In this document: one piece after another, positions 1 through 64,000 of the stretch
Layout: each line of letters opens with the position of its first letter
Position numbering within the stretch: position 1 is the first letter of the stretch
Position numbers and translations under genes: made by a program
Origin: a virus
Direction: 5' to 3' (one strand)
Length of the DNA stretch: 64,000 nucleotides
Virus record (IMG/VR): IMGVR_UViG_3300033233_000027
Coordinates: 13,685-77,684 of that record
Notes under the pieces: generated by a model
Database searches by the model: none
Told to the model about the DNA's origin: nothing
Seen by the model: the letters and a program-made list of their open reading frames with translations, nothing else

Positions 1-206
1 ACCGTCTTTCGCCTTCTTGATTCGAACGTAACTGGGCGGAATCTTCCTTGCAAGAGAGCGCAATGGCTGCCCTAATTTTAGAACAGCGATGGCGTTTGCA
101 AGTCCGTAGGATGCGAGAACGAACCAAAGCGCAGCGATCCAATACACTCAGCACCCCCCTCGGCAATGTGCCGTCGCCGGCAGCATCCATTTCCCTGTCC
201 ACACCA

Positions 207-563
207 TCACGCACCTCCCGTTTTCGGTTCCCGCTTCAACAGATCGAATGTGCCTTTGTCACTCTTCGGAATGATCGCCACTGGAAGCCTGATGCCTTTG
301 GATACTTCCGAGACAGCTGGCGCAATCTGAGCCATTAGTAGCCATGGCGATGCCCCGCAGATCCTTGAGCCATCCTCTCCGAACAACTCAAACGCCGAAG
401 TTGCGCCATTGGACATCGCGACCATTCCAAGGAGGCTGATTGCGGCCGACAGGTCATTATCGAACTGAAGATTGACTTGGACAGACTCCTTTCCGCATTG
501 AAGTACGGCCCTGTACTTCTTTAGGTTCGTCGCCGCTGCGATAGGCAATAGTGCTTCAATCAC
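207..563 (-). CDS. hypothetical protein
   Basis: 118-aa ORF translationally coupled to 560..1057 (4-nt overlap). Confidence 0.55.
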   Translation of the reverse strand: MIEALLPIAAATNLKKYRAVLQCGKESVQVNLQFDNDLSAAISLLGMVAMSNGATSAFELFGEDGSRICGASPWLLMAQIAPAVSEVSKGIRLPVAIIPKSDKGTFDLLKREPKTGGA

Positions 564-1057
564 AGTAGGCCTCCATCCCTGAGTAGCCTGCCCAATCCTT
601 TGGCCAACTCACCGCGGACGACCATTCCGTTCGTACCAGGCATCTTGAGAATGAGGGATGGTTTTTCTCCGTTACCTTCCTCGTAGTAGGAGATATTTAC
701 GATGTCTCCAAGAGGTGTGCTGATGCTGGTCTGTCGGCGGGCCTCAGGCTCTACGCCATCGTCCTGGACGCGTTCAAAAAATTCTACCGGATGGCCAGCA
801 CAGAGATATTGGCCAGTCGCAGGATTCTTCATGTGCCAGCAACATTCCCAGAGAACCAGTGTTTCCACGAGTTCACCCGATATGGCGTCCTTGCCTTCAG
901 ATCGTTCGATGACATGATATTCGTTCGGCCACCCGACTCGCTTCAAAGTGAATGGGGTGAAGTCTCCCTCTGGCTTTGCGTTCTTCTTGACTCGCACGAC
1001 ATCGCCAGGATTGATTACCATCTGCTCCGCATCAGCGGCGTTCGGCTGATTTTCCAC
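560..1057 (-). CDS. hypothetical protein
   Basis: 165-aa ORF with GGAGGGAAG RBS-like sequence upstream. Confidence 0.65.
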   Translation of the reverse strand: MENQPNAADAEQMVINPGDVVRVKKNAKPEGDFTPFTLKRVGWPNEYHVIERSEGKDAISGELVETLVLWECCWHMKNPATGQYLCAGHPVEFFERVQDDGVEPEARRQTSISTPLGDIVNISYYEEGNGEKPSLILKMPGTNGMVVRGELAKGLGRLLRDGGLL

Positions 1058-1202
1058 GCTTCCCTCCGTTCACTCTTAGGAGTCGGCACAGCAACTCATC
1101 CATCGTCTCTGCAACCTGAATTCTTTCTGCCAGCCAGGAATGGAGTTCTGGCGACACCATGACGGTTTTCTTTCCCTTGCTCTCGCTCTTGATGTACGGC
1201 AT
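1032..1202 (-). CDS. small DNA-binding regulator (ribbon-helix-helix/CopG-like)
   Basis: MPYIKSESKGKKTVMVSPELHSWLAERI...TMDELLCRLL: strand plus two helices pattern; divergent from the replication block. Confidence 0.45.
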   Translation of the reverse strand: MPYIKSESKGKKTVMVSPELHSWLAERIQVAETMDELLCRLLRVNGGKRGKSAERR

Positions 1203-1281
1203 ACGGGGAGTTTTTACGCGCAATACGCACATCAGTCAAGAGGAACTTGCGCGAGGAAAATACAGTTGGTATCGTCTCGCG

Positions 1282-1533
1282 ATGGAATATACTTCAGGCG
1301 AACTGAGACCGTCTCCAGGTGAAGTGCGCTGGTCGAAGAAAACTTCTGGAGATTGGGGATACGTTGACGGCGCAGCAAAGGTCACGACCAAGATCGGGCC
1401 GTTCTCCACGGAACTTGACTTCTGGATTGAACCGAATGAGATAAAGTTCCTGAGAGAGTTCGCGAATAAGGCTGAGGCGTGGCTGGCTCTTTCGGAAGAG
1501 GAGCGAAAGCTACGAGGAAAGAAGAGAAAGTGA
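1282..1533 (+). CDS. hypothetical protein
   Basis: ORF 1159..1533; start trimmed to ATG 1282 to avoid overlapping the divergent gene. Confidence 0.5.
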   Translation: MEYTSGELRPSPGEVRWSKKTSGDWGYVDGAAKVTTKIGPFSTELDFWIEPNEIKFLREFANKAEAWLALSEEERKLRGKKRK

Positions 1534-1561
1534 TTTATGAGTTCGCAGAATATTTTTGTGC

Positions 1562-1591
1562 TTGACATCGCGTAGCGAGTTAAGATAAAGT
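1562..1591 (+). promoter_or_regulatory. sigma70-type promoter of the replication operon
   Basis: TTGACA(1562-1567)-18 nt-TAAAGT(1586-1591). Confidence 0.6.
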
Positions 1592-1598
1592 TCCGACC

Positions 1599-1714
1599 GT
1601 GCAGCTAAGGAAAATGAATCCGACCACTAGAGCCCGGCGCCTGCCCATCAGCCCGCACTCCTTGCTGCACACAAGATCGCGAGCGGGATGACAGGCGCCG
1701 TCCTCAGGTGGTCG
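1599..1714 (+). ncRNA. structured leader RNA (c4/CI-like architecture)
   Basis: Long hairpin CGACCAC...GTGGTCG with inner GGCGCCTG/CAGGCGCC; apical TCCTTGCTGCAC (1659-1670) is complementary to GTGCAGCTAAGGA (1599-1611). Confidence 0.55.
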
Positions 1715-1733
1715 TTGGTAAGAGGGGTTAACC

Positions 1734-2042
1734 ATGCCGTACAACTGGGGATTCATAAAGGCGTATCCACCACCAGACGACTCTCCACATAGATACCGTT
1801 ACGACTGGACGGACCCTAAGGACTCAGATGCCTGGCCGTGCGCCTACTGTGGAGAACTACAAGGCTCTGGTTGGCCAAGTTTCGATATCGGCTCAGAACG
1901 GATTTGTCGTAACTGTCCATTTCGGATGCTTTTCGAACTGCAAAAAGCAAGCCCGCCTGGATGTGGTCTGGTAGTTCCTAGAGAATTCTCAAGTATCCTC
2001 CGCTCCATTCACCGAGGTACGGCTCGTACGAAGAGGGGCTAG
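1734..2042 (+). CDS. hypothetical Zn-finger protein
   Basis: CxxC...CxxC; AGAGGGG RBS. Confidence 0.5.
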   Translation: MPYNWGFIKAYPPPDDSPHRYRYDWTDPKDSDAWPCAYCGELQGSGWPSFDIGSERICRNCPFRMLFELQKASPPGCGLVVPREFSSILRSIHRGTARTKRG

Positions 2043-2075
2043 TAACGTAAGCGTAAGGCGAGAGAGGGGTCGGTC

Positions 2076-2885
2076 GTGGAGGGATGGATAAAGCTCTGGC
2101 GCAAAATAAGAGAGAACGAGATCTGGGCGTTCAAGCCATGGTCATTTGGGCAGGCTTGGGCAGAGATGGTTATGTGCGCCAAGTTTTCTGATTGCGCTAT
2201 CACGTTCCAAGGCAACGTGTTCGATATAAAAAGAGGTCAACTGGTAACTACACTTCGCCAGCTTTCTAGGGACTTTGGGTGGGGGGATCACAGGGTAAAG
2301 AGGTACATCGAACTACTCAAAAAACGACGCATGATCGACGCACATAACGACGCAGGCTGTATAATTGTAACTATATGCAGATACGATACTTACCAAGGCT
2401 CAGACTCAGACTCGACGCACCAGTATGTTCAAAGTCGACGCACTGACGACGCACTGACGACGCACGACATAAGAAGGGAAGAAGGAGAAGAAGAGAAGAA
2501 GGGAGAAGAGGCGCACGAAACACGTATAGGCGCCAGTGAGTCAAACCCGCCGAACGGAGCTCATCCTACCTCCCCAGATTTTATCGACTCTCTAAAGAAG
2601 GCAATCCCTGGGTCATCGCCTGAAGAAGAGGTCGAACGGCAGCTATTCCAGTTGGCTAAGCGGACGTGCGTTTGCCCAGCCAAGGACGATACCATTCGGA
2701 GAACGATCCGTGCCCTACGGAAACGTGAGGATGTTGGTACTGCTAGACTGCAACAGTATCTGATGTCTAGGGAATCGGTCGGTCGTCATACGAATGACTG
2801 GTTAGACCACTTCAAGCCACAGAAGAATTTAAGCAACGGAGATATCCAGCATGAGCGAGCGCCAAAGATTGACAAGCGTTACTGA
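2076..2885 (+). CDS. phage replication initiator (replisome organiser, lambda O/DnaD-like N-terminus)
   Basis: N-terminal GWIKLWRKI...IKRGQLVTTLRQLSRDFGW...IVTICRYDTYQ winged-helix pattern; internal iterons; directly upstream of DnaB. Confidence 0.8.
   Translation: MEGWIKLWRKIRENEIWAFKPWSFGQAWAEMVMCAKFSDCAITFQGNVFDIKRGQLVTTLRQLSRDFGWGDHRVKRYIELLKKRRMIDAHNDAGCIIVTICRYDTYQGSDSDSTHQYVQSRRTDDALTTHDIRREEGEEEKKGEEAHETRIGASESNPPNGAHPTSPDFIDSLKKAIPGSSPEEEVERQLFQLAKRTCVCPAKDDTIRRTIRALRKREDVGTARLQQYLMSRESVGRHTNDWLDHFKPQKNLSNGDIQHERAPKIDKRY
2325..2511. repeat. iteron array / probable replication origin within the initiator gene
   Basis: CGACGCA x7 at 2325, 2336, 2348, 2413, 2436, 2447, 2458 (mostly 11-12 nt spacing), followed by a purine-only tract ~2471-2511. 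Confidence 0.65.
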
Positions 2886-4173
2886 TTCTCCTTGGATCGA
2901 CGCAGAGCTTGGTGTCATTGGAAGCCTTCTGGTCTGGCCAGAAAACCTAGCTGAAGTTGCTGTAATCCTACGGCCAGATGATTTCCTGCATCCACAGTGC
3001 AAGGCATTATTCGAAGCGATGTTGGATACGGATCTAGTTGTTAAGAACGGAAATAAAGAAGAAATCTACGCAACCCGAGTGTGGAATAGGCTATTCGAAA
3101 AAGGTAGAGGAGATTTTGTTGCTAAAGCGTTCATCGCACAATTGATGCAAGACTCCGTACACTCCACCACCGCAGTAGATTATTGTCAGGTCATAATCCG
3201 ATGGGGAAGAGCCAGAGCTATGCGCGAGGTGTTTCAGAAAGCCTCTTCTGAAATCGAGATGGCGGCAGAACTTTCTGACGAGTCTCTGGCGGCTTGGGAA
3301 TCAAAGATACACGAATACGCCGCCAACCGACTCTCACGTACCCCACTTGAGGCTAACGCACTCATGAGGAAGTTGGGTGAGATCCTTGACTCCCCTGCTC
3401 CGGAGGCTTCCATCACTACTGGACTATTGGACTTAGACCGTGACAGTGATCTGTTTGAGCCAGGCGCGTTCACGGTCATTGCTGGGCGTCCGTCCATGGG
3501 GAAGTCAACGCTCATGCGGAATCTGGTTCACCACATTTCTCCGAACTACAGCACATTGGTCTTCAGCCTAGAAGAATCCAAGGAGATGTTTAGTACGAAG
3601 CTCGCCTGTTCCCTTGCGAAGCTTCCGTACAAAAAAGTTTCAAGGCGGGAACTGTCTGAGATCGATAGGCAGCGGGTTCTCCTTGCGATGGGCATGGTCA
3701 GTGAATACAAGCTTCGAACATCGGACGACTGCCTTTCAACCCGAGAGATCATTGGTGCCATCAAGATGCTCCGCGCAAAGAGCCAGCCTCCTCGAGTAGT
3801 CTTAATCGATCATTTCCAGGCAATGCATCACGAGCGCACCAAGGGCGAAAACGATGTTTCAATGTATACCAGGACGGTTCATAAACTGGCTAGGGCTGCG
3901 GTCGAAAATAACTGCGCTATAGTTCTATTCTGCCAGCTGAATCGTAACTGCGAATACCGGACGGAGCCGCGCCCATATCTCAGCGACCTCCGTGATACGG
4001 GTGCGCTTGAGCAGGCTGCGTGGAATGCCTTATTCATCTGGGCTGAGGATAGGAAAGAGCCGCACCGTTACATCTACGTGGCGAAGCAGCGCAACGGTCC
4101 TACGTTTGAGGTAAAACTATACTTCGATGGAGAGTACGGGTTATTTGGAAATTCTGTTAAGGAGGGGTTATGA
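2851..4173 (+). CDS. dnaB: replicative DNA helicase, DnaB family
   Basis: Walker A IAGRPSMGKS, FSLEES, VLIDHFQ, QLNR...RPYLSDLRDTGALEQAA, VAKQRNGP. Confidence 0.95.
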   Translation: MSERQRLTSVTDSPWIDAELGVIGSLLVWPENLAEVAVILRPDDFLHPQCKALFEAMLDTDLVVKNGNKEEIYATRVWNRLFEKGRGDFVAKAFIAQLMQDSVHSTTAVDYCQVIIRWGRARAMREVFQKASSEIEMAAELSDESLAAWESKIHEYAANRLSRTPLEANALMRKLGEILDSPAPEASITTGLLDLDRDSDLFEPGAFTVIAGRPSMGKSTLMRNLVHHISPNYSTLVFSLEESKEMFSTKLACSLAKLPYKKVSRRELSEIDRQRVLLAMGMVSEYKLRTSDDCLSTREIIGAIKMLRAKSQPPRVVLIDHFQAMHHERTKGENDVSMYTRTVHKLARAAVENNCAIVLFCQLNRNCEYRTEPRPYLSDLRDTGALEQAAWNALFIWAEDRKEPHRYIYVAKQRNGPTFEVKLYFDGEYGLFGNSVKEGL

Positions 4174-4385
4174 CCAAGGAACATCACTTGAAAGTCCTGC
4201 GCTCCATTCTGAAAGAAACAACCGACATGGAGAAAAGGCGTTCCTTGAACACCGCTCTGCTCGCGGTGGATATTTACTATCTTGTTCAAGCAGCACGTAT
4301 GCAGGAAAAACTGGATGCTTCACAAAAAAAGGATGGACAATGTCACGCGCAAAAGATGAAAAAGAATTCGGTGGATCTGAATTGA
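4170..4385 (+). CDS. hypothetical protein
   Basis: ATGA-coupled to dnaB; AAGGAGG RBS. Confidence 0.5.
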   Translation: MTKEHHLKVLRSILKETTDMEKRRSLNTALLAVDIYYLVQAARMQEKLDASQKKDGQCHAQKMKKNSVDLN

Positions 4386-4873
4386 AAAATGAGTTGGATG
4401 CCACACTGGATAGGGCGACGGCACTTGCGAAGCAACTGGAGGATGCGAAGCGGACTCTTGAGATTGAGAGATCAAGGGCCCATGGGATGATTACGGCGAT
4501 GAACAAGGAGGTTCAGAGATGGAAATCCAGAAAGAGCAGCTCAGGTGAGGAGTGGCGTTCCGCTCACGGATCCGTAAAGCTTGAGAACGGAACCCTGCGT
4601 GATGCGCTTGCGAATGCTGAGGCCCAGTTGGCTGCGGCAAAGTCTGAACTGGCGCAAACCAAGGACGCCCTGTCCAAGGCCTCGCACACGGAGAACGCAA
4701 TGCGGTCGACGCTTGATATCCTTGAGAGAAGATCGAAGAGCGCAGAGACAGAAGCTGCGAAGGTTAGGCAACAGGAAGAGGCTAGGAAGGCTAGAGCGAC
4801 GGAAAAGCTGGAGCGCAAGGCTGATCCAGTTGGCGATGCGAGGCCGGTTACGAAAGATGTTGCGCGAAATTAG
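4340..4873 (+). CDS. coiled-coil hypothetical protein
   Basis: A/E/K-rich heptads; start set at MSRAKDEKE with AAGGA RBS. Confidence 0.6.
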   Translation: MSRAKDEKEFGGSELKNELDATLDRATALAKQLEDAKRTLEIERSRAHGMITAMNKEVQRWKSRKSSSGEEWRSAHGSVKLENGTLRDALANAEAQLAAAKSELAQTKDALSKASHTENAMRSTLDILERRSKSAETEAAKVRQQEEARKARATEKLERKADPVGDARPVTKDVARN

Positions 4874-5148
4874 GATTAAACGCAGTGCTAAAGAAAACGA
4901 GACCGAAGCGTGCTGTGTCCAAGGCAAAGCGGATCGCCCCAGACATAAATGCTTTTGTTGGGAAGCTAAATCTTGAACAGCGCATGGTTCTGATATCTGG
5001 CATACTTACCGTATTCAAGATACTCACTGGGCCCGCACTCATTTCTGAATGGCTGAATGGGGCACCCACGATCAACACGAAAGTCGCTGGGCCGTGGAGA
5101 GGGAAGGGATCTTTCGGAAAAGGTTTTGGGCCTCAAGGGAGAAGGTAG

Positions 5149-5697
5149 ATGGCATCACTGCATGGTGGTTCCGTATGGTGGTATGCGTTCTGGACGGTAG
5201 CTGCATTCGTTGGATCAATTCCGTGGCTTTCCTGTGCGGAATATCTGGTTCACCGTTTCCTGATGCACAGGAAGTTTGTTCCAAAGTTCGCGTGGGAACT
5301 CCACAGCCAACACCACAAGATTTTCGGATCCGACTATACGTATCACGCACTCGACGATGAGATGGCGCGGCACATCACGTTCGATCCTCGGGACTACATC
5401 CTCCTGACCCTAGCGAATCTTCCGATATATTGTGCCGTTGAATTCCTGATCCATCGGCCCATTGTGGTCGGGTGCGTTCTGGCCACACTCGCCTATCTGC
5501 ACAGTTTCCAAGTCTTGCATCTAGCCTGGCATAGCCCCGCAGATCGTTTCTACGAAGAGCATCGGTGGTTTCTCTGGATGAAGGAGCGCCATCGTCTTCA
5601 TCACGCAGATACGTCGAGCCGGTACAACCTGATCGTTCCGATTGTGGACGGTACGCTGATTGCTATCAAGGCACTTCGCAGCAAGAAGTCTGCGTAG
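5149..5697 (+). CDS. fatty acid hydroxylase / sterol desaturase family membrane protein
   Basis: Four His boxes HRFLMH, HSQHH, HLAWH, HRLHH and hydrophobic segments. Confidence 0.85.
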   Translation: MASLHGGSVWWYAFWTVAAFVGSIPWLSCAEYLVHRFLMHRKFVPKFAWELHSQHHKIFGSDYTYHALDDEMARHITFDPRDYILLTLANLPIYCAVEFLIHRPIVVGCVLATLAYLHSFQVLHLAWHSPADRFYEEHRWFLWMKERHRLHHADTSSRYNLIVPIVDGTLIAIKALRSKKSA

Positions 5698-6072
5698 AAC
5701 AGATCGTAGGATATCTCAGAGGCATGATGAAGACAGCGCGAGAAAATGAATGCCCGAATTGCGTCCCGCATAGGATGCACTATGATGGATGTATGGGGGC
5801 CGTGTTTGAAAATGGAGAGATCACCGTCTGCGCATGTAAGCGACCTGAATGCGTGAAGCAACAGAGGGCGTCGGTTAGAGGGATTAAAATCTCCGTAGGT
5901 AAATCAAAACAGCGTACTTCAAACCAATCATGAACCACAAATTCAAGCGTCCGAGGACGCAACGTGCAGGCTGTAAAATGTGCAAGGCTTGGAAGTCTAG
6001 TCGTCAGGCTGCGCATCGGTTACGCGACAAGAGGCAGGACGAACCGAGAGATGAACACCTTTCATACAAATC

Positions 6073-6261
6073 GTGAATGACCAAGAGGGGAACTTTCCAC
6101 TCATCTGGTTCTGGAATCCTCAGCCATTCCCAGGTAGAACCGTGAACCGGAAAGGACAGAGATGTAGAGTGCTGGCGAGAGGAGCGAAGAACAATGTGCT
6201 GGTGGAGTTTGTTGACGGTTTTAGAGTATGCGCAAGTAGATATGCCGTAAGAAAAGCGTGA
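6073..6261 (+). CDS. small hypothetical phage protein
   Basis: RKGQRCRVLARGAKNNVLVEFVDG, SH3-like beta pattern. Confidence 0.5.
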   Translation: MNDQEGNFPLIWFWNPQPFPGRTVNRKGQRCRVLARGAKNNVLVEFVDGFRVCASRYAVRKA

Positions 6262-6457
6262 AGCAGATGAAGAAAGATCAGATATGGATTAGAATTCCTC
6301 TGAGAGAACGCCGCGAGCGGATCATGTGGATGAAGGCGTGCCTCAGGGTATGGCGGGGGGCGACCAAGAAGAGAGATCATGGACTTGCCCATTTCGCATC
6401 GAACGTAGCCTTTGGTTGCGGTTTGCTCAAGGTCAGTTGAGGGAGGATAAGCCGCGC

Positions 6458-6703
6458 ATGATAAAGACTGTTTTCTTGTTCGCAAACGGAAACGTAGCCT
6501 GCTGCGATGAACATGGCCAGCAAGTTCCAGAAGAGAACAACTCTGCGTGGTTTCATGTACTCCAGGATAAGCTGGATCGAGGGGTGATTTCTGAGGATAC
6601 AGAACTGTATATGGCTGGCTGGGAATCCAGAGATGGGAAGAAGTCCATGACCGTCTTTGATCTTATGGTGCGAGGAAATCTTGAGAAAAAGGAGAATGGA
6701 TGA
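6458..6703 (+). CDS. hypothetical protein
   Basis: GGGAGG RBS before ATG 6458; coupled to 6700..6945. Confidence 0.55.
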   Translation: MIKTVFLFANGNVACCDEHGQQVPEENNSAWFHVLQDKLDRGVISEDTELYMAGWESRDGKKSMTVFDLMVRGNLEKKENG

Positions 6704-6945
6704 ATCCGCTCGCGCAATCTAGGGGCAACGAAAAGAAGATGGGAGCAGAGGAGTTCATGGGGAAAAGGCTGGCTAGGCTAGTGGTCCACTCTTCCATCGA
6801 TGATGATGGCTACCCCACGTCCAACATCGTTGGTGGAATATGCTGGAACTGCTGGAAGACGGCACGAGAAATTATGGATTGCAAGATGGGAGATGTCTGC
6901 AACGAGTCCAATAAGAAGTGGGCAGCTATGGGGAATACCCAGTAG
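6700..6945 (+). CDS. hypothetical protein
   Basis: AAGGAG RBS, ATGA overlap. Confidence 0.5.
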   Translation: MNPLAQSRGNEKKMGAEEFMGKRLARLVVHSSIDDDGYPTSNIVGGICWNCWKTAREIMDCKMGDVCNESNKKWAAMGNTQ

Positions 6946-7263
6946 CCTCTAGGCAAGCATTCCCTTGCGTCAACCCCGTGGTACTGGTGTACGATGCGTT
7001 GCCACTGCACATTTCTAATGAATTGTGCAGTGACTGCATAGAAGAACTGAAATGTGCAGTGTACTTGCCTGTGGCCTAGCCTATACCCCGGTGCCACGCA
7101 TCGGACGCGGAGCTCGCCAGTTTGAATCTGTCTATGCCAACTCCTTTCTCAGTTTCCAGTCTGGACAGGACCGTCCGTTCTCGGTATAACTTCCGAAAAT
7201 CTGGTAGATCAGGAGTCAGCCACCTGCAATAGGAACAGCTTCTCTTTTGAAGAACTGAATTTT

Positions 7264-7518
7264 ATGCCAAGCCGAACATTTGAAATCGTAGTCGAGGCCG
7301 TGTACCCAGGGATGTCTTCCATCATCATTTCTGTGAACGGAAGAAGGCATCTCATGCCATCCGCGCTCTTGCCGGCCACGCAGGAATGGTTCAACGAGAT
7401 GACTGGCCGACCACTGGTCTTCTCCATTTCTGCGGAGGAACAGCGTAGCACGACCGAGAGAACCATTGAGGGTGCTGGATCCTCTTCATCCAACGAAGTC
7501 ACCGTGAGCGCAACATGA
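7264..7518 (+). CDS. hypothetical protein
   Basis: 84-aa ORF in the operon direction. Confidence 0.45.
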   Translation: MPSRTFEIVVEAVYPGMSSIIISVNGRRHLMPSALLPATQEWFNEMTGRPLVFSISAEEQRSTTERTIEGAGSSSSNEVTVSAT

Positions 7519-7697
7519 AGACTGCGAAATGCGAGAAAACTGGCGACAGGGAATACTGGTCAAGTATAGCCGTAGGTGCGGCAGAAGTACGATCTCAGGC
7601 TTTTGCGAACTCCGTGAAATTTTCTTTGTGGCTGAACAAGTCGAGGGAGAGACGTAAGCCAACGAAGAAATAGCTTTGGCGAATCGGAGCGGGAGGG

Positions 7698-8399
7698 GTG
7701 GTGGATCAGCTCGTACTAATCATGGCTCAAGGCAAACAGGAAAGGCTTCCGATCTCCACCTACGGATACAAACAACTCCTCCGCATCGGAAACGAAAGCA
7801 TCATCGTAAGGCAGATTAGGCTTCTACGGGAAGCGGGCGCGTCGGACATTCGCATCGTGGCTGAGGAGACGCGCCCATGGCGTGAAGTGTCCAAATTGCT
7901 GTGCGTTCAGTTGTATCCGCTGCGCATACCAGGCGACTGCATTCTCAGCGGAGTGAGCGCGTGTCTGGATAGGCTGGCACCATCTGAACGTCGCCCAATT
8001 CTTTTCATGCTTGGCGATGTCATATTCTCTCGGGCTTTGATGCATTCCGTGTTGAGTGATCGCGGTGAGATCAGGATCTTTGCCAGAAAGGGCCCGAATC
8101 CCGCGACGGACAAATTGGATGGAGAAGCGTTTGCATTGCGTGTATCTGATGCGGCAAAGAAACCAGTGGCCGCATTGTCTCAGTCTCGCTCACACGCCTC
8201 TGGTTCCAACGGAAAACTATTTGATCTCGCAGCAGCACTGGTCATCTCCAGATTGTTCGGTGGAGAACCGATTCATCCGACGCAGCCAACAGACTGGAGC
8301 GATGACGTGGATTGCGTTGAAGACCTTGCGCGGCTTCCGGTTTTGGAGAAATTAGCAGTAGAAGATGACGCAGCATTCATCAATGCGCGAATCGCTTGA
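7698..8399 (+). CDS. NTP-transferase family (sugar-/choline-phosphate nucleotidyltransferase-like)
   Basis: LIMAQGKQERL...KQLLRIG, LGDVIFS, DDVD motifs. Confidence 0.75.
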   Translation: MVDQLVLIMAQGKQERLPISTYGYKQLLRIGNESIIVRQIRLLREAGASDIRIVAEETRPWREVSKLLCVQLYPLRIPGDCILSGVSACLDRLAPSERRPILFMLGDVIFSRALMHSVLSDRGEIRIFARKGPNPATDKLDGEAFALRVSDAAKKPVAALSQSRSHASGSNGKLFDLAAALVISRLFGGEPIHPTQPTDWSDDVDCVEDLARLPVLEKLAVEDDAAFINARIA

Positions 8400-8431
8400 T
8401 TCTCGCCTACTATTGTGTGTCCGTTTTTATA

Positions 8432-8461
8432 TTGACAATACCTCTCCATGGGCGTAGAAAT
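8432..8461 (+). promoter_or_regulatory. candidate promoter of the virion operon
   Basis: TTGACA(8432-8437)-17 nt-TAGAAA (imperfect -10), AT-rich upstream. Confidence 0.4.
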
Positions 8462-8551
8462 GACACATCGGAACCACTGGCTCCTCCCCGGGCCGACCGA
8501 TCTAGTCCGACCTGCGAGCCAGCCCTTGCGAGAGAGAAACGAGAGGGCTGG

Positions 8552-10654
8552 ATGAGACGGCGAAAGTACGAGCGGTTCTCTGAAGACGACAAGGCAGCGA
8601 TGCTATCGCTGTCGAAAGAAGGTCTGCGGTCAAAGGAGATCCAGACTCATCTTCCACATCTGCCAACCCAGCGAATCAGCGGATTCCTTCGAATGCACAA
8701 GGCCCCAGGAGCGAATCCAAATCCTCGATCGACCGTTCTAGTACGAACGACGGCTGAGGCCGCACCGCAAGTCAGGGCCGCTGCTGCCGCAGCCGCTTCT
8801 GGTAATGTGCAGGCTTCATCCAACCCACTTCCGTTTGCTGCTCAACCTACAACCGCAGCGCACCATCAATCGCAGCCATCTGCGGAATATGACTTCCGGC
8901 CGACGCAGACCCCGATGGTGACGAGCGGAGGAATTCCGGTATCATCTGGTCAGGGTCAGAGACTGGAAGTCGAACGAATCATTCCGCAAGATGGGCTTCT
9001 TGGCGTTCACCCGATGTCGTTCTTGAAAGATGATATCGGTCGTGTTTATGGTTCTGGAACATACAGAATCACGACGCGCTCAAATAGTGGACAAATAATG
9101 ACCGCAGAAGTTCCTATTGCGGCCACCTATGGTCCTCCGCTTTCACCGAAGCGTTATTCTGGGCGAGAAGGACAGCCTGATCGGTCACAACCGAAGCTAT
9201 GGAACGATCCACAAGATCAGCAGTATCGCTTTGAACGCGCAGAGGCGCTTCGCGCTTCTCATAGTCCAGCTGAAGATCTCAAGAACACCGTCCAAGCTAC
9301 GAAGGAACTCATGACGCTTGCGAAGGAAAACGGCCAGGACAGTTCTGGCGGTTACGCTAGAGCCATGGAGACGCTGGCTGCCGCCGCATCGCAGCCGAAG
9401 TCTCAGGAATCTGGGGTGCTTGAGAAATGGTTCATTGCGGACGCAGAACGCCGTTCGATAGAGCGCAAAGAATCTGAGGAACGTCGGGAACGCGAACGTC
9501 GTGAGGACATGGAGCGCCGAGATCGTGATCGGAAGGACGACCAGACGCGTTTCGATCAGATAATGGAACTTGATCGCCAGCGGGCTGTGAGTTCCAACAA
9601 AGAAAAAGATGACGCACACAAGCGAGAAATGGAAAGGCTGAAGGAAGAGAACTCCGCTCGAGTTGCTTGGGAAGCAGAACAGAGAAAAACGCTCCTAGAA
9701 CTCGAGGCGAAGAAGATCGAACTCGTGACCAAGGCGCAAGAGGCTAGGGAGAAGGAACTTGATCGCCGTATTGAAGAAGTAAAAGCTGAGGCAGAGTCTG
9801 GCAGGGATTCGATCCAGGGAGAGCTAGAAAAAGAGCGCGATCACCAGACGGCAATGTTCGATCTTCGGTCAAAGCAACTCGACATACAGGAAAAGTTCCA
9901 GAATGAAAAGCTGGATATGCAGCGCCAGCAGATCACTTCCTCTAGTGCGGATAGCGTCCTCTGGGGGACGGTAAAGGATCTGGTAGACAAGGGCTCTAAG
10001 GCATTTGAGAGATACACGGAGACTGAACAGCTCAAGATGGTTGTCGAAGAGGCTAAAAAGAACGGCGTTAGTCCTGGAACTGTAGCAGACCTCGGGCGGG
10101 CAGCCATGGCTGGGAATATGCAGCCTGAGGCAAAACACACTTCCACGGGCCAAGCCTCCAATACAAACGGAAATGGGAATGGAAAGGGGGCGGAAGTGGG
10201 CCTACTCGACCGATTCTTCAAGGATCCGATCTTTGCTGAAGTCGTGGAGGAGTGGGGCCTTGCGGTCTCTGTCAAGGCAAAGCCGAGTACATTCGCCAAC
10301 ACTTTCCTAGTCTGGATGAACGATCCAGAAAACACGACATACAAGAAGGCGACATCGACCTTTGCTCTGTTCCTTGAGAACAGAGACTGGCCATCGATGT
10401 TTGAAGCCATGCAGAGAAATCTTTCTGCCAAGATCACGGAGCCATTCAAGTCTCCGTATGCGGCTGAATTCTATGAGGCATTCCGCGTCATCGTCGTGGA
10501 GAGTACGCGTTATCTCTACGCGGAGTTCATGCAACAGCGGGCTGACCAAGAGGCTCGTGTTGCGCAAGAAGCGGCAGCGAACAACGGATCTTCTGAACCT
10601 GTAGCGGAAGAGTCGTCTCAGCCCCTGAAGGAAACGGAGCGCATCAGGGCATGA
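8552..10654 (+). CDS. large coiled-coil protein with N-terminal HTH-like segment (possible scaffold/assembly factor)
   Basis: Start set at MRRRKYERFS (GAGAGGG RBS); long E/R/K coiled coil; ATGA-coupled to the transglutaminase-like gene. Confidence 0.7.
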   Translation: MRRRKYERFSEDDKAAMLSLSKEGLRSKEIQTHLPHLPTQRISGFLRMHKAPGANPNPRSTVLVRTTAEAAPQVRAAAAAAASGNVQASSNPLPFAAQPTTAAHHQSQPSAEYDFRPTQTPMVTSGGIPVSSGQGQRLEVERIIPQDGLLGVHPMSFLKDDIGRVYGSGTYRITTRSNSGQIMTAEVPIAATYGPPLSPKRYSGREGQPDRSQPKLWNDPQDQQYRFERAEALRASHSPAEDLKNTVQATKELMTLAKENGQDSSGGYARAMETLAAAASQPKSQESGVLEKWFIADAERRSIERKESEERRERERREDMERRDRDRKDDQTRFDQIMELDRQRAVSSNKEKDDAHKREMERLKEENSARVAWEAEQRKTLLELEAKKIELVTKAQEAREKELDRRIEEVKAEAESGRDSIQGELEKERDHQTAMFDLRSKQLDIQEKFQNEKLDMQRQQITSSSADSVLWGTVKDLVDKGSKAFERYTETEQLKMVVEEAKKNGVSPGTVADLGRAAMAGNMQPEAKHTSTGQASNTNGNGNGKGAEVGLLDRFFKDPIFAEVVEEWGLAVSVKAKPSTFANTFLVWMNDPENTTYKKATSTFALFLENRDWPSMFEAMQRNLSAKITEPFKSPYAAEFYEAFRVIVVESTRYLYAEFMQQRADQEARVAQEAAANNGSSEPVAEESSQPLKETERIRA

Positions 10655-11352
10655 CCGAACACAAAAGGCTGCGGAGGCTTGGCATCGCGATTGATGCCGC
10701 CCCACCAGCCTATGGTGAAGTATTACGGACTCCTCTGGAGGACGACTTCGGGGGCATCCGGTTTGAAGTCGGTCGTGCTGTCCAATACGTAAAGGAAGGT
10801 GGCGCAGATCCGCTTGTGGTTGACACGGCGAGATATTGCGCGATGCTCGCGAGAGATACGGCAGAACAGCTTGGTTTTCCCGTAACTCCTGAGAACGCAA
10901 AGTTGATTGACCTGGAGGGGGTATTCCTTTGGGTCCAGGCCAACTTCGTTTACGTTGATGATCCAACTGGAGTGGAAGTGATGCAGACAGCACCTCGTAT
11001 GCTCCGTCAGAAGATGACGCCGCATGAAGTGCTGGAATGGATGTGGGCTCCGATTCGAGATGGAATGGCTCTTGCCCGCGGTATTGATCCATCGGAATTA
11101 AGCTGTCCTGAAGGAAAAGTGATCGGAGATTGCGAAGAGGCTGCCTGTCTTCTGTTGGCCATGGCTGCCGCTCTTGATATCGGTCCTCTGAAGTTCCGCT
11201 TCGGCGGGAATGATGGCCAACTCCACCATGTTTGGGCTTCTGCTATGGCTGGTGGAGAGTGGCGCGACATGGATGCTACTCAGCGCCAGTTAGGGTTCGA
11301 TCAGTTTCTGCCATTCGACCACTTCGATGAACTGGAGGTCGAACTTCCGTGA
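10651..11352 (+). CDS. transglutaminase-like cysteine protease (Cys-His-Asp triad)
   Basis: GDCEEAACLLLAMAAAL...HHVW...WRDMDAT; upstream YVDDP. Confidence 0.8.
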   Translation: MTEHKRLRRLGIAIDAAPPAYGEVLRTPLEDDFGGIRFEVGRAVQYVKEGGADPLVVDTARYCAMLARDTAEQLGFPVTPENAKLIDLEGVFLWVQANFVYVDDPTGVEVMQTAPRMLRQKMTPHEVLEWMWAPIRDGMALARGIDPSELSCPEGKVIGDCEEAACLLLAMAAALDIGPLKFRFGGNDGQLHHVWASAMAGGEWRDMDATQRQLGFDQFLPFDHFDELEVELP

Positions 11353-11969
11353 TCCTAGGAAAATGGTCTGATGGGCCACGCCTCGGCGCGGTTGAGCTGG
11401 TTGAGCTAGGCTCAATTCGTCGTCACGCCTCCATGGGTGGCTTCCTAGACTTCTTAGGTGGGTTCGCTGGAGAGGTTGCTGGATTCTTCGGGAGTGCTGT
11501 TGGCGCTGGGTTGGGATTCCTTAAGGATGCGCTGAATGTCGGGCTGAAGCCGCTGATGGATGGGGTTGCGTCTGCCTTCACTGGGCTGGCAGATATCCTT
11601 CGGGAGATCCCGCTCATCGGGGAAATCGTTGGTGGCCTCATCCTAGTTATCAACGCGGCCATTCAGACGCTGCTCTCTCTTCCGGGGCTCTTGATTGACG
11701 CGCTTCCGAAGATTCTTAAAGGACTGACCAGTTCGTTCTTTGGGGCGTACGGTAAGGATGAGCAGAGTTCAATCCTAAGCACGGTTCTGCCGAAAGTGGC
11801 CGCCAGAGCTCCAGAGCCGATTCGGAATGTCGTCAAGACCACGCTGGCTGAAACTAGGCCAGCGATTGACGGTTCGGTACAGCCACCCGAATCTGCGGGT
11901 GGAATTGATCCGCTTGTAATCGCCGGGGTCTCTGCCGCGGTTGTTGCCGCAGCTCTGATCGCGGCTTGA
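11349..11969 (+). CDS. putative virion membrane protein
   Basis: RLGAVELVELG leader, Gly-rich amphipathic/hydrophobic helices, C-terminal TM. Confidence 0.65.
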   Translation: MILGKWSDGPRLGAVELVELGSIRRHASMGGFLDFLGGFAGEVAGFFGSAVGAGLGFLKDALNVGLKPLMDGVASAFTGLADILREIPLIGEIVGGLILVINAAIQTLLSLPGLLIDALPKILKGLTSSFFGAYGKDEQSSILSTVLPKVAARAPEPIRNVVKTTLAETRPAIDGSVQPPESAGGIDPLVIAGVSAAVVAAALIAA

Positions 11970-12004
11970 CCTATCCAAGGCCTATTTTTTTTGGAGAAGA
12001 CACG

Positions 12005-12709
12005 ATGGCGGAGAAGAAGGGGGCGGGCACCAAGCCTGCCGGTTCCCGCCGCGGCGGGAACGTCGTGGTGGATCTCGGCGAGACGATTGACGACGTGATC
12101 GACGCCGCAGTCGAAGCTGGCTACAAACCAAAGCAGGGTTTGGGAGCGGCTGGTAACACGAAGCCAGGTGGGTATCGCCCTGGTTTCCTCGGTTCGAATT
12201 TCCGACCTGGTATCGGATTCCGTCCGAGCGGTATTCATCCATCCAAGCTGGGTATGGCCCTCAATATCCAGAGGACCGTGGACACGATGAAGGTTTTGGG
12301 TGGGTCCATTGCGGGCATGGCGTTCAACCGTGTTCTGTATCGAGCCATCCCGAAGGTGTCCACGTCCGTCACGTCGGAGCTGCTGGTCAATGGAGCGGCT
12401 GCCGTTCTTGGAGTCGCGCCCTACTTCCTTTTCAAGAAGGAAGGTCATGGAAGCGATTTCCTCGTCGGATTCGCGATCCCAGGCGTCGTGACATTCGCTG
12501 GATCGCTCTTCGACAAGCTCCTTGGCGCGGTCGCCTCCAGCGTCCTTCCGAAGCCGATGCTGTCTGGCCCGGATGCGTCCCGGCCAGCGACGGACGCGCA
12601 TCGTGCTTTGGCGGAAGCCAACCGTACGCTTGACGCGCTCAAGGGCCGGATGGGCCTACAGCGTCAGACGGTTGTGTCTCTGCCACGGGTTCAGGGGGTG
12701 GCTTCTTAA
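12005..12709 (+). CDS. putative virion membrane protein
   Basis: GGAGAAG RBS; RPG repeats, about three hydrophobic helices; upstream of the candidate capsid gene. Confidence 0.65.
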   Translation: MAEKKGAGTKPAGSRRGGNVVVDLGETIDDVIDAAVEAGYKPKQGLGAAGNTKPGGYRPGFLGSNFRPGIGFRPSGIHPSKLGMALNIQRTVDTMKVLGGSIAGMAFNRVLYRAIPKVSTSVTSELLVNGAAAVLGVAPYFLFKKEGHGSDFLVGFAIPGVVTFAGSLFDKLLGAVASSVLPKPMLSGPDASRPATDAHRALAEANRTLDALKGRMGLQRQTVVSLPRVQGVAS

Positions 12710-12713
12710 TAAA

Positions 12714-12810
12714 CATCCGCAGAGGGGGAAGGCGCCAACCCGTCCCCCGGGGAGGGGGCGCAGGGCGCCCCAAGGGTCGGACGCGGGTGGCGCCTACCCC
12801 GTGCGCGGTG
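12714..12810 (+). ncRNA. GC-rich long stem-loop in the 5' leader of the candidate capsid gene
   Basis: Nested pairs CCGC/GCGG, GGGG/CCCC, AGGCGCCA/TGGCGCCT, ACCCG/CGGGT, GGGGCGC/GCGCCCC. Confidence 0.5.
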
Positions 12811-12869
12811 AAGTGTGTTTGTGAACGAACTGTAACTGTGAATAACTGAAACGAACGAAAGGGAAGACA

Positions 12870-13628
12870 ATGGGCGAAACGATGCGCGATTACATTCCGC
12901 AACGTCCTCAACGTATCGGCATTTACGACAACAGCACCGGAAAGGTGACTGAGGCCGTCTATTCCGAGTGCGCTGACCAGACGCAGAGTGTTACTATCGC
13001 TTCTGGTACTGGCACGTACGATGTTACTCTCGAATTTCCCCAGACGCAAAACTCGGACTGCGATGCGACTCTTGGTCATGGAGTGGAGATCTCGTATCTC
13101 TCCGGTGGTGGTGCGACCGGCATGACGATTGGAGATCTCGCCAAAGTCCTTACTTCGGGCACGATTGAAATCACTCGTGCTGGCCAGAAGTGCGTCGATC
13201 AGCGCGAGATGGCTCAGGCGAATTTCCTTGTTCAGTTCCAGGCTGAAGCTGCGTTGGCTGCTGGCCGCGTGGCTGCTGGATGGAATAATGAGCAGATTTA
13301 TCGTGCTGGCCAGTGCACGCCTATCATGCTCTATACGAATAGGGATGTGATTCTGGTCAGGCTCCGTGGAGCTCAGCCAGATGAAACCCAGGTTGTTGTC
13401 GTGAAGCTCATCTTTACCCGCTACACGACGCAGCCAACGACTCCTTCCTGCGCACTCCTGCCGCTCGCTATCTTCCAGGGCTCTGCTTTCCCTGTGAAGT
13501 TCTACGAGAGTCTCCCAACCAGGGAAGCGCAGCCTTGGGATGTCGCTGATCTTTCTGGGGCTAACCAGGTGGCTACGCTTACGCATGGGGTTCAGCAGGG
13601 TCTTAGCGCGGAGCGTGGAATCGCGTAA
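12870..13628 (+). CDS. candidate major capsid protein (single jelly-roll-like)
   Basis: Beta-strand-rich, no TM; DLAKVLTSGTIEITRAGQK...PIMLYTNRDVILVRL...VVVKLIF pattern; strong RBS (GAAAGGGAAG); flanked by a structured leader and a terminator. Confidence 0.55.
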   Translation: MGETMRDYIPQRPQRIGIYDNSTGKVTEAVYSECADQTQSVTIASGTGTYDVTLEFPQTQNSDCDATLGHGVEISYLSGGGATGMTIGDLAKVLTSGTIEITRAGQKCVDQREMAQANFLVQFQAEAALAAGRVAAGWNNEQIYRAGQCTPIMLYTNRDVILVRLRGAQPDETQVVVVKLIFTRYTTQPTTPSCALLPLAIFQGSAFPVKFYESLPTREAQPWDVADLSGANQVATLTHGVQQGLSAERGIA

Positions 13629-13660
13629 CGTCTTCAGGGCGACCAGAAGGAACGTATTAC

Positions 13661-13694
13661 CCGGCGTGCGCCGATTGTCGGCGTACGCCGGTTT
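13661..13694 (+). terminator. intrinsic terminator / stabilising hairpin after the candidate capsid gene
   Basis: CCGGCGTGCGCCGA-TTG-TCGGCGTACGCCGG followed by TTT. Confidence 0.65.
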
Positions 13695-13720
13695 CCATCA
13701 CCTTCTGACGGTGTTGCTAG

Positions 13721-14329
13721 ATGACCGAACAACTAAATACAGATATTCCGTTCCTGCGACTAAAGGGGCAGCATGAAGTGCAAGGAGATTGCTTCATACG
13801 CCCATCGGACTTCTTTTTTGCAGAGAGATTCCAAAAGAAGGTAGAGGCACTAAAGAAATCGTCTCCACTCCTTGCTGAGGCGATCTGTTTTGCCCAGGCC
13901 TTGGGCCTGATGGAGCCTGCGGAAGCTCGTAGACCAGGGGCTGGCAATGCAGTAACCAGAACAAGGGTTGGAGTTACGGTTCCTCGAGCGACAGTAAATC
14001 CAGCTCAGCCTAATATAATCATACCTGGGGTATTTGAAGCGTTCTCTACCTGTCCACCAATGGGCACGTTAGGAATCGCCGGTAAGATTGATGTTATTCC
14101 GGCGAATACGACTGCGATCAGCTTCGGGCGTGTCTTCTATCAGCATATGATCGTTGGCGTAGGTAAAGATCTCTGTGTGGATTGGAATTTCCCAGACTGC
14201 CCAGGTTTTGTCACGACGGCAGAAAACTTCTTCATATCCCCTACGGGGATCAGGGTTTTCCTTCAGAATAGGTCTAGGACAGGAGAGGCGCTGTTCTCCG
14301 TTGAGGCAGAAATATGGCCAGTGCTGTGA
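13721..14329 (+). CDS. putative structural protein (beta-rich C-terminal half)
   Basis: 202 aa; alternating hydrophobic strands in the C-terminal half. Confidence 0.55.
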   Translation: MTEQLNTDIPFLRLKGQHEVQGDCFIRPSDFFFAERFQKKVEALKKSSPLLAEAICFAQALGLMEPAEARRPGAGNAVTRTRVGVTVPRATVNPAQPNIIIPGVFEAFSTCPPMGTLGIAGKIDVIPANTTAISFGRVFYQHMIVGVGKDLCVDWNFPDCPGFVTTAENFFISPTGIRVFLQNRSRTGEALFSVEAEIWPVL

Positions 14330-14366
14330 TCTTGTTCCGTCGCGCCGATATGAATAAGGTGAGAAA

Positions 14367-14762
14367 ATGGGGGTCGTAAGCGGAGGACCGATACCGTACA
14401 TGATTCCCACCAGCCAGGACACGCTGAAGGTGGTTGAGTCGGATGTACCGCTCGCATTTGGCGGCGTGTTTAGTTCTGAGATAACCATCTTCCGTGGGTA
14501 TTCGGTCTTATGTGCATTGGTCATCACCGATCAGTCAACTTTGTTAGAAGTTACTGAACGGTGCGACTCAGACGCAGCAGATTTGAAAGATGGGGTAGTA
14601 ACTGAGTCTGCATTGACCGCAGTGGATCCAGTCACGGGGAAGAATTTCCTCTGCAAGCGATTTGAGCCATGCGGCAAATTCGGGAGTATCACGATCACAA
14701 ACAAAGGCCTCATCGCTCAAACTTTCCTGCGACTGTGCGTCTACTTACTCCCTATCCGATAG
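14367..14762 (+). CDS. putative small beta-sandwich structural protein (penton/spike-like)
   Basis: 131 aa, all-beta pattern; AAGGTGAG RBS. Confidence 0.55.
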   Translation: MGVVSGGPIPYMIPTSQDTLKVVESDVPLAFGGVFSSEITIFRGYSVLCALVITDQSTLLEVTERCDSDAADLKDGVVTESALTAVDPVTGKNFLCKRFEPCGKFGSITITNKGLIAQTFLRLCVYLLPIR

Positions 14763-14775
14763 TGCGGAGTCGATC

Positions 14776-15057
14776 ATGGCGTCCTTGGCGGCAAGAATCG
14801 CGACTCTGGTAACGGAGCAGCAGAACGTCAAGCACGCCATCGAGAAAGAGGTTGAGGAGCGCCGTCGCGATCACGATGAACTCACGAAAGTAATAGGATC
14901 CGTGAGCAATCTGAAGGAAAAGATCGATACGTTGGATGGAGAGAAGAAGGAGAGGGACAAGGAGTCCCGCTCAAGAAACTGGCAGGCATGGTTCGCGATA
15001 GCTACGGCCCTTCTCGGGATTGTATTGACGCTCCTGAAAATCAAAGGGGCAGTCTGA
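14776..15057 (+). CDS. coiled-coil protein with C-terminal TM (holin/XhlA-like architecture)
   Basis: Coiled coil then WQAWFAIATALLGIVLTLL. Confidence 0.6.
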   Translation: MASLAARIATLVTEQQNVKHAIEKEVEERRRDHDELTKVIGSVSNLKEKIDTLDGEKKERDKESRSRNWQAWFAIATALLGIVLTLLKIKGAV

Positions 15058-15064
15058 GGTAGTC

Positions 15065-15556
15065 ATGAGTAAGAACATTCTCGTGGTTGAAGACGACGCG
15101 AAGCAGGCGCGGGAAATGACTACCCTTCTCAGAAAATGCGGGTACAAGGCTTCCTATGTCTTGTCGTCTGAAGAGGCGATCTGTGTCTGCGGAGCAGAGA
15201 AATTCGACTGCCTCGTAGTGGATTACTGCATGCCGCAGATTGATGGCGTGAAGTTTGTTCGTACCCTACGCCAGTCTGGGGCGCATACTCCAGTAGTCAT
15301 ACTTACAGCCTCAGATAAGGTAAAGGTGGAGGCGGCAGTTGACGACCTTGAGGTGTGGAACGTACTGGAAAAGCCTACGGGCATGAAAGAGCTCGGAGAG
15401 AGCATCGAAGAGGCGTGCGAGTGGTTTGAGATGCCTCCAGAGGTCGTAAACGAGCTTGAGAAGCAACTAGAAGAAGAAACGAAGCACATAGGCGAAATGC
15501 GTCGTGATCTGGACGATGAAACGAAAATCCTTCCTCCTTTTGGGAGAGTTCTATGA
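15065..15556 (+). CDS. response regulator receiver (CheY-like) protein
   Basis: ILVVEDD, phosphoacceptor VVDYCMPQIDG, ILTAS, LEKP. Confidence 0.9.
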   Translation: MSKNILVVEDDAKQAREMTTLLRKCGYKASYVLSSEEAICVCGAEKFDCLVVDYCMPQIDGVKFVRTLRQSGAHTPVVILTASDKVKVEAAVDDLEVWNVLEKPTGMKELGESIEEACEWFEMPPEVVNELEKQLEEETKHIGEMRRDLDDETKILPPFGRVL

Positions 15557-15864
15557 TCGGACAGTGGGATCTCGTGTCGTATCCTGGCCTGATCGCTGCG
15601 GTGGTCGCATTGATCGGAGTCACGAAGAAGCTGTGGAAGCCATGGGTCAAGGGGAAGGAACCGATGCTTGCGGTTGCTCTCTCTTATGTTCTCGGCATAT
15701 CCTCCAAGCTGACGATCCCCAAGGCGTTCCAAGGAATCTACTGGGTTCCATTCCTAGTTACGCTCGTGTTCGTGGCGATGGCGGCGATGTCAGCGCATGA
15801 CCGCATCGTGAATCAAGTTCTGGCTGGCAAGCCAGCGCCAGATTCGTCAAAACGAACCCCCTGA
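15553..15864 (+). CDS. holin-like membrane protein
   Basis: 103 aa, three TM helices, charged C-terminal tail. Confidence 0.55.
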   Translation: MIGQWDLVSYPGLIAAVVALIGVTKKLWKPWVKGKEPMLAVALSYVLGISSKLTIPKAFQGIYWVPFLVTLVFVAMAAMSAHDRIVNQVLAGKPAPDSSKRTP

Positions 15865-15882
15865 TCGTGTACTTTTTTTGAA

Positions 15883-16146
15883 ATGCGGAATAGGATGTCG
15901 CAGATGAGAAGAATTGTGACTGCGCTGGCGATCTGTGCAGTGCTTTCCTTCGCGGGCTGCTCCACGGTGGATCGTAACGCCGTGAACCAGATTGAAGTCA
16001 CCCACGCCCAGATCCTACCGAAGTACCTTGAGTACGTATCCAAAGATGCCACGCTCTCTGATCCTCAAAAAGAGGATCGCAAGAAGCTGGTAGAAAGCCT
16101 CCAGCGAATCGTGGCAGCACTCAAGAAGTCAGCGGGAGGGGAGTAA
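15883..16146 (+). CDS. lipoprotein
   Basis: Signal peptide with lipobox LSFAG-C. Confidence 0.7.
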   Translation: MRNRMSQMRRIVTALAICAVLSFAGCSTVDRNAVNQIEVTHAQILPKYLEYVSKDATLSDPQKEDRKKLVESLQRIVAALKKSAGGE

Positions 16147-16147
16147 C

Positions 16148-16480
16148 GTGGATTGGGTAGCGATCAAGGATGCCGTAGTCGCCACCGCAAAATCCAGACT
16201 CGGTAAGTTTCTGGATCAGAACAAAGATGCGGCCGACTTCCTTCGCGAACGTGCGGAGAGATTCGCGAAGCTGACCGTGGCGTGGGGGGGTGCCTCGACT
16301 GAGGAAGAGCGATCTTCCTTCGCAAATGATATGTCGATCGTGAGGATATCCATCGACAATGAGATCGCCTCCGTAGCGGTTGCGGCTGCGGCAGAGACGC
16401 GAGCTTTGTTCAAGAGCATCCTTTCTACGGCTCTGGAGACTCTGGCGCGTTCTCTTCCTGGGCTTCTAGGGGCCCTGTGA
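16148..16480 (+). CDS. hypothetical helical protein
   Basis: GGGAGGGGAG RBS, GTG start. Confidence 0.6.
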   Translation: MDWVAIKDAVVATAKSRLGKFLDQNKDAADFLRERAERFAKLTVAWGGASTEEERSSFANDMSIVRISIDNEIASVAVAAAAETRALFKSILSTALETLARSLPGLLGAL

Positions 16481-17058
16481 TTGGTGGGGGGAAAATGGGA
16501 GTCCTGACTATCGTGGACGGAGAAGGTATCTCGAAGAGGGCTCTCCGGTTCATGATCTCCATGTTCGGTGTCGGGATCATCCTAGGCCTGATTGCCTCCT
16601 TCTGTTATTCGGCCTATCTGATGTCTGTCGGCGGATGGGACAAATCGACGAGCCTATTCCATGCAGTCGTGCTTCTTTTCGGACTAGGCGTGACTGTGCC
16701 GGCGCTTTCCACAAGCCTGCGGATGCTTTATCATGGCCTGGTCCTGAGCGAGAGGGGATTGCAGAACGCTGAGAAGCTGTCGAACGCCGTTGACCGCGCT
16801 GAGGAGAAGGCGGGGCCAATGGTCGACAGGTTCGAGCGGATGGTGGGCAGATTCGAGCGGTTACTGGACATCGCAGAATCTGAACGAGCTAAGGCGATGT
16901 TGGCTAGGGTGGAGAAGGCACTGGAGTCTGGGCTTCTTGAGAATCTGGCTGATGAGTTTGAGCCCCGTGGAACACCTCCATCAATCCGTGCTGCGCTGCC
17001 AACTCTTGTAGCACGCGGGAACGGTGGAGTGAAGAGTCTTCCTCGCAAGGAAGAGTGA
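16477..17058 (+). CDS. membrane protein (2 TM plus coiled coil)
   Basis: Two hydrophobic helices then heptads. Confidence 0.6.
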   Translation: MIGGGKMGVLTIVDGEGISKRALRFMISMFGVGIILGLIASFCYSAYLMSVGGWDKSTSLFHAVVLLFGLGVTVPALSTSLRMLYHGLVLSERGLQNAEKLSNAVDRAEEKAGPMVDRFERMVGRFERLLDIAESERAKAMLARVEKALESGLLENLADEFEPRGTPPSIRAALPTLVARGNGGVKSLPRKEE

Positions 17059-17852
17059 AGATGCAGAAACACAGATTGCTGTTTCCTGCGGGTAGGCTTC
17101 TTGGTCCAATTCCAGTGTCCCGACCACATAGCGTTCTAGTCAAGTATCAGATGGGACAGGTGGATTACGGAGATGAATCTCCACCTCCAGATCAGCCCGC
17201 AGAACCTACTCCACCAGTAGAGACGCCCCCTGACTACAGCTGGGATGTTCCACCTGGCCAAGAGATATCTCCATACTATCCACCAGAAGGGGCACCTCCC
17301 GACTACAGTTGGGATGTTCCACCTGGCCAAGAGGTATCGCCATACTATCCACCAGAAGAGCCCCCTAAAGATTACTGGAGTGATCCATGGGCTGAGGAGC
17401 CGCCTACATCTCCATACGAGCCGATAGGTGTAGAGCCAGTTACAAGCGAACAAAAAAAAGCAGATGAGCAAATAAAAGCTGAGAAGACTACTGGAAAAAA
17501 GACGGCGTTGGTTATCAAGGATCTCCTTGCTGGGGTTCCGGCTGGGTCGTCTGCCTGGGCTTCCTATGCAACCCAGTTAGACAAATGTATGACGATGCTC
17601 AATTCCAGCGATGCCATCAAAGTGATTGGTGGAGGGGCGTGTCTCTACTCGCTCTATCAAAGCGTCCATGACTATGTGAACAAGAGGGATGACGACGAAG
17701 CTGCGGCTAGGAAAGCTAAAGAAGACATTGAACGCGCTGCGGCAGCGGCCAGAGCTGCCGGCAATGCGGCAGCTGATCGGGCGAATCCTAGCGAATGGAT
17801 GTGGATCTTGGCGGGAGGGGCCGTGGCTGCTGCTATAGTGGCCATCGCGTAA
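17055..17852 (+). CDS. tail-anchored putative virion protein, paralogue of 17859..18359
   Basis: Leader ...YQMGQ, Pro-rich repeat, shared QLDxC...GGxCLYSLYQSV domain, C-terminal TM. Confidence 0.7.
   Translation: MKMQKHRLLFPAGRLLGPIPVSRPHSVLVKYQMGQVDYGDESPPPDQPAEPTPPVETPPDYSWDVPPGQEISPYYPPEGAPPDYSWDVPPGQEVSPYYPPEEPPKDYWSDPWAEEPPTSPYEPIGVEPVTSEQKKADEQIKAEKTTGKKTALVIKDLLAGVPAGSSAWASYATQLDKCMTMLNSSDAIKVIGGGACLYSLYQSVHDYVNKRDDDEAAARKAKEDIERAAAAARAAGNAAADRANPSEWMWILAGGAVAAAIVAIA
17226..17363 (+). repeat. 69-bp tandem duplication (PPDYSWDVPPGQExSPYYPPE x2)
   Basis: Near-identical units offset by 69 nt (17229 and 17298). Confidence 0.85.
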
Positions 17853-17858
17853 GGAGGA

Positions 17859-18359
17859 ATGAAGATGCAGAGATCAAGAATGCTGTCTCAAGCGGGTAGG
17901 TTTCTTGGATCCATTCCTATTGCCAGCAAACGCATCCTTCCAATCCACTATCGGCTTGGACAATTGGATTACGGAACGGATGAACAGTCCGCTGGTGCTC
18001 AAACTGCTTCTGCGGTCAGGCAACTCCTCAGTGCGCTACCGCAGGGTTCGGCGGCCTGGATTTCGTATACGAATCAATTAGACAACTGCCTGTCGATGCT
18101 AAACTCAAACACACTGACTGGGGTGGTCGCTGGAGGTACGTGCCTTTACTCGCTATATCAGAGCGTACGTGACTACCTTGACAGGAAGAACGAAGAAGAA
18201 GCTGCCGCACAGAGAGCTAAAGATGCAGAACGTATTGCCGCAGAAGCAAAAGCTAAAGCAGACGCCGCAGCCGCAGCAGCTCGGGCGAGTGCCAGTAGCG
18301 ACTGGCCTTGGATCTTGGCTGGAGGAGCTGTGGTTGCCGCAGTAGTTGCCTTTACGTAA
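17859..18359 (+). CDS. tail-anchored putative virion protein
   Basis: AAGGAGG RBS; leader ...HYRLGQ; C-terminal WPWILAGGAVVAAVVAF. Confidence 0.7.
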   Translation: MKMQRSRMLSQAGRFLGSIPIASKRILPIHYRLGQLDYGTDEQSAGAQTASAVRQLLSALPQGSAAWISYTNQLDNCLSMLNSNTLTGVVAGGTCLYSLYQSVRDYLDRKNEEEAAAQRAKDAERIAAEAKAKADAAAAAARASASSDWPWILAGGAVVAAVVAFT

Positions 18360-18404
18360 CTTTCAGGTGGAATATTATTCCACCATTTCTTACTGGAGGA
18401 TGCC

Positions 18405-18545
18405 ATGGCGAAGGTTGTAGCGACTGGTTCGAAGCTGGGGAAGTTTGTCAAGGCTGGTCACAAGTGCGCCAAAGGCTGGAAGAAGAAAGTCGTACGCGTC
18501 AAGGGACATGGCAAGCGTACGATGTGCGTACGCAGGAAGAAGTAG
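18405..18545 (+). CDS. 46-aa very basic protein (not in ORF track)
   Basis: MAKVVATGSKLGKFVKAGHKCAKGWKKKVVRVKGHGKRTMCVRRKK; GGAGG RBS; flanked by hairpins at 18366-18384 and ~18563-18595. Confidence 0.7.
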   Translation: MAKVVATGSKLGKFVKAGHKCAKGWKKKVVRVKGHGKRTMCVRRKK

Positions 18546-18604
18546 AGTAAGGAACAGAGGGGGAACGGGGCGTATCCATGCGCCCCGCCCCGTTCTAATT
18601 TCAT

Positions 18605-20362
18605 ATGCCTTACCAGACTCCCTATTCACAGCCACCGCCTCAGCAGCCTGGATCTGTTGGGGTTCCGCTTCCTGGGCTAGTTCCGATTGGAACACTAGCA
18701 AATGTCCCTACCTATTTTGTCGGAGTCTCTAAGGCGATGGCCAATGTGGACGCGCTTGTGGCAACACCAGATGGGCAATACAGACGCCCTATTGCTGGAG
18801 AACTTGCTGCGGCAGTCTTCTTATCTAAACCAGGCCAGTCGATGGAGCCAGATGGGTCTGATCTGATTCCCCAGGCCGTTGCGGCAGTTGCTGGAATGAA
18901 GCCTCCAGCAACTGCTGAATCTGCCTCTTGGGCACCTCCATCCTCTCCTAGTTGGTCGTGCGGCTCAGCTTTGTATCCGATCATAGGAGCAGGAGCATCG
19001 TTCTCTGTAGCGGATGGAACTCCAGCGACATGCCCAGATGGATCCGTTGCGGATCGATGTGTGGTTGCTTTCATATCAGGGGATGGTCTTGAGGTATTTC
19101 CTAAGGGCTTTTCTTTCACGCTCATGGCCCCGGTGCAGTGGAATATACAGCAATTCGACTTCATGGCCGCCCAATCCGTTGCCGTACTGTTCCCATCCAA
19201 TGTCAGTCAGATCGTAAAAGATGTGCTCTCTACCCGAGGTATGAAGGAGGCGTTCAGAACGAGAGCCCCATCTCCGCTTGGAACAACACCGCCATTTGCT
19301 CAATCAATCTACGCAATATCAGTTCCTCCAACTCCAGCATTCCACCGCGGGGACAACATAGATGAGATCCCTGTATTGGATATGGAGGAGGTAGAATCGA
19401 GATGGAATCAACTTCACTCAGTTCTGGATGAAGTTCCGTGGTTCAAGATCGGTTCCTACGACTTGATTTTCGACTGTTCAGGGAATGTGCCTATCGGGAC
19501 GCTCCGTGATGGGCGGAAGGTCGTATGGGATGAGCCGAGACTCTACGCTCCAAGCCTGAGCGATTACTTCCCGAAGTCAAAGGCAGAAATACACGCTTCG
19601 CTCGCTACGGCGATCGGTGCTTCCCTTGAAAGCATCTTCGGGTGCGTAGCTTCTAGCCTGAAAGTGAAAGCGGAGCGTGCGGAAAAACAGGGGAAAATGA
19701 TCGGTACGATTGAAGTAATCGTCGGTGGTACACTAATGATCTTCGGGGCGATCCCACCAAACTTCACCATGCTCGGGCATGGGGCTGGTCTAGTATTTCC
19801 TCAATACGCAAACTGGATTGGGATCGTCTCAAAAGCAATGGATACTGCCATCGGATTCGCTTTAGCTGGATTGGGAACAGCTGTCACGTCACTGGTCGAG
19901 CAGGTGAATTCTGGAATGGTGAAGGATCTGATGGGTCAATTGTCTAAATTGATAGACTCCGGTGTTGGAGATAGCGCAAAGAAACTAATGGAAGCGGCGC
20001 TAAGCATCCAATCCATTGAGGGAATTTCTGCTCCGTTTCTTTTGTGGACCATCATGGCCCCAAAGCTCGGTCCTGTCCTTGCCATGGGTTCTTCCCTGCT
20101 CGGCATAGACGTGGATCTGAAGAAGGACGTGATCGATCCGCTCATTGCCAAGGCAGAGGCAAGCGGGATGAGCGTTCCAGACTATCTCAGATCGATGGCG
20201 GCTGAGAACGCAGCTGGTGCGGAGCGGGCCAAGCAAGTTGCCAAGGGTGAAGCCTCTCTGGAAGAATCGGATCTTGGAACTGGGGAAGGACTCGGAACAT
20301 TCGGAACCGCAGCTCTTGTCGGTGGAGGATTGGCTGCGGTCTATTTCTCTGGATTGCTGTGA
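18605..20362 (+). CDS. large tail-anchored membrane protein (candidate spike/entry protein)
   Basis: 585 aa, Cys-containing beta region, internal hydrophobic helices, C-terminal TM. Confidence 0.65.
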   Translation: MPYQTPYSQPPPQQPGSVGVPLPGLVPIGTLANVPTYFVGVSKAMANVDALVATPDGQYRRPIAGELAAAVFLSKPGQSMEPDGSDLIPQAVAAVAGMKPPATAESASWAPPSSPSWSCGSALYPIIGAGASFSVADGTPATCPDGSVADRCVVAFISGDGLEVFPKGFSFTLMAPVQWNIQQFDFMAAQSVAVLFPSNVSQIVKDVLSTRGMKEAFRTRAPSPLGTTPPFAQSIYAISVPPTPAFHRGDNIDEIPVLDMEEVESRWNQLHSVLDEVPWFKIGSYDLIFDCSGNVPIGTLRDGRKVVWDEPRLYAPSLSDYFPKSKAEIHASLATAIGASLESIFGCVASSLKVKAERAEKQGKMIGTIEVIVGGTLMIFGAIPPNFTMLGHGAGLVFPQYANWIGIVSKAMDTAIGFALAGLGTAVTSLVEQVNSGMVKDLMGQLSKLIDSGVGDSAKKLMEAALSIQSIEGISAPFLLWTIMAPKLGPVLAMGSSLLGIDVDLKKDVIDPLIAKAEASGMSVPDYLRSMAAENAAGAERAKQVAKGEASLEESDLGTGEGLGTFGTAALVGGGLAAVYFSGLL

Positions 20363-20375
20363 ACGGAACTTCCAT

Positions 20376-20933
20376 ATGAAACTCGGGGCTGCGGTCGATC
20401 CATCCTTCATTGCTGGACTGGACGATCTAGCTGACGCCGCTCTCTATGAGGGTGCGCAGGCCTCAATGGTGTACGCAAAGCAAGTGGAGGCTTATCTCTC
20501 CAATCAATCTTCTACGGTAGCTGTCCCAGGAGTAACGCCGCCACTCTATTACCTAGAGGCTCGGCCTCATCTGAACGAAGTTCGGATGATCCTGGTGGAA
20601 TGGATGTCACGTTTAGCGGAAACGGCGAAGTCCTACGGATCGCAACGTCGTGCTTTCGAGGCCATCACCCTGGCTTCGTCGCTACCTAGCATTCCGCAGC
20701 CAAAAGATACCATCGGACAACTAGCGTCCGTCATCACTCCTGAGCATGCGGCGATCAGTGCCCAGTTAGTCGCATCAGAGACAGGGGCGCTCCGTGATGC
20801 GGTGGCGGGGCTTCAGGCGCGACTCGCATCTGCACAAGGAGCTATTGCAGCTCCGATTGAAGAACCGATTAGCACGGCGACAATTGGCCTGGCCGCAGGA
20901 CTTGTCGCCATAGTCCTTTGGGCGATATCATAA
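20376..20933 (+). CDS. tail-anchored putative virion protein
   Basis: Start MKLGAAV; C-terminal TM. Confidence 0.6.
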   Translation: MKLGAAVDPSFIAGLDDLADAALYEGAQASMVYAKQVEAYLSNQSSTVAVPGVTPPLYYLEARPHLNEVRMILVEWMSRLAETAKSYGSQRRAFEAITLASSLPSIPQPKDTIGQLASVITPEHAAISAQLVASETGALRDAVAGLQARLASAQGAIAAPIEEPISTATIGLAAGLVAIVLWAIS

Positions 20934-20947
20934 GCGAGGAGGAAAAT

Positions 20948-21319
20948 ATGGCAGCAGGAGCCAGTTCGATTTCATGGGGAAAGAAGATACCACTTGGGGC
21001 GGCAAACCAGAAGAAGGCTGGAGAGCCTTTACGGGTCGTCCCGCCCGCGCCTAGTGTTGCACTGATCCCTATGGTTTCACTTGGAACAACAACGCATCCG
21101 CTGACTCTTGGCAAAGCGGAGACTCCGATTCAGGCAGCGCAGATATCGGCTCCTCCCGTTGAGATGGGGGCGGCTCACGGGGAAGCTGTTGTCCTAGAAT
21201 CTGTCTGGACTGTGTCCATCGTTGCTGTTGATCCAAGCGGCAAAAAGTACGTTGCTGAATTCGATGCAGTCTTTCCAGAGGGCTCCTGCTTGACTGCATT
21301 GACTACCAAGAAACAGTAG
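20948..21319 (+). CDS. putative virion protein with repeated LG/MG motifs
   Basis: GAGGAGG RBS; IPLGA, SLGT, TLGK, EMGA. Confidence 0.6.
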   Translation: MAAGASSISWGKKIPLGAANQKKAGEPLRVVPPAPSVALIPMVSLGTTTHPLTLGKAETPIQAAQISAPPVEMGAAHGEAVVLESVWTVSIVAVDPSGKKYVAEFDAVFPEGSCLTALTTKKQ

Positions 21320-21330
21320 AGATTACCGAC

Positions 21331-21633
21331 GTGAATGCGATACTTGGAGCTGATGCCGTGATAGGATTCGCCCAATCCTGGCCTGGATGGGCTGAAAAGG
21401 CCGGCATCTACTCCTTGGCGCATGAGTTGCAATCGGAAATCGATAGGGGCGCGTGGGGGAGGGATGGAGAAAGATCGGCGCGGATAGGGAGGATCCTCGG
21501 GCTCGCAGAAGCGAGGCTTGAGGCGGCAGTTGCGAAAGAAAGTTCGGCTGGTACAGAGCCCTCAATGGAGGGCATGGCAACCATGATGTCAATGCTCAGC
21601 AGCGCAGTCTGGATCTGCGTTCTCGTGCTCTGA
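21331..21633 (+). CDS. tail-anchored protein
   Basis: MNAILGA...; C-terminal hydrophobic helix. Confidence 0.55.
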   Translation: MNAILGADAVIGFAQSWPGWAEKAGIYSLAHELQSEIDRGAWGRDGERSARIGRILGLAEARLEAAVAKESSAGTEPSMEGMATMMSMLSSAVWICVLVL

Positions 21634-21653
21634 TTCGTCTCTGGGGAGGATAC

Positions 21654-21758
21654 ATGAGTAATATGCCTGACGGAGGGATCCCGCTCAAAGAGGGAGCCAC
21701 GCTCGGCTCCTGTTCTACGAAGCGCAAAGATGGGATGAAAGTCTCATCGATGGGCTGA
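21654..21758 (+). CDS. 34-aa peptide (not in ORF track)
   Basis: MSNMPDGGIPLKEGATLGSCSTKRKDGMKVSSMG; GGGGAGG RBS; fills the operon gap. Confidence 0.5.
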   Translation: MSNMPDGGIPLKEGATLGSCSTKRKDGMKVSSMG

Positions 21759-21761
21759 GGG

Positions 21762-22475
21762 ATGGCTATGGCAAGTATCCCCTCCGGTGGAGGTGGACTA
21801 AGGCTTGAGTCGTATGCGGCTCCAAAACAGAGCGTCCAGATTCAGCAGAGGTCGATGGCTAAAAACTCTTCTGAGGACTCGTGCCCAGAATGCGGAATCG
21901 GTAATGGTTGCGGGTGCTTGGCCAAGGTAACTATGGGCAAGGCGAAGTGTGACGGAAAATGGGGGGAGGGCGGGGCAGTACCGGAGATCAGTAGAAAAGT
22001 GCCGATTATAGTTCGAGCCAAGCCGATGCCTGGAACCGAACGGAGCGGAATCAACTACCCTCCGATGGGTCAGCCATCGAAGAAAGGTATCGCGCTAGGA
22101 CAGAATGCTTACGGCTTCAGTCATGCGGCCACAACGGAAGAAGTTACATCGCTCCTGCGGTCCCTAGAAAAGGCACTCGCAGATGTGGCCGCTGCGGCTG
22201 ACGGACAGAACGCCCCAGCTTGTGTCCGCGACATCATGGCGGGATCGTATCTGCTGGCTAAGAAGACCGCAGAAAAGATGCGCAACTTCATCATGGCAAA
22301 TGTGCCAAAAGTAGAGTGGCTATTGACTGATGGTGAGGCGGCAGTTGCTGGTGAAGTCCTGAAATGTGCAGCAACCTTGCAGTCATCCAGCACTAAGATG
22401 GAATCGGATGACACTGGGATGGCTGCTGCCATCGCTCTTGGGCTTGGGGCCCTCGTTCTTTTCTTCGTCGTGTGA
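21762..22475 (+). CDS. tail-anchored putative virion protein
   Basis: TMGK, PMGQ, ALGQ motifs; C-terminal TM. Confidence 0.65.
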   Translation: MAMASIPSGGGGLRLESYAAPKQSVQIQQRSMAKNSSEDSCPECGIGNGCGCLAKVTMGKAKCDGKWGEGGAVPEISRKVPIIVRAKPMPGTERSGINYPPMGQPSKKGIALGQNAYGFSHAATTEEVTSLLRSLEKALADVAAAADGQNAPACVRDIMAGSYLLAKKTAEKMRNFIMANVPKVEWLLTDGEAAVAGEVLKCAATLQSSSTKMESDDTGMAAAIALGLGALVLFFVV

Positions 22476-22789
22476 TGGGAGAAAGTTCCATGGGTCAACA
22501 ACTGCGTCTCATGAATAATAGGATACTTGGACAGGAAGCCCTACGGATCGGTCCTATTCAGATCAAGACGCCAAGCCCAGCCATCTCCGAACTTCAGAAA
22601 GCAGCTGTTCAGGAGTCTACGGACAAAGTAGAGATGGTGACTAGGGTAACATCAGCATTGACGAACCATTTTGAGGAATTGTCTGCGTTCTTGCTCGGAA
22701 CGGACACGACCGCTGAGGTGGTGAAACAGGCGACTCAGAGCCTGACCTCTGCCGTTGACAAGAGAGACGCTGTGATCGGATCTGTCTGA
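22472..22789 (+). CDS. hypothetical protein
   Basis: SMGQ...RILGQ leader; coupled to the previous gene. Confidence 0.55.
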   Translation: MMGESSMGQQLRLMNNRILGQEALRIGPIQIKTPSPAISELQKAAVQESTDKVEMVTRVTSALTNHFEELSAFLLGTDTTAEVVKQATQSLTSAVDKRDAVIGSV

Positions 22790-22824
22790 TGAAAAAAAGC
22801 CTACCGCCCTGACAGCTTGGAGCG

Positions 22825-23091
22825 ATGAAACGTCCAACGGGTTCCGTTGGAGTATCCAAGACTTTCAAGGTGTCCAAGAAGATCAGAGGAGCAGAGGTGT
22901 CCGCTCCTGGCTTGGGAAGGGCCCTAGTTGCGGTAGTGAAGGTATCGAAATATAGATATGTGGTGGCGGCTCCGAAGGAGCTCGGAGGAGCGAAGTCCGT
23001 TCCTGCTGACTCTTTCACGGATGCGCTGCACTGGACCGTGTCGCAAATGAACACAAAGGCGAAGAGAGAGGCGAAGGGGAAAAAACGATGA
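22825..23091 (+). CDS. small basic protein
   Basis: K/R-rich, 88 aa. Confidence 0.55.
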   Translation: MKRPTGSVGVSKTFKVSKKIRGAEVSAPGLGRALVAVVKVSKYRYVVAAPKELGGAKSVPADSFTDALHWTVSQMNTKAKREAKGKKR

Positions 23092-23561
23092 ATCAACCAA
23101 TGCCAATCATGCTCCGTCCGTCCGGTATACGACTTCCAGTCATGCTTCCATCTACGGTAAGGTCCTCAGCTAACCCGATTATCAGGTCCGCAGCGCGGCC
23201 ACCAGCTCTGGCTGGTGTCAAGCTCGGACAGGCATGGAAAGAAGCAGGCCTCCTTGACTTTCCTATATTTGCCATTGCCCGAGATGGCGGTGCCACCATG
23301 TTGGGTCTCTTGGTGGCCATGCAGCATCGGGGTATCAATACAGTCATGGGCGTAATCGGCCTTGTGACTGGAGCTCTCGGTGGGATTGGATTGGCGAATG
23401 ACTTGTGGAAAGTAGCATTTGATAAGCCGCTCATCGGAATGGAATCAAAAGATTTTGGAGCCCTCTTCATCACCGCGGGCGTTGTAGGAGCCCTCGGCTA
23501 TCTCATGTTCGGAAACCCAGGATCGACAGCCTCAAGGGCCCTCAAGAAGGTGACTGCGTGA
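23088..23561 (+). CDS. multi-TM putative virion membrane protein
   Basis: Pro/Arg leader ending VKLGQ, three hydrophobic helices. Confidence 0.65.
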   Translation: MNQPMPIMLRPSGIRLPVMLPSTVRSSANPIIRSAARPPALAGVKLGQAWKEAGLLDFPIFAIARDGGATMLGLLVAMQHRGINTVMGVIGLVTGALGGIGLANDLWKVAFDKPLIGMESKDFGALFITAGVVGALGYLMFGNPGSTASRALKKVTA

Positions 23562-24310
23562 TCCAAAGAACCACCCTGCCGATCCGTCTGGCCAGACCGA
23601 AGATGGCGATGCCGGCTTTGCTTGGGTTCGTTCCCCCGAAATCACATCCACAGTTAGGTGCCGGACTCATCTCTGACCTACTTGGGGTGGATGTCCCAAA
23701 AATAGGAGTAGCGGCGATCTTGGCTGCTGGAGGCGTAGGAGCCTTGTTCGCTACTAAGATACTTCCTGAACCATTCAATACAGTAGCCGCTATCGGTGGC
23801 GTTGGCTTACTGGGTATTTCAATATACGAGTTGATCGATTCCTTTGGTGGTCCATCGGAAGCATCAAAAATACAAAGCGGTGAGACCGTGGATCTCACCA
23901 CGCATCCGAGGGTAACTCCGCAGGAGGTTCAGGATAAAAAGGTAGACGCTCGCTTCATTGAGCCACTTGAGAATGCGAATGTCTTGAAAAATCCGTTCAG
24001 ATCTGGCGCATACGTACCAACGAAGCTGATCGTAACAAATGATACAGGCAGATTGGTCACGGTTCGCCTTCTGTTCCAGGTAGTTGAGGGTGATGGATCT
24101 GTAAACTCCTATCACGAAGACAGGATGGCCGATCAAGGAACAAACACAAGAACATTTGATGCCCCGATAACTTCATACAGTGCTTTCTCGTGGCCACCCT
24201 GGCAACCAACAAGTGCGTGTGTCCAGGTTCGTGCAACGACGATAGAAAATGGGGTGGAGATTAAATATCCAGGTGGATGGGACGATCAGCGGTGCTTCAA
24301 TGTCATATAG
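23558..24310 (+). CDS. membrane protein with C-terminal beta-sandwich
   Basis: PIRLARP...PQLGA leader, two TM helices, Ig-like C-terminus. Confidence 0.65.
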   Translation: MIQRTTLPIRLARPKMAMPALLGFVPPKSHPQLGAGLISDLLGVDVPKIGVAAILAAGGVGALFATKILPEPFNTVAAIGGVGLLGISIYELIDSFGGPSEASKIQSGETVDLTTHPRVTPQEVQDKKVDARFIEPLENANVLKNPFRSGAYVPTKLIVTNDTGRLVTVRLLFQVVEGDGSVNSYHEDRMADQGTNTRTFDAPITSYSAFSWPPWQPTSACVQVRATTIENGVEIKYPGGWDDQRCFNVI

Positions 24311-24343
24311 ACCTAGAGCAGAGCCAATGTTTAGGGTAAACAG

Positions 24344-24616
24344 GTGAAGTTGAAGTTCGTGGATGTCCCTGAAGGCGGCTGCTTCGCATCAGGCAGCGGA
24401 CGGCCATCAAAGAAGTTGGTCGACGGTCGCTGTGCCTCCATCACCAAGAAGGGGAAGCAGCGCATCGTGCGATGCCCGAAGCAGGAGAGGGACGTGCAGA
24501 CAACGACGTGCCCGCTCTCTCTCCTTGGGGCTGGCCTGTCTGGTCCAAAGCGCGGCCTCGTGGAAATCGGACGCGCATTGCCGCATGAGCCTGAAAAGCG
24601 AAAAGGACGGCGATGA
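24344..24616 (+). CDS. small basic Cys-rich protein
   Basis: 90 aa, four Cys, K/R-rich. Confidence 0.55.
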   Translation: MKLKFVDVPEGGCFASGSGRPSKKLVDGRCASITKKGKQRIVRCPKQERDVQTTTCPLSLLGAGLSGPKRGLVEIGRALPHEPEKRKGRR

Positions 24617-25536
24617 GCGATTTCCTGAGAGATCCAGAAGGCCTGATCGATGCCTTGCGGGACTACTCGCCAGATGGCGTTCATGTCCTATCCCCGCTAG
24701 GTGGAGGAACGATCCGCCATCAGATCTATGGTAGGGAATTGGATATCAGCAAAACGCTTCCTGTCGCTTCGTTCCGAGTGGATCTGGACGATCCAATTCC
24801 GTTTGAAGAACACGCCGCAAAACTGAGGCTCTCTCCAGAAAAGATGACCGAGAAAGAACTACGAAAACTCTGGCGGGGCCATGAGCCTCCATTTCCAAGC
24901 GAAGTTCTGGAGCGCGGACTGAGCATGATGGACATCGAAGAGATGTCTTTCAGGAACATGGAATGTCTGGATGACGAAAGACGGATCGTCTGCTATGTCT
25001 TCGGCTGGAGAGACCTTGTCGTGGATCCTCTATTCCCTGGGGCCATGGTGGAATACGAAGAGGGCCGCAGTGGTGTTGCCTCCAAAGGAATATTGCCTGG
25101 AAGAGTCGCTGGAGGTGACAAGTCAATCGTCTTCCTGGAACTGTTCGAGCCGATGACTGCATCGGAAGCTAACCAACTCAATACCGCGCCATCAGCTATT
25201 CAATCTGGATTCTACAGTAAAAAAACTGTAGCGATCGGCGGAAATACATGGGATGCATGGACGGTTTCAGATCCAGATTCCCTCCCAAAGGGAGATAGAG
25301 TTGAGATCGGTGGAGGAGAATACGAGGTCAGGCTGGACGAGCCTCTTGATCTATCCAAGATTGCTGAATTCTGCTCCAAGCACTACCCAGATGAGCCTGC
25401 CTGTGTCTGGCAGTCGCTCCTCTTCTTCGTACTTCCGCTCAACGCCAACAAAGGGGGAAGATTCCATCCGCTTCGTGCTGGTCAGGAAGGTACGTACATG
25501 GATGCGCTGGAATGGGAGATCGGGCACGGATTATGA
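24613..25536 (+). CDS. hypothetical acidic protein
   Basis: 307-aa ORF, ATGA-coupled. Confidence 0.65.
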   Translation: MSDFLRDPEGLIDALRDYSPDGVHVLSPLGGGTIRHQIYGRELDISKTLPVASFRVDLDDPIPFEEHAAKLRLSPEKMTEKELRKLWRGHEPPFPSEVLERGLSMMDIEEMSFRNMECLDDERRIVCYVFGWRDLVVDPLFPGAMVEYEEGRSGVASKGILPGRVAGGDKSIVFLELFEPMTASEANQLNTAPSAIQSGFYSKKTVAIGGNTWDAWTVSDPDSLPKGDRVEIGGGEYEVRLDEPLDLSKIAEFCSKHYPDEPACVWQSLLFFVLPLNANKGGRFHPLRAGQEGTYMDALEWEIGHGL

Positions 25537-25594
25537 GAGAGGAATTCTTTGAGCGAGCGGGGGTGCGTGGTATCATCCCCGCTGGGAGAGACGC

Positions 25595-25966
25595 ATGAAG
25601 GTATCGGCTAGGCTTGGCACAGGTGGATGCCCCTCTGGGAAGATTCGCAGGAAGGCCTACACGACGCGTAAGGGCGTTCATGTCAAGTCATCATGCGTTC
25701 CTGACAAGGGAACGAAAGGAAAGGGTCCAAAAACTCTTCCAACACCGAGGCCTGGCTCGCTCGAGGGCTGGAAGAAGGATCTCCCATCAACGGAGCGCCA
25801 CGCCATCCTGCACGATATCACCAAGCGCGAAGGGTGCGGCGTAGCCATAAAAAAGCTGACGCTTCTCCAGAACATCACGGCTGATGCGGCAACGAAGCGC
25901 ACAGCCAAGACAGACAAGAAGTGGCTGAGAGGCCAGGGATTCTGCGAGCTTGCGAGGGGAAAATGA
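25595..25966 (+). CDS. small basic protein (possible nucleoid/core protein)
   Basis: ARLGT then CPSGKIRRKAYTTRKG...SCVPDKG...RHAIL...KKL...DKKWLR. Confidence 0.6.
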   Translation: MKVSARLGTGGCPSGKIRRKAYTTRKGVHVKSSCVPDKGTKGKGPKTLPTPRPGSLEGWKKDLPSTERHAILHDITKREGCGVAIKKLTLLQNITADAATKRTAKTDKKWLRGQGFCELARGK

Positions 25967-26220
25967 AAACGAAGCTCGGGGCCATAGAACTGGTGGAACT
26001 CGGTCGCGCCTCAAAGCGCGTCTGCGCTAGGGCAGTCAAGAGCGGTAAGCGGTGGGTCGTGCGCACCTCAGATGCGGGTTCCGGTGCCGGCAGGAACTGG
26101 ATTGAGGCTCCGTGCCTTCGCAGCAAGAAGAAGTCGAAGGCGCGTACGTTCCTGACTCGCTCCATCGCAGAAGCCCATGCGCGAAAGTGCGGAATCATGC
26201 TGTGCCGAAAAGGAAAATGA
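25963..26220 (+). CDS. small basic protein
   Basis: MKTKLGAIELVELGR; ATGA-coupled. Confidence 0.6.
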   Translation: MKTKLGAIELVELGRASKRVCARAVKSGKRWVVRTSDAGSGAGRNWIEAPCLRSKKKSKARTFLTRSIAEAHARKCGIMLCRKGK

Positions 26221-26262
26221 GTCGGTAATATACTTTTGACTAGGACGAAAGGGGGGATAGGA

Positions 26263-27042
26263 ATGCAAGCGAGACCACTGGGGTATTATGGGCGTATCAA
26301 GCCTTCACCAATCAGGATCCCGCAAGGTGCCCGCTCAGCGGCACTTGGAGCTGCGATCATTCTGGATCAGCAACTTGCCGCAAGCGTAATCCAGCGATGG
26401 AATGGGGCGAATCAGGGAAAGAACGAAGCCCTAGCTGTACTCACTAACTTCCCGTACGATACAGCTCCAGTAGGTTCATATTCGCAACTGGATGGGGCCG
26501 TTACCAACTTTGAGACGCTCAACGGATCGGCTGGAATCGTAAGCCTTGTAGGAAAAGCTACCCTAGTTCTTCAAAACAACGCACCCTCCTTCACGTCACA
26601 GGAAGAACTACAGGCTCTTAATGCGCTGGAGAACATGGGGCATCTGCTACAGAAAGCAGCTCAGGCGCTGATGAGTATTCCTCCTCCGACCCCAGCCCAA
26701 CCGCCACAAGGCATTCTCCTGTCGGCCGCAGAGGCTAATGGATACAACGCTGCCGTGCAGTCGCTTCTCGAGGCTATCGGACTGCTTGGAACCCCAGCCA
26801 TCTTGGTGCCGCATAAGGCTGCATTGCAGGCGCTTTCTGGCAACTTGCAGACATCCCCAGTCTATGTGCCACCCAACTTTGCCTCCACAATCCAGGCGGC
26901 TTCTGATGCGGTTACGACTGAGAGGAATAGACAGGCTGCGTTGGCCCAAACAGGACAGACTCCAGTTGCTGGAGATCAGACCGCGCTCTACGTTGGCGGT
27001 GGCGTTGCGCTTACTGCCTTGCTCCTTATTGCGTTTGCCTAA
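26263..27042 (+). CDS. tail-anchored putative virion protein
   Basis: PIRIP...AALGA leader; domain shared with 27070; C-terminal TM. Confidence 0.7.
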   Translation: MQARPLGYYGRIKPSPIRIPQGARSAALGAAIILDQQLAASVIQRWNGANQGKNEALAVLTNFPYDTAPVGSYSQLDGAVTNFETLNGSAGIVSLVGKATLVLQNNAPSFTSQEELQALNALENMGHLLQKAAQALMSIPPPTPAQPPQGILLSAAEANGYNAAVQSLLEAIGLLGTPAILVPHKAALQALSGNLQTSPVYVPPNFASTIQAASDAVTTERNRQAALAQTGQTPVAGDQTALYVGGGVALTALLLIAFA

Positions 27043-27069
27043 ACCTATGATGCGGGCTATGCCCGCAAT

Positions 27070-27744
27070 ATGAATTGGAGAATAGCGATGAATCAGCCGA
27101 TCAGACTCGCACGACAATTTTCTCCCATCGGAAAGTCGATCCGCCTTGCTGGTGCCCGTCTTGGGAATCCAGATACATTCCTGTCGGATTCTCAGGCATC
27201 TGCGGTCAGGCAGGGCGCACAGACGCTTCTGCAAGCGATCGGGGCGTTGGGAAATCCAGCTAGTCTTTCTTCCTGGAAAAACTGGCTTGAGACCTTCTCG
27301 TACAGGCTTCAGCAGCCACCAGTTTATGTGGCAGATGACTACACCTCCACTCTCCAGGGGGCGTCCGATGCAATTGCGGCAGAGAACGCTAAGCAGGGTG
27401 GCCAGGTCCCGACGATGTTCCTCTACGCCGAAGAGGCGGCTCCATGGTCTGAGGCAGCTAAAGCGATTCTAGCTGAGATGGGAAATATCGGTAATCCAGC
27501 ATCCTTGGCCCAGCATAGGAGTAATCTGGAATCCCTAGTCTCGCAGTTCTCAGATGTCAAGCAGGATACCACGGGTCGAAATTATGTCGTGGTTCGATCT
27601 GATTATGGCCAGAGGATTGAAAACGCCAGAGCTGCTACGCAGCAGGCAAAGGCTTCTCCAACCGCCTCAACTGGTCCATCTACGGTCGAAGTGGCTGGTG
27701 TAATTGGAGTGATCGGCCTCGGCCTCTGGCTCGCGTTGGGTTAA
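27070..27744 (+). CDS. tail-anchored putative virion protein with internal duplication
   Basis: PIRLARQ...ARLGN leader; two GNPASL repeats; C-terminal TM. Confidence 0.7.
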   Translation: MNWRIAMNQPIRLARQFSPIGKSIRLAGARLGNPDTFLSDSQASAVRQGAQTLLQAIGALGNPASLSSWKNWLETFSYRLQQPPVYVADDYTSTLQGASDAIAAENAKQGGQVPTMFLYAEEAAPWSEAAKAILAEMGNIGNPASLAQHRSNLESLVSQFSDVKQDTTGRNYVVVRSDYGQRIENARAATQQAKASPTASTGPSTVEVAGVIGVIGLGLWLALG

Positions 27745-27796
27745 AAACTGCGGCACACCAATGGTAGGCAGCGTCTGAATAGCGAGGAGAGTAAAG

Positions 27797-28234
27797 TTGC
27801 CTGATACGGCCCCGCATCCAGCAAGATATCTGGATGCTACTAAGGAGGAGGCCCAGGCCTTCACTACTGCCGCCAAGCATGTGCTGGACTATGTGGCGCA
27901 GCATCTGGACAGTTCCCACGTCGCCTGCGACCCAGGAATTGCCGTATGGGCCAATAGGCTCTCTGCCGCTGTGGCACGCCTAGACCAGGATAAATCTGGC
28001 TTCTACAAGATCCCGTCAGAGGCTATTGAGGCCATTGCCAGAATATCAGAATGCGCCACAGCCATCTCCAGACACGTCGATCTGGTACGTCTGATTGCCT
28101 TCGTGGGCAGTTCTGCCGGCACATTCGGGCTTTTGGCCCTGAAACTGCCCATTCTGGCCTGGGTTGGCTACGGGGCCGCAGTGGCAGCCACGGTAATCGG
28201 CCCTTCCGTACGCATACCGCTCCTAGAGGATTGA
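27797..28234 (+). CDS. membrane protein
   Basis: GAGGAG RBS; two C-terminal hydrophobic helices. Confidence 0.6.
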   Translation: MPDTAPHPARYLDATKEEAQAFTTAAKHVLDYVAQHLDSSHVACDPGIAVWANRLSAAVARLDQDKSGFYKIPSEAIEAIARISECATAISRHVDLVRLIAFVGSSAGTFGLLALKLPILAWVGYGAAVAATVIGPSVRIPLLED

Positions 28235-28237
28235 GCC

Positions 28238-28702
28238 GTGATGTCGAAGAAGCGGATCCTCTACATCGTGCTCCCTGATCCGACCTTGGCGGGAGAAAGA
28301 CACCTCTGGGGCTGGACCATCCTGACTGGGAGAGGTGGCCCAGATGTCCATGTGGTCGACGGAAATGAGATGGCTAAGATCGTTGGGGGAGGGGTTGTGG
28401 TTCCAGCGGTCGGCTGGAAGAGAAAGGCTCGAGTGTCTTTCCAGGAAGAACTGACCATACCAGTCGGACCTGAACGTGCCTGGAATGAACTGGCCAAAAC
28501 ACTCAACCCTCAACCCAGCGAAGGTTCCGTCTCGGCAAAATACTCTGGTCCTTGGACTGGTGGTCGCTGGAGGATCGCTGGTCCATTCTGTTGTCCAGCA
28601 GATGCGTCTGGATTTGCGGCCGACGATGCGGGCCATACAGGGGCCAGCATCGCCGTGGAGCTCTGGACGATGACTTCAGGGAAGTGGAAGAGAACGGGTT
28701 GA
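28238..28702 (+). CDS. hypothetical protein (last gene of the + block)
   Basis: 154 aa, Trp-rich. Confidence 0.55.
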   Translation: MMSKKRILYIVLPDPTLAGERHLWGWTILTGRGGPDVHVVDGNEMAKIVGGGVVVPAVGWKRKARVSFQEELTIPVGPERAWNELAKTLNPQPSEGSVSAKYSGPWTGGRWRIAGPFCCPADASGFAADDAGHTGASIAVELWTMTSGKWKRTG

Positions 28703-28729
28703 GCCGCAGCTGGAATTGCCAGCTGCGGC
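28703..28729. terminator. hairpin at the convergence of the two transcription blocks
   Basis: Perfect 11-bp stem GCCGCAGCTGG-AATTG-CCAGCTGCGGC. Confidence 0.65.
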
Positions 28730-28749
28730 CACAATCTGAAGCGCAGCGG

Positions 28750-29028
28750 CTAGATCACGACCCCAGCCACGATTTCAGGAAAGACCACAAGATGATCTCC
28801 ATCGGCCACCCCAGCCTGCGGCAAAGTCTGCGTTTCAAGCAGACGTCGCCCCTTTTCCTTGTGGTCTAGGCTGTAGACCATCGGGGAGCCATCTGGAGAA
28901 ACGGCTGGGAGCAACATCTTCGTGATGATGTTCGGGAGGATCTTGGACACGGGGACGGAATCCGAGATCCTCGCTTTGACGCTCTTAGCACCCGTCTGAT
29001 CCAGAAAAATAACCATTCGGTCTGCCAT
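28750..29028 (-). CDS. ubiquitin-like beta-grasp protein (EsaB/YukD-like)
   Basis: ...ISDSVPVSKILPNIITKM.LP...YSLDHK..GRRL...QTL.QAGVADGDHL..FPEIVAG-VVI; AAGGAGG RBS. Confidence 0.75.
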   Translation of the reverse strand: MADRMVIFLDQTGAKSVKARISDSVPVSKILPNIITKMLLPAVSPDGSPMVYSLDHKEKGRRLLETQTLPQAGVADGDHLVVFPEIVAGVVI

Positions 29029-29076
29029 GGCATCCTCCTTCTGTTGCACAGAATGCGTACTGTGCGTACAACCGAA

Positions 29077-29532
29077 CTAAACCCTTCCTAATTGCTGCAA
29101 GAAATCGAACGCCTCTTTTGTAAAACATTCCCAGAACAGCTTGGCTGCGGCTGGAACCTCATTCGGATCGTGAACTTCGACACGGGCCGTAGGAAGGTGA
29201 ATCGCCACCTTGGCTACGTCCCATGTTTTACCTCCGACGCAGAACCACCCATCTATAGTTACTCGAGCCAGTTCAACTCCGCGGAGTGCGTAAATTAGTT
29301 TTGCGCCATCTCCCCGATATCTGAACCAGCCTTCGGGAATCATGTCCCCGTACTGGATTTCCGTAACCGACATCTGCCCGTCCCTTCTAATCAGCGTGCG
29401 GTATTTATCTATCGCCTCAGCAGTGGCGGCAGCAGCCCCGATCTTCTCTTCACGGTGCCCGCCATCGCCATGGATAACGGCTAGTACGCATCCTAGGAGT
29501 TCCCGGTACTCGTTCATCGATTCACGTCTCAT
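29077..29532 (-). CDS. hypothetical protein
   Basis: LAVIHGDGGH motif; 151 aa. Confidence 0.55.
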   Translation of the reverse strand: MRRESMNEYRELLGCVLAVIHGDGGHREEKIGAAAATAEAIDKYRTLIRRDGQMSVTEIQYGDMIPEGWFRYRGDGAKLIYALRGVELARVTIDGWFCVGGKTWDVAKVAIHLPTARVEVHDPNEVPAAAKLFWECFTKEAFDFLQQLGRV

Positions 29533-29809
29533 ATTTCATAGCCACGCTTGGCTTGTTCAATCCGCTCCCTTGGCACCAAGGACACTTTCCATCAACGGCT
29601 CGGAATACGGTTTCATCCTTCGTACTCTCCCAGGAGAAATTGCAGTCTGGTCCGTGGCAGTGACGTATCAGCTTAACCGAATCCCCTTCCAGAACTGATC
29701 CGAAGTTCGGGGATCCGCAGGTCGGACACTTGAACGCGTGATGCTTGCCAGTTCCAAAGCAGGCAGGACATTCTTTCGGAACTTTCGGTTTGCTCTTTGC
29801 GTCTGTCAC
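29522..29809 (-). CDS. Zn-finger protein (DnaJ-type CxxCxGxG)
   Basis: CPACFGTG, CPTCG, CPWCQGSG. Confidence 0.55.
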   Translation of the reverse strand: MTDAKSKPKVPKECPACFGTGKHHAFKCPTCGSPNFGSVLEGDSVKLIRHCHGPDCNFSWESTKDETVFRAVDGKCPWCQGSGLNKPSVAMKYET

Positions 29810-30028
29810 GAATAACCCTTTCCTGAATCACCCCCACTTTGTACCAAAATACCCAACTACGGTGGCCTCGTTTCGCACACTTACCCATGGGTACGTGGGC
29901 AATCTATGGCTTTGTTTTACATCGAACATCGACCGGCCGTACCTGTGTCCAGAATCCGTATATGGCCATCAGGAAAAAGGCTGAAGAAAGTATCGTGATG
30001 AATACCCAGTAGGCAGACATGGCTCACC

Positions 30029-30385
30029 TTACGTTTTCGGACGTGTCTTTATCTTCTCGCGCATTCTATCTGCGTCTTCTTGCACATCAGCGTTGAAGCT
30101 GGACCAATCAGATAGGTGCCCAAAAATAATATGGCAATCGTGCGAATTCTCATCACAGAGAGAGATGAGGTTCGTTTGATCGAGTTCCAGCGCAGGATTC
30201 AAATGAAACGGCTTCTTATGGTGGACCTGGACATCCTTCGTAACGCCGCAGACAGCACACATCGGGTTCTTCTCGAGATGCTTCTTGCGAACTGTCGGCC
30301 ATTGTGGACTTCTTTTCAAGCCAGCAGCCTTGATCGGTTTGTCCTGTGGGCGACCTAGGATGGCATTCCGAATTGCGTTTAGCAT
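30029..30385 (-). CDS. small HNH endonuclease
   Basis: CAVCG...VHHKKP...NLISLC...CH. Confidence 0.8.
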   Translation of the reverse strand: MLNAIRNAILGRPQDKPIKAAGLKRSPQWPTVRKKHLEKNPMCAVCGVTKDVQVHHKKPFHLNPALELDQTNLISLCDENSHDCHIIFGHLSDWSSFNADVQEDADRMREKIKTRPKT

Positions 30386-30581
30386 TGCGTCTCTTTCTTA
30401 TTGGAGGAACTCGCTCTCAGTTCATCAACCAAGATCTCAAGTTCAATGAACTCGTCCTCATACTGAGGCAGGATCGGAGTCTCAAGGCCCCCCATCTTTC
30501 CTAGCAACGCTTCTGCTGCCTTGAGAAGCCGGTTCAGGTTATCATTGCCCATCTGGCTTCACCATTTATCTCTTTTACGCA

Positions 30582-30653
30582 CTGCCCCGTCACGATTCGA
30601 ACGTGAACCTTCCGCATCCAAAGTGCGGCGAGCTACCGTTACTCCACGGGGCA
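30582..30653 (-). tRNA. tRNA-Gln (UUG)
   Basis: Cloverleaf with TGCCCCG/CGGGGCA acceptor, CCGCA-CTTTGGA-TGCGG anticodon arm, TTCGAAT T-loop; no encoded CCA. Confidence 0.9.
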
Positions 30654-30655
30654 TA

Positions 30656-30812
30656 GAGGACGGCAGGGGATCATCCCTGTCCCCCTGCCGTCTCTGGAAA
30701 GATCGGGGACACACCAACCCTAGGTATGTCCGGTTGAAAGAGCGATCCGCAGTGCGCACAAGTGGCGCTGCGGTAGCCGAACCGTGGAGCTCGCGCCCCA
30801 CGAGGACGGCTA
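30656..30812 (-). ncRNA. four-hairpin structured segment directly 5' of tRNA-Gln
   Basis: Stems TAGCCG/CGGCTA, CCGCAG/CTGCGG, GGACATACC/GGTGTGTCC, GACGGCAGGGG/CCCCTGCCGTC. Confidence 0.4.
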
Positions 30813-30825
30813 AGATTTCGTATAT

Positions 30826-31002
30826 CTACTTTTTCACGACTGGCCTGCATCTACGATGCCGGCGAGCGAACCCATTCAGGAGATCGTTGAACTGGTGTAC
30901 TAGGAGAGGAAGACCGACTGGCTCCTGGGATCCACACCGCTCGCATAGCATCGACGGAGGTTGCTGGTCGTATTTCAGGACGGCCCACCAAATGCTGTTC
31001 AT
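30826..31002 (-). CDS. 58-aa Zn-binding-like protein (not in ORF track)
   Basis: MNSIWWAVLKY...CERCG...RHRRC. Confidence 0.5.
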   Translation of the reverse strand: MNSIWWAVLKYDQQPPSMLCERCGSQEPVGLPLLVHQFNDLLNGFARRHRRCRPVVKK

Positions 31003-31014
31003 CGTTCTATCGTT

Positions 31015-31677
31015 TCACGCCATCAGCGGTAGTTCGTACTCGTCATAATTCTCGAAGGGATGATGTTCCCCGAATTTTGGATGGAGAATGTCGCAATCCA
31101 CGAACCGTCGTTGGCAGCCAATCGAAGCCCAGACGTAGTGCAGGCTTCCTCCAGTTCCTCCAAGCCTCATCTTGAGCGGGCTTAGGCCAATGGCCGCAGC
31201 AAGCGTCAGTACGAGAATTGTCGCATCGTCTGAGTCGCCGGACATCTTCGGACTCGGACACTGGAGCGGTCCAAGATCATTCAATTTGCTTTGAGCAAAT
31301 GCCGCTTGGATCGGATTCCAGAAGATATCCAGCACTTCCTTTGGCGTACGAAGTCGGCGCAGATTGTTTGCAGCAGTACGAATACATTCCGAGCCGATAG
31401 GATCCTGTACGTACACAAATCTGTCATGGCACCACGCGTACAGTCCCTGAAGCTGAACGAGATCGCGATTGTCTTCTGAGAGTACCACACCATTTTTACT
31501 AGCTGCCTCTGCTGAGAATGTGGCAATGAGATGCGCTGTATCTATTACCAGCGGATCGGTGTGGCCTTCACAGATGAAGTCTGCCATCCGACCAAGAGTG
31601 AATTGGACCGCATCAAACTCTGGCAATCTCCTAATTCTTGATTCACCTAGCCCTGGGATGTTGTCCTTACTCTTCAT
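31015..31677 (-). CDS. transglutaminase-like paralogue with substituted catalytic residues
   Basis: Colinear with 10651..11352 (DPLVIDTA, YVQDP) but has GDSDD and HYVW in place of GDCEE and HHVW; AAGGAG RBS. Confidence 0.75.
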   Translation of the reverse strand: MKSKDNIPGLGESRIRRLPEFDAVQFTLGRMADFICEGHTDPLVIDTAHLIATFSAEAASKNGVVLSEDNRDLVQLQGLYAWCHDRFVYVQDPIGSECIRTAANNLRRLRTPKEVLDIFWNPIQAAFAQSKLNDLGPLQCPSPKMSGDSDDATILVLTLAAAIGLSPLKMRLGGTGGSLHYVWASIGCQRRFVDCDILHPKFGEHHPFENYDEYELPLMA

Positions 31678-31706
31678 GCCTTGGCTCCTTCTAGGATTCC
31701 AGAATC

Positions 31707-31952
31707 CTATCGTTCTACGACCCCTGCTCCACAACACGTTGGGCAAGTCTTCTGCTTCGTACCACGAATCTCTCTGGCGAATACCACCGGGCTTCCCCAG
31801 TCAGCTTTTGTGAGGATGGCAACGGCCTCTTGAAATGTCTTTGCGGCAAGAACGGCTCGCATATCCTTAAAGCAGGAAGGCCAGTCATCGCATGGACTCG
31901 GTTCAATGTTCAGATACATCCGCTGTAGCTGTTTATCGGTATAGGTCTTCAT
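31707..31952 (-). CDS. hypothetical protein
   Basis: GAGGA RBS; C-terminal CPTCCG. Confidence 0.5.
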   Translation of the reverse strand: MKTYTDKQLQRMYLNIEPSPCDDWPSCFKDMRAVLAAKTFQEAVAILTKADWGSPVVFAREIRGTKQKTCPTCCGAGVVER

Positions 31953-31964
31953 GATTCCTCAATA

Positions 31965-32246
31965 TCACGCAGGCTCGTACGTCATCTCGAAAATGTCAGG
32001 CTTGCACGGGTACTTCTCGCCCTTGACCCCGGTGATGATCCAGTCGCCAACCCTGACCTCCATCACACCTTCCAAGGTGTCGATGAAGAATCCGTAGATT
32101 GGGCCGTACTTCCGGTTCAGGTCAATCTGGTACGCATCGCCCCCGCCCCACTTCTTCTCTCCACGGCGCATCCCATCGGGCAGTGGCCCATCTGGATTCG
32201 TGAACTGCACGGCCTCAATCACTACTGGTTTCTTGCGGAATCTCAT
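31965..32246 (-). CDS. conserved phage protein of the KKPVVIEA...TLEG...GDWII...YPCKPDIF family
   Basis: Family motif clearly present; GGAGG RBS. Confidence 0.8.
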   Translation of the reverse strand: MRFRKKPVVIEAVQFTNPDGPLPDGMRRGEKKWGGGDAYQIDLNRKYGPIYGFFIDTLEGVMEVRVGDWIITGVKGEKYPCKPDIFEMTYEPA

Positions 32247-32719
32247 TTCGCCTCCCCTCCAGTTACGCGCCCTTTATTGGAAAGCATTCCGCGATCTCAC
32301 GAACAAGTTTGAATCCAGCGCAGAGTCCATACCAAATGACGCCAGCGATGTAACCGAAAAGTAAACCAACTACGTAGAATGGCAACCAGATAAATGCAGT
32401 GGCGCATCCAGCCGCCCGACCACTCCTACGTAGTTCTTCTTTCGCATCCATGCTTCACCCTCCAGTATCACGACTTCGGCGCACTCTTTCGCGCCTGCTG
32501 AAATTCCGAACACGAGCCGCACTGGCAGCGTCGTCCATGGTTCAGGTACTTTCTGACTATCTTTCCGCACTCATAGCAGTGAATGCGTCGGAGTCCAACG
32601 AAGACCCTTCCAACCGAGGCCGCGCAGCACAAACAGTAGCCCGACCTCGCCTTTGCTACATTTGTGTGCCTTATGCTGTGCGAGCCCATGCGCGTTCCTC
32701 CGGGATTGTGTAGGGAGAA

Positions 32720-33127
32720 TTACATTCCTTGGTCTATCTGTTGGCGCAGGATTTCTACCAGCCGATGGATAATCTCTGAGAATTCTTCTGTGTAAGACGG
32801 GTCCCACCGCGCATCTTCCAATTCTATATGCTTAACCTTCCTTGCGGTCTTCCACCTCTTCAGAAGCTGCCTTGCCGTCGAGGCTCCATCGGCGTCCAGA
32901 TAACATTCATCGATTCTGACGACGGTGTGCATGTATCCGTTTTCGCTTACAAGAAAGACTGGCGTGACTTCACCCAGCCATGCCTTGAGAGATTTAGCCA
33001 GGATTTGACAACCACCAGTCGTCCAATCCTTGGCACCAAAATCATAAAGGATTTGATATGCCTCATCTGACTTTATCACCTCTCGTATCCTCCGACCAAG
33101 TTCTTTAAGAACAGGCGAGCAAGCCAT
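32720..33127 (-). CDS. hypothetical protein (possible papain-like fold)
   Basis: GGCQILA...HTVV...YLDADG Cys-His-Asp-like pattern. Confidence 0.5.
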   Translation of the reverse strand: MACSPVLKELGRRIREVIKSDEAYQILYDFGAKDWTTGGCQILAKSLKAWLGEVTPVFLVSENGYMHTVVRIDECYLDADGASTARQLLKRWKTARKVKHIELEDARWDPSYTEEFSEIIHRLVEILRQQIDQGM

Positions 33128-33145
33128 ATAATCCTTCCTCCGGAA

Positions 33146-33541
33146 TTACGAATTAGGTTCGATCTCCATCGCCTTCGCGACCCGCGCCAGACACGACCCG
33201 CAAGTCTTGCAATCTTCCGGATTCGGACGATCGGTGTACCACCTACTCGGCCCTCGGTATTTCGCCGGCGCGTCTTCCCCTTCCCAAGTAACGCACGGCA
33301 TCCCTGCGGCCTCGTCGACAACATCCCGCCTCGCTTCAGCAAGCTTTGCGGCCGGATGAATCTCAAGCGCCATCACGCGTTCAGCTTGGCGCACGGCGTT
33401 TCCCCATGAATCGTCTCGCACATCCGATCCCTCTATCAATACAGCTACCGTAGCCTGGAGTGCCTGCATGAGAGCGTTGCACCGAAGAGCGATTAGCTCC
33501 AAGTCTTGGCTGAGAATGGCGATGCGTTCTTCTGGAGTCAT
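33146..33541 (-). CDS. hypothetical protein
   Basis: 131-aa ORF in the block direction. Confidence 0.55.
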   Translation of the reverse strand: MTPEERIAILSQDLELIALRCNALMQALQATVAVLIEGSDVRDDSWGNAVRQAERVMALEIHPAAKLAEARRDVVDEAAGMPCVTWEGEDAPAKYRGPSRWYTDRPNPEDCKTCGSCLARVAKAMEIEPNS

Positions 33542-33568
33542 GCTTCACTAGATTCGCGCTTATGGGTC

Positions 33569-33901
33569 CTATTCGACCCTAAGAAACACAGGCACCGTCT
33601 TATAGCCAAGATTGCTTGCCGCAAAAGCTCTATGATGTCCCTCCATCCACACGTTGTCTTCATCTAGGGTATCCATCAGCATTGGCCTCAGGGTTCCTCC
33701 AGCTTCCAGCCCCATCATTACGTTGCGCACGCGACTATCAGATATCATGACGCATGAATCCCAAGCGACCTGAACCGCTTCCTCAGTTGGGAATTTGCGC
33801 TCAAATTTCCATGCTGTTTTCACAGCAGATCCGCCAAGGTGGCCCACGATCTCATGCTGATGTTCTGTGGGTAGCTCCGAAAATTTGTAGTATTTCTTCA
33901 C
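33569..33901 (-). CDS. ParB/Srx-like small protein
   Basis: PMLM...MEGHHRAFAASNLG...VPV motif. Confidence 0.6.
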   Translation of the reverse strand: MKKYYKFSELPTEHQHEIVGHLGGSAVKTAWKFERKFPTEEAVQVAWDSCVMISDSRVRNVMMGLEAGGTLRPMLMDTLDEDNVWMEGHHRAFAASNLGYKTVPVFLRVE

Positions 33902-34185
33902 TGGGTTTCTCCAGTCATCATTCAGTCGAATTACGCCCTCGGTACGAACAATGGCCCGGCGAGCAGGCGATACATCCGTCGTACACTTCCGCACACATCG
34001 CAGATCCTTCCCTCAAACTCATTGCCGTGAGCCTGGTCAAGGAAATACTCCGGGGCTCTATAGGACGACTTGTCCTTGCTCTCCGCAAGTCGATCACGGG
34101 CGTTCGCATAGACGATGCCGCAGTCAGCGCAGGCGCATGGGATGTCGGTGTAGCCCATCAGTCATCTCCTCACTTTCGCTCTGAA

Positions 34186-34452
34186 TCACGCCCTCGGAGG
34201 CCAATTCCAATGACCACGCTCCGGTTTCTCGCTCCACGAAACGGATGGCATATCGAACTGGCCGGTTGCGTAGAAAATGTGCAACGAGACTCGGTACTTG
34301 TTTTCCTCGATGTCGGGCATCGCCATGCCGGGGCCGAACTGATTGTGAAGTTGAACGGCGGTGATGATCGCCGCCTGTGTTTCAGGCGGATATTTACCGT
34401 CCTTGTCCCCGAGGTTCGTGTAGTGGACGATGCGCCCAATGGTCGGAATCAT
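34186..34452 (-). CDS. conserved hypothetical phage protein
   Basis: MIPTIGRIVHY...AAIITAV...W.WPPR motif. Confidence 0.7.
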   Translation of the reverse strand: MIPTIGRIVHYTNLGDKDGKYPPETQAAIITAVQLHNQFGPGMAMPDIEENKYRVSLHIFYATGQFDMPSVSWSEKPERGHWNWPPRA

Positions 34453-35504
34453 TTCGTCTCCTTTCGTGATTCGCTGGACTTGCGCTTCGCATTCCCCCAT
34501 CTGAGAATCGGGTGCGCGCCAGCGCCGTATCCGCACGCAGCATGAGTCCCCCCATGCCCCTCCTTACGGGTGCATCCGTACGTCTGCCGCGATGCACCGC
34601 ACTGACCATCAGTACAGCACAGTTTGCAATTCTTCATGGATGTCATGATCCGCCCTTTCCGCTGTAAAAACGCATCGTATTCGTCATGTAGCACGACGAG
34701 GTTGCAGGATCGGCAAGCTCCGCGCCAGGAGATCCGCAACGCACTCGGTGCAGAACGTACGCCGCTGCCCCTCTCCACCGCCGCTTGGCGTGAAATGCAG
34801 GGCATGGCAATCGCCGTGCTTCTCGCATTCATATTTCTTTGGAGGAGACATGTAGAAATACTCGCCCGTCTCACCCATCTCCATTACTACTCCCTCTCTC
34901 TAGTAGCACTCGTATCGTACGGTGTCGTTGGAAGGGGGGCCTGCCTACCCGATGGCTGGTCAGCGTGCGCTCGCACAACACGCGACTCCTCGCCCGTCTT
35001 AGGCCCCCAGATGATCCCCTGCCCACAACAGGATCGACAAGGTTCTGGCGCGGTTGACGAACTCGATCCCGTCCAGAGATAGAAACTGTTCGGCACGGTC
35101 CCGCGCCCGAGACATACCGGACATTGGAATGGCTGCATGTTTCCTCCTGTCACTTTTGGTTCGAATTACGCTTTCGAAGCGGCCACCTGCAAACACCCTG
35201 CGGGGGACGTCGAGTCCTTCCACAGACAAGGCACGGGCCTCTACCTGCCATCGTGTTCGCCAGTCCAGCAGACCACCGATGAATCTTCATGGACGGCCCG
35301 AATTCCGCTGCGTGCTCTTGCTTATCTTCATTGGGCTACACGCAGAATATTTCCACCATCGCATGATCCTGCACGTCGTATACGCCGCGCCAGTCGGCTC
35401 ATGTTCTCTGCGAGGATGGCACGGTCTAGCTAGGCTATGCGGATCATGCACTATCAATCCGCAGCACGAGGTTTCGGCAACGTAGACTACCGCTTTCGGC
35501 TTCT

Positions 35505-35963
35505 TCATATTCGCCCCGAACCCTGCTTCGTGATTTGTTTTCGAACCCAATGGAGCACCTCTTCGTACCGCTCCTCCGGGGTCGCGCACGAATCTACGCG
35601 CTCATCGTTCGTATAGGCGATCTCTGCCGCCAACGAACCGACAATCTTTAATTCGTGCTCAGCAAAAGACACGGATGTAGAGGCAGTTGCTCCACGACAT
35701 TCAAGTTCATCGATGGCGTCCGAACGAGAAACGCCCTTGGCGATTTTGCGATGCACAGCGAGCGCACCCAATGCGCAGACATCCCCCTCAAAGGCAAGGA
35801 ACGAAGTTGTCAGCCGTTTCACCGGCATTGCCAGCAGAGCGGCTTCCAGCTCTCGAAGGACCGCTTGGCCCTTCTTCCCATTCACGGCATTCTTAGTCGC
35901 CTGCGCGTACAGCTCTCCCTGATTCGGGAAGTCTTCCTCGTCTGAATCGTCGAATCTACTCAT
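35505..35963 (-). CDS. hypothetical phage protein, paralogue of 41027..41479
   Basis: NGKKGQAVLRELEAALLAMPVKRL...VCALGA...PEERY. Confidence 0.7.
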   Translation of the reverse strand: MSRFDDSDEEDFPNQGELYAQATKNAVNGKKGQAVLRELEAALLAMPVKRLTTSFLAFEGDVCALGALAVHRKIAKGVSRSDAIDELECRGATASTSVSFAEHELKIVGSLAAEIAYTNDERVDSCATPEERYEEVLHWVRKQITKQGSGRI

Positions 35964-36074
35964 CGGTCCTCCTCACTGCGCAAAAGGGTAGGTCTCTGGG
36001 TCACAAAACCCGCCGCCCCGTCCGCGTCCTACTCTCAGCATCCGCTAAAAGCGCGGCGGGGCGACGGCGTAAAT

Positions 36075-36614
36075 CTATCGAAGAGCGGGGTCCAGTAAAA
36101 CACGAAACGTAAGCCCCTTCTTCGCTCTGTAGATAGTCGCGATAGACACCCCGTACCGCTTCGCGAGAGCCGCGTCAGACTCCGAACTCCTGCGGATCTT
36201 CTTGACGTCATCCACCTTCAGCTTCGCCGTGAAATACCCGTGCCATCGAATCGAATCGTGCAGATTGTCCCTTTGCCGCTGCACTTGCAGGTGATCCGGG
36301 TTCACGCAGAGCGGCACATCGCAGCGATGCGCCAAGACCATGCTCTTTCCTTTCGGCAACTCTCGGCCAGCGATGATCCAACTGACCTGAGAGGCGTAGA
36401 GCGGTTTGTGACCAGGCCAAGAAGCCTGAGCGCGTTTCGTTACCGGATTCACGAACCCGACCCACATCCAACAGCCGTCAGGACGCTTCTTGACGTACTT
36501 GAAAAAGTTGTAGATCCACCTATCCTTGGTCCCCTGTTTCGGGATGGCACACAGCGAGCATTTGCCGTTCGCCCACTCGTGTTTTTGGCGCCTGACTTCT
36601 CCACACTGAACCAT
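36075..36614 (-). CDS. HNH homing endonuclease with C-terminal HTH
   Basis: CWMW, HRCDVPLCVNPDHL, LAKRYGVSIATI. Confidence 0.85.
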   Translation of the reverse strand: MVQCGEVRRQKHEWANGKCSLCAIPKQGTKDRWIYNFFKYVKKRPDGCWMWVGFVNPVTKRAQASWPGHKPLYASQVSWIIAGRELPKGKSMVLAHRCDVPLCVNPDHLQVQRQRDNLHDSIRWHGYFTAKLKVDDVKKIRRSSESDAALAKRYGVSIATIYRAKKGLTFRVLLDPALR

Positions 36615-37170
36615 GAACAGATCCCTTCATCCACGCTGGACAAATCTAATCAATTACGACCGTCACATCGGACACGTCAGTCGCCCCATCTGGAAGCCCG
36701 AGCTTCTTCGCTTCCCGTGCGGCACGTTCCACTTCGCGCCGGGTGTAATACACCTTGGCGTACTGCTCTTGGGTCCAATCCTGCTGACCATCCCAGTACG
36801 CAGGACTGGGCGCGATCCATCCCCCGTTGATCGCCACCACGACATAGGCATCACGCATTACTGCACCTTTTATTCCAAAAGTGCTGATGCGGCGGGATCT
36901 TTCAATCCCATCCCTCCGAAGAGGGAAGTTATCAGCACCGCATCAGCAGGTTTTGAATCAATCACGCCTTCCTTTGACGCTTTTCATCTATGAGGTAAGT
37001 GGCTCGAAGAACGATCCCGAGCGCGTATCCCCACTTCCTGAAGTGTGGGAACTTCTTCTCCATCTTTGCGATGAACGGTTCCCCGGCATCCCAACCGCCC
37101 CGCTTTATGAGTTGGCCGTACTTCGTCAGCGCGTCTTGCATCTTCTTTTCCATGTCGCCCTCTTCATCTT

Positions 37171-37599
37171 TCACGACTTGTGAAACATCCTGCACCGATC
37201 CGCTTCTGCGATTAGCCTTGGAATCTCCTTCTCCAGCACGGACAAGTAGGTCCACGTCCAAGCAAGCGACTCCCGGCTCTGGAAGTTCTTGGCACGCTTC
37301 TTCCAGTGAGGAGCCCCGCCCGCCTCAATCCACACCAACCCGAACGGGTCGCTAACCTCATCTGGCTGGATCAGCCCATCCGGACAGGCGATTGCCAAGG
37401 AGGAACAGAACCGAGAATAGAGTTGCCACTTCTTGTCCTTCAGAAAATCGCCTCGATCAACCTTGATCTCGAAACCCCTGACCCACCTTTGCGTGATGTC
37501 GATCAGAACGGCATCAACCCGTAACTCGCCATAGGTGAACTCTGGGATGAAGAGGCCACCAAAGCCTCGAATCACGCGCTTGATGTCTTCCGCAGTCAT
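37171..37599 (-). CDS. PD-(D/E)XK nuclease, MmcB-like
   Basis: PE...RVD...GFEIKVDRGDFLKDKKWQLY. Confidence 0.7.
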   Translation of the reverse strand: MTAEDIKRVIRGFGGLFIPEFTYGELRVDAVLIDITQRWVRGFEIKVDRGDFLKDKKWQLYSRFCSSLAIACPDGLIQPDEVSDPFGLVWIEAGGAPHWKKRAKNFQSRESLAWTWTYLSVLEKEIPRLIAEADRCRMFHKS

Positions 37600-38954
37600 C
37601 GTCTTACTCCTGCATGGCCCACGTTTTCACGATTTCCCGCTGCGGATATCCTTCACGATTCCCCGTACGACACCATTGACTACGGTATGCCCATGAATCG
37701 CGTAGGACTCCGCGATCTTCGCGTCCAGCTCGCGCTGCTCGGCCCGCGCCAGTTCGGCGCAGACATCGCAGAAATGGCCTAGGTGGGATATCTCGAGGCT
37801 CTTCGGTGCGTTCATGTTTTCCTCAGAGAGTGCATGTCTCAGGATCGCTACTGACCTTCCAGCAGTCATCCGTCTTCCCACACTTCGGGCACGGCTTCTC
37901 CGTTACCGAGCATCTCCGGTCCATGTCTAGCTGGGCGCGGGATCGAAACTCGTTTCCGCACCAGCAAAAGCAGGTAGATTCGCCGATCTTCTCCCAAGGC
38001 TTCATACCCACCCATCACCTTCCGTTCAGTCTGCGACCCCAAGGGCCTTCTTCGCAATTCCATCGATCCGTGCGACATCCACCTTCTTTATTAGCCAGTA
38101 TTTGCTGGAGAGCCGGATCTTCTTCAATGCAGAACGAAGCATCCGCACTTCGTTGACGAGACCTGGAACAAAATCAGCGATCCTGTCGGGTGGCATATAT
38201 CGGTTGAATGCCGCCAGCATGGATTCAAGAGTCTTCTCGTCAATCATCTCTACACGACCTGCGTATTCACGTACTTTTCGAGGGTTGCCGAAGCCTTACG
38301 CTTTACCATCTCTATCTGAGCTGCGAACCCTATACTGTGGCCTGGATCAGCAACGACGACATCGGAAGCCTCGACGAGAGTGGCTAATGTTGCATTGAGG
38401 CCAGCCCAGAGGTTCCTCTTCGCCTCTTCCAATTCGAGATACGAACCAGAACTCCCGACCATAGGCTTGATCGGCCCACGAAGCCTACGGACCTCTTCGA
38501 TCAACTCCAGAATTAGAACTCGATTCCCAACATGACCGTATTGCGCCTTGACCTTCTTCTCAATCTCAACCAATCGTTTGTCGTCGATCATCTCTTCACC
38601 TTCTGCTCAATTAGCGCATCACAACGGACAGAAATAGCCCAGCCAAACAGTCCTTACAGAGCGTACAGCCACGAAGCCATCCACTAATCACCTTTGAACC
38701 GCAACGGCATCGGCGTATCTTCTTGAGCTTTTTCATCAGTCACCTTCTATTCATTACACGTCTTCTTGCACTTCGTACGATCGCGGCTCTATCTGCACTC
38801 GGATATCTTCAAACGCATCGACCCAAGGGCCACCCCTGGTGACTTGGTACTCTTTTACGAACGAGTCGCCTTCATTCTTCACGACTACTAGAGTACGATC
38901 TGGAAGAACAAGTAACCTACGAGCAAGTTCGTGTGATGTCATCGAAGCATCCAA

Positions 38955-39572
38955 TTACGACTCTAACTTCCGCAACTCTGCCAGCGCGTTGTATACAGCA
39001 TCCACCGCCCCGTCTCCTGCCCACCACCGAATACCAGCAGCGCAGACCGCTCGCCGTGCCTCCGCGAGCTTGGTTGCGCGGGGAATATCTATGGCTATGG
39101 CTCGTTTCAGGCCATCATGCTCAGCGTCTGGACAGCTTCGCCAATCGCAAACGGTTACTGGAGCCTTGCTGATTTCTCTCCGCAGTTCGGAGATTATCTC
39201 GCCTAGGGCTTCTCGCTCATCGATGCAACGCATAAGGCTGTCGCAGTTAGTATCACGCATTTGTCCAGCTTCTTCAGCTCGCCGCTTCCATTCGTCTCGT
39301 TCCTTCCTCGCCTCATCCACGGCATCCCCAGCCTTCTTCGCCTGCTCCTGCATCTCCTGTGCGTGGGCCTTCCACTCGTCTCGTTCCCTCGCCACGCGAT
39401 CATAGTCCTGCACGGCCTTTGCCCACTGCTCCGAGGAGAGTTTGGCGAAGGACTGACCTTGAGTGCTAAGGATCTTCATATCAGCGCGTGGTTCTTCCTT
39501 CATCGTTCTTTCCTTCTCCGCTTGCGGCACAGTGGACATCTTGGCTTTAGCCTTACGTATACCCCGATCCAT
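38955..39572 (-). CDS. coiled-coil hypothetical protein
   Basis: Repeated ARxERDEWK. Confidence 0.55.
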   Translation of the reverse strand: MDRGIRKAKAKMSTVPQAEKERTMKEEPRADMKILSTQGQSFAKLSSEQWAKAVQDYDRVARERDEWKAHAQEMQEQAKKAGDAVDEARKERDEWKRRAEEAGQMRDTNCDSLMRCIDEREALGEIISELRREISKAPVTVCDWRSCPDAEHDGLKRAIAIDIPRATKLAEARRAVCAAGIRWWAGDGAVDAVYNALAELRKLES

Positions 39573-39608
39573 TCGTGTTTCACGCAGGAGGTTCTCATCG
39601 AATCCTCT

Positions 39609-39848
39609 CTACGGGTGTCTCGCGTGAACCATCGCATTCGCCATCTCAAAGGCATCATGCGCCAGCTTTTCATATCGCACATCTTTGGCTGCTGGATTTG
39701 CCAAAATCCCAACCAACGACAGCCCTGCGTAAAAGTCACGAATCGTCAGCCCCTTGTCGGAGAGCATTTCACGCCACCCAGCCTCAGCTTTGTCTCTGAT
39801 GGCATCCAGATCCGCCCCTACGGCCCGGCGCGATTCTTCAACATCCAT
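39609..39848 (-). CDS. conserved small phage protein
   Basis: GLTIRDFYAG...AFEMANAM motif. Confidence 0.65.
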   Translation of the reverse strand: MDVEESRRAVGADLDAIRDKAEAGWREMLSDKGLTIRDFYAGLSLVGILANPAAKDVRYEKLAHDAFEMANAMVHARHP

Positions 39849-39873
39849 CTCTTCACCCTTTGGCTAAAATGCG

Positions 39874-40158
39874 TTATCGCTTAATGGAAGTCAGCGTAGG
39901 ATGCTTCTTCAGGAACTTTTTTGCCCAAGGCGGGGTGCCTTCATAGTACAGAAGATCTGGGCAGATGTCGGCACCGTTCGGCCAAGCCAAACACCCCCCT
40001 TCCCCAACACGCACTTTTGAGAATCTCCTGTGATCCTTGAGCGGTTCGAAGATTATTCCACTTAGATACGGTTCGAGGTTCATCTCTTTCGTGCTGCCAT
40101 CCCTGAACGTGATCGCTACATCGAATCCAGACTTGACAACAACTTTAGTAATTCTCAT
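39874..40158 (-). CDS. DUF2442-like putative antitoxin
   Basis: ITFRDG...IFEPLKD...F...WPNGADICPDLLY. Confidence 0.8.
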   Translation of the reverse strand: MRITKVVVKSGFDVAITFRDGSTKEMNLEPYLSGIIFEPLKDHRRFSKVRVGEGGCLAWPNGADICPDLLYYEGTPPWAKKFLKKHPTLTSIKR

Positions 40159-40168
40159 CTTGTTACTC

Positions 40169-40432
40169 CTACTTTCTCAGCGGATCTATTCCACCTGGAT
40201 TCTGTCCGCTCATCACTAGATTCCACGCTCGAATGAGTTCAGCGCGATGAAGTTCTGCCCAAGCAAGGACAAGCCGCTCGTCCCTTATTTTCAATTCACC
40301 AGCCAGAAGCTCTAGCGTTTCGAGCGAGTATTTTGCCTCATACTCTCCGTGCTCTGCATGAAAATGAGGAGGAAGATGGTCGTTCCAGTTCATCCTGATA
40401 ATGATTCCGAAGAAGCGGCTTAGGGTCGGCAT
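40169..40432 (-). CDS. DUF4160-like putative toxin
   Basis: MPTLSRFFGIIIRM...DHLPPHFHAEHG...WAELH. Confidence 0.85.
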   Translation of the reverse strand: MPTLSRFFGIIIRMNWNDHLPPHFHAEHGEYEAKYSLETLELLAGELKIRDERLVLAWAELHRAELIRAWNLVMSGQNPGGIDPLRK

Positions 40433-40444
40433 AGGGCCTCGCAC

Positions 40445-40564
40445 AAAAAAGGAGCCCCCTGGCTTACCCACGGTTTTGACATGGCAGGGGGCCCCGCCGA
40501 AGATTTCGTAGAACGTACCGGGAGTAAGCATCCGAAGACTACCCTAGAACTGAGCTAAGGTCAA
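40445..40564 (-). promoter_or_regulatory. promoter plus attenuator-like leader of the TA pair
   Basis: TTGACC(40564-40559)-17-TAGTCT(40541-40536); hairpin GGGGCCCCT...AGGGGGCTCC then TTTTTT; 5' end complementary to the hairpin. Confidence 0.6.
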
Positions 40565-41026
40565 GTACGATCACCACTCTTGTCTATATTTCGCCCGCTG
40601 TTTTGCCGCCCTTCTATACGCCTGGTCATCCGTGTGTGGCATATTCTCTGCTGGCGCAGGGCCTCTGAGGATCAGGGTGGCTAGGCAACTGCGGCAAAGT
40701 GGTCGCAATGCTGCGGCGCACGAACTGTCCTTGCCGTACTCGCATCCCATCTCAGAGATCTTCTCAAGTGCCAGCTTGTAGTTTGGGTTTCCCATTCAGT
40801 CCTTTTTCGCCGGCATTGGCCTGAGTTTCATTCGGATTGCAACGCAGGAACAGCATCGCTCCGTCACAGCTTCCGTAGGCCTCTTGTCAGTATCGAGTTC
40901 ATCCCGCCCGATCTCCACCCAGCTTGAGTGCGGACATTGTGTCGCCTTGGATACATCCGAATCGCTTCCAAGATATACTGGGGTAGTTATCTCCCACTCC
41001 CCTTCCTGATAGCTTCTCATCGCATT

Positions 41027-41479
41027 TCAATCCTTCTGTGAAGCCCCTTTGAGCGCGTTCTCTACCCAACCAAGCATTGCCATGTACCGCTCTTCTGGAT
41101 TTCGGTATCCGAATCTGTATTCTCCATCGTTCAGGTACATGATTTCCCAGACGATGTTGAAGGAGGCCCCGAGTCTGTCGGCAACGTAGCCATCCTCCTG
41201 TTCATTGAATTCGCGGGCCACTTCGTCTAAGGCTTCATCTAGCGTCTTACCTTCTTTGAGTCTTCGCTGGAGGGCTAGGGCACCCAGAGCGCATACCTCT
41301 CCCTCTTCAGAGAAGGATCCTCCGATCAGGCGCTTCTGAGGGAGGGCAAGAAGCGCATCGCGAAGTTCACATAGGAATGATTGTCCACGCTTACCGTTGA
41401 TCGCTCGTTCGGTGTTCGCCCGATAGAGCTCAAGCTGGTTTGGGAACTGATCCATGCATCCAGGCTCACCTCGGCTCAT
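41027..41479 (-). CDS. hypothetical phage protein, paralogue of 35505..35963
   Basis: FPNQLELY...NGKRGQSFL.EL.DALLALPQKRL. Confidence 0.7.
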   Translation of the reverse strand: MSRGEPGCMDQFPNQLELYRANTERAINGKRGQSFLCELRDALLALPQKRLIGGSFSEEGEVCALGALALQRRLKEGKTLDEALDEVAREFNEQEDGYVADRLGASFNIVWEIMYLNDGEYRFGYRNPEERYMAMLGWVENALKGASQKD

Positions 41480-41568
41480 TTCTAATCCTTTCGCTGTTTT
41501 CTGATGCGCTAGTTTTGTCGTTTACCCATGGGTACGGAGCAAATCTAAGGGCTTGTTTTCAGGCCTTT

Positions 41569-41970
41569 TCAGCAATCAACGCCATCGGCGTACTTTTCAA
41601 CAGCTTTTGCAAGAGTCAGGTTTCCTTTGCCGTACCAGTAGACGAGTTCGTCTGGCCTCCACCGTTGGAGTGCATCTTTCTTGTGTACTGGCCGAATCTC
41701 GACATGAGTTTCCAGTTCGTTAGGCTCTGCACGCCTAGCCAGCCTACTGGCCTCAGCCTCGCTATCGGCCGCAACGTACATAGTCCGAACCACGCGCACC
41801 CAATACAGTTTCATTTCATCGGCTCCACGGTATTCCTCTCCAAGAGTGTTGAGGATCTCGATTGCTTTCAAGACGCATCGTGGACTGATTGGCTTACCAT
41901 CGTACGAGTCCCAGCCATACTGATACGACGCGAAGCTCTTCAGCTTTTCAATTGCCTCTGCGCGTTCCAT
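41569..41970 (-). CDS. hypothetical protein
   Basis: GWDSYDGKPIS motif. Confidence 0.55.
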   Translation of the reverse strand: MERAEAIEKLKSFASYQYGWDSYDGKPISPRCVLKAIEILNTLGEEYRGADEMKLYWVRVVRTMYVAADSEAEASRLARRAEPNELETHVEIRPVHKKDALQRWRPDELVYWYGKGNLTLAKAVEKYADGVDC

Positions 41971-42918
41971 CCATTCACCCTTAGCTACAGTCTCACGAAT
42001 ACTTCACTTTTGCTTGAGCTCGGATCAGGGCATCCATCTCCACGACAACATCCACGCAGCGGTGTAGATGCCTGAGTAGATCATTCCTACATGAGAGAAA
42101 CGGGCCTTTCTCTTTGTACTCCGATAGGATTCCCTCAAGTGGTTTCCCACCGAAAACGCTTCCACCGTAGAGATGCGCATGCACATTAGCGATGGATTCT
42201 CGTACCATCTTCGCTATTTTCGCCCTATCGCTTATTTTCCTCTTCATGTCACTTCCCTAAACGCGAATTGTGTCAAACCCTTGCTCCCTAGCGAATTTTG
42301 CGCAATCGGCACAGGTGTAATCCATGTAGTGCCAGATCGTTTTGTGCTCTCCGACTCCAGGGCCCGCAGTCGTGCATGGGGTCTCGCAACGATATCGAAC
42401 GCGATGCGTAGCTCGAATCCGTTTGTATTTTGGTTCAGAAGAACATTGATCGCAGGTACGCATGTTTCCTCCCATTCACGACTACAGGTTGTCTTGCACT
42501 ACTGCGCCAAAGTCGGCCATGTGGACAAAAGACTTCTCAACGGCTTCCCGATTCGGGAACGTACTCGGGAAGCAATCGAAGATATGTGAGGCCCACCGCT
42601 GAACAAACTCGGTACGTCCGATTTTTACGATGCGGCGCGGTGTCACTAGGTTGATGCGTCCGCACCACGGGCATTTCGGATGCTGTTTCCGGCCCCTGTG
42701 TCCGCGCTTCTCAAAATGCGCTACGCCGCTCATCGCTTTCCCCCGATCTGCCTGAACGTGTACCCGTAAAGCACGGCATCTCTGAGTGCGCGTTTGATCT
42801 GATTCTGCGGAATCGCTCTTCCGAATTTCTGCGGGTCGGCTCGCTTTATCAGGTCGGCCAGCGCCGCCTTCGCGAAGGCTTCAGCGTGAATCGTGACTTT
42901 GTTCACAGTCTCTCCCAG

Positions 42919-43386
42919 TTACGTAGTCACTTTCGGCATTCTCATGCACGGTTTGCAACGCGAATAGCTCGTCGAAGGAGCGGTATATCGATTCTCCAGT
43001 GTCTGCCTGTGCCCGCGCTTGCAATACGGCCTCTTCAGCGAGCGACCGATGTTCTCTTTGTGAGTCACCACCTCCAAGTGCGCCGGGTTCACGCAAGAAT
43101 GCACGCGGCATAGATGGTCAATCTCTTTATCATGCGGGATGTTCTTTCCAGTCGAGAGAGCCCATGAGATTCGATGCGCTCTCCGCTCTCCATTCGTACC
43201 GAATTGACCGTAGCCATTTCTGTAAATCGTCCCGGCCCACAACCAACAAGTGTCGGTCTTGTTGACCTTGCGCCAGAAATTGTATAGGTATCTCGCCTTT
43301 GTTCCGAGCTTAGGAATCTGGCAGACAACGCAACGGCCATGCCTCCACTGGTGATATCTATTTACCTGATGCTTTTGCGCAGCCAC
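42919..43386 (-). CDS. HNH homing endonuclease
   Basis: CWLW...GYG...AHRISW...IDHLCRVHSCVNPAHL...CKRGH. Confidence 0.9.
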   Translation of the reverse strand: MAAQKHQVNRYHQWRHGRCVVCQIPKLGTKARYLYNFWRKVNKTDTCWLWAGTIYRNGYGQFGTNGERRAHRISWALSTGKNIPHDKEIDHLCRVHSCVNPAHLEVVTHKENIGRSLKRPYCKRGHRQTLENRYTAPSTSYSRCKPCMRMPKVTT

Positions 43387-43405
43387 CTATCCTCCATTCA
43401 CGTAG

Positions 43406-43476
43406 TAGGCCGTAGAGGAGTCGAACCTCTATCAAGCCCTTATAAAGAGCCCGCTCTACCGTTGAGCTAACAGCCT
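43406..43476 (-). tRNA. tRNA-Ile (UAU)
   Basis: AGGCTGT/ACGGCCT acceptor, GCTC/GAGC D-stem, GGCTC-TTTATAA-GGGCT anticodon arm, TTCGACT T-loop. Confidence 0.85.
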
Positions 43477-43661
43477 GCTCGCTTCCAGTCCATCCCGACA
43501 CTGAATCTGGCTGGAGATCCACCGCGCCTTGCTATGGAGTTCTCCTTTTTTGCTGCCCGCTCTGCGGCAGTAAGGCACTCGTGGCGGGTGAATACCTTCC
43601 CCACCCTACCGGGCTGTTGAATCACCCAGACAATCCACACTTTCTTCATAGTCTGCTCCTT

Positions 43662-43958
43662 CTATGACCTTCGGCCTTTGCGGTGCTCAGTGCGATCAAA
43701 TCCTTCTGCGATCTCAGCCGCTACGATTAACGCCTTCGATAATGTCCGCATATAAACGGGCGACTGGCCTCCTGTCGCGCAACAGTTTATTTCTGCCACT
43801 AATGGCCTGTCGATTAGGTCGACGTAAGTACGGCGCTGGACTCGTACTGTCGGAAGGGCTCCGTCGCTTGGAAGAAACACCTCAACGTATCCACTGCCAT
43901 CTTTTTCCAGACGCCATTCTGTCTTGAACCCACAGATATTTTTTCGCACTAGGGACAT
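43662..43958 (-). CDS. hypothetical protein
   Basis: GAAGGTGAAG RBS. Confidence 0.5.
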   Translation of the reverse strand: MSLVRKNICGFKTEWRLEKDGSGYVEVFLPSDGALPTVRVQRRTYVDLIDRPLVAEINCCATGGQSPVYMRTLSKALIVAAEIAEGFDRTEHRKGRRS

Positions 43959-43970
43959 CTCTTCACCTTC

Positions 43971-44282
43971 CTAGTCTTTGATGTATGGGTTGTAGACGCA
44001 CTGACACTTCGGCCATTCCTCTGTGGTCCAAACCTTCGCGTTGTAGCTAACGCGAGCGATGACCTTGCCTTCTCCGTCACGTACAACGCCATCAGATAGC
44101 TGCGAACCGCCTAATCCAGAACGGTCACGGATCACCTCGTACTTCTTGGATGCGTCGACCATGTTCTCGACTGGGAATCGACGCCCATTCACTTCCATCA
44201 GGTACTGGGATGCGCCACTCACCTTCATTGCAGCAGCCATGTCGCTTCCCTCCGTTCCGTTCCTTCCGTTCATTCTCTTCAC
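43971..44282 (-). CDS. hypothetical phage protein
   Basis: IARVSYNAKVW motif; directly downstream of a consensus promoter. Confidence 0.6.
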   Translation of the reverse strand: MKRMNGRNGTEGSDMAAAMKVSGASQYLMEVNGRRFPVENMVDASKKYEVIRDRSGLGGSQLSDGVVRDGEGKVIARVSYNAKVWTTEEWPKCQCVYNPYIKD

Positions 44283-44288
44283 ACTAAT

Positions 44289-44336
44289 AGTATACGATTA
44301 ACAGGCCGCAGTGTCAACCGAAATCGTATACGATTT
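44289..44336 (-). promoter_or_regulatory. near-consensus sigma70 promoter with adjacent palindromic operator
   Basis: TTGACA(44317-44312)-17-TATACT(44294-44289); perfect palindrome AAATCGTATACGATTT at 44321-44336. Confidence 0.8.
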
Positions 44337-44351
44337 GTCAGATTGTTTCCG

Positions 44352-44528
44352 CTACTGGCCAGAATGTCCAGCGCGTCCCATCAGACTAACGATCTGTCTG
44401 CACCCAGTAGAGCAATAGACGCGTGGGCGCCGCTCGTGCCAATGCCGCTGGAATGTGGCACCGCATCCTGGGCGAGCGCACTGTCCCACGCGAGCGTTGT
44501 CGTCTTTCTCCGAATCTCGCTTCTTCAT
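44352..44528 (-). CDS. 58-aa Zn-finger protein (not in ORF track)
   Basis: CARPGCG...YCSTGCR; TATACT 8 nt upstream of the ATG. Confidence 0.5.
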   Translation of the reverse strand: MKKRDSEKDDNARVGQCARPGCGATFQRHWHERRPRVYCSTGCRQIVSLMGRAGHSGQ

Positions 44529-44826
44529 CTCTTAATAGTATACGTTTCTATCGGTCACTTGCACCAAAAAAATCGATGAGCATCATCGCTTCCTGTGGAT
44601 CCGCTCAAATCGCTCAAGATCACGCCCCGAGGCCGTGCGGGCCGTGGATCGGCATGGGCCTATTTCACAGTAGGCGCAGCGTTTTGGAGCCCCATAGGAG
44701 CAGCAATCGCATCTCTTGTAGCCGCAGGGGCCCCGGCCGCAGAGGTGCTTCAGTCGACCGTGACCGCACTTCCTACAAGAATCCGTAGTCTTGGCCACTG
44801 ACTTCACCTTTCAACCATTCTGCGAA

Positions 44827-45138
44827 TCATCCCTTCGGTGCCTTGCCTTTTTTGTTCTTACGCACGAAACGGATTCCCCAGGCCGTCAACTGGTACTTTT
44901 TCGCTGGCCGACCTCCAGTGCTCTTTAGTTCGCCGGCCAGCTTGAGATATCCCCATCTCCGAAACGTAGAGATCCACCCAGCCGCAATAGCAGTCGCGCC
45001 GCTCTTTTCCGTCCGTTCAATCCCAAGAGTATCCGTGAGATCCCTAGCAGTGAACGGAACAGGCTCGTTCTGTACGCCATTGGCACCGACTCTGAGCCAA
45101 TTGGTCCGAATCAGGCCTAGGATCTCGTACCAGTCCAT
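44827..45138 (-). CDS. winged-helix DNA-binding protein
   Basis: FTARDL...WISTFRRWGYL...GGRPAKKYQLT. Confidence 0.7.
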   Translation of the reverse strand: MDWYEILGLIRTNWLRVGANGVQNEPVPFTARDLTDTLGIERTEKSGATAIAAGWISTFRRWGYLKLAGELKSTGGRPAKKYQLTAWGIRFVRKNKKGKAPKG

Positions 45139-45146
45139 ATAACCCC

Positions 45147-45175
45147 ATTATAGCCGCAAAACAGCCTACTATCAA
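45147..45175 (-). promoter_or_regulatory. sigma70 promoter (near-leaderless transcript)
   Basis: TTGATA-17-TATAAT, ending 8 nt before the ATG. Confidence 0.7.
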
Positions 45176-45305
45176 GTATTATACTTAAAAGTATACTCCT
45201 GCACAGAATTGGAATTCTGTGCCGAGATCCTCCCCATGGGCGTCCTTTGGGCTCCGGGGGTGGGGTTTGGGGCCAATGGGGCCTTCCTAGGTAGCCAGAC
45301 CATGG

Positions 45306-46748
45306 CTAGGACTTCCTCAGCTGTTCTGCTTGCGTCGGGATCGCGCTTACCGATTCGATTCTCTGACCAATCCAACCCATCACTGGAACGGCCATTGAGT
45401 TTCCAAGTGCCTTGTATCGCGGTCCATCGGAGGCTGGTTTCTTTCGATAAGGAACATCCGTGTAGTTATCAGGGAATCCCTGGAGTCGTTCGCACTCACG
45501 CGGCGTCAGACGGCGTACGCTCATTCCAGCTCGCACTCTCGTACCTACTGGGTCATGGCCTGGTCCGTTTGCTCTAAGAGTTCCAGCCGTGCCATATTCT
45601 CGGCATCCACTCTGCCCTTCCTGCATCGCAACTGCTGGTGCATGGGCTCCCGCCGCGAGCGGATGGCATGGACCGCCAACCTTTGGATCTGATCGATTCG
45701 CCTTGCTCGTCACTTGCGTTGTATCAAAAGCCAGAACTCCATTTCCATTATCCTTAGCCCCTAAAGGTTGCGCTAAGTCATGCGAGTCAAGCGAGTGGAC
45801 GATTATAGGTGTTCCTCTTCCTGTGCCATCCTCGCTTCCATCGTATCCATCCCCTTTGAGTGCGTGGGTTACATCAGGCACATCTCCAGTCAAAATAGCT
45901 CCTGGCCCTTCAGAGGTTAGCGCATCCGTCACCTGGGCATACGGTTTGATTCCTACTTGGTTGCTGGATTGGCTGTTTCTTATTTGTCTAGGATGGATAT
46001 AACCAGGTTCTGGAGTCACCAGTAGCGGCGCCCCGTCCCCGTCCCCGTCCGATGATGGGCCCTTGAAGTCTCTCGACTTGATAGCAGGACTTACTTCTGG
46101 GATGTAGGTTGCGCTATCTTCTCTGTGACTGTCATTGCTGCGGCCTCTAAGGCTGTGCGCAATGCCATCGGGAGTTCCTTTCCTCGCTTCGCGGCTCGGC
46201 GGAGGATTCCCTTGCAGGCTGTCGCGCTCAAAAAGAACCGCTGCGGCACATCGCCAATCTCCAAGATGTCCGACAACGAACACGCGGCGCCTTCGCTGGG
46301 GAACTCCGAAGAATTGAGCGTCCAGTATTCGGTAGGCCCACCCATACCCGAGTTGCCCCAACCCTCCGACAAAGGAACCAAAGTCCCGTCCTCCCTCGCT
46401 TGACAGTACGCCAGGCACGTTCTCCCAGACCACCCAGTTGGGGCGTAGGCGGTCAACAATTGCAAGAAAGACGAGGGCCAGGTTGCCACGCGGATCAGCC
46501 AGCCCTTTTCTAAGTCCTGCGACTGAGAAACTTTGACAGGGGGTTCCTCCCACGAGAAGGTCAATTGACTCATGTGGCCACTCCTTGAACTTCGTCATGT
46601 CCCCATAGTTCGGCACATTCGGATAGTGACGCTTCAGGACTGCGTTCGGGAAGGCATCAATCTCAGAGAAAAACACTGGAGTCCAGCCTAACGGATGCCA
46701 AGCGGAACTCGCCGCCTCAATGCCAGAGCATACGCTTCCGTATCTCAT
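45306..46748 (-). CDS. DNA (cytosine-5) methyltransferase
   Basis: SVCSGIEA, GGTPCQSFS, WENVPG, QRRRRVF, RLQGFPD, ALGNSM. Confidence 0.95.
   Translation of the reverse strand: MRYGSVCSGIEAASSAWHPLGWTPVFFSEIDAFPNAVLKRHYPNVPNYGDMTKFKEWPHESIDLLVGGTPCQSFSVAGLRKGLADPRGNLALVFLAIVDRLRPNWVVWENVPGVLSSEGGRDFGSFVGGLGQLGYGWAYRILDAQFFGVPQRRRRVFVVGHLGDWRCAAAVLFERDSLQGNPPPSREARKGTPDGIAHSLRGRSNDSHREDSATYIPEVSPAIKSRDFKGPSSDGDGDGAPLLVTPEPGYIHPRQIRNSQSSNQVGIKPYAQVTDALTSEGPGAILTGDVPDVTHALKGDGYDGSEDGTGRGTPIIVHSLDSHDLAQPLGAKDNGNGVLAFDTTQVTSKANRSDPKVGGPCHPLAAGAHAPAVAMQEGQSGCREYGTAGTLRANGPGHDPVGTRVRAGMSVRRLTPRECERLQGFPDNYTDVPYRKKPASDGPRYKALGNSMAVPVMGWIGQRIESVSAIPTQAEQLRKS
46091..46573 (-). CDS. nested alternative-frame ORF (probable methylase beta-polypeptide)
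   Basis: Own AAGGAG RBS; SLSDILE...PQRFFLSATACKGILRRA..RGKELP motif. Confidence 0.6.
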   Translation of the reverse strand: MSQLTFSWEEPPVKVSQSQDLEKGWLIRVATWPSSFLQLLTAYAPTGWSGRTCLAYCQAREDGTLVPLSEGWGNSGMGGPTEYWTLNSSEFPSEGAACSLSDILEIGDVPQRFFLSATACKGILRRAAKRGKELPMALRTALEAAAMTVTEKIAQPTSQK

Positions 46749-46752
46749 CTGA

Positions 46753-47541
46753 CTAATCCGGCATTTCGCCAAGTACCTGGTCGACTCTTCCCTTGTTTGT
46801 ATGCGTATACACCTTCGCCATCTCAAGACTAGACCAGCCAAGCCTCGCACGAACGTAATTCCAGTCTGCCCCATGAGCAATCAGTTGGCTCGCGTGGGTA
46901 TGCCTCAGAATGTGAACGAGAGAAGCCCGATCAGGCTTTACTTTGTCCAGGATGGCCTCGAGCTTAGATTGGATCGTCCGCGGAGCCGCCTTGAATATCA
47001 TCTCTTGCGGATTGAGCCTAAGACAAATATGGATGAGTTCTATCATCGCAGCAGACTTGTTCCGAAGGTCTACCCGACGCTTTGGCCTCCCTGCCCTCTT
47101 GAGCGTAGGGATCCTCACGATGGAAAGAGTACCCTTCGTGATGCTAACATCCTCGCGTCTCAGTAGAAGTGCCTCCCGCAGCCGGCATCCCGTAGCCGCG
47201 ATGAACCGAATCGTCGAGCCGATTATTTTGCTGAGGGAGTGCGTCTCACGAAGAACGATCTTGAACTCCTGATCCGTCAGCACTTTTCTAGGATCAATGC
47301 TTCCATCTAGGAACTGTGCCGAAGCACCCTGCTTCCATTGGGACTTGCAGCACTTTTCTGAGCACGGAATCTTGTGCCCGTTATTAGACTCTGGCACACA
47401 TCGATGCGAATGCGGGGTGCAAACCCTAGCTCTGTCGCCCACATTGAATCTGGCCATGTATTCGGAGCCACAGACATGGCATGTCGACACTTGGTTGTAG
47501 TCTGGATCTGTCCCTGCTGGGAGTCGAGACTTACGGCTCAT
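46753..47541 (-). CDS. tyrosine recombinase/integrase with N-terminal Cys-rich domain
   Basis: TGCRLREAL, HILRHTHAS, LGWSS, VYTH. Confidence 0.9.
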   Translation of the reverse strand: MSRKSRLPAGTDPDYNQVSTCHVCGSEYMARFNVGDRARVCTPHSHRCVPESNNGHKIPCSEKCCKSQWKQGASAQFLDGSIDPRKVLTDQEFKIVLRETHSLSKIIGSTIRFIAATGCRLREALLLRREDVSITKGTLSIVRIPTLKRAGRPKRRVDLRNKSAAMIELIHICLRLNPQEMIFKAAPRTIQSKLEAILDKVKPDRASLVHILRHTHASQLIAHGADWNYVRARLGWSSLEMAKVYTHTNKGRVDQVLGEMPD

Positions 47542-47852
47542 TGCTTCCTACCCGGCTCCCACATTATCGAACGGCTTGCGGCTATGATCCTGATGGCGAG
47601 CCACTCTGGATCCGTATGACCATCTTCGGCCGCAATCGTCTCGACCATGTTCTCTGCCTCGTCTTGCTCGATCGCGTACTGGCGAGTCTGCGAGTAGATC
47701 CGAAGGATCTTGTCGAACGCCTCTCTCGAAACGACGCCATGAAGATTGATCGCCCTTCCCCGTTCCCCATTGGGATCCTTGATCTCGCCCTGCCATTGTC
47801 GGGTGATGCGGTAGTGAGCCAGCACCGTTGGACGCTGGCAGGACGAGGCCAA
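47538..47852 (-). CDS. hypothetical protein
   Basis: Coupled to the integrase start. Confidence 0.45.
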   Translation of the reverse strand: MASSCQRPTVLAHYRITRQWQGEIKDPNGERGRAINLHGVVSREAFDKILRIYSQTRQYAIEQDEAENMVETIAAEDGHTDPEWLAIRIIAASRSIMWEPGRKQ

Positions 47853-48190
47853 GAATCCCGTGGTCTGGCTGGCTCACTGCGGGGGAGTGTATCTGGATGT
47901 GCCTGAGCCGTCAAGTGGGCTGCACAGAATGGCCCAAACGTGAACTTCAGAAGGCTCGCCCTCTAGCCACTCTTTTTAGCCCATTCCATCGGAAATGGCC
48001 GCACTCTCCAGCTCGAGCGGAGCGGGCATCATCCCACCGTCTAGCGAGCTCTAGGTCGGCTGGACGCTCCCAGGAACGCCAGCAGGGAATGCAGTACCAC
48101 ACATTCGACTCCTGCGGCCTCCTGAGGCCTTCCCAGCCACAGCAAGGGCACAACACCTCTCCTCCGTGTCGCTAATCTCACCTTTCATGA

Positions 48191-48604
48191 CTACGGCTCA
48201 TTGCTCATCAGGTAACTATTGTAGGAATCGTTGATGTCTTCAGTCCCGCCACATTGTTCCCGCAGTAGAAAGTACGTATCAGTCCACTCCTTTGATGCGC
48301 TTGCGGTCAGCCTCAATGGACCAGCAGCGTTGATGTCGCAATGGTGAATCGCACAGATAGGCCTTAGATGCGCTGGGGCGGTGCATCGGTTATCTGGACC
48401 CATGAGAGGAAACTCTGGATGCCCCGTGGTTGGAAGAGTTACGCCACGCTTCTTTGCGAACGCCAATGCCATCTTGCAGTATTGGCGCTCGCAGCATCTG
48501 TACGTACTTGGGTGCTTACACAGTTGGTCGCAGGCCGACCGTGTATGTTCCGCAATCCTCTCGTAGGCTTCGGCCTTTCCTCCAAATTCCTCTGAGTTTT
48601 TCAT
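48191..48604 (-). CDS. Cys-rich hypothetical protein
   Basis: CC...C...CTAPAHLRPICAIHHC. Confidence 0.55.
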   Translation of the reverse strand: MKNSEEFGGKAEAYERIAEHTRSACDQLCKHPSTYRCCERQYCKMALAFAKKRGVTLPTTGHPEFPLMGPDNRCTAPAHLRPICAIHHCDINAAGPLRLTASASKEWTDTYFLLREQCGGTEDINDSYNSYLMSNEP

Positions 48605-48620
48605 CGCATCGCATCACAAA

Positions 48621-49493
48621 CTAGATGAAGTCGTGGGTAAGGACAGCCGTAAGGTTGGAATCAACCAGGGACGAACTTTCAAGGAACATACTCACCAGAT
48701 CAGTGTCAACAACTGGAACGATATCAGCAAACGAAAATACCCCCGTGGTTGCGGCTGGAATTGCCAGGCTAGCTTGAGTAACGCCATTAACCCTAACACG
48801 AATTGTCCCAGAGACTGTCGCCGTGTTTATTGCTACGAAGGCACGGAAGTTTTTCAGGTTTCCAGCCCGATTGGTAGGCCATTGGAACTTGGATTCAACC
48901 AGATCTCCGCTGGCGCCGGTTACTCCAGTGACCGTAGTTAAGTAGCTGTTTGTCGTGGTCACAGGGAATGGAGGCTTCGTGCCGATATTGACCGTGGTGG
49001 CCCCGCTATAGATGACAGGACCGTCGCCACCGCCTGTAGTTCCAGGTCCCTGTACGCCCTGAATTCCCTGCGCTCCTTGGGATCCCTGTGTGCCTTGGGC
49101 ACCTTGGCTTCCTTGGGCTCCTTGTGGACCAAGATCACCCTGGGCACCTTGCGGGCCAAGATCCCCCTGAGCGCCCTGAGATCCTTCTGGCCCTTGCGTT
49201 CCCTGTGGCCCAAGATCGCCTTGTGCGCCTTGCGGACCAAGATCTCCCTGATTGCCTTGTGATCCTTCGGGTCCTTGTATCCCCTGCGGTCCAAAATCGC
49301 CTTGTGCGCCTTGCGGACCAAGATCTCCCTGATTGCCTTGTGATCCTTCGGGTCCTTGTACTCCTTGTGGACCTCCAGACGGGCCTTGGTTGCCTTGATT
49401 GCCTGAAATACCTGGAGTACCTTGCGCACCGCGGCCACCACCGCCGATCCTGAAGCCGCCACCGCCTACAGGAATTGGAAAACCAGGGCCCAT
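48621..49493 (-). CDS. collagen-like fibre protein A
   Basis: About 40 G-X-Y (mostly G-X-Q) triplets plus C-terminal beta head. Confidence 0.9.
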
Positions 49494-49597
49494 AAATCCT
49501 CCCCGCCTCTCTTAATAACCAGGCTAAAATTCTAAATTATTTCTGCCGAACTCCAACTAGGTCACCTCTCTCGCCTTTCGTTATCTACCTAAAGTGC

Positions 49598-50458
49598 TCA
49601 ACTCGGAATGAACCTAGAAGACATCTGAATACTTGTCACGCTCCCCGCCCCAGCAGCCGTCGCATCCATGACAAAGCTGAATTTGTCGTTAGCCGAGACA
49701 GCAATATCCGTGGTGATAGACAGGTCGCCGTCTGTCCCTGCGGGATACGTCACGGTCAAGGCCGTCGCCACGCCGTTCAAGAAGACAGTAACGACAAAAT
49801 CGCCGCTTAACGTGTTGTCGCCAGCTACGATAGAGACAAGGAGATCCTTGAGCGTGCCCATTGGGAGAGGGATTCGGTAACGTGAATATGGAAAGGTTTG
49901 GAGACCAAAACCGCCATCAAAAAGTGTCCCCTCTACTACTGAACCTGAACTGATAGTTGATACTACGGCAAGAAGCGGAATGATCCCGCCGCCACCGCCT
50001 GTAGTGCCAGGTCCCTGTACGCCCTGAATTCCCTGCGCTCCTTGGGATCCCTGTGCGCCTTGGGCACCTTGGCTCCCTTGGGCTCCTTGCGGACCAAGAT
50101 CACCCTGAGCACCTTGCGGGCCAAGATCCCCCTGAGCGCCCTGAGATCCTTCTGGCCCTTGCGTTCCCTGTGGCCCAAGATCGCCTTGTGCGCCTTGCGG
50201 ACCAAGATCTCCCTGATTGCCTTGTGACCCTTCCGGTCCTTGTATCCCCTGCGGTCCAAGATCGCCTTGTGCGCCTTGTGGACCAAGATCTCCCTGATTG
50301 CCTTGTGATCCTTCGGGTCCTTGTACTCCTTGTGGACCTCCAGACGGGCCTTGGTTGCCTTGATTGCCTGAAATACCTGGAGTACCTTGCGCCCCGCGGC
50401 CACCACCGCCGATCCTGAAGCCGCCACCGCCTACAGGAATTGGAAAACCAGGTCGCAT
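49598..50458 (-). CDS. collagen-like fibre protein B
   Basis: N-terminus and collagen nearly identical to protein A; different head. Confidence 0.9.
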
Positions 50459-50964
50459 AAATCCTCCCCTTCTCCCTTAATGCTCTATTTCAGATGCCAA
50501 GGTCGTATGGTAGTCTAGGATTCTCTTTCTCTTTGAACAGATTGTACTGCCATAACCAGAACAGATATAGCTAATCCGATAGGCCAGAGAATCACCCCAA
50601 TGGCCACAGCCACTGTCCACCAGCTTTCCATTCCAGCGCGTTCTAGTTTATCAGATGTATGCTGGGCAAAGTGGGAGCGTATATTGTGCGCGATCCAAAG
50701 GAACCCCGCCATCAGGTAGATTGATCCGCAGAATATCCAGCTGACCGATTCCTGAATAGACTTCACTCCCATTGCTCAACAATCCTATGCTGGACTACTC
50801 GAGGCAGTTCCATCCATTGACTCTTCTCAAGTGGCCACTCCATTTGTACTCCAGAGAGCGCGATAAGATTGGTTCTCTGCGTCTCAGTGAGTCTCGGCCA
50901 TGCATTCGCGCATTCCTTCTCGCGGGCCCGGAATTCGTCGAACTCCATCAATGTCGTCTTTCTG

Positions 50965-51372
50965 TCATTGCGCGATATTCGGATCCGATAGTTTGGACTC
51001 ATCCACCTTCTTGGCAGTTCCGAGCAGCTTGAGCCCAGGATGGGCCATTACGAACGCGAACGGGACAGTGGCATCCATCCGCTCTACCCTAGCATCTGGA
51101 AGATGATATGGGAGGCGTACCGTATTGGCTAGTCTCTCTGCCTCTTCTTTTGTTCCGAACGTGTAGAGCGTTGATTCAAGGATGACGAAGCAGTTTCTGG
51201 ACATGACCACGAATACTTCTGCTCCAGCTGGCGGCAACGCATAGACACGGTTGGCACTCTTGGGTCCATTCTTGACCACTTCCTCAAAGCAAAGGAGGCA
51301 CATCCACCCGAGATTGGTGACGGCGCATTGCCCGAACAGTCCGCACTCTCCGCAGAGCCCATCATCAGCCAT
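50965..51372 (-). CDS. hypothetical protein
   Basis: CxxC...CxxC N-terminus. Confidence 0.5.
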   Translation of the reverse strand: MADDGLCGECGLFGQCAVTNLGWMCLLCFEEVVKNGPKSANRVYALPPAGAEVFVVMSRNCFVILESTLYTFGTKEEAERLANTVRLPYHLPDARVERMDATVPFAFVMAHPGLKLLGTAKKVDESKLSDPNIAQ

Positions 51373-51397
51373 GATCTACCTTTCATGCCTTTCAGGA

Positions 51398-51772
51398 TCA
51401 ATCGAAGATATGCGATTCGTTCCAGCCGTTGCGCCAGCAGATCTCTTTGTAGGTCTTCAAGGATAGCGGGAAGCTGGAAATTCCAACGCCCATGAATATC
51501 CGTATCATGGCTTTGAAGGTTCCGTCGACAGACTCTTTAGGGGTATCCGCTTTCCCGAATTCTTCGAAGACCAGAGACATCGCCCAGTCTGCGTATCTCT
51601 TTCCGCATTCATCGCATTTCTCTCTTCCAAATATCCCCTTGAGCGAGTCGACCTTGTCCTGGAATTCCTTGAATACAAGCCCGAACTCCCTGATACCAGA
51701 AGCCATGGCTTCTTTACAGTTTGAGCAGTGTCCATCTTCATCTTGGTCGCAGTGGCACGGACCAGAACCCAT
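51398..51772 (-). CDS. hypothetical protein
   Basis: 124-aa ORF with RBS. Confidence 0.5.
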   Translation of the reverse strand: MGSGPCHCDQDEDGHCSNCKEAMASGIREFGLVFKEFQDKVDSLKGIFGREKCDECGKRYADWAMSLVFEEFGKADTPKESVDGTFKAMIRIFMGVGISSFPLSLKTYKEICWRNGWNESHIFD

Positions 51773-51815
51773 TGATTTCCCCTTTCCCTAAATCACGAAT
51801 CACTTCAAAGGCTTG

Positions 51816-52511
51816 TTAATCTCCACTCGGCCACTTCCGGTTGTATATATCCATGGATGCGCGGGAAAGCGCCGCTATGTCAGGTCTGGTTCGGTAAGTG
51901 GATGTGCAGTTTCTCTCATGCCGAACAACGCAGGTCTCATCTATCCAGAGATCCCACCCTTGCAGCGTTGCTCGCCGGCACCAATCTGAATCATCATAGC
52001 CATATCCAGTAAAGCGTTCATCCAGTAGACCGATCGAAGAAATAGCTCTACGTGGGAGATAGACGCAGACGAAGCAGAGCATTCCGAATTCTTGCCTCAA
52101 CGCATTTGGGGAGTGGAGTCTCTGGTTCGGATTCCCGACTATGCCATCTATTACTGGAGATATCGCAGCTATGTTCGGTCGTTGAGACCACCGTTCATGG
52201 AGTTTGCTGAATCCGCCTATAGTTGCGAGTTCTGCATCGTCGTTCATGAGTACGACATCGTCTTTTCCGCATGCGGCGATACCGAGGTTCGCGTTGCGGG
52301 CAAAGATGAATGGTTTCTTGCCCTCGACCCAGCGAACTGGAAGATCACCACAACTGGCTCGCGCTCCGTCATCTACTACTACGATACGATCCGGTGTCAG
52401 ACCTGGTTCGTTGGCGATTAGAGACCGAATGCATCCACGTAGATTCGTTGTCTTGGCAGATAAGATGACGACACTCCAACGAGTCACGCCTTCATCTCCA
52501 CCGATCTGCAT
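51816..52511 (-). CDS. glycosyltransferase family 2
   Basis: VVVDDG, FARNANLG, MNDD, LDERFTGYGYDDSDWC. Confidence 0.9.
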   Translation of the reverse strand: MQIGGDEGVTRWSVVILSAKTTNLRGCIRSLIANEPGLTPDRIVVVDDGARASCGDLPVRWVEGKKPFIFARNANLGIAACGKDDVVLMNDDAELATIGGFSKLHERWSQRPNIAAISPVIDGIVGNPNQRLHSPNALRQEFGMLCFVCVYLPRRAISSIGLLDERFTGYGYDDSDWCRRATLQGWDLWIDETCVVRHERNCTSTYRTRPDIAALSRASMDIYNRKWPSGD

Positions 52512-52792
52512 CAGCGGTCTTTCGTTTCCATCTGGCCTTCCGTACTGCGTTCCAAACTATTCCGATCAATACCCCAGCAACCATACCAACGGATGGTGCC
52601 CACCAAAGTTCTCTCACTGCCTGCGCTGGAAGGCAGCCGATGACGGCAAAGAGGATGCCGCAGATAATTGGTCTGGTTGGATCGCAAATGTCGACTGATC
52701 CGCACTTTGGACAATCTCCCATTCTCCCCATAACACTTCCCAACATGAAGTCTACATCTTCAGATGCGAATGGAGCAAGTGTCGCGGAGGGG

Positions 52793-53056
52793 CTATCCGA
52801 TGACGATTGGGGGTTTCTGTGGAGGAGCAGACTTCAGCCAGTACCTGAACCTACCCTTTCCCTCTCGCCGGCATTCTATATCGTATCCAGAGGCCCTGAG
52901 TTCCGATACCACAGTGCTGGCAGAGCAGATCCTAGCCTTCTCCATCAGTTCCCAGGTAGTGGCCCCAGACAAGCCAGCCTCGTATAAGGCGTAGAGCAGC
53001 CTCTTCAGCCTATCAGAAGTGTCGGGGTTCGCCTTGTGCATTCCATTCTTGGCCAT
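52793..53056 (-). CDS. winged-HTH protein
   Basis: ATTWEL...STVVSELRASGYDI...YWL; GGAGG RBS. Confidence 0.7.
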   Translation of the reverse strand: MAKNGMHKANPDTSDRLKRLLYALYEAGLSGATTWELMEKARICSASTVVSELRASGYDIECRREGKGRFRYWLKSAPPQKPPIVIG

Positions 53057-53072
53057 CCATCCTCCGTTTACA

Positions 53073-53231
53073 CCCTAGGCGCAATGGACCGATCGAATCC
53101 CGACCGCCGCACCTGGCTTGAGAGATGAGGCCCACAGCGGGCGCGGAATATACGGTCGGGATTGAATCGGTCGGAAAGTACCTAGGGGCCTCATCTGCGG
53201 AAAGTATGCTGTGGAGGAGATGCGCTGTCAA
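53073..53231 (-). promoter_or_regulatory. promoter plus long-hairpin leader RNA
   Basis: TTGACA-17-CATACT; 5' AGATGAGGCCC complementary to apical GGGCCTCATCT; stem AATCCCGACCG/CGGTCGGGATT. Confidence 0.65.
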
Positions 53232-53293
53232 GTACGAAGCGGATTACATTTGCATGAATGCCTTGTTTCACGCCTACGTAATCCAACAAGTCC

Positions 53294-53382
53294 CGTGAGC
53301 CGTGGCGACACTGGAGGGATATGTCCCGCGCTGGTGAGGCGCGGTAGTCGGATGCGTGTCGCCACGGGTCAAGAAACTCACG
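53294..53382 (-). ncRNA. structured RNA motif, copy A
   Basis: CCGTGGCGACA/TGTCGCCACGG stem with inner CCGCGC/GCGCGG hairpin; homologous to 54305-54392. Confidence 0.55.
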
Positions 53383-53392
53383 TAGATCTTAA

Positions 53393-53466
53393 TCAGCCCG
53401 GCCAGATTCGAACTGGCGACCTTCTCGTCCCAAGCGAGACGCTCTACCTAGCTGAGCCACGGGCTG
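53393..53466 (-). tRNA. tRNA-Pro (UGG)
   Basis: CAGCCCG/CGGGCTG acceptor, TCTCG-CTTGGGA-CGAGA anticodon arm, TTCGAAT T-loop; no CCA. Confidence 0.92.
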
Positions 53467-53700
53467 GCATCAATCCAAGCTCCTACGACTGCGGGAAGTC
53501 CCGAAGGAATATCCCGCGTTCGTATTTACAGTAAACGAAAACGATCTCTGCCATTTTCTTCCTAGAGAGCGCCCAGATGGGCAGAAATCCCTCGTCTTTC
53601 AGCCAACTCTCAATGTGCGCCTTCTCGCGGAGCTCGCTATCTGATGGAGGGGGAGCGGGAATGTGTCCAGTCATCTTTCCTCTATTTTGCGACAGTACGA

Positions 53701-54294
53701 CTACGGATAACTGGATGAGTCTCGGTTCTCGCTGGACCGTTCCCTCTCGTAGTCGGTTCGGTCCATGAGGTTCATGAAGTCATCCAAGGCGTACTTGCCG
53801 CCAAGGAATCGATAGACAAGGTTCTGTGCCTTCTTCCGATCTACAAGCCTCGGTTGATTCAGCAGCCATTGCAGATCAAGAATATGCTTCGGTTCGCGAG
53901 CAGCCAGTTTCATCGTAGCTAGGTGCTCGGGGCTTACGATCTGGATTCCATCGGAGGTCGTTGACGTATTCTCCAGAGCATGATCGTACAAGTCCTTGTA
54001 CTCATCATTCCGAACGATAAAGTCCACCTTGGCTCCATCGGCTGCTATGAAGGCTTCACCCCCGAAATTGATCGGTCCAAGTCTGGTGAGTCCTAGTTCT
54101 GGTACGCCCGCAACTACGAAGTCTACATCCTTCGTCAATCTGGGCGAACCGAATGCCTGCATAGCAACCCCGCCAGCAAGTGCCGCAACTGATCCTGTTG
54201 ATTCTGACCATTCACGGACTGTACGGAGTATAGAGTTGATCTGCTCTGTCGTGATGAATCTCTCTTTTGGAACCATTGCGTATACTCCGTTCAT
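53701..54294 (-). CDS. Pol-beta-superfamily nucleotidyltransferase (AbiEii/MenT-like)
   Basis: LAGGVAM...PRLTKDVDF...KVDF...LATMKL.A.EPKH..DL; AAGGAG RBS. Confidence 0.8.
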   Translation of the reverse strand: MNGVYAMVPKERFITTEQINSILRTVREWSESTGSVAALAGGVAMQAFGSPRLTKDVDFVVAGVPELGLTRLGPINFGGEAFIAADGAKVDFIVRNDEYKDLYDHALENTSTTSDGIQIVSPEHLATMKLAAREPKHILDLQWLLNQPRLVDRKKAQNLVYRFLGGKYALDDFMNLMDRTDYERERSSENRDSSSYP

Positions 54295-54304
54295 ACGGGC
54301 TCCT

Positions 54305-54445
54305 TGATCCATGGCGACATCATGGTGACATGGTCTGCGTTGCTGAGGCGCAGCAGTCGGTGAGATGTCGCCACGGGTCGAGAAACTCATCAGTTCACTA
54401 CGCCTCAGCTACTGGAGCCTACCCCGTTTGCGATACTCAGGTCAA
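54305..54445 (-). ncRNA. promoter plus structured RNA motif, copy B (leader of the nucleotidyltransferase)
   Basis: TTGACC-18-TAGGCT; 5' GCTGAGGCGTAG complementary to apical CTGCGCCTCAGC. Confidence 0.6.
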
Positions 54446-54458
54446 GCGGTATTCGAGC

Positions 54459-54536
54459 TCAGTAGCTACTGCCCGTGAACCAGCCCATGGGCTCCAACGT
54501 ACAGGTAAAATGACTCCACGACATCTCTCCAGCCAT
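54459..54536 (-). CDS. 25-aa MAGEMSW peptide (not in ORF track)
   Basis: MAGEMSWSHFTCTLEPMGWFTGSSY; AGGAG RBS. Confidence 0.5.
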   Translation of the reverse strand: MAGEMSWSHFTCTLEPMGWFTGSSY

Positions 54537-54578
54537 GGATCAGACTCCTAGGTCACGAATGTTCTATTCTACGACGGA

Positions 54579-55061
54579 TCAGTCTCCAACCGACTCAACC
54601 CACTCCTCATCGCCACCATAGTAGGCCAGCCAAGAGATGGCGGCATTCACGATAGCTTCCTGCTGCGCATCTGGATTCATTCGAGCTACATCTATCGCAC
54701 CCACCCTACTATCATCTCTGGAATAGGATCCGCGCTGTCGATTAGTTGGGTTTAGCAGAACTACAAGATCTACAGACGCGCTGCGTTTTGATACCGGCCA
54801 AGTTCTATAGCTCTCTCGGTGCGCTTCGTCATCTGGTTCATCTGCAACCATCCATTCGTGGATTGTCGCGCTGCCTCCTCCAACTTCTACCTCAAGCCCA
54901 CTATTTGGATTCTCTTCACTGGATTGCGCGTAGTAGCGAAAGCTGATATCAGCCAACGCGTCTTCTGTCCATTCCTCAAGTTGTTCTGGCTGAGGACGCG
55001 CTGGGTATGGATCAGTACGCTTTTCCCTGCGACGTGGATCCCAACTCATCTCTCGGGCCAT
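54579..55061 (-). CDS. MAxEMxW-family acidic protein
   Basis: Starts MAREMSWDP. Confidence 0.7.
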   Translation of the reverse strand: MAREMSWDPRRREKRTDPYPARPQPEQLEEWTEDALADISFRYYAQSSEENPNSGLEVEVGGGSATIHEWMVADEPDDEAHRESYRTWPVSKRSASVDLVVLLNPTNRQRGSYSRDDSRVGAIDVARMNPDAQQEAIVNAAISWLAYYGGDEEWVESVGD

Positions 55062-55102
55062 GCGTCAAAGCCCCCTATTCACGAATGATTGCTTCTATGA
55101 CT

Positions 55103-55471
55103 TTACCCCGTCATCGTACCAGAGTTCCAGAGCCAAAGTGCATGATCGACACTCGCCGCATCCGTCCACTCCTCTTCTCCATCACCGAAAATAACTCCAG
55201 CTCTTTTTGCTCTAGGAAAGAATGCTAGGGTAGCTTGGAACTCTGGCATATCTCTTGGGTGTTTCGGAGTAATCCGATAAATCACGGCTTCATATCCGCG
55301 CTTGATTGACTCAGATATGTTGAAGCCAAAATCGTCCGTCATGTACGTTTCGCCTATCTCAGAGTGTGCCAGACTCGGATCAACGCTCGTTTCTTTCAGA
55401 GTGAATGGGGTAGTGAATTCTGGATTTCGATCCCGATATCGACCTTGGCCCCAATTCATCTCCCCCGCCAT
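55103..55471 (-). CDS. MAxEMxW-family protein
   Basis: Starts MAGEMNWGQ. Confidence 0.7.
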   Translation of the reverse strand: MAGEMNWGQGRYRDRNPEFTTPFTLKETSVDPSLAHSEIGETYMTDDFGFNISESIKRGYEAVIYRITPKHPRDMPEFQATLAFFPRAKRAGVIFGDGEEEWTDAASVDHALWLWNSGTMTG

Positions 55472-55504
55472 CCGTCACCTTTCTGTTCTTCTGTGAATCC
55501 ATTT

Positions 55505-55807
55505 CTAAAATGGAACCACGGTAAAAGTGTAGTCTTCTCCAAAGAGACTAATCTTGAACGACTCCATGTGTCTGGAATGAACAACGTTGTCGCGCATAAG
55601 GTCTGCCCTCAAACTATACATGGCTTGCCAGAGGCCCTCTGCCTCTTGGTGATCTTGAGGACCACCGTGAGCTGGATCAACTTGGACAAGTATTGCGATC
55701 GCGTTCAACGCGACGATCCGTTCATCAACTCTTCCCTCTTCAGTACGTCCATGGATCGGGCTGTGTGCCCGATACTTCCTTGACTGCCAAGCCATCTCAC
55801 CCGCCAT
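55505..55807 (-). CDS. MAxEMxW-family protein
   Basis: Starts MAGEMAWQS. Confidence 0.7.
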   Translation of the reverse strand: MAGEMAWQSRKYRAHSPIHGRTEEGRVDERIVALNAIAILVQVDPAHGGPQDHQEAEGLWQAMYSLRADLMRDNVVHSRHMESFKISLFGEDYTFTVVPF

Positions 55808-55832
55808 CCATCACCTTTCCGTTCTTATGTGA

Positions 55833-56177
55833 TTAATTACGCCCAACTTTGGCAATGATTCTTATTGCTTCGTCGAGTTTCTCAGCCATTGGCGTACCCG
55901 GTTCTACAGGCCAATGCTCCTCCAATTCGTACACTATGGAGGCAAGAGAATCTAATAGATCTGGTGAGGCCGCGATGAGGCGAGCGTTGGCACGAGCCCG
56001 CTCCCTGTCACTTGCCCAGGCTTCTGCGGCGATTTTGTCGCCAGAATCTGCGTTATCTGCCCAGATTGCGATACGCCATGTGTCGCCATCACGGAATTCG
56101 TGTACTGAGTTACCGAGATGCCACGGCTTAGGGGTGATGTTATACCTTGTAGGATCCCAACTCATCTCTTCTGCCAT
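55833..56177 (-). CDS. MAxEMxW-family protein
   Basis: Starts MAEEMSWDP; body has the TPKPW...ANARLIAASPDLL phage motif. Confidence 0.7.
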   Translation of the reverse strand: MAEEMSWDPTRYNITPKPWHLGNSVHEFRDGDTWRIAIWADNADSGDKIAAEAWASDRERARANARLIAASPDLLDSLASIVYELEEHWPVEPGTPMAEKLDEAIRIIAKVGRN

Positions 56178-56212
56178 CGCATCTCCCTATTCGTATTTCC
56201 GCTCTTTAGCGA

Positions 56213-56497
56213 CTAGTTGGTCTGTTCCATGTACGTCTTTACCAAGGAATCCATCGCCTTCCTAGCACTGGGGAATGGTATTACGAACTGGTCGCTCTTG
56301 TCCTCGCTGTAGATGACGATGTCGCTCGGCTCATTCAATTCGTCTGGTGTTTCAGCTATGCCATGGGAGATTAGATACGCCTCCCAGCCATCGCGTAGTT
56401 TCTTATAGACGAAGTCATTGTTTCCTCCAGTCCCAATCCAGCCAAGCCCAACCTTGTGCGCATAGTTCAGGATCTCTTCAGTGATATTCGGCTCCAT
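56213..56497 (-). CDS. hypothetical protein
   Basis: GAGGAGG RBS; TGGNND motif. Confidence 0.6.
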   Translation of the reverse strand: MEPNITEEILNYAHKVGLGWIGTGGNNDFVYKKLRDGWEAYLISHGIAETPDELNEPSDIVIYSEDKSDQFVIPFPSARKAMDSLVKTYMEQTN

Positions 56498-56535
56498 TGC
56501 ATCCCTCCTCTTCTGTGCTTCGGATTTCCACGATT

Positions 56536-59500
56536 CTACGCCTTCGCTGTCGTAGCTAGAAACTCTCTCTGCCCGCTCGTCTCCGCATTGTACTGTAGCG
56601 TTGGCTTCCTAGTGCAGACCCACCGCTCTCCTCCCTTGACCCACCGATTGAAGAATTCCCAATCGTGACTATAGCCTGCCTCCTGGCGATCCTTCCACCA
56701 GCCGTACTTCAAGATGAGATCCTTCTGGTGAAGAATGCATGAGGTGTCGATCCCCTGATGCTTCGGCTCAGTAAACTTCATGTCTACCTCTCCGACCAGC
56801 ATAGAGGAGAATCCGAATGTCGCCCCATTACGCCGCATTGCGTCATAGATGCTTGAGATGTGGTCTGGCGTGATGGCGTTATCGTCGTCACAATAGGCGA
56901 TGAACTCTCCAGCAGCCATCATGATGCCGAAGTTTCTCGGCACAGCTCCGCCTGCTCCATGATTCTTCGGAAGATTTAATGCTCGTACCCGTGGAGACTC
57001 TGGCGAATCGAGCGTTGGGTCTCTATCTCCTACAACGACGATCTCAAGGTTCGCGTAGTCCTGGGCTAGAGCGGAACTCACGGCCCGCTTCAGAAGCTCT
57101 GGGCGCTTGTAGGTAGGAATCACAACGGAAACCAGGGGCCCTAGTGTAAGTTTCTCAATCCTTGGATCGTCCATTCTATCGTAGTCAAGGATCGGCCACT
57201 CCTTGCTGATCTCTTTCCTATACTGTGCATCTGTAAAGTACGGTTCTTCCACCGCCAGAGTATCGTATAGGGTTGAGGCTCCCTGTCGGCGACCATCTTC
57301 GTGAAGCGCAAGGATGTGATTGATCTTTGCGTTCACAATGATCGCCTGCTCCTGTGAGCCGACAAGTTTTTCGTGAACCTTGAAGATCCACTGGATCTGT
57401 GCGCGATTACGCCAGAGGAATGGCTTTGGGACGAAGTCACGCACCGATCCATCTCCATAGGTAGCCTGGAGAGGAGCAAGGAAGATGTCTTTCTCAGTAC
57501 GGAATACCATCTCCTTCATGTGCTGGACGGTATTGCTATCCAGTCTCTCGTCAGGATCGAGCATGATGATCCAGTCCGCTCCTTGTCCGAACTGTGTGAT
57601 GGCCAGATTTCTTGCCTGAGCGAAGTTCGCGAATGCTCCACGCTCAACTCGCACACCGATGGATGTTGCGATCTCCACCGTTCTGTCCTTGGAGCCAGTG
57701 TCGAATAGGCACCAATCTCGCGTGACGGTTGAGAACTGCTCAAAGTAGCCCCTGATCCCCGCCTCTTCGTTCTTGGAGATCGCGATGACTCGGATCTTCG
57801 GGTGCTTCTGTCGGAAGATCTCTCCATTCCGACTCATGACAGTCTGCACATCCTCCCTGAGTGCCTTGAATGTCGCATGGCGTTCGTGCTCGACGTACGT
57901 TCCTCCGACGACTGTGCATCCGTAGCCAAGAGAACTGGCTCGAGCACAGATGTCATCATCCTCGTAGGTATCAAGCCTAGGATCAAACCCCCTAAGCGTC
58001 CGATACAGATCAGTAGGAAGCATCACGCATACCCCGACGACCATCTCAGGATGCAGACTCTCGTTCGGAACCTGTGACCGTTCACGGTCCCCCTGGGGTG
58101 GTTTTGCCCTATTGCAATATGGCGCCACCAATGGATACTTTTCACTTATCGCTGCGAATAGCTTCTTTGGCGTGTCGTCTACAAAGCAACTGTCGTCATT
58201 CATGATGCAGATGACTTTGCGTGTAGCCTCCATGGCTCCGCGGTTACAACCAGCCGCAAACCGGAGATTCATCTCAAGCCGTACAACCTTGTCCGCTAGT
58301 TTCATGGCTTCAGGCAGTGGCTCGCACCCGTTGGCAACGAGAATGATCTCCGACCTAGGAGAGAATTCCCTGATGGACTTCAGGCAGCGGATGGCGAGCT
58401 CGCTTGGAACTGCCGTTGGTACGACATAGCTGATCTGAGCCGTATCCTCTGGAATCCTGATAACTCCGAGGCCATTGCAGTTCTTGCGAAGTTCTATTTG
58501 AAGGCCTCTGGCTGAGGTGAACTCAATAGCAGCCTTCTTCACGTCTGGGAAACTCTCCGTGTCGTGCATAAGGATCAATCCGCCTGGTCGAACGCGTGGA
58601 GCCCAGGTTGCCAATTCCTTCTTCACCCTTGCGTACGTATGCTCAGAGTCGATGAAGAGGACATCAAGCTGTTCCGGTAGACCAGCCTTCTGAAGGCTGT
58701 CCACATCAGCGGAATCGCATGCCACGAACTGCCAGAGAGGATGGCCTCGCCACGCGTCAGCGTAGGATGGATCCACGTCGACGCTCCAGACTTTTCCTCC
58801 ACGCCTCTCCACGCCTTTCAGGAGAGCTTCTGTGCTTGAGCCTTCTCGAGATCCAAGTTCCAGCACAATACCTTTTGCGGAAGCCTCAATCTCTGGGAGA
58901 TGTTCGTGGATGTTTGGGTAATCCCTCCGCTCAGGACCAGTACGGGTCAGCGTTCGGAGCAGACGCATCGTATCCAGAAGCCCATCCATGCGACCGAAGC
59001 CCTCATGGGCGAGGAGTGGAGCATCCTGTGGCAGCGTGAAGCATTTCCCACCAGATGCCTTTGTCTTCTTGCAGGCCAGCCAATCGTATCCATGCCATAC
59101 GAACGGTTTTCCAGGCACATCCCAAGACCACGCCTGATCCACGGCGACAAGGCAGAAGCCATCAAGCCAAGATACTTCCTTGGCCTCCTTGGAGAGTTCC
59201 ACTGTCTTGGAAGCGGTTCCGTCCTTGAAGGACTGGATATATCTGCCGGCGTGCGGTTTCGATTCCCACCATGGGCCATTGTCCAGAGCGTCAGGAGCCG
59301 CACTACCACACGGGCCGTGTAGGCCAGGCTGTAGCTTGGCGACCACACTGACGAACGCAGGAAAATCGTTGAATAGTACGTCATCGTGGACGTAGACGAT
59401 CCTGCGCCTATCCTTCCAGAACAGACGGCCTTCTTCGTAGGCTTCAAGGATTCCCTTTGCGCCTACCTTGACGAAGACATCCTGGTTAGGAAGTCTGCCC

Positions 59501-60696
59501 TTGATCCTTTCAGCATCCTTCTCGCTTCTGGATGCGATCACGAAGCATGGCTTATCTGAGGTGGCTTCAGCCACAGGGACTTGCCCCTGTGTCCCAATTC
59601 TCTTGTCATGATGCTTCTTGAACTCTGCCGCACGATAGTTCTGGCCTAGGGCTAAATGGTCTTGGATCGACTTGTTGCGCGTGAAGGTGGTATTTTGGTA
59701 GCCATCTCTAAAACGGTATGCGTACAAAAATTTGTCGATATGATGGCATTTGGAGTAGAGGTAAAATCTTGAGTAGACGTCCCAATCATCTGCCACGGGT
59801 AAGGATGGGTTATAGCCGCCAAGTTCAAACAGTGTCTTGGCCCGGTAGGCCCTTACATGGTTGGGCCCAACAGTTAGGGTAAAGGCGTTCTGCTCATTCC
59901 AGTTCTGTCCCCAACTGCCGTAAATGTCGTGATTGATGCATTCGAGCCACCTCTTCCCCCGGTACTCTATCTCTCGATACTTGTCCTGGAAATGCTCAAA
60001 TGGAAACCGATGGGCACTGCCATCCTCAAAGAAGTTTGCGCAATTGGAGTAGACCATGCCTATTTCAGGGTCGGAGTCGAACGCCTTTCGTATTTCTTCC
60101 AGGGCGAAATCAGTCAGAAAATCGTCATGGTCTAATTCAACTAGGTAGGCACCCTTTGACAGCCTTGTCGCGAGATCCTTTACGCCCCCGATTTTACCGA
60201 TGCTTTTCCCACTACGGAATGGCCGTACCCGAATGTCTTCCTTGGCGAACGCTTCTAATCGCTCCCAAGTTCCATCCGTGGAGTGATCGTCGACGCAAAC
60301 CCATTCCCAATTCTTGTAGGTCTGTTCGATCAACGATTGGTATGCCTCCCGCAGATAGTCTCCGGTGTTATATGTACCCGTGTAAACGGAGATCAATGGA
60401 TTCTGCTTCTGGAACTGATGCTCTCCCCAGAGATTGGAGGAATAGCAGCTCTCAATGGCTTGTATGACCGCATCAACCTTCGCATTCGGATCAACATGAA
60501 TCCATTTCTTGCGGATATCGAATGCGCACCCCATCAGGACTCCTGGGGTGAACGTAGAAGTCACCAAAACGTCTGGCTGAAAAGTGGCTATCGTTGAGAA
60601 GATGGAACTCGTCTTGTCCAGATGTCTTGCTTCATAGTCCTTGGGAAGCTGAAACGCTTTCCCAATAGTCAACACCTTCACGCCAGCAGTGGTCAC
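56536..60696 (-). CDS. multidomain glycosyltransferase (about five GT2/GT-A domains plus class I SAM methyltransferase)
   Basis: DDHSTD/LDHDD; HDDV; ELGSREGSS...FIDSEH; MNDD; KNEE...LDPDE; VVIPTYKRP...CDDD. Confidence 0.9.
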   Translation of the reverse strand: MTTAGVKVLTIGKAFQLPKDYEARHLDKTSSIFSTIATFQPDVLVTSTFTPGVLMGCAFDIRKKWIHVDPNAKVDAVIQAIESCYSSNLWGEHQFQKQNPLISVYTGTYNTGDYLREAYQSLIEQTYKNWEWVCVDDHSTDGTWERLEAFAKEDIRVRPFRSGKSIGKIGGVKDLATRLSKGAYLVELDHDDFLTDFALEEIRKAFDSDPEIGMVYSNCANFFEDGSAHRFPFEHFQDKYREIEYRGKRWLECINHDIYGSWGQNWNEQNAFTLTVGPNHVRAYRAKTLFELGGYNPSLPVADDWDVYSRFYLYSKCHHIDKFLYAYRFRDGYQNTTFTRNKSIQDHLALGQNYRAAEFKKHHDKRIGTQGQVPVAEATSDKPCFVIASRSEKDAERIKGRLPNQDVFVKVGAKGILEAYEEGRLFWKDRRRIVYVHDDVLFNDFPAFVSVVAKLQPGLHGPCGSAAPDALDNGPWWESKPHAGRYIQSFKDGTASKTVELSKEAKEVSWLDGFCLVAVDQAWSWDVPGKPFVWHGYDWLACKKTKASGGKCFTLPQDAPLLAHEGFGRMDGLLDTMRLLRTLTRTGPERRDYPNIHEHLPEIEASAKGIVLELGSREGSSTEALLKGVERRGGKVWSVDVDPSYADAWRGHPLWQFVACDSADVDSLQKAGLPEQLDVLFIDSEHTYARVKKELATWAPRVRPGGLILMHDTESFPDVKKAAIEFTSARGLQIELRKNCNGLGVIRIPEDTAQISYVVPTAVPSELAIRCLKSIREFSPRSEIILVANGCEPLPEAMKLADKVVRLEMNLRFAAGCNRGAMEATRKVICIMNDDSCFVDDTPKKLFAAISEKYPLVAPYCNRAKPPQGDRERSQVPNESLHPEMVVGVCVMLPTDLYRTLRGFDPRLDTYEDDDICARASSLGYGCTVVGGTYVEHERHATFKALREDVQTVMSRNGEIFRQKHPKIRVIAISKNEEAGIRGYFEQFSTVTRDWCLFDTGSKDRTVEIATSIGVRVERGAFANFAQARNLAITQFGQGADWIIMLDPDERLDSNTVQHMKEMVFRTEKDIFLAPLQATYGDGSVRDFVPKPFLWRNRAQIQWIFKVHEKLVGSQEQAIIVNAKINHILALHEDGRRQGASTLYDTLAVEEPYFTDAQYRKEISKEWPILDYDRMDDPRIEKLTLGPLVSVVIPTYKRPELLKRAVSSALAQDYANLEIVVVGDRDPTLDSPESPRVRALNLPKNHGAGGAVPRNFGIMMAAGEFIAYCDDDNAITPDHISSIYDAMRRNGATFGFSSMLVGEVDMKFTEPKHQGIDTSCILHQKDLILKYGWWKDRQEAGYSHDWEFFNRWVKGGERWVCTRKPTLQYNAETSGQREFLATTAKA

Positions 60697-60706
60697 GTTT
60701 TGATTC

Positions 60707-61015
60707 CTATTTGAACATGGGAGGCATCAGGCCTATCCCAATCAGGTAAGAAGCCAGTTCGTCCTCTCCATCAGGCAGATCTGCACGTCCCGTTGGAGTA
60801 TCTACGTCTACGTTTTCAGTGACGATAAACTGATCTCCTGCGTTTGGAATCGTCTGTAGACCTACAGACATTCCATTTCTTACCGTTACGTAGGTGTTGT
60901 ACTGCACGGTGCAGTTAATGTCCATAACGGCTACAGCTACAACGGACTCATCTGGCCCATCGACCGAATGCCAGCACTGGATGAACCGATCTATCAGGAA
61001 TAGGTAGATTGTCAT
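60707..61015 (-). CDS. hypothetical protein (possible fibre-associated)
   Basis: Coupled to the 694-aa gene. Confidence 0.55.
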   Translation of the reverse strand: MTIYLFLIDRFIQCWHSVDGPDESVVAVAVMDINCTVQYNTYVTVRNGMSVGLQTIPNAGDQFIVTENVDVDTPTGRADLPDGEDELASYLIGIGLMPPMFK

Positions 61016-63096
61016 GCCAAACCATTCGCAAGAACTGCCAAGATCTCAGATCCAAACTGGATGAAGCCGAGGGTGCCAGAAACTCTAAGGATTCTTCCAA
61101 GTCTCAGCTTTTGGTTTACCCCAACGATGGCTGGAATCGTGTCCTGCGCATTTCCCGCTGTGGCCGTAGAGAGGTAGGCAATGTTTCCTGCTGTTGGTCC
61201 AGCATCAAACTGTACCCACGTTCCAGCACCATTGACCAGCATGGTTTGCTGGGCGGTTGCGGCTGTCGACGCTGATTGCGTCACCCCGCAAGCGATTGCC
61301 GTAGCGGCAGCACTTGCAATGGCCGCTCGCACTACTCCGCTCGCAGTAGGACGAACGATCTTGTATTGCCCTATGTCGGCGTTTCCGTCATTAGATGCGA
61401 TGGTCGTAGGTCCGACAATAGAACCTGCGGTTCCTTGGATGTGGTTTCCGCCTCCATCCCTAAGATCCGTCCTTGCGTAGTCTGCGTGTACATACGTTGG
61501 TCCAGTCGCGCCGCCTGGGAAGGCTAGGATGTCGCTTCCTGCGGCTCCTGCGAACGTATTGGTTGCCAGTACCCCCATGGCAATGTGGGCATCTCTAGCT
61601 AATGACAGATCCAAACCTGCGCCAGTATTCCCTGTAGTTCCAACTACGTCATCGATCCTGATTCTCGATCCCGTCCCACGGATCGCCATGCACGGACTGG
61701 CACCCATTCCTGTGATGTCTACTCCGTAGATGTGTCCATCCGTGAAGGACATGCTGATCCCAGTAGTGGTAGAGCCAGTTGGAGCTAGAATTCGTAGGCG
61801 CTGGGCTGTGGTCGAGTTTAATCTGCCGATTGTGTTCGTGCCGAACACATTCCCCTCACCGGACGCTCCAGTTCCACTCGCCTGAATCAGAACTCCAGAG
61901 AAGCAATAAGAGCCAGCCCCTAGAGTGCTGGCAAGAGTAGTAGTAACTTGAATTCTACCTAGCGTTGCACCTGGCCCGACAAACGCTGAGGTGTTTATCA
62001 GCAGGAAGTGACCGCGGTTCGCGTTTACCCCACCGATGGCCCTAGCGCCGACTCCACTAGTAATGGTCGTTCCCGTTTCATCAACGTACGTCGGGACGAT
62101 TCGTACATCACCAAAATCATTGATGCTGTATGCCGTGAACGCATTCGACGCTCCATCGACGAAGTTCAGCATACATATCGATGGGCCTTGGATGGATCCT
62201 GCGGCTCCTCCACCTGTATTGGTTGTTCGTATTCCTGCGATCTGAATTCCTTGCAGATTGAATCCAGTCGGAGCTTGCTGATCGTTCGGCATCGTAGACT
62301 TGACAGAGATGTTGTCTACGGATACCCCAGGCTCTTCGATATAGAAGACATCTGTTCCGACTGGGACTGCTGGCAGGGCGTTCGCAACGGTGATGTTGGA
62401 TGCCGTGTTGGCCCATATCATGGAGGTAGCGTTTCTCAGAGCTACCGTAGTGGTCGTAGAGTTGAAGCGAACTCGCTTCCCAACCAAGGCAGGCTCCGCA
62501 GCAAGCCCTGGAGCGCCGCCTCCGCTTAGGACCAGATCAAACTGTGACGCAGAGATGACTCCCGATGGGTTGTACCCAGCAACATTTGTTCCAGCCACCA
62601 GTTGTGCGCCAAGATAAATCTTGTCCGCAGTATCGTTTGCAAACGCTACACTACTAGCAGTGGCCGCAGTTTCGGTTCCGCGAATCAGCAGATGAAAGTA
62701 CCCGTAGAAGCCATGCACTGGAATCGAATCAGCAGTAACTCCATCTTTCTTTAGGTATCCTGCCCCGGCAGCACGTCTCTTGATCGCCACTACTCCGATT
62801 TGCCCCTGACCCAATGCTGGAAGTCTAGTGAAAAGTTCCTCAAGTGTTTTTAGGGCTTTCGTTCCTGAGTCAGGCATTGAGGTGTCTGAAAAACCTATAT
62901 TTTCATCCGATCCACCATCGTAGTCGACCGCATAGTACCTAGTGCCAATCCAGTCAGCTGCGATTGTGTTCCGGGCATGAACAAGCTCTCCCTCAAGTCC
63001 GTTGCTCTCTCCAGGAGTAGTTACGGATGAGCCGAGTCCAGCTACGATCTGGACACCTTCAGCCACTATTGGCTTATTGAGATTTCTTTGGGACAT
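61012..63096 (-). CDS. G/T/A-rich fibre/spike protein (beta-helix-like centre, capsid-decoration-like C-terminus)
   Basis: Repetitive beta pattern; C-terminal GVTQSAS...TAGNIAYLSTATAG. Confidence 0.65.
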   Translation of the reverse strand: MSQRNLNKPIVAEGVQIVAGLGSSVTTPGESNGLEGELVHARNTIAADWIGTRYYAVDYDGGSDENIGFSDTSMPDSGTKALKTLEELFTRLPALGQGQIGVVAIKRRAAGAGYLKKDGVTADSIPVHGFYGYFHLLIRGTETAATASSVAFANDTADKIYLGAQLVAGTNVAGYNPSGVISASQFDLVLSGGGAPGLAAEPALVGKRVRFNSTTTTVALRNATSMIWANTASNITVANALPAVPVGTDVFYIEEPGVSVDNISVKSTMPNDQQAPTGFNLQGIQIAGIRTTNTGGGAAGSIQGPSICMLNFVDGASNAFTAYSINDFGDVRIVPTYVDETGTTITSGVGARAIGGVNANRGHFLLINTSAFVGPGATLGRIQVTTTLASTLGAGSYCFSGVLIQASGTGASGEGNVFGTNTIGRLNSTTAQRLRILAPTGSTTTGISMSFTDGHIYGVDITGMGASPCMAIRGTGSRIRIDDVVGTTGNTGAGLDLSLARDAHIAMGVLATNTFAGAAGSDILAFPGGATGPTYVHADYARTDLRDGGGNHIQGTAGSIVGPTTIASNDGNADIGQYKIVRPTASGVVRAAIASAAATAIACGVTQSASTAATAQQTMLVNGAGTWVQFDAGPTAGNIAYLSTATAGNAQDTIPAIVGVNQKLRLGRILRVSGTLGFIQFGSEILAVLANGLA

Positions 63097-64000
63097 TAGC
63101 CTATCGTCACTTGGTAGTTCTGAATGTAGGTTGTGTTTGGTGCCCCACTGTTTGATGCCGTTATCTTGACAAAGGTAACACCCGCACCTGGGTTTGCAAA
63201 GGCTGCTCCGAGAACATTTTGAGCATCTCCAGCAGCAGCTGTAACGGCTGAAGACAAAGTAGCTTGAACTGTTCCATCCGCAGTATTGCTCGTTCCTCCT
63301 GTGCGCACATTATATGTACCTGTTCCACCAGATACTCTCAACAAGGCTGAGAAACGAACGGCGATTGTGGCTGGAAGTGCAGAAAACTCTGCGATGTACT
63401 GGTCTATTACGCTCTCAGTTGTTCCATGGGTACTACCGAGAGCTTCTTGACTTACTTGGAAATCAGAATTATTGGGGCCTTGGCGCCCTTGATTTCCTTG
63501 CGGACCCTGCGGGCCTTGAGGCCCTTGGAATCCTTGTCTGCCTTGATTTCCCTGATTTCCTTGCGGACCTTGAACTCCTTGGAATCCCTGGTTGCCTTGG
63601 TTCCCCTGATTTCCCTGCGGCCCTTGAACGCCTTGGAAGCCTTGGTTCCCTTGCGGTCCCTGAACTCCCTGTGATCCCTGGAAGCCCTGATTGCCTTGGT
63701 TCCCCTGATTTCCCTGCGGCCCTTGAACTCCTTGGAAGCCTTGGTTCCCTTGCGGTCCCTGAACTCCCTGTGATCCCTGGAAGCCCTGATTGCCTTGGTT
63801 CCCCTGATTTCCCTGCGGACCTTGAACTCCTTGGAAACCTTGGTTGCCTTGGTTGCCTTGGTTCCCTTGCGGTCCCTGAACGCCTTGTGATCCTTGGAAG
63901 CCCTGGTTTCCTTGGTTTCCCTGGTTCCCTTGCGGCCCTTGCTCTCCTTGTGGCCCCTGTTCGCCTTGTGGCCCCTGTTCGCCTTGTGGTCCCTGGAAGC
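63096..64000 (-). CDS. collagen-like fibre protein (5'-truncated by the window)
   Basis: Frame stays open through GNQ/GPQ/GFQ/GVQ triplets to the window end; C-terminal beta head. Confidence 0.85.

Follow-up and report, generated by a model that had tools for sequence, protein, structure and literature searches.

A ubiquitin-like protein encoded by a sediment virus and its kinship with the tags of planctomycete conjugation operons

Ubiquitin genes are well known in eukaryotic viruses. What might a bacterial virus do with such a gene, encoded alone, in a genome with no conjugation enzymes of its own? The question is raised by a 92-codon gene for a ubiquitin-like protein (Ubl) in a viral record assembled from a sediment metagenome (IMG/VR IMGVR_UViG_3300033233_000027). 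Eukaryote-like ubiquitin operons, encoding ubiquitin (Ub), E1, E2, a small RING E3 and an Rpn11/JAB protein, were predicted in Actinobacteria, Planctomycetes and Acidobacteria by Burroughs, Iyer and Aravind in 2011 (cited in PMC4197634). The ubiquitin system of Caldiarchaeum subterraneum has been reconstituted (PMC5654768, PMC6043591), and the related Rpn11 homologue of archaea has been shown to process the Ub precursor (PMC6043591). Our literature search found no experimental work on the bacterial operons. In this report, we describe the viral gene and its surroundings, its cellular relatives, the ways in which it departs from them, and what it might do during infection.

The genome is a single contig of 77,684 bp with a 120-bp direct terminal repeat, and is rated by IMG/VR as a complete virus. 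The stretch analysed here, ‘the window’, comprises 64,000 nucleotides (bases 13685-77684 of the genome); positions refer to the window unless stated otherwise, and those of the main features are collected in Table 1. Pfam and PHROGs scans recognize genes for DnaB, a C5 methylase, a tyrosine integrase and an HNH endonuclease. The viral status of the contig rests on the IMG/VR record with its terminal repeat, on these four genes, and on three tRNA genes. Capsid, portal, terminase and tail models found no match among the large proteins scanned with Pfam and PHROGs (window 7698-28702, plus strand, and genome bases 1-13800), and PHROGs matched neither the Ubl nor its neighbours, the HNH endonuclease excepted. 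A 752-aa protein of the virion operon has no relative in IMG/VR, INPHARED or 401 sampled Planctomycetota genomes, and hence these sources offered no related virus or prophage with which to compare this one. A Logan contig, from the probable source run, spans 24000-34000 with zero differences, so the position of the Ubl gene is not an artefact of a single assembly; identical short contigs are present in a second sediment study.

Table 1. Positions of the Ubl gene, its signals and other features of the genome
Feature	Position	Strand	Remarks
Viral Ubl CDS, 92 aa + TAG	28750..29028	-	ORF and translation, Pfam YukD, AlphaFold2, homologue identity
Ubl beta-grasp core	residues 3-85		
Ubl tail	residues I86-V87-A88-G89		
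Ubl three-residue cap	residues V90-V91-I92		
Ribosome-binding site AAGGAGG	29034..29040	-	5 nt upstream of ATG (29028); read from sequence
Alternative in-frame start, GTG	29049	-	
GC-rich 12-bp hairpin, no U-tract	28702..28730	.	between two convergent operons
Plus-strand gene ending at the hairpin	28238-28702	+	
CxxCxGxG zinc-finger-motif proteins	29522-29809, 31707-31952	-	small; DnaJ-type motifs; Ubl operon
Transglutaminase-like protein	10651-11352	+	motifs GDCEE, LHHVW
Paralogue of the transglutaminase-like protein	31015-31746	-	motifs GDSDD, LHYVW
tRNA-Gln (TTG)	30582-30653	-	
tRNA-Ile (TAT)	43405-43476	-	
tRNA-Pro (TGG)	53393-53466	-	
Three collagen-triple-helix repeat proteins	48621-49493, 49598-50458, 63096-63998	-	
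Multi-glycosyltransferase, 1386 aa	56536-60696	-	four GT2 stretches and a methyltransferase domain
GT2-TPR protein	genome bases 12449-13453		outside the window

The Ubl gene is the final gene of a leftward accessory operon. A first-pass annotation, made from the letters of the window, described its product as a 92-residue beta-grasp protein of the YukD type with a strong ribosome-binding site, ending in PEIVAG plus three residues. Each part of this description is borne out. The protein matches the Pfam YukD model (PF08817) with an E-value of 1.2e-13 (52 bits; cut-off 27); the ribosome-binding site, AAGGAGG, precedes the ATG by 5 nt; and the C-terminus reads P-E-I-V-A-G-V-V-I-stop in the translated frame. 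An alternative in-frame start lies upstream of the ATG, and the public gene call is of 92 aa too. Beyond the gene—20 nt past its stop, and directly after the stop of the plus-strand gene that converges upon it—is a hairpin. The 71-nt stretch that contains it folds, as RNA, with -29.1 kcal/mol (z -2.84), a stability equalled by none of 200 shuffles. It is absent from the list of a consensus terminator scan, and is probably a shared transcript end or stabiliser. Elsewhere in the operon are the small proteins with DnaJ-type zinc-finger motifs; for the upstream 151-aa gene, an ESM Atlas search gave no usable lead. The operon also includes, 2 kb upstream of the Ubl, a paralogue (37% identity; E 1e-51) of a plus-strand protein with a weak Pfam match to the transglutaminase core; to judge from the motifs of the two proteins, the catalytic Cys of the paralogue has likely been replaced by Ser.

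AlphaFold2, from a 21-row alignment, predicts, with confidence, a beta-grasp with elements in the order beta-beta-alpha-beta-beta-beta (pLDDT 89.1; pTM 0.77). The predicted strands span residues 3-9, 16-22, 51-56, 61-63 and 79-85, and the helix residues 27-38; residues 86-92 form a floppy tail. Among PDB structures, Foldseek places Caldiarchaeum ubiquitin first (6FNO/6FJ7; TM 0.70-0.79, 26% identity), SUMO and ubiquitin next, and the Ubl domains of EccD, from ESX systems, lower. Among predicted viral structures (BFVD), the best matches are the ubiquitins of BVDV, giant viruses and baculoviruses. When PDB sequences were searched with a profile, Caldiarchaeum Ub was the sole, weak match (E 0.3). 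The Pfam ThiS and MoaD models do not match the viral protein.

By sequence, its relatives are close and nearly all planctomycete. A word-indexed search returned 393 proteins at E <= 1e-3, the best of them 70-81% identical to the viral Ubl, and every homologue with a named source is from a planctomycete (Lignipirellula, Paludisphaera and Planctomycetota MAGs). An exhaustive HMMER search returned 495 cluster representatives, some of them fused or in tandem. A further 301 loci came from a pattern scan limited to one genome per species; of the 80 listed, nearly all belong by record title to Planctomycetota. Metagenome loci reach <=77% identity at best. Neither IMG/VR nor INPHARED contains a relative in any other virus. 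The homologues that were aligned all have PE[IV]VAG at the C-terminus, followed in some by a short tail, and share a conserved core, FLDQTGAKSV...LPNIITKM...PDG.PM.Y.LDHKE.G.RL...GDHL.V.PE[IV]VAG, to which the viral Ubl conforms.

In bacteria, the Ubl genes keep constant company. The gene order in Singulisphaera acidiphila, as assigned by Pfam, is Prok-RING_1, Ubl, UQ_con E2, ThiF E1, JAB, M48 peptidase, MMPL. In a BLAST census of loci with readable flank, about 70 from genomes and 32 from metagenomes, the cellular Ubl adjoins an E2, plus an E1 and/or a JAB, wherever there is sufficient flank, with one exception, a locus with E1, JAB and M48 within 10 kb. The viral protein clusters with Ubls encoded beside E2, E1 and JAB. 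It does not group with the YukD proteins of T7SS or with sulfur carriers, either of which the first-pass annotation had named as counting against its own proposal. Three layouts occur: A, RING-Ubl-E2-E1-JAB(-M48-MMPL); B, E1-Ubl-E2-short JAB; and C, Ubl-E2-JAB-E1-JAB-E2-RING. Layout B, which by record title is carried by uncultured Planctomycetales/Planctomycetota, was confirmed with Pfam at one locus (ThiF, UQ_con, JAB); in its E2, HPN precedes the catalytic Cys, and its JAB shows the motif HxHx7Sx2D. These planctomycete loci are the operons that were predicted in 2011. In layout-A loci of the Isosphaeraceae type, a membrane peptidase of the M48 (CAAX-type) family and an MMPL transporter regularly follow the other five genes, a synteny that may point to a link between the pathway and the membrane.

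The system belongs to the core of at least one family but is patchy through the phylum, since 106 of the 121 genomes from the family of Singulisphaera have the Ubl gene, mostly in single copy, whereas in an even sample of the phylum 27 of 301 genomes match at E <= 1e-10 and about 10 have a member of the tight family. About a quarter of the Singulisphaera-family genomes have, elsewhere, a second and far more distant Ubl paralogue (E about 1e-20). Further forms came to light in the HMMER search (P0121, P0140, P0142, P0156, P0164, P0178 and P0180): tandem di-Ubls in which each unit ends in AG, as in polyubiquitin; N-terminal Ubls joined to long C-terminal domains; and Ubl-E2, Ubl-TIR and CHAT-Ubl-Ubl-HINT fusions. 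In a 683-aa relative with an embedded Ubl, Phe occupies the position of Y83, as it does in the viral protein.

Residues beyond the terminal Gly are common among the cellular proteins. Of 156 cellular Ubls, 51 stop at the Gly and the others extend one to three or more residues beyond it; the tails mostly begin with R or S, and the hydrophobic VVI of the virus is unusual, but not unique. Since about two thirds of the cellular Ubls bear short tails, a capped Gly is normal for the family and, on its own, no sign of a decoy. The enzymes, in contrast to the tag, are not encoded by the virus. The first-pass annotation had recognized no E1, E2 or JAB in the window, and this extends to the genome as a whole: the Pfam models for ThiF/E1, UQ_con/E2, Prok-JAB and Prok-RING_1 find no match at E <= 1 in the complete 77,684 bp.

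How does the viral copy differ from the cellular ones? Measured against 149 distinct cellular sequences, it retains 52 of the 56 columns that are >=95% conserved, A88-G89 included. The four departures at such columns are S51V, G59K, I81V and Y83F; others are T7I, N39L and Q48S. Several of these residues are very rare elsewhere: among the 156 cellular locus Ubls, F83 occurs in none, V51 in two, V81 in one and I7 in one. In strands 1, 3 and 5, the positions of departure alternate with invariant hydrophobic residues, and HMMER aligns the final strand to that of Caldiarchaeum Ub. By strand register and this alignment, rather than by coordinates, T7, S51, I81 and Y83 are predicted to lie on the side of the sheet that is exposed. 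By the same register, the equivalents of I81 and Y83 in ubiquitin would be H68 and V70. The sister sequence, P0002, which is 80% identical to the viral Ubl and sits on a contig of 509 bp, has five of the viral departures.

The capture is an old one. In a FastTree phylogeny, the viral Ubl falls inside the layout-B clade with moderate support (0.68-0.76); its terminal branch, at 0.18, is 12 times as long as the median of 0.015. Layout B also gives the highest nucleotide identity. GC content and tetranucleotide similarity do not discriminate between host groups. Synonymous sites are saturated with respect to all hosts (pS 0.64-0.83), with dN near 0.2 and omega no higher than 0.07-0.15. Saturation at this level, together with an omega of at most about 0.15, shows an old capture, and to purifying selection accompanied by few, directed changes. 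The GC3 of the gene, 0.66, is intermediate between 0.53 +/- 0.03 for the virus and 0.82 for host genes.

Taken as a whole, we give roughly an even chance to the following reading: the virus has long carried this copy of the Ubl gene of a Planctomycetota conjugation operon, and the product uses the JAB, E1 and E2 of the host and competes with the host's own tag. Among the operon layouts, the copy is most like B, E1-Ubl-E2-JAB. During infection, the viral Ubl would be made as a precursor and cut after Gly89 by the JAMM peptidase of the host. Once trimmed, it would be adenylated and thioesterified by the host E1, handed to the UQ_con-type E2, and attached to lysines, in competition with the host tag. 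Because its predicted exposed face differs from the consensus of the cellular planctomycete Ubls, the viral tag would be handled differently. T7I, S51V, I81V and Y83F could cause it to be read, extended or removed in other ways, shifting the output of the pathway in the virus's favour. Contact with the host E1, E2 and JAB is strongly suggested, given about 75% identity and the retention of every family-invariant residue. In this respect the general idea of the first-pass annotation, that the virus engages the E1, E2 or deubiquitinase of its host, fares well; its choice of Bil as the target system does not, and no PADLOC or NCBIfam model, BilA included, matches the viral Ubl. Several observations weigh against the competing-tag reading. 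The substitutions on the exposed face are equally compatible with a binder that is not productively transferred; the Ubl of the true host might bear the same substitutions, as P0002 bears five; the VVI tail is atypical beside host tails that start with R or S; support in the tree is moderate; and virion hallmark genes were not recognized among the large proteins scanned.

A non-productive binder would be a different kind of weapon, a viral ‘ubiquitin variant’ that binds a host E1, E2, JAB or reader tightly, without productive transfer or removal, and so jams a pathway that would otherwise restrict the virus. This is the proposal of the first-pass annotation, moved from Bil to the planctomycete system. 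We consider it possible, if on the doubtful side. Three of the four changes at the >=95% positions fall, with T7I, on the exposed face by register, a clustering with a p of about 0.008 by a rough, post hoc hypergeometric estimate. The absence of F83 from all of the cellular locus Ubls, and the recurrence of the same changes in P0002 despite 20% divergence, which suggests selection, fit this picture as well. Engineered ubiquitin variants, mutated on the equivalent face, are potent inhibitors of deubiquitinases and E3s, and designs of the ubiquitin-variant type appear among the PDB fold matches. More distant relatives are fused to the conflict-type domains TIR, CHAT and HINT, and RING-type Ubl systems have been predicted to act in conflict (PMC7159879, PMC10557695). 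What tells against a decoy is that the host system is near-universal within one family, in single copy (106/121), and syntenic with M48 and MMPL genes, unlike typical defence islands; that PADLOC, with its defence-system models, finds no match to the Ubl; and that the tail and terminal Gly, for which a pure binder has no need, are fully retained. The more specific proposal, that the planctomycete Ubl-E1-E2-JAB(-RING) pathway is infection-responsive or antiviral, and that the virus counters it with a remodelled face (I7, V51, V81, F83) that traps or misdirects the host enzymes, we think unlikely, at perhaps one chance in four.

Conjugation might, alternatively, play no part. The Ubl could help virion or membrane proteins to assemble, as a chaperone or adaptor, in the manner proposed for YukD in T7SS and for the Ubl domain of lambda tail assembly protein I. 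In a variant of this idea, the viral transglutaminase-like Cys protease could process or ligate the Ubl, with no need of E1 or E2. Ubl domains with a C-terminal Gly and a part in assembly have been described in phages (PMC1779556), and the genome has both the transglutaminase-like enzyme, weak as its Pfam match is, and the Cys-to-Ser paralogue near the Ubl. Yet the Ubl gene lies in the leftward accessory operon, outside the plus-strand morphogenesis block; the protein is about 75% identical to a conjugation-pathway Ubl, with the invariants kept, which speaks for the same partners; and T7SS genes are found neither in the virus nor beside the cellular homologues. We judge a conjugation-free role improbable. 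Least probable, and in our opinion very improbable, is that the gene is a passenger without function, or that the contig is not viral at all, being a host fragment or some other mobile element. The lack of a recognized capsid, portal or terminase, and of Ubl relatives in the other viruses of IMG/VR and INPHARED, would be consistent with this. Against it stand an intact frame with a strong ribosome-binding site, synonymous sites at saturation and an omega no higher than about 0.15, the terminal repeat and the rating as complete, the HNH, integrase, DnaB, methylase and tRNA genes, and the identical fragments from the second sediment study.

We found no description, in our literature search, of a bacterial virus with a captured copy of its host's conjugatable tag. 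The nearest published precedent is the occurrence of E1-like genes in viruses of Asgard archaea (bioRxiv 10.1101/2021.07.29.454249). The host tag is conserved as strongly as a housekeeping protein, in a pathway predicted in 2011, and the retention of a reshaped copy under purifying selection suggests that this pathway matters in infection. As a natural variant that differs at four positions of this face and has a capped tail, the viral protein could serve to probe the specificity of E1, E2, JAB and readers in vitro. Should it prove to be a decoy with a remodelled face, it would be the first anti-defence protein to act by mimicry of a bacterial ubiquitin-like tag.

How, finally, does the viral Ubl compare with known systems? 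Sulfur-carrier Ubls have an E1 partner only, occur in cofactor biosynthesis operons, and end in GG. We reject a sulfur carrier of the ThiS/MoaD kind here: the partners of the family are a UQ_con E2 and a JAMM peptidase, and there is no ThiS or MoaD match. Tail assembly protein I of phages lambda and T1 is ThiS/MoaD-like; its gene belongs to the tail operon, next to that of a JAB-NlpC protein, and its Ubl is joined to a further, C-terminal domain (PMC1779556). The viral Ubl is likewise a beta-grasp whose C-terminal Gly is conserved, but it has no PHROG match and lies outside the morphogenesis block. With the YukD/EsaB proteins of T7SS, the founders of PF08817 (PMC1779556), it shares the Pfam model and, through EccD, some of its lower fold matches. 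T7SS YukD sits with EssC and ESAT-6 genes and is not known to be conjugated, whereas the viral-Ubl family has an invariant terminal AG and constant E1/E2/JAB neighbours. Membership of T7SS is rejected, the cellular neighbours being RING, E2, E1, JAB, M48 and MMPL, and the scanned viral proteins having no T7SS match.

The BilABCD systems are bacterial, ISG15-like and anti-phage (bioRxiv 10.1101/2023.09.04.556158; PMC10557695). BilA resembles the viral Ubl in being a beta-grasp with a C-terminal Gly and with E1, E2 and JAB partners, and the layout-B operon has the same four kinds of component. In finer detail the likeness fades. The BilD model matches the host E1 with only 25 bits, a generic similarity of the sort that this E1 also has to ThiF and Cap2; the host E2, RING and JAB have no match to the Bil models of PADLOC; and the Ubl, E2 and RING go unrecognized by both PADLOC and NCBIfam. 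Many planctomycete operons add a RING E3, and it is the bacterium, rather than a virus, that encodes the Ubl in Bil systems. With no PADLOC match, and no bilABCD operon in the virus, we reject Bil membership for the viral Ubl. To the Ubls of the prokaryotic ubiquitin operons, in contrast, it is kin: it belongs to the same protein family (70-81% identity), with the same C-terminal Gly and removable tail. It differs in having left the operon, being encoded alone, without E1, E2, JAB or RING, and in its four putative exposed-face substitutions, which are near-absent from the cellular copies.

In this solitary state it resembles the ubiquitins of eukaryotic viruses (e.g. baculovirus v-ubi, the ubiquitins of giant viruses and the insertions in BVDV), which are likewise diverged copies of a host tag without conjugation enzymes. 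Baculovirus v-ubi is about three quarters identical to host ubiquitin, and competition between tags, if it occurs here, would follow the logic proposed for v-ubi. The host in the present case is a bacterium, and the tag is a beta-grasp of the YukD model rather than ubiquitin proper. With these differences, the viral Ubl looks like the counterpart, in a bacterial virus, of the ubiquitin genes of eukaryotic viruses.

Follow-up and report, generated by a model that had tools for sequence, protein, structure and literature searches.

Nine genes of an uncultivated virus share an 11-residue peptide at the start and continue into small, acidic bodies that are unrelated to one another. All nine are on the minus strand. 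Five lie in the window, the 64-kb stretch of DNA that was analyzed, and the other four elsewhere in the same genome. The consensus of the peptide is M-A-G-E-M-x-W-x-P-x-[R/K], followed by a basic stretch rich in Pro and Arg. Our best explanation, held with moderate confidence, is that this N-terminal tag serves as an address or docking peptide, specific to the lineage and intrinsically disordered, that is read by one common partner.

Nine genes encode the tag

The virus record is 77,684 bp long (~78 kb), and the window covers bases 13685-77684 of it. An exact 120-bp repeat is present at the ends of the record, and the CheckV estimate is that the genome is complete. The sole public run holding the virus is one sediment metagenome, probably its source; no RNA runs are listed among the public runs that hold it.

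An earlier note, made from the sequence of the window, had described a tandem array of five genes with a common N-terminal tag. We found the five tagged minus-strand starts where the note had placed them, at 56177, 55807, 55471, 55061, and 54536, each reading MA[E/G/R]EMxW. The 25-aa open reading frame that the note had added to the listed ones is also present. The array, its nearest neighbor, and the tagged genes found elsewhere in the genome are as follows, with window positions unless genome positions are stated.

56213 to 56497, minus strand: 94-aa gene without the tag, lying between the array and the gene for the 1386-aa glycosyltransferase
56142 to 56215, minus strand: an example of a head, consisting of the ribosome-binding site GGGAG and the first 12 codons of gene A
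55833 to 56177, minus strand: tagged gene A, 114 aa, starting MAEEMSWDPTRY; body of the phrog_1273 / PF27050 family
55505 to 55807, minus strand: tagged gene B, 100 aa, starting MAGEMAWQSRKY; orphan body
55103 to 55471, minus strand: tagged gene C, 122 aa, starting MAGEMNWGQGRY; orphan body
54579 to 55061, minus strand: tagged gene D, 160 aa, starting MAREMSWDPRRR; body with a single homolog, P0171
54459 to 54536, minus strand: tag head E, 25 aa, the tag and 18 codons followed by a stop; 34 bits in the tag scan
Start at genome position 12315, minus strand, outside the window: tagged 163-aa gene
Start at genome position 6109, minus strand, outside the window: tagged 78-aa gene, beginning MAGELSW
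Start at genome position 4907, minus strand, outside the window: tagged 89-aa gene
Start at genome position 4194, minus strand, outside the window: tagged 185-aa gene
Genome position 11731, directly downstream of the 163-aa gene: a tenth gene, with the shortened tag MKWNPKTK

Tag head E is probably the remnant of a tagged gene and sits just upstream of an 88-nt hairpin element. The tenth gene starts with what corresponds to the tag minus its first four residues.

To the pattern ATGGCNNNNGARATGNNNTGG there were exactly five matches in the window, and these are the five array starts. Dinucleotide shuffles gave an expectation of 0.06 matches, with none of 100 shuffles reaching five. From the nine N-termini we made a weight matrix and ran it over every ATG, GTG, and TTG on both strands of the complete genome. 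The nine sites scored 30-35 bits and everything else at most 8 bits. A de novo search of the genome's open reading frames for shared N-terminal peptides returned, as real gene starts, only the tagged set and one pair of collagen-like paralogs.

The genes of the array are 25-42 nt apart, no promoter- or terminator-like sites were found inside the array, and tRNA-Pro is the only Rfam match in the region. The adjoining 94-aa gene lacks the tag, which is thus not simply common to every small gene of the operon.

The tag is conserved as a peptide

Differences among the tag codons fall mainly at third positions, and synonymous changes occur at every degenerate conserved position. Ala2 is encoded by GCT in five genes, GCG in two, and GCA and GCC in one each. 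For Gly3, which is missing from two of the tags, the codons are GGA (4), GGG (2), and GGT (1), and for Pro9 they are CCT (3), CCA (2), and CCG (1). Ser6 is AGT in four genes and TCG in one, a switch of codon family. Likewise, both the AGR and CGN families are used for Arg at positions 10-11 (AGG, AGA, CGA, CGC, and CGT). This third-position variation, together with upstream sequences that differ between most copies, indicates that selection acts on the peptide. The earlier note had named conservation at the nucleotide level only as a finding that would count against its proposal. The codon variation contradicts this, as does the tag kept by a relative in which body identity is down to 40%.

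By inspection, none of the nine N-termini has a hydrophobic core of at least 10 residues in the style of a Sec, Tat, or lipoprotein signal peptide; the sequence after the tag is polar and rich in Pro and Arg. We also considered whether the tag is cut by the [LM]-G leader system that belongs to the structural operon, and rejected this, as Ala precedes Gly3 and two tags have no Gly.

Ribosome-binding site and tag are copied together

B, C, D, and E have heads equivalent to that of gene A. A Shine-Dalgarno-like run rich in purines is found upstream of all tagged genes, mostly 4-9 nt before the first ATG, and apart from this run the upstream sequences of most copies are dissimilar. Closer likeness is found in particular pairs. 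Between the heads of B and C, identity is 87% over a stretch of 46 nt, of which 25 nt are leader, and between those of A and D it is 88% over 26 nt. The upstream sequence GATTCACAG...GAAAGGTGA is common to head C and to the gene far away at genome position 4907. The note's claim that upstream sequences pair up was right for one of two pairs: AAGAACRGAAAGGTGAYGG occurs twice (before 55807 and 55471), while the second pair has only GAATAGGG in common and not the 10-mer claimed.

Judging by these identities, some heads have clearly been copied from gene to gene as DNA. Part of the likeness within the pairs A/D and B/C would then be due to recent common descent. The copying also suggests that a new gene may gain the tag when it recombines into place behind a ribosome-binding-site-plus-tag head that is already present. 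We rejected an integron-like recombination site: there is no inverted-repeat structure, nucleotide identity is only 69-88%, and no integrase was seen.

A second in-frame ATG is present at codon 5, after GGNGAG. The ESM Atlas entry for protein C begins at this residue, Met5, showing that gene callers can miss the first ATG. Initiation at the second ATG was rejected as the general start, as the first ATG is kept in every copy, mostly with a Shine-Dalgarno-like run at normal spacing.

The bodies belong to separate families

After removal of the first 12 residues, all pairwise BLASTP comparisons of the tagged proteins gave E > 1, and their pI values are 4.5-5.8. The bodies are thus dissimilar and acidic, as first described. 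Of the nine tagged proteins, eight have no match in Pfam, PHROG, or NCBIfam. Four bodies could be placed, and they represent four separate families whose other members lack the full tag. This contradicts descent as full-length paralogs, the other outcome that the earlier note had set against its own proposal. The exceptions among the family members are two or three near metagenomic relatives, with the starts MAGEMKW, MAGSMRW, and MRWGP.

The body of gene A matches phrog_1273 (E 6.2e-12, residues 14-110 on profile positions 8-96 of 103), and PF27050 is precomputed both for its protein and for its homolog P0002. P0002 is the only metagenomic homolog of gene A (60% identity). It starts MERKHTPGPW without a tag, and its alignment begins at residue 14. 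The sole homolog of gene D, P0171, lacks MAxEM: it starts MTIWKKRWWPEG, and its identity to D over residues 33-160 is 45%. For genes B and C, searches of Pfam, PHROG, and NCBIfam returned no family, and gene B had no match in cultured phages. In blastn and tblastn searches of cultured phages and plasmids there was one weak match for gene A and none for the other tagged genes.

The family of the 185-aa protein numbers 625 cluster representatives (E <= 1e-3). Almost all members aligned, in one set of 19 and another of 68, start 2-3 residues before a conserved QPxWK, so the first 24 residues of the tagged protein are an add-on. Two members of this family have starts that recall the tag. P0074, whose body is 40% identical, starts MAGEMKWGRGYR (MAGEMKW), and P0004 starts MAPHKQEWSPRDY, by its sequence possibly a diverged version of the tag.

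The 163-aa protein has 15 homologs, and 10 of the 13 examined start directly at M-TVQELA. Here too there are exceptions. P0155, from an 86-kb contig, starts MAGSMRW and has a body 65% identical in the alignment, and P0156 starts MRWGPRKK. As N-termini in databases depend on gene callers, we examined the DNA of homolog loci directly. The 16 IMG/VR loci with 163-aa homologs had, within 10 kb, neither a tag-like start nor any other N-terminal peptide in common, and a MAxxxMxW start is absent from five whole records with such homologs. For four of the viruses encoding untagged homologs we examined the full sequence; their GC content is 33-66%, and essentially only this gene is common to them and the present virus, to which they are unrelated. 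We judge the 163-aa body to be a horizontally mobile accessory gene, tagged in this lineage only, because untagged copies sit in unrelated viruses. Several of the bodies, this one among them, are accessory genes with untagged homologs elsewhere.

Predicted structures

The AlphaFold2 model of the 185-aa protein, made with a 68-sequence alignment, has a mean pLDDT of 91.8. Its fold begins near residue 30, and residues 1-20 are modeled as coil with pLDDT 63-69. For the 163-aa protein the mean pLDDT is 81.6, with residues 1-7 below 50. In these two models the tag is thus predicted to be disordered ahead of a well-folded body. In one model beta structure predominates, with helices at the C-terminus, and the other model is helical, so the two are not the same domain.

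Fold searches of the PDB and BFVD with the two models gave no match above Z 5.2, and the ESM Atlas added nothing informative. This value was reached by the 163-aa model against T7 Ocr (1s7z_A) in VIA-align (rmsd 3.5 A over 92 residues), a score far below the level that the tool treats as meaningful for helical proteins, with the Ocr row leading the next by 1.2 Z. The 163-aa protein (pI 4.5) has no sequence match to any PDB chain. We regard the Ocr likeness of this predicted helical model as a lead, not a finding. A role of the cargo in anti-defense would be based only on its acidity and this one weak structural likeness.

Distribution of the tag

A motif search in viral protein sets had been proposed in the earlier note. 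A search of IMG/VR with the exact DNA pattern of the tag failed to add bearers: the 18 matches were all single, out of frame or internal, and chance-like. A variant pattern for MAPHKQEW had no matches in IMG/VR. With an extended tag pattern, JGI metagenome contigs yielded 90 stretches, among them no credible gene start and no second tag. Similarly, 52 stretches in 185,579 species genomes (one per prokaryotic species) included no credible tagged gene and no second tag. No close relatives of the virus were found in IMG/VR via P0074, P0004, or a 752-aa protein. The known bearers are this genome and the metagenomic proteins P0074, P0155, and probably P0156. Within the databases scanned (IMG/VR, JGI contigs, and species genomes), the tag therefore appears to be lineage-specific.

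Genomic setting

Glycosyltransferase genes are found near several tagged genes. Just upstream of the five-gene array is the gene for a 1386-aa protein that combines four GT2 domains with a methyltransferase, and a further GT2 is encoded 2 kb downstream of the array. Directly upstream of the 163-aa tagged gene, at genome positions 12452-13453 on the minus strand, is a GT2 enzyme fused to TPR repeats. The genome also encodes a YukD-type ubiquitin-like protein at window positions 28753-29049, a transglutaminase-like pair, and a plus-strand morphogenesis operon, and the region of the tagged genes includes collagen-like fiber proteins. Neither PHROG nor Pfam recognizes the largest plus-strand open reading frames.

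Six-frame HMM searches of the complete genome (PF03420, PF04586, PF05065, and PF03237; cut-off E <= 1) gave no match to an S77 (T4-type) or S78 (HK97-type) prohead protease, the HK97 capsid, or Terminase_6N, though very divergent homologs could escape such profiles. The machinery that reads the T4 tag is thus not evident here.

Function of the tag

The bodies are not full-length paralogs, and conservation is not limited to nucleotides. The modular part of the original proposal, one tag on exchangeable, unrelated cargo, therefore stands. A conserved, exposed peptide on unrelated proteins, kept where body identity falls to 40%, is as expected of a label with a common reader. We suggest that a single partner, encoded by the virus or by its host, would recognize all tagged proteins through the peptide, and the tagged set would thus be handled as a group. 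The sub-case we favor is recruitment to the assembling particle, with the cargo traveling with the genome; taken on its own, we would give loading into the virion about one chance in four. A fuller version appears unlikely. It holds that this virus, in which no tailed-phage head genes are recognizable, independently evolved a strategy like that of the T4 internal proteins. MAGEMxWxPxR would load a swappable, horizontally acquired arsenal of small acidic proteins, some of them perhaps DNA mimics, into the particle, to be delivered together with the genome, and new cargo would be recruited by recombining behind a ribosome-binding-site-plus-tag head. Speculative candidates for the reader of the tag are the GT2-TPR enzyme, the multi-GT2 protein before the array, and the YukD-type protein, and further the transglutaminase-like pair and the proteins of the plus-strand morphogenesis operon. 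Against a docking tag in general is its narrow distribution, with bearers limited to one genome and two or three metagenomic proteins.

The same peptide could instead be what a virus-encoded modifying enzyme recognizes, perhaps a neighboring glycosyltransferase, with one enzyme acting on many substrates as RiPP maturases act on shared leaders. The GT2 domains on either side of the array fit this idea, as does the GT2 fused to TPR repeats, a peptide-binding module, beside the 163-aa gene. However, the collagen-like fiber proteins of the region are the likelier glycosyltransferase substrates, and the genes at genome positions 6109, 4907, and 4194 and the partial tag at 11731 adjoin no recognized enzyme. 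No radical-SAM protein, other maturase, or peptidase family was seen among the neighbors scanned, and adjacency within a single genome is weak evidence, so that we consider a modification site rather unlikely. Still less probable is a degron or timing signal, by which a host or viral protease or adaptor would remove or stabilize the accessory proteins together at one stage of infection. ClpXP, ClpAP/ClpS, and Lon pick their substrates by short terminal peptides, and a tag that is predicted to be disordered and exposed at the N-terminus of many unrelated proteins would suit them. Yet by inspection and general knowledge it is unlike the described ClpX N-motifs or N-end-rule residues, and no protease gene was recognized near the tagged genes.

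There are two further explanations. The head may mainly be a translation-initiation module that sets or coordinates expression level, with a peptide that has no partner of its own. Its copying as a unit of ribosome-binding site and tag is consistent with this, as is the ATG at codon 5, from which one gene caller starts protein C and at whose equivalent two proteins begin (MKWNP in this genome and MRWGP in P0156). We nevertheless rate a translational role as improbable, mainly because of the codon evidence, with its third-position variation and its codon-family switches for Ser and Arg. Conservation also reaches W7, P9, and R/K11, beyond any known initiation effect; most copies differ upstream save for the Shine-Dalgarno-like run; and relatives keep the tag on bodies that have diverged to 40% identity. 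Alternatively, the tagged genes could be fast-diverging full-length paralogs of which only the N-terminus was kept, as their tandem arrangement, similar sizes, and uniform acidity might suggest. With no pairwise similarity, four bodies in four families whose members elsewhere lack the full tag, and two predicted folds that differ (beta-rich and helical), we regard this as highly improbable.

If the preferred reading is right and one partner reads the tag, the tag would amount to a sorting code, compact and transferable, in a lineage with otherwise unrecognizable structural genes. The tag would then mark which accessory proteins act together, and a fusion of tag and reporter would provide a handle on the reader and on the compartment. 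A small recombination at the 5' end would be enough to bring a newly acquired gene into a functional set.

Comparison with known systems

The internal proteins of T4, IPI, IPII, and IPIII, are diverse and have in common only a 10-residue capsid-targeting sequence (CTS) (PMC3012670, PMC9026906). These ten N-terminal residues are enough for incorporation into the prohead core, and the propeptide is cut at L/I-x-E by gp21 (PMC9026906). Related T-even phages carry different sets of internal-protein cargo, and the peptide is transferable to other proteins (PMC3012670, PMC9026906). The genes described here are similar in that a peptide of about 10 residues is found at the N-terminus of otherwise unrelated small proteins, in this case nine. 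However, no L/I-x-E is conserved after the tag in the nine sequences; residue 4 is the only invariant Glu, with A-G/E/R before it. Nor did the searches of this genome detect a gp21-type protease, an HK97 capsid, or a terminase. Also, the cargo here is acidic, whereas the T-even internal proteins are described as basic (PMC9026906). Without L/I-x-E and without matches to head genes, the analogy to T4 is functional only. To our knowledge, the tag itself does not resemble the T4 CTS.

In phage P1, DarB of the Dar anti-restriction system needs no more than an N-terminal signal of under 30 residues to be targeted to the capsid, and this cargo counteracts host defense (PMC9024508). The likeness is that of an N-terminal peptide as a protein-sorting signal, here a candidate one. 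The P1 signal is described on one protein, compared with nine here, and there is no evident sequence relation between the two. MAGEMxWxPxR also differs in sequence from another N-terminal tag of uncultivated phages, MNRYDIALGKKPPP.

Short terminal peptides on unrelated proteins, read by one shell, are also known as the cargo-loading peptides of encapsulins and the encapsulation peptides of bacterial microcompartments. These systems are cellular and not viral. Their peptides are usually C-terminal in encapsulins or amphipathic helices in microcompartments, whereas the tag described here is N-terminal and predicted to be coil.

A hairpin-bracketed cassette beside the tagged array

The array of genes sharing the N-terminal tag (MAGEMxWxPx[R/K]) ends in head E, a truncated copy with a stop 18 codons after the tag. 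Head E directly precedes the upstream of two copies of an 88-nt element, 74% identical to each other. For each copy a long hairpin is predicted (-46 and -43.6 kcal/mol; z of -5.1 and -4.1), and the element has no match in Rfam. Between the two copies lies a roughly 1-kb cassette with an AbiEii-like nucleotidyltransferase ORF, a 63-aa ORF and a tRNA-Pro. Because the upstream copy directly follows the truncated head, it is possible that the cassette inserted into a sixth tagged gene and cut it.

Window 53293-53380 and 54302-54389, minus strand: 88-nt hairpin element
Window 53701-54390, minus strand: 229-aa ORF with an AbiEii toxin-type nucleotidyltransferase motif (Pfam E 9e-7)
Window 52793-53056, minus strand: 87-aa winged-helix protein (HTH_39), a separate gene near the AbiEii-like ORF

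The Pfam match of the 229-aa ORF is confined to residues 69-100. Its annotated ATG falls within the hairpin element, which makes a start further downstream the more probable one. Together with the HTH_39 protein, this ORF could form a viral type IV toxin-antitoxin or abortive-infection pair.

A shortened tag and a second class of leader

The tagged 163-aa gene (tag MAGEMKWSPGKT) is followed directly by a gene for a very acidic protein that starts MKWNPKTK, equivalent to the tag without MAGE.

Genome 11144-11731, minus strand: 195-aa protein, pI 4.3, 1.9 kb ahead of the window start

Several proteins of the plus-strand operon (window 17055-27744) carry basic, Pro/Arg-rich leaders ending in [L/M]-G-[Q/A/N], for example ...YQMGQ, ...YRLGQ, ...VKLGQ, ...PQLGA and ...ARLGN. 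They differ from the tag and give this virus a second class of N-terminal leader. Two adjoining genes of the operon also have a common MKMQ[KR].R[LM]L start.

Glycosyltransferases and core genes

The virus seems heavily committed to glycosylation, with collagen-like fibre genes interspersed among three genes encoding GT2 enzymes.

Window 56536-60696, minus strand: 1386-aa protein with four GT2 domains and a methyltransferase (CmcI-like)
Genome 12452-13453, minus strand, ahead of the window: 334-aa GT2 enzyme fused to TPR repeats
Window 51816-52511: 231-aa GT2
Window 48621-49493 and 49598-50458: two collagen-like fibre genes

Among the genes that can be recognised are those for a DnaB-like helicase, a DnaD-like loader and a DNA methyltransferase. 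Six-frame HMM searches of the whole genome gave no match to Peptidase_S77, Peptidase_S78, Phage_capsid (HK97) or Terminase_6N, and plus-strand ORFs of 752, 585 and 307 aa had nothing significant in PHROG or Pfam.

A YukD-family protein and the domain of the 185-aa protein

One protein of the virus matches YukD, the family of ubiquitin-like proteins that forms part of WXG100/type VII secretion loci. Of the ORFs scanned, none could be recognised as an E1, E2 or secretion gene.

Window 28753-29049, minus strand: 99-aa YukD-family protein (E 1.4e-13)

In the metagenomic homologue P0104 (391 aa), the domain of the 185-aa tagged protein is C-terminal and follows an N-terminal region with a weak resemblance to WXG100 (E 2e-4, under the Pfam cut-off); in P0025, a large protein of 1436 aa, it is N-terminal. 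Judged from its placement in these two homologues, the domain also serves as a module within bigger proteins.
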